A stretch of DNA of 59,372 nucleotides, filler included, from Sphacelaria rigidula (taxonomy: Eukaryota): assembly GCA_964200075.2 (NCBI GenBank). It is 9 parts of 9 records of this genome, joined end to end, with 100 filler letters (N's around TTAATTAATTAA, not from the genome) between each part and the next. Parts side by side here need not be neighbours in the genome. Positions count along the whole stretch, not along the records: positions 52,865 to 59,372 come from CAXNAA020019658.1; 8 more parts are not named here. One strand, 5' to 3'. The translations under genes were made by a program, and so were the position numbers. This document shows, one piece after another, positions 1-59,372 of this stretch (the stretch's first letter is position 1; the number at the start of each line of letters is the position of its first letter). The notes beneath the pieces are model-generated. The model was given only the letters and a program-made list of their open reading frames with translations. It ran no database searches and was not told the origin of the DNA.

Positions 1-45
1 ATATACAGAGAGGCGTAGACTGGCGAGCAGACGAGATGGGATGAC

Positions 46-98
<53 letters not shown>
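1..98 (+). mobile_element. 3' end of a non-LTR retroposon family ending GGGATGACAAC plus a (CA)n tail
   Basis: Similar to copies at ~34640-34915 (+), ~15555-15800 (-) and ~38225-38470 (-), most of which end at CA/CAA-like tracts. (CA)n spans 47-98. Confidence 0.6.
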
Positions 99-101
<3 letters not shown>

Positions 102-342
102 TGGTACTGGGCTTGGCAACGGCTCGAAAAAAGACAGACAGTGAGAGCACCCTTTTCTGTAAATAAACCAGGAGGGTACACCCTGCTCTGCTTAAAAATG
201 ATTTCTTAACCTTTGCACTCCTTGTGGACCAGTTGAAAATGGTAACCCGTTTTTCGGTTTGGAGCGCGGCGCTGTGCTGCACGCGGATTGAACATGTCGA
301 AAGCACGTTGCATCGCCTCAGGCCCATGCACAAGGTGTCTGA

Positions 343-1033
343 GCAGCATGCCCGACCATTTATTTTCATTTTCACACGTAGTACTAGGCTTGACTACGGC
401 GCGGAAAAGGACAGCCAGTGAGAGTAGTACCCTATTTTGTAAACAAACCAGGAGGGTACATCCTTCTCTCTGGTAAGAAATTATCTCTCACTCGTGTTTG
501 TGCACGTGTCGACGCCGGCCTTAGCAACTCATGAAGGTTCAAGGAGGATGTGTAATGTCGTTCGAGCGTGTGTCGACAGGATTTTTCACGCATGTTCCTT
601 GGACCTTTGTGAGCTCCAGCACATAAGTGTTCGCGTACTATATGCTGCACCATCGGATTCCCTGGGAAATAGAGGTCTACGGGTAAACCAGCAGGGGGCT
701 ACATTTGATCTCGGCCGTTCTGTTTTTGACGACCTTTTCGGCGGGGTGTAATTCACAAAAGAAGTGGGTGTGGTTGTGATTGTTCGGCGGATATTCCGCA
801 TAGCCGGCGGTACGGTCACCACTTTACAAAAAATGGTGAAGAAGGGTTTTTACTTGAACATGAAAGGGTCCACACGTGCACGGAAAAGGGTAAGAAGAGA
901 TTATTATTCAGCAGAGGAGTGTGTATCCTCCTGGTTTGGGTACAAAAAAAGGCATTCTCATTGGCTGTCCTTTTCTGCGCCGTAGTTAAGTCTAGTACCG
1001 CGTGAAAATAAAAACAAATGGTCGGGCATACTG
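343..1033. mobile_element. Foldback/MITE-like element with ~165-bp imperfect terminal inverted repeats; a further partial arm lies at ~101-207
   Basis: GCAGCATGCCCGACCATTT...GTAGTACTAGGCTTGACTACGGCGCGGAAAAGGACAGCCA at 343-510 is matched in reverse complement at ~875-1033. No TSD seen. Confidence 0.6.
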
Positions 1034-2745
1034 CCAAGCCACGTTGGGCGTGGAGCTGAGGTGCTAGACATTGTTTTCCAGGTGTTCAGTCGGCGTGCAG
1101 CGCCACGCCCCAAACCAAAAAATGCGTTCCTATTTTTGTTCCAAAAGCCCGAGGGTGTACCTTATTTTGTATATTGCCCAGGAATCTCGCCGCTTCGTTC
1201 TCGGAGGAGTCTAAGCGCAGAGTCCGAAAACTCCGGAAAAAAATGATATCTCCGAAAAAAACATCGTCGATAATAATGGGCTTAACATTGGGGCTTTGTT
1301 TTCAGTTAACCAGAGGATGATAACTTATATTCAGTCAAGATTACGTTCAGGTTTTCAGACAGCTCATAGTCTCCAACACTCGCCCCTCCTGTGCGCAGCA
1401 AACGTTTTGGCTGGAATCGGAGCCAAAATAAGACAAACTTCCTTGGGGGCACTATGTGCGCCTCCCTTGCCCGCGAGGACCCCCTCAGTCTACCGCAGGT
1501 TAGGGTTTAGCTTCGGAATAGCGTGACGGTTGACGAGAATAAAATTTGTTCAACCATCAACCATCAACCATCGGATATCTGAGCCGAACTTGGACAAACC
1601 CGCCTCATAATGACACAATATGTACACGAGATATCTTCTGTTCTCACCCAATGGACGGTAGCCGCGGTACTTGCATTTAGTAAAACTGTTTTCCATAAGC
1701 CACACTGTCGTGACTGCGTAGCATGAAGTCGTTTGCCGTTCACCAATATAACTGTCTCGTTGGCACCGCACCCGATGTTGGGGCGGGCGGACCTGCGTAC
1801 GTGTGTGTTCTCCGTTGCAGTCTCCATTATGGCCATGACCCCAAACTCACCCAGCCCGCTACTGACGGTACTTGGGCAAGCACTATCAAATCAGTTCAAC
1901 CCAACTTTGAACCAGTTTTTTTCATGTGGGGTTTCGATCATGGATCGCAGACGTTCGCCAGATCCATCATCAAGCGCCATGCAACAGTGGAGCGTAAGTT
2001 TGTCGTGTGTCACTCTACCTGGACGCAACTTCTGGCTGCCATAGTGGTCCGTGCTTGGATTAGCACGCGCTGGATACAGCACTCGTAGTCGCTCGTCAAC
2101 GTTGAAATCGACGTGGTCGCTGTTGTAGTAGACTATTCATACTTAGTCAGTTGCTTGGCCAGGAATTTAGCGATCAGTCCCATCGAGAGAGGGGAGTGGC
2201 TCACGAACCCGCGGGGTACGCGGTCACTAATGAGGCAATATACATATTACCAGCCCTCAGACCCCGTGCTCTTGAACGGAAGGCTTTTGGGTGGGAAATG
2301 AGGGACGGCAGAACTAAGCAGATGATATGACTGCTTGCGCTCAGATCAAAACATGTTCCATTCGAACCAGCTGGCACCAGTTCCGACAGGCAAATGCTCT
2401 GTCCTATTGCTTCTTACGTGCAACTGATTGCTCTGCCTCATGTTAATCCTTGATCATTCCCACCGCGGCCTCGCTGCTGCATTCATCCCGGCGTTCATGC
2501 ATCATGCCCACGACACGAAAAAAAACAGGTTAGAGATCTGTGTGCGGTAACGCGACGACCAAGCACATTTTTTTCGCCCAGGCTTTGTCACCAGCGACCA
2601 CGGTGAACTGATACATGACGAGCGCCTCCACCAACTTTTTCCTCAGCCTCAACTCCTCCGTGTACGAACCCACGGAGCCCACTTCCCCGCAAGCCTGAAA
2701 GCGCAACCATGACCCTACCTGTACCGACGACAGCGATTTTACCGT

Positions 2746-3461
2746 CAAGGTCTGTCGAGGGAAAAGTTTCGGACACGTAGCCCCCCCCCCCCCCTCCCCC
2801 CTCCCGGATGCTCCGTCTCGAAAGGGATGCGTGGTCAACGGTCACACGACTAAGGTAAGCAACAAATTAGTACGCGCCCCCACCCCTCCCGGAGGGCAAG
2901 TTTTCGAAAATTGTCATGCTTTTGACGTTTTGTGTTTGTAATTGTTTTGTGATTTTTTTTCATTGGTTGTTGACATTGGTTGTTGAAATTGATCAACAAA
3001 CACTGACAAAACCCGCAAAGTCTGGCGCGCTTTGCGAGATTTGCTTTTGCTCCTTGTCCGCCCTGTCCCGATGACCTCGGATGCCGGTAACGCTCACACA
3101 TATATATGTACAATACACGACCGCACGGTAGCGACAGCCTGTAGCCAAAATAGCAACATTATCCCACGCCTCGCCAAATTTGCCCGGACTACTAGTGGGT
3201 GGTAGCCGAGGCACACGACACGAGAGATAATCCCATAAATGCGTTCATGGTAGGTGATAAGCTTGGAGGAGCGGTGTGTCCTTCATCTCAGCGGTCTCCA
3301 TGCCAAGGTTCTCTGTACACGGCAGCTGACCGCACCCGCCGACGCCTCGGCAGTAAACTAGGGGACAGCGGGCTGGGTATCCCCCCCCCCCTCCCCTCAA
3401 AAACTCGAATCTTCGATCTTGAGGCCTACGTGTCTCGAAATATATTTTTGACAGACCCTTG
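2746..3461. mobile_element. Non-autonomous DNA transposon with CAAGG(G)TCTGTC TIRs and an apparent 2-bp TSD (GT); second copy at 6204-6508, cut by the contig end
   Basis: Left end CAAGGTCTGTC...TTTCGGACACGTAGC versus right-end reverse complement CAAGGGTCTGTC...TTTCGAGACACGTAGGC. GT lies on both sides. Clear paralogue at 6204-6508. Confidence 0.7.
2809..2874 (+). mobile_element. Short C-tailed retroposon-like element (family A)
   Basis: TGCTCCGTCTCGAAAGGGATGCG...AGTACG, flanked by a direct repeat (C)nTCCCGGA. Absent from the paralogous host site at ~6241-6256. Confidence 0.75.
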
Positions 3462-4236
3462 GTCAACCTTACGATAATCTGCACAGCGTGGACCGACGAC
3501 TACCATACCTCGGGGCCTGCATCAGGCGGCGCCAGCTCCAACAGCAGCGCAGGCATCGGCGTCGACGGTACGGGTGAAAACCTATCGGCTGCTGTACCGA
3601 CCGCTGGGCCTACGGCGGCCCCACCGCTGCCGCTGCTTGTAAATGCGACAGAGCCCTCGGCCATACCGTCGCTCCTAGCAAAGCTTCCACGGCGTCGCCC
3701 ATCGAGGCCGATCCCATGAGGTGTCACAGCTCGAACATCACCGACGCGGGAGACCGCACGGGGGTGTACCTGGTCAACGATACCTACGCGAACGACCGGC
3801 CGATCTACACCATGACCGAGTCTTCTCCTCTTCCATGAACGCCTGCACCAGGAACTGGAGCGTCGTGAACGCCACATGGGCCGAGAACGCGAGCCCACTG
3901 GACACCGGTTCTACAGCTCGCCAGATCTTTCTTTACTACCTAGCGACGGCCGATTTCGATGTCGGACCCCACGCGTGCTCGACTGACGTTTGGTATGTGG
4001 CACCTGGCGGCGTGAGCAATATGGGGCAGGCATTGGGGCATACGTTCTTCTCCCTGTCAAGTGAAGAAGATCCCTCGGACGTGAAGTCGTGGGCTAGGTT
4101 TATCCCGGGAAATGACACGGGGAGGGCCATCATTCAACGGACCGCTTGGATCAACGTTGGTTGTGCGCAGTAGGTGCAAACGACGGAGACGCTGAGAGTC
4201 CCTTGGTTCTCGTGGAGGGTGTGCGGGCGGCGGTGG

Positions 4237-4288
<52 letters not shown>

Positions 4289-4290
<2 letters not shown>

Positions 4291-4353
4291 ACTCATTGGA
4301 TGCTGGCCTGAGTCGTTTGACCATTGACCACGCATCCCTTTCGAGACGGAGCA
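4289..4353 (-). mobile_element. Family A element with a ~50-nt poly(C) tail (G-run 4238-4289 on +)
   Basis: Matches the family A consensus. Imperfect TSD CGGTGGCGGGGGGG / TGGCGGCGGGGGGG. Confidence 0.7.
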
Positions 4354-6508
4354 TGGCGGCGGGGGGGCGAGTTGAGGGGGAGGATAAAAGTCCTTGCGTG
4401 TGTCTGTGTTCCACGAGATATTGGCTTAACCAACGGTCCCGCCCGCCCGTCTGCTCTCGGAGTATTCATTTATTCGTATTTTACTGTGTGACCAATTTGG
4501 TATAATAACTTCCTTGGACGTTCGGTAACCCCCCCGTGACTCTTGTTGTGAGCAGTTCATTGTGCAGTTCTTGTTGTACTATGTTGTGTGGTGCTCTAGG
4601 CCGTGTAGTTATTAATTAGTCGTGAAAAGAGATGGGAGGGGTGAGGGAAGTGGGGGGTACGGCTGATCGCAACGGGAAACGAATGGGGAAATCACTCTCC
4701 CCCGTGGCGACCGCGTGTAACCGTTTAATCTTATGTCGCCAGAAGCTAGTTTCGATCCTTTTTTCGTGTTTCATGCGGCAGTATCTGTCTTTCACTCATA
4801 CATTTTTCCGAGTTACCGACAAAACGCACGGAGGTACTTCAGCGTCGGTGTGTAAAGTCGGCAGGAAATTGTACTTGGGGAACGGACTGCAATGTAGGTC
4901 AAGCGCTACAACGTAGTACCGAATGAACTTGAAAATAATTACGATAGAAGGAGTCCACCGGTTCGGTGCTACGATCCGGCAAAATGGTCAAACTTCGGGG
5001 ATCCAGAAAGCTTGTTTACACTGTGCAGTAACTGTGGATATTCTGTACGTACTGGGGAATAGTGACCCCGGCTCATCATGCGCCCCCACACACCGAAGGG
5101 TATAACACTGGCGTCCAGAATAAATGGGATGACCACACCACAACAAACACATTGAGGAGTAGCACACCACGCGAACTCATAGGAAGCACATCAACAGCAT
5201 CGCATTGAGATAATCACGAGGTTGGCATCTTGGGGGAAAACCGGTGCGATAAGTTTGACATAGAGTTATGTTGATATTGTACTGTGTAGATGGAGGGAGG
5301 GCGGGGATAGCGGGGCAGGGGAACCATGTGGGCACGGCATAGAGTGCATCCTCTACGGAAGGCAGGAGTAGTAGATGAACTTTAAGAATTTAGCAGCGGT
5401 GACATCGGGTGCTCGGAATTTAGTTGGCGGTAGTTATTCTCCTTATTATTATTATTTCCGCGCATTAGTCCGATCTCGCAAACCCGTGGTCACAGACGTA
5501 GGCTCACCTTTCCAATACCGTCCCTGCTATTCCTTACAAGACATATTACCAAAAATAAAAAGGAGAAGAGAGACGCCACGAAAACCGGTGAGACGTAGGT
5601 CCCCCGACTTCAACGGGGAGAAAAAAGAAAGAAAGAAAAACAAACAAACGAAAAAACAAACAACAAACGCCAGATCTGCTAAAATATACAGTACACCGAA
5701 AGGAAGGAAGGGAGAAGATAATAAAGGACGAACAGGAAACGACAGGTGACACGAGGAGATTAGCATGGCCACCATGTTAGGGTTCAACTCAAGAACAAAA
5801 AAAACAAGCCCAGGCACCCCCATAGACGGCTACCACAGCTGTTCGGAGAGAGGTGGTGAATGTACCAGCGAGTGCACTGCCCGAATTATAGTATTTCGAG
5901 GAACTTATGTTGTGCGTATGCTCCAGGATGTCACGTATGCGATAATTCCTGGGCGTTTCATGTGAAGCTAGGTCGTCTTGCTCACGAGGACAATGTTCGT
6001 GTTTATTTCAAGTTGATTTCAAGCAAACGAAACTGTTGGAATCCAACGCATACTGTAGCCACACACGTGACCACTTGATAAGCTAGCAATCGTCAGTGTT
6101 GAACGACACTCATCAACATGAATCTGCCAATATAGGGATATATGCATTCATGTACTGTTAACGTTCCCAAAGAAAGAGTGGGCCCAAAAGACACGTCGCA
6201 GGCCAAGGTTCTGTCTAGAGAAATTGTCGAAACACGGAGCGCCCCCCCCTCCCGGCTAGCAAGTTTTCGAAAATTGTCATAAATAGTTTTTCGTCATCTC
6301 TTGTGAAGATTTTCAATTGTTTGTTGATGTTGTTAAAAGAAATTGATCAACAAACACCGACAAAAACCGGAAAGTCTGGCGGGCTTTGCGAGGTTCGTAT
6401 ATTTGCTTCTGCTCCTTGCCCACCCTGTCCCGATGACCTCGGATGCCGGTAACGCTCACACACATCTATGTACAATACACGACCACACGGTAGCGACAGC
6501 CTGTAGCC

Positions 6509-6608
6509 NNNNNNNNNNNNNNNNNNNNNNNNNNNNNNNNNNNNNNNNNNNNTTAATTAATTAANNNNNNNNNNNNNNNNNNNNNNNNNNNNNNNNNNNN
6601 NNNNNNNN
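6509..6608. other. Artificial contig linker (N44-TTAATTAATTAA-N44). Identical linkers at 13117-13216, 19725-19824, 26333-26432, 32941-33040, 39549-39648, 46157-46256 and 52765-52864
   Basis: Six-frame stop linker recurring every 6608 bp. 9 x 6508 + 8 x 100 = 59372, the window length. Confidence 0.98.
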
Positions 6609-6894
6609 TCCCCTCCCCATCCAAATGGCGCCGCCCTTCATCTGCACAATATAGCGGAGCTAATAACAGTTCTCCCCCCCCCCCCCCCCCCCCTCCCCCT
6701 CCTTTGTGCAAATATTATTCAACAGTTTATACCGGCAACCCCGATAGCGCACACGAAAATTCAACCCTAATGAACGGCCAAATATAAAGTGGACATTGCT
6801 GCGGGGTTATGAGAAACATGAAATACGTCATAGTGTCGAACTGTCAGTTGAACGGCGGTAATGGGACGGTGGGGGGTATATGGATAATTTGCTG

Positions 6895-7430
6895 GAGGTT
6901 GACATCTACACGTCTCACACGAGATTGTTCCCAGATCTTGAAGTCCACGCGCTCTGTCTTTCCAGACCCCTTCAAGCTTTGATGAGCAGTGAGGTTGCCA
7001 TCTACACGTCTCACACGAGATTTTCCCCAGATCTTGGAGTCCACGCGCTCTGTCTTTCCAGGAGGTCAGTTTACCACTTGGGATGGTGAGAAATTTCTCA
7101 GAAACTTATAACTTCGAACAAACTATGACACCAACACCAACACTAACCCTAACCCCAACGAAGTCACACCGAGAACCTTCGGGCGAGGTGGTGGAGAGTG
7201 TTATACAGGCAAAGGGTGCATTGCCAGACCTCAAATCGGCGCCCCAGGCGCCGATTTCGACCAAAACGCGTTGTGCGCAAGCTAGGAGCACGCTAGGAGC
7301 ACAGCCCCATTGAAGATCCGGATTTTCGCTGTTGACACTGAAACCAAGTCGAACTATCTAAGAAATTTCTCACCATCCCAAGTGGTAAACTCTACTGCTT
7401 TCCAGACCCCTTCAAGCTTTGATGAGTAGT
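6895..7430. repeat. 96-bp tandem duplication; second unit interrupted by a TIR element
   Basis: GAGGTTG(A/C)CATCTACACGTCTCACACGAGA starts at 6895 and 6991. The unit resumes at 7398. Confidence 0.8.
7062..7397. mobile_element. hAT-like MITE with 8-bp TSD (CTTTCCAG), ~31-bp TIRs and an internal telomere-like ACTAACCCTAACCCC tract
   Basis: AGTTTACCACTTGGGATGGTGAGAAATTTCT is inverted at the two ends. TSD at 7054-7061 and 7398-7405. The empty site is visible in the adjacent tandem unit. Confidence 0.8.
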
Positions 7431-7481
7431 GGCCACCGCACGGGGGAAAAAAACGTTGATTCCGGAGGAACTATATCAAAT

Positions 7482-7915
7482 GAGTCATCCTACGATAGGG
7501 GGGGGGGGGGGGGGCGAAGCTTCCTTTACTATGTTTCCTATGCCTGTACATCAACATCCACTCCNNNNNNNNNNGCGGGGGTGCCGCGGTGCCGGGGGGC
7601 GCGTGGTGGGCGGGGGGGGGCGTACTCATTTGTTGCTTGCCTTAGTCGTTTGACCATTGACCACGCATCCCTTTCGAGACGGAGCGGGGGTGTTTGGTTG
7701 CCCGAAAAAAGGAGGCTCATTGGTGCGTCAGACGACCTGCCACACTCGCTGTGTGCTTGAATTCGGTTTCAAGCGGTGCCAAGCAGTACAAATAAATGTT
7801 ATTCATTCATAGCAAGCTCGCTCGAACAAGCATTGCTGCTTTCAACGCCAAATTGACTAGGAACTTCGTGCGAGAAGTGGCCCAAAACACCCCCCCCTCT
7901 ATCGTAGGATAAGTC
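7482..7915. mobile_element. MITE with GA(G/C)N5CTACGATAG termini and 4-bp TSD AAAT; carries a family A insertion at 7621-7685
   Basis: GAGTCATCCTACGATAG(G)n ... (C)nTCTATCGTAGGATAAGTC. AAAT at 7478-7481 and 7916-7919. Confidence 0.7.
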
Positions 7916-8444
7916 AAATTTAATATTCCGCCAACCCAAATAGGCACGGAATAATAAACTTCAGCATTGCGCGACGGTATGAGAACGCTGAGGTATACAC
8001 CGAAAATTTACCCGAGCTCCCATGTACGCGTCGCGAGGCGTCATCGAATCATCAGGCAGGTTACCGCTTTGACGGCGAGAGTATGTCGTCTGCTGAATCG
8101 TCGTTACAATTTCACTTGGAAGAAGTACGCATGATCCAGATGAACTACCCTCGTGGTCCAAGGGTGAAACAATATATATATGTTTGTCGTTGAGCGTTCT
8201 GTGACGGTTTAAGAGACAACCAACTAGACTACTGACCAGTCAGCGGTTTTCACCGCAAATCACCGAACAGTTTATACCGTGCTGCTCCCTTTCTTCTTTT
8301 CTCTCTTCTTTCCTTTTCAACAAGGTCGTTGCTTCTGTCTTTTTCTGTTTCTTTCGTTCTTTTTCCTTCCTTCAATATTCTGGGGGGCGGTTGCTGCTCC
8401 TGACCACGGGTTGGATTGTTGCAGTCAGCTAATGGGAGATAATC

Positions 8445-8655
8445 CGTAATGCGTGAGAGGACCGCGTGCTTAGAGGACCGCATCGGAATTTGAACATCCC
8501 TATGGTTAGGGTGAGGGTTAGGGTTAGTGTCGGGCTTATGGTCAGGGGTGTGGTACCTGCAGGGACTGGCCCGATTGGTTTTGAAAAACATCGATCCTGC
8601 GGTGTTTTGAACTACGGCGCGGTCCTCTAATCACGCGGTCCTCTCACGCATTACA
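8445..8655. mobile_element. Ginger-like MITE (YGT...ACA termini, 5-bp TSD TAATC) containing TTAGGG-like repeats
   Basis: TIR GTAATGCGTGAGAGGACCGCGTG. TSD at 8440-8444 and 8656-8660. Internal GGTTAGGGTGAGGGTTAGGGTTAG. Confidence 0.8.
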
Positions 8656-9014
8656 TAATCAATCAATCGATCACACCGTGAACATGATGGGTACAGCGAT
8701 ATTGAATGTGGGCGGGTGTCCTCTTCCAAGGGTTAGGAGCAGTGGTCACTACACAGGAGGATACATATTTGTGAACCGGACAGCCTTTTCAGGGCATGAT
8801 GGAATCATCAAACAGGTGAAACAGTATCTGATTGTCGTTGAGTGCCCGTCGAGTATACCGGCACCTCTGCCGGAAATCAACGAACAGGTTACCATGACAC
8901 GATGGGTGCGGGCGGCCGTAGTGGATGTTATGGGGCCGGTGTCGCCGACACCTGCCCGAGGAAGATATTATACTGTAAGTACGTTGTTTCTATATACTCT
9001 CTCTCACTGTTTAA

Positions 9015-9112
9015 CCCTTAGACCGCGAGGGTATTCCAGCTCGATCACGCATACATTTTTCGAGTGGAATTGATGCCGATTCAACAGATGGCCCACTCTC
9101 GTCGTCTAAGGG
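9015..9112. mobile_element. piggyBac-like MITE (TTAA TSD, CCCTTAGAC...GTCTAAGGG TIR)
   Basis: TTAA on both flanks. Related copies at 40157-40260, ~21610-21712 and a partial copy at ~37005-37080. Confidence 0.8.
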
Positions 9113-10134
9113 TTAACCAGCATGTCGGGACCCTTTCTATTTATCTTCCCGTCTTTAACATCAAATTTCAACCGTGGCTCATTCCCCACGAGAGCTTGGC
9201 AACGCAAGAATATCGCGACCCTCCAAGAAGACGGACGGAACCGGGGCTACCGCCCCGGTCCCGAACGGCTTGTATTTATATATATATATATATAATACAT
9301 AATACATGGTTCCCCTTCGGGAGGTTGGTACAGGCCTCCCGGGGTTGACGCAAGTCGAAAATATATTTTGTCAAGCTTTTCACGATCTTGAAGAGTTGTG
9401 GGTCGGGATTGACACCCCGCGAAAAGAGGCCAGTTTGAGCGACTTTCGGTGGCCAGAACACGCGCCACAGGTATCAGATGGCGCCCAAACCTGAACGGTA
9501 ATGTGCCGCTGAGCCTTCTCGGTGCGCCGCAATAAGACGTGTGGGAAAAAATGCCTTGCTGCCAGAGAAAACTCGGAAAAAACGGTGAAATGGTACATGT
9601 ACATAATATATATATCGCACGTAAAAGCACTGACATCGCTTGCACGACCGTACCTCCTGCAGTGAGTACCTCTACAGGCGATACCAAGATAGGTATCGCG
9701 TAGAATGACATTATCCAGAGTGTACCCATTACGGATCGATGCTTATTCGCCGGGATAGGAGCCACCCAGCAGGTCATGATGTGAAAGTGAGCGCATCTGC
9801 GTGTCCACATATGCTTTCACTGGCGTCTCACGCAGTCTGCGCCGAGGGGAGTCCGTTTTGAGGGCGTATCGATGGCATTATCCCAAATCCGTATTCACTT
9901 CGTGCGTCTGGCGCACCACGTAAAACGTGCCGCCGATGCGGGAATATGCGGTCTGAGTTGTGGTCTACCCCTGTGCCAATTTTCAGGCTGGTTCGTTCAG
10001 ACACGGCGGAGAAATCCACAAGCAAAGTAACGCTTGACTTGTACTTAAAATACAGTACTAAGCCGTCGAAAGATACATGAGGTGCGTACTCGTATGATTC
10101 TCCCTGTCATCCCTGTCACAAGGACAAACCTGTC

Positions 10135-10338
10135 TGTAATGCGTGAGAGGACCGCGTGCTTGGAGTTTGCGCCGTAGTTCAAAACACCTCAGGATCGACG
10201 TTTTTCACAACCAATCGGGCCGGTCCCCGCAGGTCCTACGCCCCTGACCCTAACCCCGACACTAACCCTAACCCTAACCATAGGGATATTTAAATTCCGA
10301 TGCGGTCCTCTGAGCACGCGGTCCTCTCACACATTACA
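10135..10338. mobile_element. Second Ginger-like MITE copy, in opposite orientation, with 5-bp TSD CTGTC
   Basis: TGTAATGCGTGAGAGGACCGCG...CGCGGTCCTCTCACACATTACA. TSD at 10130-10134 and 10339-10343. Internal CCCTAA repeats. Confidence 0.85.
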
Positions 10339-13300
10339 CTGTCAACCCCACCACAAGGATATCCCTGCGCCTGCACTTCACAAGTGCATCCTACGGGTTG
10401 CATGATCACAAAGATTTATGCACCGCCCTTTGCTGGTCAATTGAGGTGGCGGCCCACAGTGGGGACGTTTGCCCACGTGCGTGTCTTGTTCACCTCGTCA
10501 AAGGCTCACCGCACGGTCTGGTGTTTGCTTCTGACCAAGGCCAAGGCAATGTTCAATTGCTTGCAACTGGATTGCTCTCATGTTCTCGTGGCGGCATACA
10601 CTCGTGGCCAGATAGCACCCTGTGGGGCGCACTGTGCAGGGTCCATACAGGGTCCTCCACAGTCTTTGTGAAAAAACCCTGACAGTGGAAATTCAAACCT
10701 GTACCCCTCGTAGCGTTTTGATAGGGTTTTCCCCAGGGTTAGGTTTACAGTCCTGTGTAGGCTTGTCGGCAAAGCCCTGCACAGTCATGTGTTAGTGTTT
10801 TGGTGAAAAACCCTGACGTTAATTTTTTTTTTTAATTCCAAATATTTTGGTACAAAACCTGTAAATTCATATATTTTCAATAGCTTGTCCTCCTGTCCGA
10901 GGTGAATTCCTTTTCACCCGATTTGAATAGAGCGAGAAGAAATTTGTTTAAGACAGCAGGACAAGCTATTCAAAACCGATCCTTTCTTCGCCCGATTTAT
11001 TTCGGAAAAAAAAAAAAAAGTGAACAGCAGAAGAAGCTGTTCAAGATCGATCCTTTTTTCGCTCATTTTTTAAATGAGCGAGAAAACGGTCTATTTCGAA
11101 CAGCTTCTTTTGCTGCGCAAATCCCATGCACACTGGCAGATTCGGAATTCGAACAGCAGAAGAAGCTCGAAATAAATCTGTCCTTTGCCCTCCATTTCAT
11201 CCGGAGATTGGGGGAAAAGAGATTTATTCCGAGCAGCATCAGCTGCTGGGCAAATCCTGCATACTGCATCGTTACCAGCGCATGTGATCCGACATGCAGA
11301 AAAAGTTGCTGAAAGGAAGTCATCCTTTTGCCCCCCAGTCCATGTGTACATGGGCTAAAGGATGAATAGCTCTCAAAAGCTTTCGTTGAATAGAGATTCC
11401 ACACGTTGGATACGTGTGTATTTCCACACCTGTGGTTCATCTGAAAGCCTCAGCAAGGCATGGCAAGGTGCTGGCGGAACGGGTATACCTCGCCCATCTA
11501 TGCACATACTTCACAAAAACCCCGTACTCGATGGTCTACCAACACGAACCGTGTTTAGAAAATATCACTTAATCAATAGTATATTAATAGTATATAGACC
11601 ATCACCCCAAGATATCTATACTCCGTAAATATCACCGCACACAAATCGAACATCAATGAACACCCGCCTGCACAACAGTATTATTCCGCCCAGCTATACC
11701 ACCACAACCCTGCAGCAGAGAGCATGGGTTGGGCACAGGGACATAGACACATACACACTGCCGTGGGTGGATATGATGTATTTCTCGCTGGTGGAAACTT
11801 CAGCACCTTCTTTCATGGTCGCGACATCGCGCGGCGACGACATACGCGGGGTGCGTATAGGTGGGTGCGAGGAACAACCAACCGGCCGCCTATATTATGC
11901 ATATACACACTCACCATATGCATGCTGCGGACGCACCGCGATATAACATAGTGCAGCATACAGGCCGTACGGTATGCTGCACGTTGTTCAAGTCCTTTTC
12001 ACGTCGCACTGTAGGTAGAGAACATACATATACATCGTCCTGCGCTGTCTGTACTGTACTTTCCCCCTTCCCTTTCAGCCCTACTTACGCAGCAGCTGTG
12101 CGCAAATATGCTGTGGAACGCGCGTGAAAAACTGGAGTTCGTGACGGTATATAACACCCGCACCATATATCAAAATAAGCTGCAGGCATCTACATTGTAT
12201 ATATAGCCAGCCATCTGCAGTACATGGCGCAGCACGTATAAGCACGGCGGTATAGCGCCCTGTCCCGCATGCAATGTTATTGTACAGTCAAGAGTAGTTT
12301 CTTGTTGTGAATATATATCCCGAGTACGCAGTATCAACCGCGCGATCAGATGTTTCATTATTCCCTGTATATTGTTTTAGTTTCGTCGACACGGGACTAC
12401 GGGGTTTTCATCAGGCATATGCATCCATGACCGAGGTAAATTACTATCCGGTATCATATCTTCAGCTGCAACAAAAGCTTGCGTGCAGTATATGGAACTT
12501 GAACAGCTGAAGCTGCTCGCGAGCAAGTTCTTTCTCCACCCAATTTCAGGTATTCTTGGCGGTGTACAAATTCCATCTGCTATATATAGTATATATTATG
12601 GGATTATCTATACAGCTTAAGCTCTTCGAAATGAATCATTTTTGCCCTATTACAAGTTTGTAGTTAGGATTTATTTCGAACAGCAGAGGCTATCCAAATT
12701 CCAGATTTCCATCACACTTGTGCCTCTCAAAACAATTCGGGGGATTTCAGTGTTGTTGACACGGACCTTCGAGGGCCCCAAAATTCAGAAGTACAAAGAG
12801 TACCTTCCATCCACAACGTCTACCGTGCGTTGCTCCGTGTGTAACCGGTTGGCTATACAACGATGAAGGCGAGGGTTCGGTTCCCCGTCCAACCTAAGCA
12901 GTTCTTTTTTCCACCAGTACCTTGCACCCGCAGCTGCATGTGGAGAGTAGTGTTTGTGCGTAAACACACTACACAGCATTGCCAGCAGCGATGAACTCTA
13001 CACGGGGTGACGGAACCCTGTGATGCACACTATTCATGAACACTGTAGGGAAACCCTGTGGAGCGTCCTGTGCTACGCTGGAAAACACTGTACAGTAAAA
13101 TTCTCGCCAGAAACACNNNNNNNNNNNNNNNNNNNNNNNNNNNNNNNNNNNNNNNNNNNNTTAATTAATTAANNNNNNNNNNNNNNNNNNNNNNNNNNNN
13201 NNNNNNNNNNNNNNNNTCATCCCCGCCCACTACATACATGTTAACTGCACACTGCAAGTCATCGGCAGAGGGATAAGCAGAAGTCATGACGGTACAGTAG

Positions 13301-15959
13301 CTCATTTTGTCTTTCCATCGCCCACCTGGGTGTAGTGCCTGGTGAAAATGATCACATTGTAGCATACACTCCTTCCCGGTTCTTTCCGCTCCACCCTGTG
13401 TTTGTATAATTACCTCGTTTTAGTATAGAATTGCGACCCAACCCCCCCCCCGGAAAATCTCGGAAACGCTATACTGAATGCAAGTGATACCATAAAACCA
13501 AGCTGCGACCACCCTGCATTTGGAAACCTGGGAAGGCTCATCTGGCTCAGGGATGGGCCCCCCACACGATCTTTGCAGTGACATCACACTGGACAACAAT
13601 CCCGGCGCTGGTCGTTCGGGTCTGGTCGATAAATTTCGCCTTGACGTGATTGGGCAGGTCGCTCCCTGACTTATTTTTTATTATTTCACTAACACAGGGC
13701 CAACCCTGTGTTAGTCGGGGGTCGGTCTCAAAAGGGTTCATGTGTTCCCCAATGTATTGAACTCGACAATCTCCAAAACGCGACCTGGAAATAGCAAACT
13801 GCCCTATACTAAAACTGGTATAAAATGTAGTCGGTAACGGCAAACTTCAAAGAAATTGGACAACGTGCATCCTCGTCGCCAGTTCCAGTTTAACTGTGGT
13901 TGCACTTTACACGGTAGTATTAACGGGTCCACTTCACAGCCTTACCTTTTGGCATTCTCGTTCTCTACGAGAATAAAAGAAACAAAATCCGACGATTTTT
14001 TCGAGCGCCAGTACACGGTTTCTCCGCGCAAGAGCACGGTATAACCGACAACCTCCTTGAGCGTGTGTGCTTTCGCTGCACGATATTGTAAGATAGAACG
14101 AACGACATCTACAATCAATAGAAAAATGCCTGCAGGGGGTGCCCAATGCAAGGCGCGATGATCCCACGTCCAACATGCCTGCGCGACTAAGCGCGCTCTT
14201 CAGTAGATCATACAAATTACAAGTCAAGTACCTTGCAAGGCAATATCGGCCACATTGTTGAGGCCTTGAAACTGCTGCCAGGTATCATCGCTGCGGCTCA
14301 GGAGAATGATATCCGGGGGTGTACGCCTCCCCGAAGACATGTCGGGGAGTAATCTAGACGGATGACCAGCGCTGATCACCCTGCCCACTGCACATAGTCC
14401 ACAAAGCACCAGCCCAGGTGCGAACTCCTGTGAGCTGATAGAATGGAATGTGGCGAAGCTATCTGCGATCTGCTTTGGAGTATGGTTTAAGCTACACAGA
14501 TTCTCCGCATTCCTCCGCGGGAACAGCAAGCCCTGGGGTGTGTTGCGTCTTGTTCCGTGGAACGAGGTACATGTTACCGGCAAGCTGCAGAGCAACTGTC
14601 AGCGACCTTAGCGGTTCTTGCATCCATACGCCCTCTAGCCTGCGCAGAAAACAGCGTGGAAACCGGTAACCGTGCCTGACTTGATGCGGTCAACAACCGG
14701 CAGACCAGTGCATCATCATACTTTCAACACTGTTGTTGTTGTTGTCTGTCTGCACTCTACTCCGTCCTGTTGAACTGCTGTCTGTGACCGCGGCGTAACT
14801 ACCTGACATTGACGCTACTAATACTGTCTCTACGGATTGTCAGTCGTAGCGCTTCTCCGACATGCAAGGTCTTGCACGCGATGTAGTGGCTACTGTATCA
14901 TCTACGACTGATGATGAGGCCCTACTCCAGCGCTTACGTGATCGTGATGCGGAGATGCGCGTGCTGAGTCAAAGGCTCAGCCTCCTTCTTACGGTGCCGG
15001 ATAGCTTGAAAGTCGTTGCAAGCCCAACATGTGCAAAATATGCGCGAATATCTGGACCTTCGGACACTGCCGCGCAAGACGGAAGCCGGGAGATTTTAGC
15101 GGCACGACTGGAACCGTTGTATAGCTCGAGACAACAGGTGAATCGAGAAAATGGGTTTAATATATCTGTCGAGATTGCTGTAGGACTCATGTCGTCTTTT
15201 TGCAGGTTGCAGCGGAATGTAGAATAGGGCTATAGCGTGTCGTGTACCCGTAATATGTGCGCTTTATCTACTCTCTTGCTATCATGTGCCGTTGTACTGG
15301 AGACAAGACTGTAGACCGCAACTCTTGTGATCAAAATCATGCAAGGGAAGATCGTGTAAGGTATGTGCGTTTGAACACTCGGGTAAATTACCCGGGTATT
15401 TACTCTACCCAAGGTTTGCGTAGATTGTGAACGGCCTCAATTATCCCCGGGTTTTTGGGCGGATTGGGTACGACCTCAAACAGTCCGCCCAATTTTTGGG
15501 TCACTACCCTCAGCAATACCTGGGTATAGAGTATCGCTTGGGTATGGCCCTAATGTGTGTTGCGTTGCGTCGTCATCTCATCTATTCTGGACGCCAGTCT
15601 ACACCTTTCCGAATATGTGGGCGCACCAGCCGGGGTCACACAGGAGGAAGGCCAACACAGGAGTTTTTCTTTTTTATTTGTTTTAGTTCTACACCTTCCT
15701 TTTGCGGTGCTTGCCTACCTTTTTAACGCGAGAGGAGTTCAGCGGTCCCTTTCTCTCGTCGAACGTGAAGTCGAACTTTGTGTACTCACGACATATAGTC
15801 ACTCTCCACTGTTGTGCTTGTGTGAGAAAAAAGGCCAGATCGTGAGACAGCGAGCGCCCACCCAACCGTCAGAAGGTTTCGATGTTACCAACTGAGCCAC
15901 CTGGGGCGACCGCTACTTTCAATACTCCACCCAAATTTAGGGTAGATTAGGTACGTATC

Positions 15960-16332
15960 ATGAGGTTAGAAGGCGTTTGTCGCCAAATCAAGGACTGTGA
16001 TGTTGCAGGTCTGATCAGGCTTGATCAGATCGAATGTAAGCTTGAAAACAAGGGAATAGGCAGCAATCCTAGTAGCGACTCCCATCTCACTCATGACCAA
16101 GGCGAGCATTGCAAGCTAACTAATGCGGTGAGACACGTGAAAGAGCATTAAGCAGAGCGATATAGGATACGAGTGAAAAAATTCCCATAGATCAGGTGGG
16201 TATCAACCCACCATTACGCGAAGCTACAATTGGGATCCTGATTTGTTGTGGACACACGACAAATATTTCGGGCAGATTGCTTGCCCTCCTCTTCCAAGTG
16301 TACTTGCATACACGCTTGTTTACCCCATCACA
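15960..16332. mobile_element. Partial LTR-like repeat, same family as 18843-19419
   Basis: About 350 bp of similarity, ending TTTACCCCATCACA in both copies. Confidence 0.55.
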
Positions 16333-16359
16333 TTCGACGTCGACGGTAGAAGGGTCGCA

Positions 16360-16545
16360 TGTCATGCTGTCTTATAAAAACTCGGCCACCGCCGCCACCG
16401 GCCTCTCTCCGAACGAACTGCATCTCGAACGCTACCCCCGCTTGCCCATCACCGTTTTTAAGCGACACACCTTCGATGGCCACCAAGGCCTGGATCGGGA
16501 TCAGATATCCTACCATGACCTAGCGCGTTCACGGCAGCGCAAAGC
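16360..16545 (+). pseudogene. Ty3/Gypsy integrase fragment
   Basis: SYKNSATAATGLSPNELHLERYPRLPITVF matches the Gypsy integrase AYN....TG.SP.E motif. Confidence 0.7.
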
Positions 16546-16639
16546 TTTCACCCGGCCTCATTTTCTCCAAGAATGCGATGACTTTGAGCTCGACGGCTTC
16601 ATCAGGCATCACAGGAGAATCCAAATCGGATACTTGAAA

Positions 16640-16888
16640 CCAAGGGTCTACACGTTACACGCGTTACGTGTCACGTCGTGTCACGTTTCACGTCAAGAGT
16701 TAAGCCAGGCTAGCAGCAGTACGGTGGGGGGTGGGGACCACTTGGGAAGCCCTGTTCAAAAGTCAAGTCAAATCAGGGCTTTCCACGTGGTCCCCATCCC
16801 CCACCGTACTGCTGCTAGCCTGGCTTAACTCTTGACGTGAAACGTGACACGACGTGACACGTAACGCGTGTAACGTGTAGACCCTTGG
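16640..16888. repeat. Near-perfect ~250-bp palindrome (foldback element, CAAGGGTC termini)
   Basis: Arms of ~115 bp with very few mismatches around a ~19-nt loop. Confidence 0.9.
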
Positions 16889-17175
16889 ATATTTCTGATG
16901 TTTCTGCCTCTTCGATTGACGACCCTAGCATTGAACAGTAATCAACTTTGGACGTTGACCCCTGTCTTCCAAAGACGGTCATCTATGAAATTGCTAATGA
17001 CCAGTCGAGCTGTGCCACACCTAGAGATCACGTGCCACCCCACCATATCTTCTGGTGAGAAATCTGACTCGCCGGCGGATCACCCGCCCTCCATTTTCGC
17101 CGTCAGTCCCGCTGACGCCCGATCAATCCACCTTGGCTGAACATGGTCCGGATCTTGTCGGAGGTACAGTGTCTG

Positions 17176-17448
17176 AGTGGGGGACGGGTCTCGCTGAGCG
17201 CGGGTCCTAGGACACCCTGAAGATGAGCTGGGATGGCTGCCCTTACTCTCCTGCTTTTGCTGCTGACGGGAATTCCTCCCCGAGCGGCGTCCGTTGGCAG
17301 CGGTAGATATGAGCTACCGCTGCCAACGGACGCCGCTCGGGAAGGAATTTCCATCGGCAGCGAAAGCAGAAGAGTAAGGGCAGCCATTCCAGCTCATCTT
17401 CAGGGCGTCCTAGGACCCGCACTCAGCGGGAACCCCCCCCCCGCCCTC
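17176..17448. repeat. Long palindrome/hairpin with ~113-bp core arms and a ~7-nt loop
   Basis: GCTGAGCGCGGGTCCTAGGAC...GGCAGCGGTAG is mirrored by CTACCGCTGCC...GTCCTAGGACCCGCACTCAGC. Arm differences are transitions. Confidence 0.9.
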
Positions 17449-17700
17449 ATTCGGCTCCCGCCAACATGCAAGTTGCCGTAAGTGATCAGCCCCGGCAACC
17501 CGCGCCCCTGCTTGCTGGATCAGTTATCATGATTCGGTCCCGTCCGCTGGTGTCCATCAGCGGATTTCTGTTGGTGGCGAAAATAACCATCTCTTCGGCG
17601 AGAACCAGAGATGTCAGTCACTAATGTGGTGACGGCCGTCGCGATTTGAGCGAGTGTTGCCGCGGTTGTTGAAGTGTTGGGCGAGAATCACGGTTGGGCG

Positions 17701-18562
17701 TAGGCTTCAGTTCCGTATCCGCGTTTTTTTCTTGAAATTAACCTATAAATACACATATATACAGAGAGAGGGGGAGAGAAGTTTTTTAGCGCAAATTAGG
17801 TGCGCTTCATGAGCCTTATTCTCGCCCTTGTTGTTGCGTTGTGGCAGTATCCCCTCACGAGGCGTGCCTTCTAGCATAAGGACAAAACGACAACTTGGGC
17901 AATCGAAGTTTTAATGATTATTCTTTATTGAAAAGTGGAGCTTCTCATCAGTCATCAGTTTGAAGGCCACAACCTGCACACGTACACCCTGACCCACGTA
18001 CGAAAGCAACAGATGCCACTACACTCATGACACATGATACAGCAGTAGGGTATTGTAGCCTCTGGACGCATGGCAAGCTACAGGCTACAAGCTTCCACCT
18101 CCCCCCCCCCCATCATCTACGGTCAGTCGACATTGAAAATCTTGTCGAACTACAGGTGCCGATTGTACGCCGTACAATGTACTAGTCTCTTGTCAATTTT
18201 TTTAAAACAAGAGATTATCATGTATGAAAAATATACAATTGAACGTTTTGCTGGTGAGACTCGTAACACTATAGGAACACAAAATACAACCATGGAAGTT
18301 TGGAGTATCGAACCTTTAACCTGAAGCCAGTCGGCCTGTCTGGTTGCGAGTCACGCAACATGGAACGCTTGCGGGCAGCTGGCTGCAGGAGGCACGTAAA
18401 AAATTATCACAACTTTATGCGCGTTCTATGCGCGTTTGAGGCATATTAATCTCGTTTCAGCATATTGAGCTAATTACAAGCTTCGCGATAAAAAGGCCTA
18501 TTTACGCTCGAAACTCCCAGATTAAGCTAATCTTTTATGCGCGCATACGGAACTAAAGCCTA
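17701..18562 (-). mobile_element. Non-autonomous hAT element (deletion derivative of the 28133-29370 family)
   Basis: TIR TAGGCTT(C/T)AGTTCCGTAT. 8-bp TSD GTTGGGCG/GTTGGGTG. Internal sequence is shared, inverted, with 28133-29370. Confidence 0.85.
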
Positions 18563-18737
18563 GTTGGGTGTACGGTAATCGCGCATTCGTTTTTGCGATC
18601 GGCGCCACGCGGGTTCATTGTCTTGCAGTTCAGGGTCCATAAGAGCGAAAGCGTTGATACCAACACTGGTGTAGTCACGTATACTGTGGCCTTGGGTGTT
18701 ACAGTTGACGCAACAACTCGCGTGGCGACTGAAAGCA

Positions 18738-18842
18738 TCCCTGTGTATCGATGCAAGCCTTGCACGAAACCGCATGACAATAGCGACATGCCCAAATATC
18801 TGCCGGCCGGTCTCACACAAAACGTGCTTAACAGCTATCGCT
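18738..18842 (+). pseudogene. Gypsy pol C-terminal fragment
   Basis: IPVYRCKPCTKPHDNSDMPKYLPAGLTQNVLN resembles, from recall, the post-integrase region of brown-algal Gypsy elements. Confidence 0.55.
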
Positions 18843-19419
18843 TGTGATCGATCGACATTTTGGTTTTTGAGTCTGGTATCACCCCCACGTAAACGTTGTG
18901 CCCCCTGTTATGCTTCCCCGGTTTGTCTCTTGATTTCGCTAGCGCTTCGAAGCATTCTGTGTTTTTTCCCACCTGTGTTCGCCAGCCCGCAGCAGCACTT
19001 TGTGCTCCTGCATATTCAAGCGCAAATGCGCTGTTTGAAGCAGATTATGCCTCCCTTGTTCGAGGTGTGGGAAGATGGGGCTGCAGGTCTGATCAGGCTT
19101 GATCAGACCGAATGTGAGCTTGATGAAAACGGAATAGGCAGCGATCCTCGTAGCGACTCCCATCTCACTTATGACCAAGGCGAACATTACAAGCTAGCTA
19201 TTATAGTCCGGTGAGACACGTGAAAGAGCATCGAGCAGAGCGATAAAGAATATGAGAGAACAAGAGCCCTATAGATGATGTGGGTATCAACCTACCATTA
19301 TTACGTGAAACTATAAGTGGGGTGCTGACTTGTTGTGGACACACGACAAATATTTCGGGCAGATTGCTTGCCCTCCTCTTCCAAGCGTGCTTGCATACAC
19401 GCTTGTTTACCCCATCACA
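18843..19419. mobile_element. Probable solo LTR (TGTGAT...ATCACA)
   Basis: 6-bp inverted TG...CA termini. Partial second copy at 15960-16332. No TSD found. Confidence 0.55.
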
Positions 19420-19824
19420 CACGACCTCCAATACTCTCCCGAAATGTTGGGTAAGCACTCTCAGCAATACCTGGGTACAGAGTCAACAAAGCAACAAGGA
19501 AACGACAAGACAACAACAACAACAACAACAACAAGAGTATCACTCGGGTATGACCTCAATACTTTACCCCGAAAATTGGTTATATCAGATACGATCTAAA
19601 ATACTCCACCTAAATTTTGGGTAAATTGGGTGCGATTTCAACACTTCACCCAAATATGGATGCGTACCCTACTCGGCCCGCACTCGAAAGATTTCACGGT
19701 TAGGATGAATCATCACGACTCAAANNNNNNNNNNNNNNNNNNNNNNNNNNNNNNNNNNNNNNNNNNNNTTAATTAATTAANNNNNNNNNNNNNNNNNNNN
19801 NNNNNNNNNNNNNNNNNNNNNNNN

Positions 19825-21358
19825 GAAATGACTCTCCTAACCCGAGGGAAGGTGTCCGCTTTGGGTCCGTTCAAGCTGTCGAAGATACTGTCGAGCAGGA
19901 GCAGCTCTCAAAGCGATATTTCAACGACACAGACGAGTTGGGCCGTGATCCGTATATCGATGAAGGGGAAGGTACCCATCTGCTCAAAAATTCGGGCCAA
20001 TTGTTTCTCGTCGAGTAAACCCCATGTATAGTAATTCCTGTACCTAGCGGAGATAGCGTCCGGACTAAAATCTATATGAAACCCCGAACGATCGATCAAG
20101 CGGATGATGACGATTTTTGGTGTAGACCTTCCTTGGAGCACGGGGAGACGATATATACCCTCACTTTTACCTAATTCGTTATCCATCTCGAGAAATGGCG
20201 CACATACGGTTTTATAATAAAATCAGTATATTACGAGCAGAGGCACTAGATAACCTAAATCTGGATATCACGTCTCAGTTTTTGAGAGTTGTGCTGACAC
20301 TTTCTACGATAGTCCCCCCCCCAAAAGAGTGCATAGTTTTGGGAGGCAAAATCTTCACGTAAATCGNNNNNNNNNCTTGGGTTCGTTCTAGCCAATGTCG
20401 CCAATATGAGGCGCTTTATGCAGCCTGAAGCCGAACATCAGGCGCTGTATAGCCATTTTTTTCGTGACACTTTGAGCTGTGTTTTTTTGGGGGGGGTCTA
20501 TCGTAGAAAGTGTCTGCTTTGAAATTTGGTATGGAGAACCGCTAGTGCATGATGAAATTTAAAACACAGCCTTTTCGGGTTGTTTTCGTTTTTTCCTCAT
20601 ATTTTTTCGTGTTTTTAGGGGGGTTATGAAGAGAAATGAACATTGCTCTTGGGCCTCATCTCACTTTTTAGAATTGCGATTCGAAACTTGGCATGGAGAA
20701 CGACGGAGGTATGCTGAGTAGAGGAAAAAAAATGAGCTTTCACTTTCTTTTCTTTTTTCATGAGAGGTTCGGGCGCTCTCGCAAAAAATTGGTAGCTACC
20801 ATACTAAAAAGCCCTCAATCAGTGAAAAAATATAATGAAAGCCAACCTCCCCCCTTTTTCTTGGTTCATCACGACCTAGGAAGGTCCCGCACTAAGTTTC
20901 AACCCACCAACACCAAACGTGGGCCAATAAACGGCCTGCAAAATACTGTTCCGATTTCCCGCCGCCTCGGTTTTGTTAAGGTGAATTTGCATTTTTCCTC
21001 TTGAAGTTGGAAAGTGAAATTTGGTATGGACAATCAGTTCTGGTAAAATGCCCTCAACTCACGAAAAAAATAAAATCGCCGGGACATTACAGACAGCTTT
21101 TCTTCATGCCCCCTTGATTGTCCATGCCAAATTTCACTTTTCAACTCCAAGAAAAAAATCGCGAATTCGCCTGCAGAGTACAAATCCGCTTGTAGGCTGG
21201 CCCAGCCTGTAATTTTTTTCTTCTTCGCTGCTGTCGTGATCTTCGGCATTTTGATCATGAAAAGCTACTGTCAAAATTTCAGCGACCAACTCCTAATATC
21301 GCGCTGTGCGTCGCCTGAGCCAAATTCACTCCCACTCTTGGCTGGTCCAGCTCGTAGT
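19825..21358 (+). mobile_element. Long non-coding interspersed repeat, possibly Helitron-like. Homologues at ~56631-57800 (-) and 46257-46535 (+, 3' end)
   Basis: Shared blocks include GAAGGGGAAGGTACCCAT and ATAAACGGCCTG. Ends with a short hairpin GGCTGG(T/C)CCAGC followed by (C/T)CGTAG. Confidence 0.5.
20296..20514. mobile_element. MITE with GACACTTTCTACGATAG TIR and 4-bp TSD TGCT
   Basis: Perfect 17-bp TIR. TSD at 20292-20295 and 20515-20518. Confidence 0.88.
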
Positions 21359-22467
21359 CGAATTCCATCTCGTTTCATTTCTTGTCTTCGGACATGTGGT
21401 ACTACTCTTCTCTTACTTTACTGCTTCAGGCAACAACGCCTGAATAGAGAGGTGGAACGCGATCTTGTCGACCCCCCTGCTTTCCTCACCTACTACAGTC
21501 TACGGATACCTCAAGTTTGGTTTTCCCTGTGGCCGGCGAGTCAATGTGACCAACACGCCTCCATGTACCGTCATGCTCGCCCAGTTTGAATTGCCATTTT
21601 AATTATCAAAACTTGGACCGCGAGGGTAGCCTATCTGGATCATGCATATTTTTCTCCAAGTGAAATTGATGCCAATTCAACAGTGCCCTTCCTACCCTCG
21701 TCATCCAGAGGTTAACGGACAATGAAATGGCTCAATTTGGTCAGTAAAACGTCGTCAAGTTGGCGAATTCTTTCGGTGAATCGTACGGGCTGGGGGGGGG
21801 GAAGGGAAAATTTATTCTCGCACTGCAAAAAGGGACAAATCCAGGGGGATTGAAAACGAACATCTGCCAAATCTTCACCTTCCTGTCACCAAGAGTTTCG
21901 TCGTGGACTCGAATTTTATTGAACCCATGGATTCGCTTCTCGGCGAACGGTTACCAGCTACCTGCATTTCCTGAAACGGTCCAATACTCGCAAAATCGAA
22001 AACTTCCCGTATTGCTTTCGTGGGGGAAAAAGAATACCGATATTATCCCGCTCGTTCCGAGTATATCTTTTGCGTCCTTACTTCATCCACAGCCGGCAAA
22101 TAGACACGATCTTCGTGTACGAAAACGCCTCCGTCGGTTTTCGAAATTTCGAATCTTACGACCCGACGGCACAAATGCCCCAAAACCAATCGCCGCAACA
22201 AAACAAAACGTGTCCCAAACTTTCCCCCTCCTCACCCTCTGTTCACTACCCATCTCTTCGAACAGATCAAATGAGTCCTTGCAGATAAGATCTCCGTCAT
22301 ACGACGAACGGTGAGATTTCATAGCCCTTCTCCCGTGACGCAACACCACACACGCTCACAAAAAACACATATTTATTCAACAAGCAGGTACACCCAAACG
22401 ATCGGGCACATTGTTTCAGGGTATGTGTGTGCAGCAGCGCGCGGGGCGGCGGAGGGGGGGGGGGGAT

Positions 22468-22572
22468 ATACTCGTGATCTTGCATGCCGTACTAGAGAGA
22501 CCATTGACCTCGCATCCCCACGACGCTGAGACGGAGCACGCCGGGTTTCGCCGGACCAGGCTCGTGATCACC
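22468..22572 (-). mobile_element. Truncated family B (long C-tailed) element
   Basis: G-run followed by ATACTCGTGATCTTGCATGCC...GACCATTGACCTCGCATCCC...GAGACGGAGCACGCCGGGTTTCG. Confidence 0.65.
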
Positions 22573-22811
22573 AGGGGGAGAGGTGGGTTCAAGTACTTGT
22601 TTCGACACATTTGACTTCATCGAAGTGTTTTGCTGTACTGCACACGCACCGAATGTTCTTGTACGCAGAACGCTCAACTTCCACACAGCCATTTACCCCT
22701 GTACCGTACACCTATGAGCGTCTGCAGCAACTATTCAAACGGGGGCATGACGGCAAGGCACACAGTGCCAAGTGAGTGCTCTGCACCCGTTCCATCAACG
22801 AGCGACTACTA

Positions 22812-22898
22812 CTACGCCAGCTCCACGGTCGCTCCTGCCTTCTCTAGCTGCTCTACGAATTTTTCCCCCTCTTCCTTGTTGACGTCTGCCTTGATTAC
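22812..22898 (-). CDS. rpl12: Ribosomal protein L7/L12 (bacterial-type, nuclear-encoded, probably mitochondrial), last exon
   Basis: VIKADVNKEEGEKFVEQLEKAGATVELA*, the canonical L7/L12 C-terminus. Acceptor is TTTTCATCAG, phase 0. Confidence 0.93.
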   Translation of the reverse strand, partial: VIKADVNKEEGEKFVEQLEKAGATVELA

Positions 22899-23112
22899 CT
22901 GATGAAAACAAAAAAAATCGGTCGGGTTCGGATAGACGTGAAGAACGGGGAACAGGAGGGACGAGGGGATATCTCCCAAGTAAAGGGAAGAAGTAAAACC
23001 GAGCATTACCAATCGCATGGCTCACCAAATTCTGAGTTATCATGTAAAGAAATCTCGTGTTTCCTGTGGTTACTATGCGCGAGTGCCGGTACAGAAAAAT
23101 ATCAATATTTCA

Positions 23113-23377
23113 GACACTTTCTACGATAGCCCCCCCCCCCCCAAAAAAAAAACCCAGCTAAAAGTGTCACGAAAAAAATGGTCATACAGCGCCTGATATT
23201 CGGCTTCAGGCTGCATGAAGCGCCTCGTATTGGCGACATTGGCTAGAACGAACCCAAGCGTGGGGATTTCCAGCTTCTCGTTGTGCCCGACTTTTCCCAT
23301 TTCGATTCATGTGAAGATTTTGCCTCCCAAAACCATGCACTTTTTTTTGGGGAGGGGGGGCTATCGTAGAAAGTGTC
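23113..23377. mobile_element. MITE with GACACTTTCTACGATAG TIR and 4-bp TSD TTCA, inside the rpl12 intron
   Basis: TSD at 23109-23112 and 23378-23381. Inverted relative to the 20296 copy. Confidence 0.9.
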
Positions 23378-23714
23378 TTCACCACGCTTCGACTCGCTCG
23401 GTTTTGAACAATCGAGCTCAAGTGCCCCTTCCCCCTCACACCCTTCAAAGGTTGGCGTCGCTTGGAAACAACGCTGTACAACACACTACTCAATGCGTAA
23501 GTTCGGCAAGTAGCTTAACGGTCATCTTCTCGATTGCGTTTTTTGGCGGTAACCATGACGAACAATGCTTTCGTGAGATTGAGAGTAGTAGGGGATACGA
23601 TTGGGAGTGGGAAGCGGTCAATTAATGCGTGAATAGTTTCAGTTCCGAAATGCCCGTCCACAAGGCCCAATACGCTTTGTGTAGTAGCTTGCCGCTGAAG
23701 CCCTTGATATCTCT

Positions 23715-24220
23715 GAGTAACCCGTGGCTGTCTCTAGAAGTTGATTTTCCAAAAAATTAAGCAACTCATCGTAGGCTGTCATCCAAATGCAAGATAAATA
23801 GTATGCTTCGGGCCGAACAATCTCAGCAGAATGCAGATCACCCCTCATGAGACTCGCAGAACACACCACAGCGCTTCGCGCTCAGTGACTACGAGTCTGG
23901 TCCCGCGAAAACCCGGCGTGCTCCGTCCCGGCTTTGGAGGTGTGCAGGGTCAATGGTCATATGACTACGACACGTAGGATCATGAGTACACCCCCCGCCC
24001 CTTCCGTCTCGACAGGGATAGGTGGTCAATGGCCAAACAACTGAGGCAAGCATAAAATGAGTACGTCCCGAAGCGTACTAATTATCTCGCATATGGATGA
24101 CAGCCTTTACTGGGTTGCTTCATTTTCTAGTATCACCACGTCCAGAGAGGGGCTCATCCTAAGAGGGGAGGGGGGGGGGTACTCATGATCATGCATGCCA
24201 TAGTCATAACACCATTGTTC
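23715..24220. mobile_element. Cluster of family B and A elements: B (+, ~23715-23990), A (+, ~24003-24065) and B fragments (-, ~24067-24220)
   Basis: Similar to 53338-53714. Units end ATGAGTAC next to C-runs or G-runs. Confidence 0.65.
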
Positions 24221-25118
24221 TAAGTGGGCGGGATATAGCAATGAGGAGTGTTATACTCCACCACGACACATTCACAGATTTCCGGGGTAATGGACATGCG
24301 CCGAGCTTTCAGATCGATGCGGTGAGGGGTGAATCCTGCACCCTAAACTGGTCGGTTCAGTATATTGCCAACACGTGCATCTACATGAAAAACCGTAGGC
24401 AGCATGCATATTATACGATGCTTCCTCACAATACATATCGGTACGGTACAACAGTGCATGTTGCTTTTAAATGAACGTATTGTACCGCAGAGTGCGCCTA
24501 ATGGCAACCTATTGCATGCGAAGGTCGCTGCTCCCCACACAGCATGTCCCAGAATGTAGCTCTTTCACGCCGGAGGTGAACGGGCACGCATGTTCGGAAC
24601 GAGGTATGACGTATTGCTTCAACCCGTCTATGATGCACATGGTGAGGATTTCTTCATGTTGATGGCGAGCGTGCTGATAAATCACCCGAACATCATCAAA
24701 CAGGGTCGCCGCCAAAAACGAAAAAAAAAGAAGGAAATCTAAGCCTGCAAGCTACAAGCAGGTACAGACAGCTCGTCAGAGACAGCCAGACAAATACATA
24801 CTCCTACGAAGCACTACTGTACTGTCTGTAGCACAACGAAAAGGGCCCGTTCAACTATCGAGGAAGGGGAGTGTGCTGACTCAATCCACATTAAAATGTA
24901 AGGCGTTTACCGGGAGAAGAATCATGGGTTGATCCCCTTTGGTCTCGTCACGAGGAAGGGAAGGGAAGGGAAGGGGTCGAAGATGTGACCGAATGAATAA
25001 AAAAAAAAGGAGAAATCTTCTCAAGTTACCTCATGACCTCGGGGTACCATTATATTAGCATAGCATGCAAGATCCAAGTGCATGTTTGCATGTTGCATGG
25101 TCGTCCGTCGTATCTCAC

Positions 25119-25193
25119 CTTCGGCAGCTCCTCTGCAAGCTCCTTCGCCTCCCGCAACCCTAGCCCCGTGATACCTCGAATCTCCTTAATTAC
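25119..25193 (-). CDS. rpl12: Ribosomal protein L7/L12, penultimate exon
   Basis: VIKEIRGITGLGLREAKELAEELPK (GLGL.EAK signature). CAG acceptor and GTGAGA donor. Phase-0 intron at 22899-25118. Confidence 0.93.
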
Positions 25194-27357
25194 CTGCGCG
25201 TGTGATGGGAAACAAAGAAAATGAACACACAAGGTCCTGCAAATCAACTGGTTAACTGTTCATTATTTCGACTGTGGTGTCTCGAAACATGGGCCTCCTT
25301 TATATACTCAGTAGAATTTGTCCCAGCTCATCTACGATGTACTCGTTGTTAATATTGCTTGATCCGAGGGTGAACACCGAGACTCGGATCTTAAGTCGGA
25401 CTGGCAGTTTTGAGTGCTCCTAGCTTGCGCAGAACGCGTGTTTGTCCAAATCAGCGTCGCAGGCGCCGATTCAAGGTCCACCAATGCAACTTTTATCTAG
25501 GGAATTCCTTGCACTGCCTCTACCCGAGGGTTCTCGATATGCCTTGGATCAGGGTAGGGGTCGTGATCGACACGAATGTCAGACCTTGTGGACTTTTTTT
25601 GAAGATTTTCCGACTTTTCCGGGAAAAAATGCTGAAAAAAATCGAACGCCAGACTTTCCGTGTAATATGCAGTCAGTCTTGAGCCTTAGACAGCGACCCC
25701 CCCGCTGGTAGACTGAGGTAGACACTACACTTTTTGGACTCATAATCATTCCTTTGTCCCAACTCAAAACCCCTACTCTACGGTGGAAGAGGCCGGGAGT
25801 GCATAAGAGGTACATAGTTGCGTCGAAACACAGACGGTGGTGTCGTTGTCGACCACCTGATTATTACGCCTCATATATTGCTGTGCTGCCTGTAGTGTAT
25901 CGTGCCGCGCGGTTGCACGTGCGGTCTGCAGCGTACTAGATCTTACAGTGTTGAACGTGCCGAGTGTAATCAGTATGCGCTTGGATATGGCACCATGACT
26001 ACCGCCGCGAACGCCCGTGACTACCGTAGAGCAATTGCTCGGCGGTGGCGGTCGCTCACCGTTGAAGTACTTGTCTACATCTACGTGCGTCGGGTACTCG
26101 TGGCCGCCGCTCGCGTGTTGCGCCATGTCGTTTGATACCAGATGGAGGTGCGGAGCTAGTACGACGCTCATGCAGTACTGAACAGACGGACACGACAGTG
26201 TACCCAAGATGCTCAAACACCTGCGTGTTGGTTATATCATCTATGGTTGATTAGGAGTGATCAAAATGGGTTATGAGGGTAGACAGCGAATGTGTTTACC
26301 AGGTATCTACCTCTACCGTAACAAAAGTGCTCNNNNNNNNNNNNNNNNNNNNNNNNNNNNNNNNNNNNNNNNNNNNTTAATTAATTAANNNNNNNNNNNN
26401 NNNNNNNNNNNNNNNNNNNNNNNNNNNNNNNNGCGGGGGGCTTATGCGTGCCCCCCCCCCCCGTTGATCAGCCGCAAGACCCTTAAGGCAAGCAAAAATC
26501 GGAAGCCCCCCCCCCCCCCCCCTCCCTTCGCCCTTGAATTCCTCATCCCAAAACGAACGCACGCCCGTACTGTACATACGCACACATGCAATCTAAAAAA
26601 AGTCGAAAACTCGAGGCCTCGTGGCTAGAATAGATCGCCTAGAGGTCCGCATCGAAAAGCAGCAGAAGAGGGACAAGAAGAGCCGCGTGCTGGCGGCGAA
26701 GGCCATGCTGAAACGACGCTCGGCCGCGGCGCGGCAAGATGGTAATCCAGCCCGGGCCGGACGGAGGATAGCCCATGTGAGACGTGTAATGTGGATGATT
26801 GATCCATTGGTTGATACAGAATATGTAGTACTGCACTGGAATGGCGCGTACATCAACGTATGTATGCTGCTTGGAAAGAGTCCGCAGTCGCAAGAGATCA
26901 ACCCCACTCACCCCTAGTTAAGCAGCGTACTTTCGCTTCGTCCCACTGCACAATCTCGAAACTTCTTTTATCTCTTCTATTTTCTTCTCTTTTCTTTTCT
27001 TAGACTACTCTATTTGTGTGTTTATAGCCTCTACTAGACGCTCTGGACAAGAGAACTATCAACGAGCGACTCCTCCAGTAGCACTGGCCTCGTGCTCGAC
27101 AAGTCCTTTCTTCTAACTTTTTATTATTGCGGAGTGATCCTCAACAGACCATATCACACGCCAGGCAGCAAGGGTCCCCACAGATACGGGCCATCTATAC
27201 AAGATCCCCAGTCCCCTGCCACTACTCCAATCATACGTGCGATTATACTAAAACCTACGGCTTGGTATCATTTGGCTACAGCACCCTCAGAGCGAGTTCA
27301 TGACAAACGAACGAGCTTGACAACCAAAAAAACCAAGGCGAAATCCCACGCGCCAGA

Positions 27358-28124
27358 TCACAAAAAAATACCATACTCCGACGCTAATTTACTTGGCAGC
27401 GCCCGAGTCAACCACATTTTACGCAGTTCCTTCAAAACAAATTCAGGCGCAGAAGAATTAATCTTGTGAAGAGATTCCCACGTACGTTCTTCAGCACCGA
27501 ACGCTTCCCAATCGACCAAACCAAGGACATCACCATTGTCATCGTCGGCGACGTGCACCAAAGCACTCATCCGACATTCACCTTGAGCCTACGAATGCTG
27601 AAATACATCTTTTAGTTCCGCAGTGATGTGGAACTGCGAGTCAGCATAGAAACGCAAACGAGCGACATGGGCCAAGTGCACGGCGCCAGAAACAATGTTC
27701 TGCACCGAATACACGTGAGCGTGATCGGCTTTGACCACTTGCCAGGGACCTGTTCACGTGGACATCAACTTTGGCGCCACACCTTGCCTACGAACACGGG
27801 CATTCAATACGGAATCGCCAACTGCAAACTTGCGCAAGACAGCCTGGCCCTGAGCAAGCTTTCCTTTGGTTTCGCGAGACACCGCGACAGCAACTTGCAC
27901 TTCGTTACAAAACCGCACTTGCTCGTCAACCACGCCTCGAACCTGGTCACGCAACGAATCAGCATCCATGACATCGACGTTTCACTCGCCGCCAGTGACA
28001 GAGGCCAGCGCGGAAATCGCGGTGCGCGGCGCACGCCCAAGCACCACACAATACGGGGCGTTACGATAGCGTTCACGAAAAGAAGTATTCAACGCCCACT
28101 GATCGGCTGGCAAAACATTAGCCC
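27358..28124 (-). pseudogene. Gypsy integrase C-terminus and chromodomain
   Basis: FAVGDSVLNARVRRQGVAPKLMST*TGPWQVV (GPY/F-like motif), then HVARLRFY and VDWEAFGAEERTWESL. Confidence 0.85.
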
Positions 28125-28132
28125 ATGCAGAC

Positions 28133-29370
28133 TAGGCTTTAGTTCCGTATGCGCGCATTAAGCTTGGCTTAATTTCGTTTTTTTAGCTTAAATAGGCCTG
28201 TTTAGCGCAAAGCTTATAATCGGCTTAATACGCTTGAAACGAGCTTAACTTGCTTGAAGCGCGCATAAAACGCGCATAAAGTTGCGGATTGTTTTGCTCG
28301 CGAGCGCTCCATGCGGCGTAACTCGTCACCAGACAGCCGACAAGCGTCAGGCTTTAGGCTCGAACCCTCAATACTTCAAATTTCCATGGTCATGTTCCGT
28401 GTTCCTATTCTGTTGCGGGTCTGATGAGCAGACTACTCAATTTTATATTTAATACACACGGTACTATGTTGCTTTCGAAAATGTGACTAGATTCAAAACA
28501 AATATACACTTGTACTTTGTGCAGCAGACAGCAGACAGCAGTAGTAACAGCAGCACAACAGAGAGAAGTGATATCAAGTGATGACAGCGTTTGTAACTCA
28601 CGAGGTCATGGCGGACCTACTGTCCGAGAAGGACGACCTTTTGGTTGCGGCCTCAGGCGCGCCCTCGGAGTACTGTTTGCTGTCATTTTGAGATGACAAG
28701 AAGAACAGGCTTCCCAGTTGGTATCTTACGGCGATAAATATTGTACTTACTCAGCCGTCGTCTGCGTCTATGGAGCGAGTGCTTTCGATTTTGAGGGGGT
28801 GCTTGAACTCCCCGCAGAAGAAGGCGTTTACCGGCTCGAATTTGCAGTTATGATGAAGTACAATCGGTACCGGTAGTTCGACAAGATTTTGAATTTCGAC
28901 TGACGGTTAATAATGCAGGGGGGAGGTTGTGGTAGCTTGAAGCCTGTAGCTTGCCGGGCGAGAGGCCAAAGGCTGCAATGCCCTGTGTCTAGAGGCTACA
29001 ATGCCGTACTGCTGTATCAAGTATTGCAAGTGTAGTGTCATTTGTTGTTTCCGCACGTGGGTTTGGGTGTAGGTGTGCAGGTTGTTGTCTCCAACCTCAA
29101 TAACTGAAGAAAAGCTTCATTTTTTTATTTTAAATAGTCAACAAAACGTCGAATGCCCGACTTGTCGTCTTCTCCTCATGCTAGAAGGCGCGCCTCGTGA
29201 GGGGATACTGCCACAACCCCACGACAAGGACGGGAATAAGGCGCATAAAACGCGCCTAATTTGCGCTAAAACAGCTTAAAACGGGGCCAAAAACAAAAAT
29301 AAAAAACTTATTGTAAAAAAAAATGGAGCATAATTTCAAGAAAAAAGCGCGCATACGGAACTAAAGCCTA
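28133..29370 (+). mobile_element. hAT DNA transposon (non-autonomous) nested in the Gypsy integrase
   Basis: 24-bp perfect TIR TAGGCTTTAGTTCCGTATGCGCGC. Perfect 8-bp TSD ATGCAGAC at 28125-28132 and 29371-29378. Confidence 0.93.
28671..28876 (+). pseudogene. hAT transposase C-terminal dimerisation-domain remnant
   Basis: LSF*DDKKNRLPSWYLTAINIVLTQPSSASMERVLS, then after a frameshift RLEFAVMMKYNR. This matches the hAT W...P......P.SSA..ER.FS motif. Confidence 0.8.
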
Positions 29371-29378
29371 ATGCAGAC

Positions 29379-29965
29379 ACCGGTCGTCTCTGTTTCGACA
29401 AAATGGATCGCAACGCACGAATAACCTCTTTCACCATGTGTTCACAAGCATCATTTGACCAAGGGGTATACGCAACAGCAAATTGGTGCTGCACCTTGAG
29501 CGCGTCGCTCAGCTGCGCGATCACTCGGTTCTTGAAGTGCGTGGCGGTATCCCTAACCCACACACGCGGCACCCTCAAAGTCTTGCACCAATGGAGCAAG
29601 GGCTTAGCCGTTACCTCGGCGGTGCGAGCCTCGGTCGGCTCCAAGCAAACGAAATTGGACAAATCATCCATGGTGACCAAAATATACCGAAAACCATCCT
29701 CATCAGGGGAACCATTAGCACCTTCAGGTCCGCTACTTCCGACGTACAGAAAATCGAAGTGAACAACTTCACCATGCACAGTATCGCCATACGGACGAGG
29801 TACAATTGCACCAGCACGAGTGTCTACACAACGCAAACACTGGCGAACGAACTCGCGAACGTGGGAATCCATGTGAGGTCACACCCAGTATTCTTTCAAA
29901 CGGAACAGAGTCGGCGCCACCCCACGGTGACCAGCCGACCGCATGTGAGCGCACACCATCAAGCG
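29379..29965 (-). pseudogene. Gypsy integrase zinc finger and catalytic core
   Basis: ORF 29336..29872 plus upstream HMRSAGHRG, which is separated by a stop. Confidence 0.9.
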
Positions 29966-30204
29966 AGTATGTAGAGCCTCATCATCCGACGGAATCCACA
30001 AAACAGCACTACTGCCTACATGCACGCGAAACAAAACAATGTCAGCCAAAGCAGCTGGACCGAAGTTGTTGGGAAAAAATGAACGCCGTCGCCAACTGTT
30101 TTGCTCTGTGCGGTACGAATGACATCTAACGAGGGCAGCTAATCATCGGCATTACACGGGTTGTACACAGCAACAGAACGAAGAGGCACGGTGGGAACCT
30201 TCAT

Positions 30205-30380
30205 ATCTGTCTCTGTATCTGTCTCTGTATCTGTCTCTGTATCTGTATCCGTATCTGCCTCTGTCTCTGTATCCGTCTCTCTGTCTGTCTGTCTCTCTGT
30301 CTGTCTCTCTCTGCGTCTGTCTGTCTGTGTACCTGTGTGCGCGCGAGTGCGTCTCTCTCTCCCTCCCTCCCTCCCTCTCT
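30205..30380. repeat. Compound microsatellite (TCTGTA/TCTGTC, TCTG, TC, TCCC)
   Basis: Seen directly in the sequence. Confidence 0.9.
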
Positions 30381-30512
30381 CTCCAGGCCATTGTTTCAAC
30401 CTTTCCCGTCTCGCCCACCCGTGCACTCTTACGCGCGTTTGGTTTAAAAAAAAACGCTCAACCGCGCTAGAGTGACAGCGCGGACGCCCTACGACGGTCT
30501 GCGGTCTCACAG

Positions 30513-30623
30513 AACAAGCGCCTAGCGATTATTCGCAGCAACCTCAAAATCAAGTTCTCGCTGCATCTGCAGGGGTCAGGCAGGCGTGTGGAGCGCCGTG
30601 GTCAGAAGGGCGTCAGCGAGACG
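30513..30623 (+). CDS. Candidate internal exon of an unidentified protein
   Basis: CACAG acceptor, 37 open codons (NKRLAIIRSNLKIKFSLHLQGSG...), GTTGGT donor. Phase-compatible with 32285-32427. Confidence 0.3.
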
Positions 30624-32284
30624 GTTGGTAGTCTCTACTATAAAATATACAGAAGATGGTCCGCAACAAAAAAGCCTGGGAGGGGCCCGCCGGGGATTCT
30701 GTCGGCCGTTTTTCCCCGACAGAACCCTTGCTAGTTCTTCGTTCGCCGTCCAAGTCGGTTTTAGTTGAGGGGGGAGGGGGAGGGGGGGGTTGTCTCTTTT
30801 CTTTTGGTCTGATTCTGCTTTTACGTTTACGTTCTGTTGATTTAGCGCGGGTTTCCGTTGTGTTAGTTACGCTGCGCTGTACGTACGAGTATCGTTTGGG
30901 CCGCGGCCGGATCCGAGGTGGATCGGTTTTGATGGGAGACGGCCAAGCAACCAATCGATCAATCAGTAAATTGACACGGAGGGCGTCATCATGACAAAAA
31001 GGTCAGAAGAACCAACCATCAGCCTTTCGTGGGCAGCAATCATTGCCACCGACAGTAGTGGCCAAACGTACTTGCTGAAGAATAAAAGCGTCGGTGGCGA
31101 CGTCAGAAAACATCCCATATCATGGTGGATCCGCTACTCTATTCGACTGCGTACCGGGTTGCCTGCTTTTCAGAGTAAAGCTTACGGTTGTCTTGCAAAG
31201 TACCGGCCCTTCTCGTCTGAACCATAAACAATTGTCTTGTTGACATATAGAAAGAGCGTCAGCAAAACGGTTGTACCCTACCGCTATAGTACTCCACCGC
31301 GGTGTCCGTCTTTGAGAATACAAGGGGTCCTTTTAACCAATACCCTGTTGGTGCTCTCGATCGAAACAACATTTTTTTCCTCGTTTCAAGGCGAACTGGC
31401 GTCGACGAAACGGTTGATGCCGTGCCGTGCCGTGCTGTGCTGCGCTGTGCTGTACCGGGGTGCTCGTTCGCCCCATGATTTATTTATCCGTCTTTCCAAA
31501 CACCGGTGCTTCTTTCTGACCACCCAACTATTCTATTGCTGAGGAGGCAAACCTGGAGAAATATCTTGTCGCTGTTTATCCGGTTGATTGTAGTGAAGGG
31601 TATATAAGGCCGTGTCTTCTCGAGAACAAGAAAAAAAGCGGAAGAAAGAACAAGCATCCAAAAAAGCATGTCGATTAGTCGCCGCAACCATAGACCCGCC
31701 CGGGGATCAACCAACATGCCGCTTGTGAACGCTTGTTCCTCTTTCCGCTTTTTTTTCTTTTTTTTAGTGTCGATACCCCACGGTCGAAGCACCTGAGCCG
31801 CAACTTGTCCCTCCCGAATGAAATCCCTCAAACGTCACGGCTTTGAGCCGTCGCTTGAGGCACCGAAGCGTACTTAGAATGCTCTCGATGCTCGACTAGC
31901 ACGTCGGCACGTAGCTTGACGATGCTTTCCCTGATCCCACGAGAAATACACACTAAGAAGTACGTCGTGGTGCACCTACCACTCCCATGGAAGCCACAAT
32001 TTCTGGCAACGCATCACACCCCGCCCGGCTCCCACACCCACCGTAGGATAACTTCCCCTTCAGGGCAGTAGTACACCGTACTCCTATCAGTTGTTGCCCG
32101 GGGGTCGAACTTCAGTTCGTAAGCGTACCGAAACTTTCCCTTGAAACATTGCTCGAAATATCATGTCGAAACAACTCTATTTTGATGTCATCATGAATGC
32201 CATGTACTCTGTCAACCATGTAACTCCCCCCCCCCGGCCCCCTTCCCTATCCTCCTCCCGATCTTCTCCGAATGCATGTCACAG

Positions 32285-32427
32285 GATGCCAGGATGCTGA
32301 TCAGCGGTGAATTGGACACGGCCACCGAGATGTCAGGCGATGGGAACGGAGGCGGGGGTAAAGCGGGTGCTGGTGCGAGCTCGAGGCGCCCAACTAGAGC
32401 CCTGATATACACCGGTGACCTCGGGAG
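32285..32427 (+). CDS. Candidate internal exon of an unidentified protein
   Basis: Pyrimidine tract plus CACAG. Reads DARMLISGELD...RALIYTGDLG. Weak GTATAC donor. Confidence 0.35.
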
Positions 32428-32861
32428 GTATACATAAACAGGCGCTTGTGATGGCAATCAAATGATTATTGGTTCATGAACAGCCAGGGTCAAATGATGT
32501 CTCATCCGTTCCATTCGTGCTGTGGTTGCAGCCTTCTGGGCCCCTGTCGGAGGGGAATCTCCTGCTACTTCAGCCGTTGTCTAGTCTAGTGTTTCTGGCA
32601 GTTTGGATGTGTTTGGCTTTCTCTTCGTGTTCTCCTCGCTTGTTGTTTTGTGTTGTTTTGTGTCTCACAATCCAATCCTCTCGGAACCGGAACCTTTCCG
32701 ACGCAAACCCTGCCTGTTTTCCGAAAGGTTGATCGGCAGTGTTTTACGCCCAAGATAGATGTTACATGCCACGAAGAATATGAAGAAAGAACAGAACGAA
32801 AAAAACACATATCGTTGATGAGCATGTACACTCAAGACTTCTACCGTCTCTCTCGCTCTCC

Positions 32862-32899
<38 letters not shown>

Positions 32900-35800
32900 A
32901 CACCCACCCACCCCACCACCACCCCCCCCTTCGCCTCACCNNNNNNNNNNNNNNNNNNNNNNNNNNNNNNNNNNNNNNNNNNNNTTAATTAATTAANNNN
33001 NNNNNNNNNNNNNNNNNNNNNNNNNNNNNNNNNNNNNNNNGATTCATTCACTGATTGACCGCTTTTCACTCTCAATCGTATCATCTACTCTCAATCTCAC
33101 GAAAACCCTGTTACTTTCATTTTCTTGAAACTTTCTCGTGATTTTGATTTTGACTTTTTTTCCACTTGCGGTTTGTTTTTCCTGCTCCTTTGCTATATTC
33201 GATGGTTTATGTTTTCCGTTTTTATGGGTCGTGTTCCATATCTGGGTAACTACGGCCGTCTTGTTAACATGGCTGGCTTTGTAGCGGACTGATTAATATG
33301 TGATTATTTATCAATCAAATCAATACGTTCAAGGAAGGGACTTGATCAACCTCAGGCCGGTACCCAGCCCACGCCCACCTGCCGATAATGGGGAATTATC
33401 TCGAGGGAATGTTATCTTCCCTGCTTCTTCGACAGTATGCACAACCGAGCAAGGTCTTCACCGCCCACAGTCCGCCTGTACGTGAGCTGCTCAAACCGAG
33501 GAGTTTTCGCCTCCTTCGCAGCCCAAAACCGACGAGATTTCGCTGCCTTCGGATTCACGGTTCGACCGCGGGTCTGAACGAAATGGATGATGTGAAGAAA
33601 ATATGTGCCCGTGTACTCACGACTGACTGTCGGTAGCGGTGTTGTACTATACTGTACTGTACTGTACTGCACTAATTGGCCCTCACTTTGACCGTGCAGG
33701 CAAGTGCTTCCTGGTCCCGGACCGTCAAATTCAAACAAAAAAATCCTGCTGACTGAATTGTACTGTGTTGGATACCAGAGTACTGAATTATATCCGGATC
33801 ATCCTTTGGGTCGTTAGTGAGGAAAATATGTCAAAAACGCCTTATCCTTCCTGTTGCTTTGCCAGTGCGTGCGATGGGGAAATGCATTTACCATCTGCAG
33901 CTCGCCTGTGCGTCAGCACCACAAAAGTGAGGCGACTTCGCTGCCCGCGATTTTGGTGTTCGGCCACGGGTCTGAACAAAAAGGCTGATGTGTAGATACT
34001 GTAAAATCAAAAATTGCCGTTAGAGCTCATCTTCGTTTTGGTTCGGAACCAACTGAGTGAAATCCCGGTAGTGGTGCCTGAAGTCGTAGTACCTGCACAA
34101 CGATCGAACTCGTGCCAACACCAATCGATCAAAAGAACCGAAAATACGTTCAACCATTGTTCCGGACCTATATGGTTGAAGTATCATGCCGAGGTCTGTG
34201 GTCAGCACCTCATTTTTTGTGTCAACCATTTTTCAGATGATTTGGTAAACAACCCTCTCGTATGTCGTTGCTACAGAAAATATTCCAAACTCTTTTGGTT
34301 GATAATGGCGTGGGGATCGCGGAATATTCCGTCTTTCTTTCGCACTTCATTGTTCTCCCAAGCTGAACTACAAAAGCCTAGGTCCACGACAGGGAAAACG
34401 AGACTCTCCGAACTGCCATACCCCCCGAAGTTGACTCGGTGCTTCTGTGTTGGGACCCGTTTCTCCTCTGTGTTCTGGTGTCCATACACGAACTGTATGT
34501 GAGTGTCCATGTCCACAAACGAAAAAGGCGTTTCAGTATTCATCACGAGCCGGTCGCCCCGGTGATTCAGTTGGTCACCTCGGGACCTTTTGACGGTTGG
34601 GTCGTGCGTTCGAATATCTGAGCGATCTAGGATTTTGTCTCACACAATGTATCAAAATACCCAATAGTGGGGAGCGATTTTGTCGGGGTACACAAAATTC
34701 GACCTAATCGTCAACGAGGGAAAGGGATTGCTGAGGCGTCTCGCGATTAAAAATAAAGGCAAGCACTGCAGAAGGAAGGTGGAGAACCAGCACATGACAA
34801 GAGACAACAAAACGAAACTCCTCTGTTGGCTTCCCTCCTGTGTGACCCCGGCTGGTGCGCCCACATATACCAAAAGGTGCAGACTGGGGTGCAGAACAGA
34901 TGGGATGACAACACCACTTCCACGTTAGATCGTCTATGCCTTGAGTTTATTTTTCGAATGAAGTGGTGCCGATGCAACAGGTAGGTGATGTACTTGCAGA
35001 GATCACCAGTTGGTGGGACACGACCGTTGTAACTTGAATTTAGTTCAAAAACCGATATCCGAACCTTTAGAGGGGCTGACAGTCGCAATTGCTCCTGGCT
35101 CGTCCAGAACGTGCTTTCGTCTAAATCGGTGCCGCGGGCGCCGGTTTCGAGGTTTGCAAGCGCACACTTTACCTCGGAAACCTCTCGTACCCCTTGTTTC
35201 CGAGGGCATCCTTATGTAATCGTCGGAATTAGGGTTGGGGCTAGCGTTGGGGCTGGCGGCATCTCATTTCTAGTACTAACCAACCATTATGTGGGGTAAT
35301 CTCCTCTGGGTATCCTGCGCAAAGGGTTGAAGTGTGAAGTTGTGGGGACACGTACCCCTCGTTGTTTTCCCGCGGTGGGATCCAGATCTCCAAAGCCAGA
35401 AATCAGGTTTTCAAACACGTATACATACGAAGAACCCTGTACGGTCCAGTTCAGTTGGAAGAATACTGCAACCAACCATGTAAGTATAGGCGATGGTTCG
35501 CCGAAAACAACGTCAACGCAACCAAAAACGACGCGGTTTTTCCGCCGAAGGCAAGGACTCAGTAATACCAATTTCTCAAAACTGAACGAGAACAAGGAGG
35601 AAAGGAAACGGGAAGGATTTCCAAGCTAGCTATTCTTCTCTTGGGAAATGGTTGAAAAAAGTGGAAATATACTGACCTGTTTTTGGAAATAATTATTCCG
35701 TGCTTTCTCGAAACTTTTCTAGGAATACCAGACACGAGTAGTCGTAGTGTATCGTCCTGCGCCTCTTTTCTGGCCCCCTTTCACGTCACACAGAATTTTG

Positions 35801-36674
35801 GCTGCACAAAAACCTTGCGTACGGTTAACCTGGTTCAGGTACGAGAAAGAAAGGCCGAAGGGTACATCTTGTCACTACAGTACGACATACTGCCGATTTC
35901 CCACAATTTCTCCATTTGCTGCCTGGCCAATATAAATACACGGTTCGCGGAGGACACACCGTTGCACAGAAGGAAGAAGCTCGGGTGTTCCCGACTGGAG
36001 GTCGACCCGAATCTTGTTTGATCCGGAGAAAAACTCAACGTGAGTTGTATGTCCTTTACTTGATCTCATGATTCACGCCAGATGCAGCACGTGTCCTCTA
36101 GTTGTCTACAAACAGTACCTGCGTGCGGCCCGTTTGTACTGATGGGCAGTCTTCCTGTCCTCCGCACTGAACACGGCGGGAACCAATGAAGCCGCAAATG
36201 AGAGGGATGTTTGCAAACACGATGTGGCACATGCGGTACGGGATCGGTGAATCAAATAGTACAGTCAGTACAGCACAGACGATATACCTATGCTCTACAT
36301 TCTACTGCATAGTACTGACTGTAAAAAGTGCGCTGAGATGCCCTGGAGCACAAATACGCGATACCGAACGGCCGGGACCCAGATCCGACCGCACATGACT
36401 CACTTCCAGCTCCCAACACCCATTGTTTGTCGATGTCAGGTCACCGCCGGCAGTCCATGGCTTGGCGGACTAGTGCTTTCCGTAAAGTCAGTTTGGCCGC
36501 CACAGTACATCTATCGTGCACCACTTTTCTCTAACCGAGCAATATGAACCAAGCAGGCACGGTACTACCAAAACTATCCGTGCTGCACAGACGACAAGAT
36601 CTCGTAAGCGCACAACAATCAACAGTCATACCCAGACTGGGCTTGATTGTTCTATTTCTCCGACCTAATGGCAG

Positions 36675-36877
36675 TACACCAGCGTTCGGCCGGTCGACGG
36701 CGGGCATTTGTGGGCAAGATCGCGCGGCGTAGCAGTGAGCCGCCGCCCCTCTGGCCACCTGCGGCCGAGGCATTGCGTGAGTCGGCTATGTGGTCAGCTG
36801 AAGATGATGAGAAGCTACGCAAGGCTGTTAAAGAAAAGGGTTTGGATGACTGGACCAAGCTAGGAGAGTGGACAGAG
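36675..36877 (+). CDS. Myb/SANT-domain protein, exon encoding helices 1-2
   Basis: WSAEDDEKLRKAVKEKGLDDW (W-X19-W). GAG|GTAGGA donor. The 5' boundary is uncertain: CAG acceptor at 36674, or ATG at 36668 or 36788. Confidence 0.8.
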
Positions 36878-49500: not shown

Positions 49501-52500
49501 TCTGGTCCCTGTCCGGATTGTGTTATGGTAGGTTCATGGAGACGGATGATTAGCTTTTTCATTTCATGTCTATGTCTGTGTTGTGGTATGGTACATGAAA
49601 GGATGCGAATGGTAAGCTTCTCATTCCATGTTTATCTCTGGCCTGTTTTATTGAAGTCAGAGAGGAAAGATGGTACGCTTCGTCATTCCATGTCGATGTC
49701 TGGACTGTGCTATGGTAGGATAACTGAAGAGGATAGTCAGCCTCTCCATTTCATGTGTTTATCCGGGCTGTGTCATGGTAAGTTAAAAACAGAGGATGGT
49801 CAGCTTTTTTTGCATGTTTATGTCAGGGCTGTACCATGATAGGTTGAAAAAAAGGAAGAATAGCCTTTTTTTCATTCTTATGTCCGGGCTGTGTTATGGT
49901 AGGTCAAAGAAAAAGGATGGTTATGTTCTTCGTTTCATATCTATGTCTGGGCTGTGTTACGATAGGTGAAGTAAACGGTAGGTTATCTTCTTCATTTCGT
50001 GTCTATGTCTGGGTCATGTTATGGTACGTGGAAAAAAAAGGATGTTGAGCGTCCTCGTTCCATGTCTATCGCTGGGTCATGTTATGGTAGGTTCAAGAAG
50101 AAGAGGGTTAGCTTCCCCATCCCTTATCCATATCTGGGCTGTTTTTTGGTGGGTTAAATTGAAAAAACGGTTACCTTCGTCATCGCATGTCTTTGTTCGT
50201 GCCGTGTGATGGTAGGATAGAAAAGGAGGACGGTATGCTTTATTTTGATGTCTTACCGGGCTGTGTCATCATAGGTAAAAGAAAGAGGATGATGAGCTCC
50301 TTCTTTCAATTGTAATGTCCGGCCATAAACTCGTAGGTGAGAGAACAAGGATGGTTACCTTCTTTATTTTCGTCCGGGCTGTGTGATGGTAGAATGAGGG
50401 GAAAGGGGTGGTTCGCTTCATTACTTGATGAGCTTCTCTATATTGATGTCTGTCTGGGCTGTGTCACCGTAGGATGAAAGAAGGAGGTGATTAGCTTCCA
50501 TATTTCATATCTATGTCTGGGCTGTGTTAGGGTACTTTAATGGAGAAGGATGGTTATCTTCTTAATTGTAAGTCTATGTCTGGGCTGTGCTATGGTACTT
50601 TCATGGAAGTGTATCTTCTATATTTTATGGTACGTGAGAGGGTGTCTGGGTTAAATTATGGTACGTGGAAGGAAAAGGATGGTTAGCTTCGCCATTTCAT
50701 GTCTATGCCTGAGCTGTGCTATGGTAGGTTAAGGAGAAGAACTGCTTAGGTTCGGCATTCCATGTCCATGTTCGTGCTGTGTGATGGGAGAGTGAAGAAA
50801 GAGGGTGGCTAGCTTTTTTTCTTTGATGTATGTCCGTGCTGTACCACGAGTACCATCGGTGAGAGACAAAGGACGGTGAGCTTCCTATTTCCATTTTCGA
50901 CACTTTCTACGATAGCCCCCTCCCTAAACCAGCCAAAAGTGGCACGAAAAAATGGTCATGTAGCGCCTGATGTTTGGGTTCAAGCCGCATGAAGTGCCTC
51001 ATAGTGGCGACGTTGACGAGAACAAACCCAAGTGTGGGAACTCCCAGCTGCTTGTTGTGCTTGACTTTTCCCATTTCGATTTACGTGAAGATATTGCCTC
51101 CCCAAACCATGCACTTTTTTGAGGGGGGGCTATCGTAGAAAGTGTCGTTCATGTCCGGGCTATGTTCTGGTGGGTTGAAAAAAATGATGCTTAGCTTCCT
51201 CATTTCATGTCTATGTCCAGGCTGCGTTATGGTAGATGAAAAAAAGAGAATGGCCAGCTTTTCTTTTTCATGTCTATATCCGGGCTGTGTGATGGTAGGT
51301 GAGAGAAAAAAATGGTCAGCCTCCTCATTTCATGTCTATGTCCGGGCTGTGTAATGGTGCGTTCGGGAAAAAGGGTGGTTGATTTTGTTTCTCCAATGTT
51401 TTGTTTGGGATGTGTTATGGTACGTGATTGAACAAGGATGGTCAGCTTCCTACTTCCATGTCTACGTCTGGGCTGTGTTCTGTTAGATTGAAGAGAAAGG
51501 ATGGGGTTCTTCGTCATTCCATGTCTATATCCGGCCTGCGTTACGGTAGCTTATAGATAAAAGAGGGCTACCTTCCACATTCCATGTCCTCGTGTGGGCT
51601 TGGTTTTGGTAGGTTAAAGAGAAAGGATGATGGGTTTCTCTAGTTAATGTCGATGTCCGGGCCGTGTGATGGTAGGTAAAAGAACGAGGATGGTTAGCTT
51701 CGTAATTTCAAATTTGTGTCCGGGCTGTGTTATGGTGTGTTTGGGGAAGAGGGTGGTTAGCTTCGTCCCTCTATGTCTATACCTGAGCTGTGTCATGGTA
51801 GATGGAAAAAAAGGAATGGCTATCTTCTTCATTTCATGTGTATGTCTGTGCTATGTTACAGTAGGTCACAGAGAAAAGATGGTTCGGATTTTCATTTCAT
51901 GTCTGTCTGGGCTCTGTTATGGTAGGTGGAAACAAAGACGAGGAGCTTCTTGATTTCATGGCTGTCAGGGCTACGTTACGGTAGGTTGAACATGAAGGGT
52001 GTTAGCTTCTCTATTTTATGTCTATGTCCGAGCTGTCTTATGGTAGGTTGAAGGAAAATGATGGTTAGCTTCCGTTTTCAATGTCTATGTCTTGGCTGTG
52101 TGATGGTGGGTTAAAGGGAAAAGATGGTTAGTTTTACAATTCCATTTGAATGTCTATGCTGTCTTATGGTAGTTCGAAGAAAAAAAATGGTTAGCTTGTT
52201 AGTTTGACGTCTATGTCCGGGCTGTGTCACCATAGGTGAGAGACAAAGGACGGTGATGAGCTTGTTGTTTCCATGTTCATTTCCGAGCTATGTTCCGGTA
52301 GGTTGAAGATAAAGGATGGTTAGCTTTTTAGTTTGATGTCCATGTCCGGGCTGTGTTATGGTAGGTTGAAGAGAAAATGTGGCGGGCTTCTCTAGTTCAT
52401 GTCTATGTCCGGGCCGTGTTATGGTAGGTATAAGAAACAGAATAGGTAGCTTCTTGATTTCACGTCTATGTCTGGGCTGTGTTATGGTGCATTTTGGAAA

Positions 52501-52676
52501 ACGTATGGTTGGCTTCTCTTTTTCATGTCTGTGTCAGGGATGTGTCATGATGGGTGGAAAAAAGATGGTTGTATTTTTGATTTCATGTCTACGTCTAGGC
52601 TGTGTTATGGTAGGTTAGAGAGAAAATATTGGTGAGTCTTTAATATCATGTCTGTCCGGGCCGTTTTATTGTAGGC
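46532..52676. repeat. Diverged ~63-bp tandem satellite (~90+ units) with a ~1.95-kb higher-order duplication
   Basis: Approximate consensus ATGTCTATGTCYGGGCTGTGTTATGGTAGGTTGAAGAAAAAGGATGGTTAGCTTCYTCATTYC. Unit starts near 47405, 47468, 47531, 47593 and 47656. Block 46532-47260 recurs at ~48481-49240. Confidence 0.95.
50899..51146. mobile_element. GACACTTTCTACGATAG MITE inserted in the satellite
   Basis: Perfect 17-bp TIR. TSD TTTC/GTTC has one mismatch. Confidence 0.88.
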
Positions 52677-52764
52677 GAGTCATGCTACGATAGGGGGTAC
52701 TCATGATCATGCATGCCATAATCATCAGACCATTGACCTCGCATCCCTACAATACCGGGACGGA
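52677..52764 (-). mobile_element. GAGTCATGCTACGATAG MITE end with a family B element at its G-run
   Basis: TIR start as at 7482, then GGGGGTACTCATGATCATGCATGCC...GACCATTGACCTCGCATCCC. Cut by the contig end. Confidence 0.6.
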
Positions 52765-52888
52765 NNNNNNNNNNNNNNNNNNNNNNNNNNNNNNNNNNNN
52801 NNNNNNNNTTAATTAATTAANNNNNNNNNNNNNNNNNNNNNNNNNNNNNNNNNNNNNNNNNNNNATCGGAACGGCTTTTAATGTGAAG

Positions 52889-52938
<50 letters not shown>
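52889..52938. repeat. (CAA)n microsatellite
   Basis: Seen directly in the sequence. Confidence 0.95.
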
Positions 52939-52939
<1 letters not shown>

Positions 52940-53184
52940 GAGTGCAAACATCTCAGGATCAAAGTGTAACGAAAAATTAGTTCTCCCTCCGTCCAACGTG
53001 GTGTCGCGCAACTTTTTTTCCCGTGAGGTGTCTTTTTCTTTTTTCATTAATTCTGCACCCTGATCCTGAGATATTTGCACTCTGAAATGACCAAAATGCT
53101 CTCTAATAAGTGACTGCACATCGCGATGTCTCTCTGGCTTCCCCACAATCTGCCCTCTGTTTTATTTTTCGTGTGTGTCTTCAG

Positions 53185-53310
53185 GCGCGAAATCGATCCA
53201 AGGCGGCGGCGATGCTCGGTGGCGGAGGCAAAGGGATGGCTGATGCGGGCTTGGATCTGGTGGTGGGGGATATCTGCGATATGTCGTCGCTCCGACCCGC
53301 ATTATTTAAG
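53185..53310 (+). CDS. NAD(P)-binding Rossmann-fold / CIA30-family protein (At4g18810/UOS1-like), exon
   Basis: ARNRSKAAAMLG...LDLVVGDICDMSSLRPALFK. TCAG acceptor and AAG|GTGGGT donor, phase 0. Confidence 0.85.
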
Positions 53311-53337
53311 GTGGGTGGATGGGGGGAAGGGCCGGGT

Positions 53338-53714
53338 GTACTCATGGTCTTGCATGCCACAGTCAGAAGACCATTGACCTCGCATCCGTACAAAGCCGGG
53401 ATGGAGCACGCCAGGTTTTCGGCGGGCCGGGCTCGCAATCAATCACCAAGCGCGAAGTGCCGTGATGTGTTCGGCGAGTCGCATGAAGGGTGAGCTGCAT
53501 CCTGCTAAGAAAGTTCGGCCCAAAGCCTACTGATTATCTTGCGTTTGGATGTTAGTCTCCCATGCGTTGCTTCATTTTCTAGTATCGCCACTCCCAGAGA
53601 CAGCCACGGGTTACACTGCCTCATCAAGATAACAGGGGGAGGGAGGGGGCGTCTTCATTTGTTGCTTGCCTCAGTCGTTTGACCGTTGACCACTCCTCCC
53701 TTTGGAGGCGAAGC
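53338..53714 (-). mobile_element. Near full-length family B element (~53338-53625) followed by a family A element (53650-53714); partial B at ~53807-53950
   Basis: Both units begin, on the + strand, with a G-rich tract followed by GTACTCAT-like sequence and GACC(A/G)TTGACC. Confidence 0.7.
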
Positions 53715-54482
53715 GCCGTTCCTACTCCTGATAGAGACACCCCCAACGTTCCGGCGCTCATTGTGTTCCTGTCGACATTACACGAAAACCTTTTACATAT
53801 CTCATAAAGGGTGAGCTGCATCCTACTAAGATCGCTCGGCCCAAAACGTACTGATAATCTTGTGTATGCATGGCCGCCTCCCATGCGTTGCTTCTTTTTC
53901 TGGTGTCGACACTTCCAGAGACAGTCACGGGTTACACTACCTCATTAAGTTAGGGGGCGGGGGATCGTGGGGGAGGTATGTTGGGTGGATCACGGTCCTA
54001 GAACACCTACACGCGACAGGCACCGTGTCGCCTAGAATGTCGCCTAGAATGTTCCTCGTGGACAGGATGTACCGTTACCTCGAGTCATTGTCCATTCCCG
54101 TCACAAACACCGTTGTGTTGATGGATTGAAAGGGAGCCGTTTTTTGGGTTGTTTAACATGCTGGAGAAAAAGGGGTATTTTTTTCCGTGAGAGTACAATA
54201 TACTCCCCTAGAGGATCCAGATGCATCTCTATCCGTTGGATCGGTGATTATTTTCACCCCTGGAGAATGACCTGTAGACTACTCCGGTGTCCATCTTTAG
54301 GCGCTCGAAGAGTTGAATGCGAGAGATGCCTTGAGTTTGTACTGACTCGTGGATATACGGAGTGTCGTCGCTTAGTGTCGGTGGAGCATGCTGTTTCCGT
54401 TGGAGAAATACATGTTTTTTGCGGTGAAGCGAGTGCTGTCTTCTGGGTATTATCAACTAAACTATTTTCCCCCTCCGAAATA

Positions 54483-54548
54483 TGCTCCGTCTCGAAAAGG
54501 ATGCGTGTTCCATGGTCAAACGACTAAGGCAAGCAACAAGTGAGTACG
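54483..54548 (+). mobile_element. Family A element with a 13-14-bp TSD CCCCT(C/A)CGAAATA(T)
   Basis: TSD at 54470-54482 and 54549-54561. Confidence 0.8.
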
Positions 54549-55142
54549 CCCCTACGAAATATCTGAATTTTTTCAACCCCGGATAAAGATGTGGTCAATT
54601 GTTGCGATAGAACATAATTGCACTATATCAATTTCAATACCGGGGAGAGATGGGCTGATCCTTTGAGACACAACGGACTCGTCCGGAGAAATGGGAGGGG
54701 TTCAAAGTGCGACAAATCAAGGAATGACAAAATAAAAATCAAGTATAGGGCCTATTGCAATACGCCTATATTTGGTTTACGCCGAGGCTAGAATCAATAT
54801 GCCTTTACTCTAGGCAGTACAGTCTTTTCTATCTCAACCTTTGTTTACATTTGTCCATGTTGTGGAATATTTCGGGAAAATAACAGCTTTTTCTCCGACA
54901 TAATGTGGGTGAAGATTTGTTTTCACCCTGTTGGACAATAGATCAATTCAAGACTGACTTCAGATTTCTCCGAAAAATTTGGCGTGGGATTTTAGTTCAG
55001 CGTTTTGTACTGGGATCAGTCGGGTGAAACTGACACCACATTAGGTCGGGGAAAACGTGGGTTCGATACCCGCCATTTTTTTTTTCTATTTTTCGTTTCT
55101 ATTTTATTTGTCGCCCTTTGAACCCCCCCCCCCTTCCTCGGT

Positions 55143-55212
55143 TGCTCCGTCTCGAAAGGGATGCGTGGTCAATGGTCAAATGACTAAGGCAAGCAACGAA
55201 TGAATGAGTACG
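55143..55212 (+). mobile_element. Family A element with TSD (C)11-12TTCCTCGG
   Basis: TSD at 55123-55141 and 55213-55232. Confidence 0.8.
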
Positions 55213-55918
55213 CCCCCCCCCCCCTTCCTCGGGATGAGTCCGCGGTCTAACAGTCTCAAGGGATCAACCCACCTCTCCCCCGGTACACGCCTTTCATTTT
55301 TGTCTCGCGGATTGGGTCATGACTATCAGCACTCCCGCACCGCGTCAACTCACGTCGAACAAACTAAAGTCAACAACTGCCAGATGCGTCTAGTTTCAAT
55401 CTCTTTGTTCTTGGACCCAACTGATTTCACTCTTCGCAAAAAGAGTATGTGTGGCTGATTTTGTTTTTGACGAGAGTTGACGCCATCCGGGAGAGTGCTG
55501 ATGGTCATGATCCACTCCGCGATGCCGCTTTCCGGGGGAGGTATTGGGTTGATCCCGTCAGACCACGGTCTCGTCCCCAGGAAGGGTAAGGGTTTCAACC
55601 CTTTTTGGATCAGACTCCCAACCACCAGCGGTTAACTCACCCCTGGTGTGCACGCAGGGTCCATCAATGTGAATCGGAATATTTTTCACTCGTTTTCAAG
55701 TGAAAATGATTCCGATTCACCGAGGGCTCCCTCACCCCCGGCTAGTCCACTCCGGTCCCAAAAGGGTTGAGGTGTGAGATGTGACGTGAAAAAATAAGAA
55801 AAAAATTGACGCATGATGCTGGTGAAGTGTTTTTTCACAAGCACTTTGTCTCGCTGGCCAACTGTCGTCTGTCCGTCTCTCTGCACCCATGCCCCCCCCC
55901 TCCCCCACTCCGACGCAG

Positions 55919-56026
55919 GACGTTGCTGCAGTTGTGTCGTGTACGGCTGCTATCGTCAGACCAACGGAGGGAGACGGACCCGACAGGGGCAAATATTTCC
56001 AGGGCATCAAGTTTTACGAACCGGAG
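55919..56026 (+). CDS. NAD(P)-binding / CIA30-family protein, next exon
   Basis: DVAAVVSCTAAIVRPTEGDGPDRGKYFQGIKFYEPE matches, from recall, the cyanobacterial/plant family motif P.EGDT.DR.KY.QG.KF..PE. CGCAG acceptor and GAG|GTGAAA donor. Confidence 0.88.
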
Positions 56027-59000
56027 GTGAAATCTCGATGTACGGTATGCTTTTGGAAGGGTTTTGATGTCTTCTACCAAAATCTAAATATATCTCATAC
56101 GGTTTGGGTGATAAGAATGGTTGACGGGAATATAGTGGTGAATGGGAACAGGATGGGGTGGGTGGAGTGGTTGATTTTGATCAACGGGTCTGACGAGAGG
56201 GTTGGGATGAGATTGGGTTGGTTCTGGGTGGTTGTTGGACGTTTTTTGTTTTGTTTTGGACAAGAGCAGCACATGAAGAAGGTCGCGTAACAAACGATTT
56301 GTTTGCGCAGGCAGTGTGCTGATGGAAGAGTAGTGAACAGCCATTCTTGAGTTCTCACCCTTCGACGAGGAAGATTTTGAAATATTTACTGCGAAAGCAC
56401 CCGTACCGTGAAAGTCAAGTCGCAAACGCGTACTTTGGTACACTTCATGAACTCACCGGATAATGACTTGTTGGCCATCAAAGGACCAAGCAACAACACC
56501 CCATTCACAGACATATTACAACGGGGGAGCTCAATGTCGGTACAGGCTGCTTCACGCGTTCGACCCCAAATCCACTCATCCGCAAATGTTCACCCCGATT
56601 CTTGGAGTCAGACTCTGAAAAGTTGCACAAATACGGGCTGGGCCGGCCTAGACGCGAATTTGTGGTTCGCAGACCCTATCTCACCTCAATTTTGCGACTT
56701 GAACCTTGAAATTTCGTACGGAGGAAGAATTGGGCATATGCTGAAACGCTGTCGACGGAACGTGTAATTTTTTTTCGAGAGTTTAGGGCAATAATCAGTA
56801 CCTAGTTATCGGGAAAATGCCGTCATCTCACGAAAAAAACAAACACGTCCCGATTGACAGTGTTTTAAGATGCCCTATTTTCCCTCCGTACCAAATTTCA
56901 AAGTCCAACTCGCAAAATTGAGGTAAGACGGGGCTATTAAGAAACCGGGCCGGGCGAAATTCGGAACAACATTTTCCAGGCCGTTTATCGGTCCAGATTT
57001 GGTGCTTGTGTTCTGCATGTTTTTGTGGGACCTCGCTAGGCCATAACCAACCAAAAATAGTGGAGAATACTGATATATATATATATATATATACATGTTT
57101 TTTCATTTGCTTAGAACGCTTTAGAATAGTAAATACCATATTCTCACGAGAAGGCCTGTATCTCTCTCACAAAAAAATGAAGGGCCCATATGTTTTTTTC
57201 CTCCGGCACGCGTTTGCAATTCTCCATGATAAGTTTCAGATCTCAATTCTTGATATTGAGCTGAAGACCCGAGAGCATTGTCGATTTTCCCTTGAATCTG
57301 CCCTGAGAAAAACAAAAATGAAGAAAAACGAAAAACGATGATTTTTTCCATTATGCACTACCGATTTTACACGCGAAAATTTCAAAGCACAGCTCGTAAA
57401 AACGGAGACGCAATATCCAGATTTAGTGCATTGAGTGCCTCTGCTCGAAATGCATTGGCTTTAGTATAGAACCTCATGTGCGCCATATCTCGAGGCAGAT
57501 AACGAATTAGGCAAAAGTGGAGGTAGCGATCGTCTCCCCGTGCTCCAGGGAATGTCCACACCAAAAATCGCCATCATCCGCTCTATATATTGTTTGATTT
57601 TTCATTCAGATTTTGGTATGGACGCTATCTCCGTACGGTATAAGAATGACTAGACATGGGATTTAATCGACGAGAAGAAATTGGCCCAGGCTTTTGAGCA
57701 CATGGGCACCTTCCCCTTGATCAGATGGCTAACACGATGTGCAGATCACGGCCCAATTTGTCTGTTTCGATGAGATTTTGCTATGAGAGCTTAAATCCGC
57801 ATCTAGGTCGACCCAGCTCGTATACCATGGGGCATTCCGAAACTTTCAAGTAATGGGGTTTCTCGATTTTTTATCCAACGGATCTCGGGAGTCCCAGGAT
57901 GCTGGGGAAATAATGCCATTCTTGGACCCCCGAAATCCAGAGAAAAAAACAAGAAACAAAGAAAGCCATTCGGTGAAGGTCCCGGAATGCCCCGTAGCAT
58001 ATATAGTGCAAAATTTTGGAGTCCGATTCCAAGAATCGGCGTGGACACTCGAGCTTTGTGCGACGAAGTGGGCTTGAAATCTTCAAACCGCTAGCTTACT
58101 CCATTTCAATATTGAAGCGGCTTTCCCGGGTACGCTTGGCGTCAATACGACCCCAGTGCATCAATTTTTTTAATTACGCAGCTATAGTTTCGTACACAAT
58201 CGTTCCTTGAACTCCGACGGGGACGCACAACTTTGTTTTATTTTTGTTTTTAGGCATACTCCGTACCGGCTTCCGGTGGTCTTGACACAGGGACCCCCGA
58301 AAGCCGGTAAAAAGGTTGAGAAAAAAAGGTTTTGTAATATTTTCAACATTCCAGTTTATCGACTTTGGAGCATCATTACCTGCCACACTGTCAAGTTTGA
58401 GGGTGGTCGAAGCTTACCGGCGACAGAAGACAAGGAGAACCGTCGGGAGCCTTTCTGGGTCCTTGGTGCATGTCATCTGTGGAAATCCGACGGCGTCAAA
58501 ACCCTACATCAACAAAGTACGACGATTTCGGGTATAACTCGATCTCATGGAAACCGTTTTCAGGAGTGCTTTTCCCGCTAGGTTCCCGAGCTGATAGTGG
58601 TTACTGCAATATACAGCACGCACAAGTTAGGTAAAAATTGGGTTGGGAATTCCGTTTTGAAATTCAGAACAGCATCAAGGCCGCTGATTCGTCGAGGTAC
58701 GTTCTCGCCCTTTTTGTCGCCCTTAGCGCCACCACTATGGTCTTGAACGAAATTTCGGCGTTGTCGCCCTCTTCTGCTGGTCATGGCGGTCAGTGTGATA
58801 CACCATGCGTGCCACAGTTGGGTAGGTATCTTTGAAGGAAGGCAGTTGCTGATGAGTGAATTTTGTGTGGAAAGCGTGAACCTGCCTGTGTAGATTTTGC
58901 GGAATGCTTGGCGCGCAGAAGCGGTGTCGTCCGCTACGAATCGACTTGTGTGTGTTCTTGAACCGCACAGGGTGAATGATGCACACTCTGGACAATGGAC

Positions 59001-59216
59001 ACAATAATAGTTCATTGCTTCAGCAATAGACACAGGGAAAAATTTATCGATCTATATTATCGAACACGATAGATGGTGAAAAACATCTGTTGATATGCAT
59101 TGCAAGGAACAACAGATGTTGCAATAGTCGATCGATAGGCTATGGCAATTACAATAAATGAAGATCACTCGCCATCGATGGAAATGGTGTATCGCAATAG
59201 ATTCTGGGTTGTATAT

Positions 59217-59372
59217 ATCGATAGCCATTGCCGTAATCAAAAGGTTTGGTGAGCCATCCATCGATAGTCATTGCCGTAATCAATAGGTTTCGTGAGCTAT
59301 CCATCGATAGTCATTGCCGTTATCAATAGGTTTGGTGAGCCATCCGTCGATAGCCATTGCCGTCATCAATAG
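59217..59372. repeat. 43-bp tandem minisatellite (>=3.6 units, runs off the contig end)
   Basis: ATCGATAG(C/T)CATTGCCGTAATCAATAGGTTTGGTGAGCCATCC repeated with period 43. Confidence 0.92.

Follow-up and report, generated by a model that had tools for sequence, protein, structure and literature searches.

Introduction

Mammalian L1 elements, Alu and processed pseudogenes, which represent the relaxed, tail-dependent type, end in a homopolymer tail, land in targets that carry the same homopolymer, are flanked by duplications starting with an A-rich run, and also insert into the tails of older copies. A comparable match between tail and target occurs in insect R1-clade families and in R4/Dong-like LINEs, which target di- to tetranucleotide repeats that match their own tail. 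For tails made of C, we know of no polyadenylation-like route. The closest described systems are L2-clade pairs, namely eel UnaL2 with UnaSINE1 and zebrafish ZfL2, in which a stem-loop in the shared 3' tail is bound by ORF2p (PMC1636434, PMC4176376). The tail is needed for mobilisation in known stringent pairs, and recognition of ZfL2-1 and ZfL2-2 is reported to be loop-specific (PMC1636434, PMC4176376).

Here we describe a locus of Sphacelaria rigidula that invites comparison with these systems. The window, meaning the whole stretch of DNA that was analysed, is 59,372 bases long and consists of nine pieces of 6,508 nt, one every 6,608 nt, separated by a linker of N44, TTAATTAATTAA and N44. 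A first-pass annotation of positions 53338 to 53714 had described two short C-tailed repeat families, A and B, that end in a common RNA fold of three stems (P1, P2 and P3), and had read this fold as a structure recognised by a reverse transcriptase or, more speculatively, as a tRNA-acceptor-like module. Our analysis turns this apparent orphan RNA fold into something more familiar: very probably it is the tail of a LINE, shared with a non-autonomous SINE-like partner, in a variant of that arrangement in which the tail is made of C.

Results

Family A is the 3' terminus of a LINE

Module copies were collected with a covariance model (R1) built from nine A rows (A and LINE) and using the first-pass P1, P2 and P3 as its structure. 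Across the window and three outside contigs the model matched 15 module copies, 10 of type A (seven in the window and one each in contigs L025, L047 and L123) and five of type B; nhmmer found 16. The outside contigs came from pattern scans. In metagenome contigs the scan returned at least 120 loci, and L025 and L047 are the only real copies among the matches listed. Contig L041 was considered as a further A copy and rejected, as it matches the 19-nt pattern alone, and the other listed metagenome loci are chance matches in unrelated contigs. The scan of genome contigs returned a single locus, contig L123 of a bacterial MAG, which holds this one copy only. Viral contigs yielded no match by DNA pattern and no confirmed relatives by protein alignment, and a phage collection yielded no match.

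It is from these contigs outside the window, two from metagenomes and one from the bacterial MAG, that the full LINE is known. They are 89–97% identical to one another over 1.2–2.0 kb, and their 3' end is the A module followed by C8 to C13. L123 contains a single open frame of 1,382 codons (4261..113, minus strand) with Pfam matches to Exo_endo_phos (E 8e-11), Exo_endo_phos_2 (E 1e-7) and RVT_1 (E 7e-32). Judged by these predicted domains, the element is a non-LTR retrotransposon of the AP-endonuclease type with a reverse transcriptase, for which the best PDB matches are L1 ORF2p and R2 proteins, equally strong. The A module encodes the last 20 residues of this protein, the stop codon and 5 further nucleotides, so that the L123 stop codon lies 5 nt ahead of a C13 run. 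As the frame runs through the module, family A corresponds to the 3'-most 66 nt of a LINE and is no free-standing RNA gene. We also considered whether the C-run could be the 5' G-head of an element on the opposite strand; this was rejected, as the run is 3'-terminal when the element is read in the direction of its ORF. Upstream of the module, the sequence in the window's organism reaches only ~80–85% identity to the full LINE, and the nearest named relatives are LINEs of Ectocarpus, at 48–71% protein identity.

When the LINE copies are compared, 2 of the 66 module sites vary (3%), against 11% of sites in the upstream 1.1 kb (P ~0.02). At the protein level, a peptide island, G(C/R)VVNG, recurs in 20 of 110 relatives, down to ~40% identity, and lies 13–14 residues from the C-terminus (10–12 in 5 of the 20); in relatives it is preceded by a hypervariable, low-complexity stretch rich in Cys and Gly. 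The island is encoded by the invariant core of the module, GGAUGCG(U/A)GGUCAAUGGUC, a core that the non-coding B retains too. We take the conserved island for an RNA or DNA element built into the 3' end of the ORF, with a protein role possible as well: since the module is coding in the LINE, part of its conservation could act at the protein level.

Family B carries a diverged copy of the same module

Family B is ~297 nt long and has a non-coding body and a fairly constant 5' end, as seen in the alignment of its copies. No Pfam family was found in ORFs of at least 90 aa overlapping the B copies. Neither did B show a Pol III head, with 0 genes from ARAGORN and no tRNA, 5S or 7SL among Rfam matches at E ≤ 10 (positions 52865–55400); as such a head is missing from these results, we call B SINE-like. 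Its 3' end is related to A. In the reverse complement of positions 53300–53760, the last ~70 nt match A copies at 72–76% identity by blastn, and the first ~125 nt are an A copy with extra upstream homology. The covariance model, built from A rows only, likewise recovers B modules at E-values from 4e-9 to 0.04. The first-pass claim that B ends in a diverged homologue of A is thereby borne out by both the 72–76% identity and the five modules that the model finds, and blastn and the B alignment place B copies at the positions that it had listed.

The interval under study very likely comprises two retroposons arranged head to tail on the minus strand, the upstream one running from 53961 to 53635 and the downstream one from 53634 to 53321. 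The upstream element consists of a B-type head and the last ~175 nt of the LINE, ending in an A module and a C-rich tail. Its head (53800..53961, ~165 nt, by local alignment) is joined to the LINE tail across ~6–7 shared letters. The LINE-derived 3' stretch (53650..53805, minus strand) is ~79–85% identical to the ends of L025, L047 and L123 by blastn and local alignment, and within it the last 66 nt of the LINE form the A module (53650..53715; model match 53648–53716 on the minus strand, 83.1 bits). Since this A copy continues upstream as LINE sequence to ~53805, it does not fit the first-pass description of A as a minimal folded module. The tail that follows reads C5 T C3 T C5 (53635..53649, minus strand) and is the landing site of the downstream element, a full ~297-nt SINE-like B (53338..53634, minus strand, by alignment) whose 5' end at 53634 comes directly after that tail. 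The downstream element has its own diverged 3' module, which extends from GUGCUCC to GAGUAC with the potential to form the P2 and P3 hairpins (53338..53409; model match 53335–53409 on the minus strand, 40.7 bits, E 4e-9), and its own C-rich tail, which in element sense reads A, CCC, GG, CCC, TT and CCCCCC (53321..53337, minus strand).

By local alignment, one B head is thus found with two different LINE-like tails, which is expected if the tail is what buys mobility. The B module differs from A by ~25%, and for this reason its true partner may be another LINE family, unseen here. Translation of the B module in the LINE frame gives a peptide resembling the C-termini of other relatives, which also suggests that the partner may lie in another LINE family.

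Copies elsewhere in the window

Six short A copies were matched by the covariance model elsewhere in the window. Three lie on the plus strand: the copy at 2809..2874, inside a repeat that has an empty paralogue; the copy at 54483..54548, with flanking repeats; and the copy at 55143..55212, which has a 4-nt internal duplication and a C12 tail (55213–55224). A fourth plus-strand copy (23999..24067), whose 5' end is ~3 nt shorter, sits on the C-rich tail of the B copy at 23717–23992. On the minus strand, the copy at 4238..4353 combines a short A (4290–4353) with a 52-nt C tail (4238–4289), and the copy at 7612..7686, found by blastn as well, is 98.6% identical to the LINE tail of L025 and has a C9 tail.

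Further B copies are variably complete. The copy at 23717..23992 (plus strand) has its module at 23918–23992(+) according to the model. The copy at 22466..22570 (minus strand) is truncated at its 5' end and has a C12 tail at 22454–22465 (model match 22465–22539(-)), and the copy at 45148..45410 (plus strand) is without the last ~25 nt of the module (model match 45351–45416(+)). At 52692..52764 (minus strand; model match 52694–52768(-)) the 3' module is interrupted by the window linker. A partial module with a C10 tail (24170–24179) was found by blastn and nhmmer at 24173..24217 (minus strand). Three chains of one element on the tail of another were seen, starting at 24001 on 23717, at 53634 on 53649 and at 24148 on 24170.

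The window as a whole looks eukaryotic and is repeat-rich, with CA microsatellites and a 63-bp satellite at ~46.5–52.7 kb, the latter also present at one end of L123. Among 136 ORFs of at least 90 aa that were scanned (163 were found in the window), the sole Pfam match is a fragment of an rve integrase. C8 words number 214, in 31 runs, compared with 2.3 ± 1.9 in shuffles. A repeat ending in ...CUACGAUAG followed by Cn and An was considered as a third C-tailed family and rejected; its homology continues past the runs, which are therefore internal to it.

Insertions start at C-runs

Direct repeats that start with a C-run flank four of the six short A copies in the window; this count covers short A copies, and the flanks of the full B are C-rich on both sides. 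For the copy at 55143, the repeats consist of C11–12 and TTCCTCGG (55123–55141 and 55213–55232), and for the copy at 54483 of C4–5 and T(C/A)CGAAATA (at 54470 and 54549). The copy at 2809–2874 is flanked by a C-run and TCCCGGA, and the copy at 4353–4290 by C7 and GCCGCCA upstream versus C52 and GCCACCGC. For one of these loci an empty site is available: the paralogue of the 2809 locus (6242–6255) reads C8 and TCCCGG without interruption, so the C-run was in the target before insertion.

The tails themselves consist of 4 to 52 Cs and lack a terminal A, and a tail can exceed the run of its target (52 C versus C7). The poly(A) tail of L1-type retroposition was not found in these copies, the tail being poly(C). 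The first-pass annotation had speculated that a CC(A)-adding type of enzyme makes the C-tail; C-runs of up to 52, the missing terminal A and a run that was already in the target all speak against this. Because the 3' end of the element abuts the right-hand repeat, the 3' end that primes on the bottom strand would be a G-run, able to pair with a C tail; the A-rich starts of L1 and Alu duplications have a matching geometry. Together, the duplications and the empty site fit target-primed reverse transcription from a nick in a G-run.

The short A unit has a sharp 5' boundary

For a genome-wide view of the A boundary, Logan contigs of four public runs were aligned to positions 1–600 of L123 at a likeness of at least 80%. 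Public runs that contain the sequence carry the labels of a coded organism and of algal, marine and protist metagenomes, and among those listed none is recorded as RNA. Between 42,067 and 79,663 contigs aligned per DNA run, and 3,630 in run X6, which we guess to be RNA; the X6 contigs cover the LINE tail with the same boundary and are not counted as evidence of expression. On the 5' side, loose ends are best supported at position 173 of L123, the first U of UGCUCC, in all four runs (434, 354, 394 and 67 contigs). Beyond it the contigs continue with one A and then a G-run, which in element sense reads Cn, U, UGCUCC. On the tail side, the best loose ends (95–98) continue as G-runs, with at least 16 further letters. 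Joints leading from 171–175 back to 95–102, a step back of 72–81, occur in dozens of contigs per run (among the 15 of 635 joints listed), and these are head-to-tail A-Cn-A units. The summed word depth, which is not a copy number, drops ~3-fold from positions 121–160 to 181–200 and ~60-fold by 221–240. Among the 40 letter differences listed of 178, one falls in the module, at position 135, where the P3 loop ends, and 15 fall in 174–331.

Of the six short A copies in the window, four have the U of UGCUCC as their first base, and the other two begin 1 nt and ~3 nt further in. The proposal that A starts exactly at the 5' strand of P1 holds for these four copies and for the contig ends, but not for the other two copies. 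Nor are A starts scattered at random, which would have contradicted the first-pass view, as the boundary is sharp in all four runs. If P1 is drawn at the full length possible in the LINE (GUGCUC/GAGUAC), the observed 5' end falls one base within the helix. Such a sharp end could reflect a discrete RNA (through its start site or processing), a founder copy, or a position at which the enzyme prefers to stop or jump.

Stems hold and loops vary, at shuffle-level statistics

Stems, loops and pairing were counted in a model-guided alignment (A6). In A, GAAA forms the P2 loop of 8 of 10 rows, and P3 is capped by AAAU or AAAC; in B, the P2 loop consists of 9–11 unrelated nucleotides, and P3 is capped by UUCU, UGAU, AUAU or UCUC. 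Compared pairwise, the four full B modules differ by 0.05 in P1 and by 0.18 in both P2 and P3, whereas their loops reach 0.67 (P3) and 0.78 (P2, where insert columns were aligned arbitrarily). As a description, then, the first-pass statement that stems hold and loops vary is accurate, and so is its placement of the closing strand immediately before the Cs, as GAGUAC directly abuts the C-run. The unpaired junction J2/3 is conserved like the stems (0.11 within B). Standard pairs fill 94% of cells in P2, 91% in P3 and 81% in P1.

These properties did not amount to a conserved fold in the statistical sense. Overall, 88.7% of cells are paired, compared with 88.4 ± 0.6% after shuffling, and 197 of 500 column shuffles are as high. 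Double-sided changes affect two pairs only, a number reached in 233 of 500 shuffles. The RNAalifold check proposed in the first-pass annotation gave a covariation term of +0.1 and predicted P2, a 4-bp P3 and a 3-bp extension, and not P1. The test had low power because it comprised 14 distinct, closely related rows only. Fold energy was no better than that of dinucleotide shuffles (z from -2.0 to +0.5 for six sense-strand sequences). In A, the minimum-energy fold is closed by GCGUG/UACGC in place of P1, and in B folds a B-specific hairpin, AUGGUC/GAYCAU, rivals P3. One-sided changes mostly keep the pair (U.G to C-G in four rows, G.U to A-U in one, G-C to G.U in one), and there is one double change, U-A to C-G, in P3. 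As there are four G.U pairs, the fold is possible on the C-tail strand only. Taken as models, the P2 and P3 hairpins are plausible, and the case for a P1 stem is weak.

No known RNA family was recognised in this material. Rfam gave 0 matches at gathering thresholds over the whole window. At E ≤ 10 it gave 0 matches, and no ribozyme, in L025 and L047 including the upstream LINE sequence, and four weak, irrelevant matches in 52865–55400, none of them on A or B. The suggestion of a tRNA-acceptor-like module is not upheld, as ARAGORN found no tRNA and Rfam no tRNA or tRNA-like match.

Discussion

The arrangement that we favour, in which a LINE tail is shared with a SINE-like partner, would work as follows. 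The LINE protein would recognise the terminal ~66-nt RNA element, acting in cis when the RNA is its own and in trans when it is that of B or of tail-only units. The parts that it reads may include the core GGAUGCG(U/A)GGUCAAUGGUC and probably the P2 and P3 hairpins. Its endonuclease would place its nick in the bottom strand where a G-run ends, and the 3' end of that run would anneal to the C tail and prime reverse transcription; a second nick 7–9 nt past the run would produce duplications that begin with the C-run. The C-tails of older copies would themselves serve as targets, giving rise to the element-on-tail chains and the A-Cn-A tandems. The first-pass idea of an RT-recognition structure stands in part: the module is the tail of an RT-encoding LINE, it is borrowed by another element, and insertions carry duplications; the three-stem fold, however, is unproven, and recognition would be a property of the module that these features suggest.

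The same observations can be read in other ways. If no RNA fold were involved, the module would be kept for its C-terminal peptide, B would be a fairly recent copy, and the enzyme would need the C tail or a short linear motif. The absence of covariation and the unremarkable fold z-scores would agree with this, as would a J2/3 that is conserved like the stems although unpaired, and the placement of G(C/R)VVNG, which 20 of 110 relatives have at -13/-14 relative to the stop. We nonetheless consider a purely peptide-level explanation unlikely, considering that the non-coding B keeps the letters of the stems while both of its hairpin loops are replaced or scrambled, that one-sided changes mostly preserve pairing, and that the island follows a hypervariable stretch at a near-fixed distance from the stop, as an embedded RNA or DNA element would give. 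A quite different proposal dispenses with retroposition and regards A-Cn as a DNA-level satellite that spreads by unequal crossing-over or replication slippage. Dispersed single copies with unrelated flanks and direct repeats of their own, the empty paralogous site, and the identity of the unit with the 3' end of an RT-encoding element make this highly improbable, even though dozens of contigs per run contain A-Cn-A joints and tandem repeats such as the 63-bp satellite abound in the window.

The sharp boundary raises the question of whether tail-only A is a discrete processed RNA, released by a site-specific cut (self-cleavage or RNase P-like) and given its C tail by a nucleotidyltransferase. 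A 5' end fixed to one base in four of six window copies and in four runs would be accounted for in this way, as would a tail of 52 next to a target run of 7, and P1 would bring the 5' and 3' ends together. Set against this, ARAGORN gave no tRNA-like signal and Rfam nothing at E ≤ 10, the tails lack a terminal A, targets and the empty site contain the C-run, and the observed 5' end falls one base inside the longest P1 helix. Moreover, every DNA copy encodes the C-run, which can therefore be passed on and grow longer through slippage. Processing with tail addition by such an enzyme is therefore, in our view, very unlikely. The broader notion that the 66-nt module is a discrete RNA, made by a site-specific 5' cut of LINE transcripts and with a C tail made or lengthened on the RNA, we regard as quite unlikely. 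Were it true, the LINE would have evolved a hyper-abundant tail-only passenger, in a C:G mirror image of the A:T logic of L1.

Returning to the shared LINE tail, three of its features are uncommon. One is the C-homopolymer tail with duplications that start with a C-run, the well-studied cases having A tails or short tandem repeats; this combination points to reverse transcription primed from a G-run. Another is the position of the putative recognition module within the end of an ORF, which would put one stretch under both protein and RNA constraint. The third is a tail-only unit of 66 nt with a sharp 5' end, present in tens of thousands of contigs per run and in tandems. Searches of the full text of open-access papers turned up no account of a C-tailed LINE. 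Should the C-tail logic be correct, this element would be a natural comparison for how LINE proteins couple tail recognition, choice of nick and priming, and the genome's excess of C/G homopolymers would be accounted for as well.

With its Ectocarpus and marine-assembly relatives, the LINE shares 48–91% protein identity over the part from the RT to the C-terminus, together with the C-terminal peptide island and its spacing from the stop. Its resemblance to mammalian L1 and Alu lies in the homopolymer tail, the matching target, the duplications that begin with the run and the insertion into older tails; it differs from them in using C/G for A/T and in sharing, besides the tail, a specific terminal module of ~66 nt. 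Like the R1-clade and R4/Dong-like elements, it inserts into simple sequence that matches its own tail, but its target is a mononucleotide run of C/G, and it comes with a very abundant tail-only unit. The closest parallel is with the eel and zebrafish pairs, where a LINE with endonuclease and RT is likewise accompanied by a short non-coding element, the two having in common an end of ~60–70 nt with hairpin potential followed by a simple-repeat tail. Those pairs have a short tandem repeat as their tail and the shared end in a 3' UTR, whereas the present LINE ends in a C homopolymer that starts 5 nt after the stop codon, its module falling within the ORF. A further difference from the L2-clade pairs is the very abundant tail-only unit. 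Finally, the loops here differ between the LINE and the SINE-like B, whereas recognition in ZfL2 is reported to be loop-specific.

Composition of the window

The nine 6508-nt pieces of the window are joined by linkers of N44 + TTAATTAATTAA + N44 (6509–6608, 13117–13216 and onward at 6608-nt spacing), so adjacent pieces are possibly not neighbours in the genome. One copy of B, the ~297-nt non-coding SINE-like element, is cut by a linker at 52692–52764. Dozens of copies of a diverged 63-bp tandem satellite occupy about 46500–52700.

Candidate C-tailed units and internal C-runs

Other short units or ends precede runs of C12 to C37 at 26451–26522(+), 37693–37760(-), 32800–32899(+), 6650–6693(+) and 7498–7560(-), which suggests that there are more C-tailed families. 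At the first of these, a 43-nt unit (26463–26505) is flanked by C12 and C17 and shares TAAGGCAAGCAA with the A module, the last 66 nt of the C-tailed LINE.

There were also C-runs of another kind. A repeat family with the arrangement CTACGATAG, C7–13, an A-run and GTGCATGG was found at 20297–20335(+), 23113–23160(+), 20480–20515(-), 23340–23380(-) and 51110–51150(-). As the homology of these repeats extends past the runs, their C-runs are internal and are not tails. Another family with an internal C-run is present at 2700–2780 and 6170–6241, with common downstream sequence at 2893–2935 and 6256–6300; one of its two copies carries an A insertion, and the other represents the empty site.

At 55040–55085(+), beside an A insertion, there is a sequence resembling the T-arm of a tRNA (GTGGGTTCGATACCCGC), and after it come CA and T10. 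ARAGORN predicted no tRNA in this interval, and the sole Rfam match there was an 18-nt tmRNA-end (E 0.42). The interval possibly represents a fragment of tRNA origin or what is left of a SINE.

Other possible coding sequences

A fragment of an rve integrase core (29339–29878(-), E 2e-7, slightly below the Pfam cut-off) is probably a decayed LTR retrotransposon. A 711-codon open frame at 42179–44311(+), which lies in a 64% G+C island and is rich in Ala, Gly and Ser, had no Pfam match and may or may not be a gene.

The LINE-carrying contig

The 63-bp satellite family also occurs at one end of L123 (about 5130–5259), the contig of a bacterial MAG that carries the LINE. Upstream of the LINE ORF, an inverted, diverged A-like module was seen at reverse-complement positions of about 455–520, where the nhmmer module search reported none. 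In contigs of the four public runs, a second recurrent unit was observed, comprising 131 nt (the tail plus 118 nt) and corresponding to L123 95–225. Pieces exactly spanning this interval were found in three runs, with the "225 to 95" joint in 1–3 contigs per run, and the unit may represent another discrete 5' end class. Within the ORF product (P0002), the N-terminal part before the endonuclease (residues about 35–100) is kept among relatives in the alignment consensus (A7). Its hydrophobic pattern alternates, and judging by this pattern it could be an RNA-binding domain.

Follow-up and report, generated by a model that had tools for sequence, protein, structure and literature searches.

A 66-nt, C-tailed repeat unit of Sphacelaria rigidula is probably the 3′ end of a brown-algal LINE

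The window analysed here, a 59,372-nt stretch of Sphacelaria rigidula DNA, consists of nine 6508-bp pieces joined by N44-TTAATTAATTAA-N44 spacers. Its sequence is eukaryotic and mostly non-coding; a Pfam search of 12 long window ORFs returned one weak integrase match and nothing else, and a search with the ORF at 55826–56290 gave just two short hits. Spread over pieces 1, 2, 4 and 9 are seven copies of a 66-nt unit, here numbered c1 to c7 (Table). They were located with a 28-nt consensus core at up to three mismatches (2833+, 4302−, 7635−, 24024+, 53664−, 54507+ and 55167+), a search for which 100 dinucleotide-preserving shuffles gave a mean expectation of 0. An HMM built from the copies recovered the same seven with nhmmer, each at E ≤ 2.5e-19. 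With c3 as the reference, the remaining copies show 2 to 10 mismatches, and c7 has an extra 4-nt internal duplication.

Table. Copies of the 66-nt unit, their target-site duplications (TSDs) and related elements in the window
Feature	Position	Strand	Evidence or remark
c1, tail-only copy	2809..2874	+	core search, nhmmer
c1 TSD	2792-2808 and 2877-2893		15/17 identical
c2 C tail, 52 nt (G52 on + strand)	4238..4289	−	
c2, tail-only copy	4290..4353	−	14-nt TSD, 1 mismatch (13/14)
Paralogous site without insertion (C8 TCCCGG)	6242..6255	+	inside repeat family flanking c1
c3	7621..7686	−	first base C, most other copies T; then C9 at 7612-7620
B-type tail	22454..22570	−	tail 22480-22538, then C12 (22454-22465)
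B-type element	23717..23999	+	diverged tail 23920-23973
c4	24000..24065	+	10 mismatches to c3; directly behind C-rich end of B-type element
B-type tail remnant, then C10	24170..24217	−	
B-type element copy	45148..45410	+	partial tail 45353-45409
B-type tail, cut by end of piece 8	52698..52764	−	
B-type element	53314..53643	−	diverged tail 53339-53390; head-to-tail behind C-rich end of c5 element
c5	53650-53715	−	inside ~310-nt non-autonomous element
~310-nt non-autonomous element including c5	53650..53961	−	~165-nt B-type head + ~125-150 nt LINE 3′ end
c6, tail-only copy	54483..54548	+	core search, nhmmer, comparison with c3
c6 TSD	54470-54483 and 54549-54562		13/14 identical
c7 TSD, 5′ copy (C11 TTCCTCGG)	55123..55141	+	19/19 identical to 55214-55232
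c7, tail-only copy, 70 nt	55143..55212	+	core search, nhmmer, comparison with c3
c7 TSD, 3′ copy	55214..55232	+	merges with apparent C tail

Four of the copies are bounded by direct repeats. Under a single scoring rule with a cut-off score of ≥11, TSDs were detected at c1, c2, c6 and c7 (4/7), compared with 26 of 2000 random window sites that served as the control. All four TSDs open with a C-run and continue into unique sequence that abuts the first base of the unit, and their length is variable (13, 14, 17 and 19 nt). The 5′ end of the unit is the same to within 1 nt in these four copies, and terminal inverted repeats are absent from the ends of the 66-nt unit. No TSD was found at the 66-nt boundary of c3, c4 or c5. 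Around c3, a 6-nt match is the only repeat and an N10 assembly gap lies 46 nt downstream; the upstream side of c5 runs on into longer element sequence. A paralogous site without the insertion could be identified for c1. The repeat that flanks this copy recurs at ~6,150–6,390, where a single C8 TCCCGG replaces the succession of C-run TCCCGGA, unit and C-rich TCCCGGA. Empty alleles of c6 and c7 were not present among the 15 contig joints listed, to which 2009 further joints have to be added.

Directly 3′ of the unit, five of the seven window copies carry a C-run of 4 to 52 nt, whereas c1 is followed by merely C-rich sequence and c4 by no run at all. The descriptive claims of the original prediction, made from the sequence alone, were borne out, namely the seven copies (the same in both searches and none in shuffles), their distribution over four contigs, the stretch of ∼50 Cs at 4238–4289 (a real homopolymer of 52 bases), the near-constant 5′ end (exact to within 1 nt where TSDs mark it), the absence of inverted repeats and the C-run-initial direct repeats of 13–19 nt at four copies (19/19, 13/14, 15/17 and 13/14 identical). 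Set against the C-run of the 5′ TSD, the 3′ run measures 4 vs 5 nt in c6, 12 vs 11 nt in c7 and 52 vs 7 nt in c2. Because the 3′ run of c6 and c7 is, give or take a base, not longer than the run in the TSD, the ‘tail’ of these two copies is indistinguishable from the target duplication, and not all copies give evidence of a separately templated C tail.

The origin of the unit became apparent from contigs outside the window. Metagenome contigs gave two loci and prokaryote-labelled genome contigs one, while none was detected in viral contigs by any of three patterns. At all three loci (L001, L002 and L003/L005), an ORF that begins upstream reads through the 66-nt unit, which comprises its final 20 codons together with the stop codon and five more bases. 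The translation ends in ...NGAPSRKGCVVNGQMTKASNK*, after which come GTACG and then C8, C10 or C13. The unit thus forms the extreme 3′ end of a LINE that has almost no 3′ UTR. The LINE tails differ from c3 by one mismatch (L001), one (L002) and two (L003). The third locus carries a single ORF of 1359 aa (L005); because a eukaryote-type LINE sits on it, this prokaryote-labelled contig is probably not bacterial DNA.

Protein comparisons identified the element that encodes this tail. With the C-terminal 142 residues as query, 22 longer proteins were retrieved; among them are full-length ORFs, 1,360 and 1,328 aa in length, that contain Exo_endo_phos and RVT_1 domains. The E-values for P0003 (1360 aa) were 3.4e-12 for Exo_endo_phos and 9.8e-31 for RVT_1, and both domains are likewise present in P0013. 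A C-x2-C-x7-H-x4-C motif was recognised by reading upstream of the tail in the LINE ORF. Where homologues are named, they come from Sphacelaria rigidula or Ectocarpus only, both of them brown algae. We therefore assign a probability of roughly 85% to the reading that the 66-nt unit is the 3′-terminal module of a brown-algal LINE with a single ORF, an APE-type endonuclease, an RT and a C-terminal CCHC motif. A search for an RT-encoding LINE that matches the consensus at its 3′ end and ends in C had been proposed as a check on the original prediction, and the three outside loci supply exactly such an element. The window itself holds no RT-bearing LINE body detectable by tblastn with P0003; the matches there cover just 19–37 C-terminal residues and fall on four of the copies. 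Among 14 homologues, the last 21 residues are identical at 263/294 positions, vs 1201/1668 for the preceding ∼120 residues. This excess of conservation in the module fits an added constraint at the nucleic-acid level.

The unit is not the unrecognised SINE family that had originally been proposed: except for its last 5 nt it consists of LINE coding sequence, and it contains no tRNA-, 7SL- or 5S-like part. Of the features that define a SINE, the 3′ part in common with a partner LINE is present and the tRNA-, 7SL- or 5S-derived head with its internal RNA polymerase III promoter is absent. ARAGORN detected 0 tRNA genes and Rfam 0 families at gathering score in the window; on L001 and L002, Rfam at E ≤ 10 gave nothing on the module and two weak, unrelated matches outside it. 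The fixed 5′ end is not explained by any ribozyme or small RNA known to Rfam. At this end of the unit, an HDV-like ribozyme was considered and rejected: reading revealed no P1-type complement to the first bases, and Rfam returned nothing.

The module is not restricted to the LINE. Beyond the seven copies of the unit itself (A-type), nhmmer reported a further six, weaker matches, with E from 7.8e-06 to 2.3; they represent a diverged tail, termed B-type. Five of these six end in GAGTA(C) or GAGTAT followed by a C-rich run, and the tail at 45353–45409 is partial and lacks the GAGTA end. B-type tails close non-autonomous elements of about 290–330 nt. The element that includes c5 has a ∼165-nt head in common with the B-type elements and a different tail; c5 is thus no bare LINE fragment but belongs to a B-type head joined to a LINE 3′ end. 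The likeness between LINE and B-type tails begins at about the first base of the tail-only copies. Elements also stand in head-to-tail order, with the c5 element, a C-rich stretch and a B element in one array, and a B element, a C-rich stretch and c4 in another. A possible 7-nt TSD with one mismatch around the composite of B element and c4 was too weak to argue for template jumping over sequential insertion.

In every feature that could be compared, this anatomy has a counterpart in Ectocarpus. RTEX-1_Ec32 and RTEX-2_Ec32 (LINE/RTE-X) are entered in the published, curated family table with ‘single EN-RT ORF; (C)n 3'’ and a ‘C-rich’ TSD (PMC12477816). According to the same entries, RTEX-N1_Ec32 and RTEX-N2_Ec32 are short non-autonomous families whose last 60–100 bp are common with the LINEs. 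RTEX-N1, at 607 bp, ‘can be present in tandem’, has a ‘60 bp 3' end 83%’ to the LINEs and is given as the most abundant family in the Ectocarpus genome; RTEX-N2 measures 188 bp (PMC12477816). The single EN-RT-type ORF of 1359 aa, the C tails, the C-rich TSDs and the brown-algal host are thus the features listed for the RTEX_Ec32 families, and the short partners that have only the LINE 3′ end in common, together with their tandem placement, match RTEX-N1/N2_Ec32. On these shared features and the table entries, the Sphacelaria element most likely belongs with the Ectocarpus LINEs RTEX-1/2 in the RTE-X group. At the protein level, the C-terminal region matches an Ectocarpus protein, including 13/15 aligned module-encoded residues, although this named match is just 57% identical over the query. 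The partners differ in size (607 and 188 bp in the Ectocarpus entries vs ∼300 nt here), and those entries make no mention of 66-nt insertions that comprise the tail only and have a constant 5′ end.

The novelty once claimed for the family has accordingly to be given up: it is already catalogued at family level, inasmuch as the Ectocarpus table entries include (C)n RTE-X LINEs and their partners. They also record the C tail and the C-rich TSDs for LINEs of a related alga. A literature search on poly-C-tailed retrotransposons and on RTE-X elements with a poly-C tail yielded no paper that describes a mechanism; passages of PMC10294476 and PMC11005252 do not deal with tails.

Contigs of four sequencing runs were aligned to piece 9 at 80% likeness, and offer a view of the module beyond the window. 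Public runs that contain piece 9 bear labels that include ‘algae metagenome’, and none of RNA type was listed among them. Three of these runs (X1, X3 and X4) are of DNA type and stem from two studies, X4 from the second; their contig counts on piece 9 are lower bounds. Contigs break at the module start, 55143, in at least 1,217 (X1), at least 868 (X3) and at least 1,086 (X4) cases. Over the 30 nt that precede the module start, all three runs have LINE sequence as their consensus, ...GGAGTAGGAACGG, at an agreement of 0.41 (X1), 0.50 (X3) and 0.45 (X4), which indicates that LINE-type upstream contexts are mixed with others. The consensus behind the module is GTACG followed by at least 25 Cs in each of the runs. 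In X1, this continuation is carried by at least 806 contigs at 55203, at least 675 at 54552 and at least 356 at 55197, with an agreement of 0.48–0.64.

The joints listed for the same three runs connect a tail end to a module start. Contigs in X1, X3 and X4 numbered, respectively, at least 15, at least 6 and at least 10 for 54552→55143; at least 16, at least 7 and at least 13 for 55203→55143; and at least 14, at least 5 and at least 7 for 53334→55143. Foreign copies necessarily break at the c7 boundary, so that the contig counts give no share of tail-only copies. The c6 junction and the c7 junction are both present in X4. In X6, whose RNA type is only guessed, the module is again followed by Cs, the loose ends numbering at least 139 before 55143 and at least 73 behind 55203.

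Retroposition of the 66-nt copies is supported by the variable TSDs, the lack of terminal inverted repeats and a parent with endonuclease and RT whose identical 3′ end is followed by Cs. Target-primed reverse transcription at G/C runs, as originally envisaged, agrees with TSDs, tails and parent LINE; what has to be dropped from it is the unit as a new SINE. The L1-like priming by microhomology that went with it predicts a C-run at the start of the TSD, and such a run is present. In the mechanism that we infer from the copies, TSDs, tails, parent ORF and partner-shared tail, the LINE protein would bind the module on its own RNA and on partner RNAs that carry the same or a diverged module, and its endonuclease would nick the bottom strand where a G-run ends. 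It is the C-run at the start of 4/4 TSDs that places the first nick there, at the G-run's end opposite this C-run. The freed 3′ end of the G-run could then pair with the terminal Cs of the RNA and prime the cDNA, and a second nick 13–19 or more nt away would leave a variable TSD that starts with the C-run. The run lengths of c6 and c7 are as expected if the 3′ end of the G-run primes at the very junction. Longer runs, up to the 52 nt of c2, may result from slippage or from priming at a more distal point of a long C tail.

Every insertion of this kind would duplicate a C-run, so the family would make its own targets, and the head-to-tail arrays fit such a cycle. In the copies of 66 nt only, nothing but the module would have been copied; such copies are probably dead-on-arrival insertions made from the RNA of the LINE or a partner, and not a separately transcribed SINE. 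The module itself, common as it is to the LINE and two partner families, is probably the recognition element of the RT machinery. The stem of a UGGUC-N4-GACUA hairpin is maintained in the diverged B-type tails, in 11–13 of 13 sequences (8 for the closing pair), with a variable loop. The folding z-scores of single sequences were −0.07, 0.52, −0.46 and −1.59, with energies like those of shuffles, and a compensatory change affects one of 11 predicted pairs. With shuffle-like energies and near-absent covariation, no proven RNA structure is claimed, and the structural case for the predicted hairpin is weak.

Three known systems help to place this mechanism. L1, together with Alu, has a poly(A) tail and a TT/AAAA target. 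There as here, the 3′ homopolymer matches the start of a TSD of variable length, priming is modelled on microhomology between target and tail, and non-autonomous passengers are mobilised. The homopolymer is A in L1 and C here, the Sphacelaria element has a single ORF, and it gives no sign of post-transcriptional tail addition. Moreover, LINE and partners have a specific 3′ module in common here, whereas Alu shares the homopolymer only. In this respect there is a parallel with stringent-type LINE/SINE pairs such as UnaL2/UnaSINE1 and RTE/Bov-tA, in which LINE and partners also have a conserved 3′ module of ∼60 nt, presumably recognised by the RT, and a very short 3′ UTR. Those pairs end in short microsatellites such as (TGTAA)n and not in a C homopolymer, and they are not known to target homopolymer runs. 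The Zepp LINEs of Chlorella are L1-type elements with poly(A) that insert into each other's tails. Their arrays also grow by new copies that land in or beside older tails, but the arrays here stand behind C-runs.

The shared 5′ end of the four TSD-bounded copies is contrary to random 5′ truncation. It falls at the very position where the tail in common with the partner elements starts, and it remains unusual. Extreme 5′ truncation is usual for LINEs, and the account that we mildly favour is that the copies are ordinary 5′-truncated LINE insertions, their common 5′ end being a preferred stop or template switch of the RT at the edge of the bound module. This account can draw on a parent LINE that exists and whose tail is near-identical to the tail-only copies, on the general habit of LINEs just mentioned and on the other extents of c4 and c5. 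It is less well served by the boundary itself, where there is no direct evidence of a stop signal and where folding is unexceptional, as it is upstream.

A bolder proposal, which we regard as possible though less likely than not, is that the 66 nt, with their defined 5′ end, act as a ‘retrotransposition tag’ that is sufficient in itself. The tag would be the smallest unit that the LINE machinery recognises and copies, served by a G-run-specific endonuclease or priming, a specificity uncharacterised for any LINE in the literature searched. If this were true, tail-only copies beside C-runs would multiply and lengthen G/C tracts across brown-algal genomes, and read-through transcripts would gain a competent 3′ end. 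It would also explain families with one head and different tails, such as the c5-type and the B-type.

We doubt that the unit is an independent minimal non-autonomous retroposon, for which a discrete RNA with a defined 5′ end, consisting of the 66 nt and Cs, would be transcribed from its own start or processed from longer transcripts and then be copied whole by the LINE machinery. Such an RNA would account for the beginning of 4/4 TSD-bounded copies at one base, within 1 nt, and for the choice of that base, which is where LINE and B-type tails become alike; 6/7 A-type window copies indeed lack a continuation into LINE sequence. Neither Rfam nor ARAGORN yielded a promoter or processing signal, however, and no diagnostic difference separates the tail-only copies from the L001–L003 LINE tails, with their one or two mismatches to c3. 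The sample comprises just four resolved copies, and the consensus before the module start in the sequencing contigs is LINE genome-wide, so many copies are longer. The missing diagnostic difference, along with the failure to find a promoter, tRNA or ribozyme, inclines us to derive the fixed 5′ end from a stop or template switch at the module edge rather than from a short RNA template.

It is highly improbable that the unit, instead of being a retroposed copy, represents a DNA transposon or MITE, the end of a Helitron or what a deletion has left of a longer element. A short, abundant unit that is at times nested among other repeats might suggest a MITE, but it lacks terminal inverted repeats, its TSD length varies and it constitutes the coding 3′ end of an RT-bearing element; deletion between repeats does not fit, since the non-C part of each TSD abuts the first base of the unit. 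That the C/G runs are sequencing or assembly artefacts is scarcely credible, for although homopolymers are error-prone and c3 lies close to an assembly gap, the run is always on the same side and strand of the unit, is duplicated with unique sequence in the TSDs and recurs both in the run contigs, which stem from two studies, and in the three unrelated contigs outside the window.

The LINE 3′ module bears on the homopolymer content of the genome. At a length of ≥8, the window holds 30 C or G runs and 29 A or T runs. Five of the 30 C/G runs are tails of A- or B-type modules (4238, 7612, 55213, 22454 and 24170), two are 5′ TSD copies (2781 and 55123) and the remaining 23 are, on the present evidence, not tied to the LINE-tail family. 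The suggestion that the family could be generating the abundant G/C tracts is thus only partly borne out, for 7/30 runs of the window, and the family explains part of the unusual G/C homopolymer load in Sphacelaria. Long G/C runs hinder replication and may form G-quadruplexes, so that an element that copies such runs and makes them longer could shape genome stability. The system also provides a natural test of whether LINEs choose targets by pairing between tail and nicked target, with C here and A in L1. As the family is already in a curated library, the gain lies in mechanism and not in the catalogue; what merits following up is the constant 5′ end of the tail-only copies, together with the mechanism of priming by G-runs. 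Some of the 23 untied C/G runs adjoin other repeats.

A recurring motif, T(C)TATCGTAGGATGA..., stands immediately behind C-runs at several sites in the window and on L002, an outside contig that carries the LINE (see table). A looser T(C)TATCGTAGGATGA version (...CTTGATGAGG, ...CTTAGGATGAGCC) opens the heads of the B-type elements, ∼300-nt non-autonomous partners with a diverged module tail, and is also found immediately behind the 3′ target-site duplication of the tail-only module copy c7 (GGGATGAGTCC). Non-autonomous partners located behind C-run targets may share this motif as their 5′ head.

The segment immediately 3′ of c7 (55225-55365) is itself highly repeated: it has high depth, summed over the contigs of the sequencing runs, and all DNA-type runs have loose ends at 55253 and 55365. 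The C-run at which c7 inserted therefore stands in front of another repeat. On the other side, ∼50 nt before c7 begins, positions 55040-55092 hold GGGTTCGATACCCGCC followed by T10. We take GGGTTCGATACCCGCC to resemble a tRNA T-arm or B box; neither ARAGORN nor Rfam called a tRNA at 55040-55092. Just upstream of GGGTTCGATACCCGCC, the bin at 54818-55034 has ∼20-fold the depth of nearby single-copy-looking bins; the stretch at 55040-55092 may therefore belong to a small repeat that ends in pol III fashion.

Features with C-runs and an integrase-like ORF
Feature	Sequence	Position	Strand	Match
C-run + T(C)TATCGTAGGATGA...	window	7480-7514	-	
C-run + T(C)TATCGTAGGATGA...	window	7890-7915	+	
C-run + T(C)TATCGTAGGATGA...	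window	52660-52697	-	
C-run + T(C)TATCGTAGGATGA...	L002	∼68-113	-	
GACACTTTCTACGATAG + C8-13 + A-run	window	20297-20340		
GACACTTTCTACGATAG + C8-13 + A-run	window	20470-20515	-	
GACACTTTCTACGATAG + C8-13 + A-run	window	23113-23170		
ORF, weak integrase core match	window	29336-29878	-	Pfam rve, E 2.1e-07, just below the Pfam cut-off

A 43-nt stretch flanked by C12 and C17 (26451-26522) has an end (...CTTAAGGCAAGCAAAAATCGGAAG) similar to that of the module (...ACTAAGGCAAGCAACAAATGAGTACG), the 66-nt 3′ end of the LINE. A third, related type of LINE tail may be represented here by a tail-only copy. The stretch lies so close to the beginning of piece 5 that its upstream context is missing. On L005, the outside contig with a 1,359-aa LINE ORF, a degenerate module-like stretch lies inverted 5′ of that ORF (∼4740-4790, + strand) and reads TGCTCCGTCTC...GTGGTC..GGTC.AATGG..AAGGCA. 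It could be an old tail-only insertion in inverted orientation; alternatively, it could be a feature of the LINE 5′ region capable of pairing with the 3′ module.

Long C/G runs also occur at piece ends, at 32863-32929 (C37, then a CA/CCA-rich stretch) and 46083-46137 (G28 and G13 adjoining A17-type runs), with no recognisable module upstream of either. The integrase-like ORF is probably an LTR-retrotransposon remnant. Finally, a motif of GACACTTTCTACGATAG, C8-13 and an A-run has three copies in the window, two of them followed by ...AAAGTGTCAC; this is a separate repeat family with its own C-run and no tie to the module.
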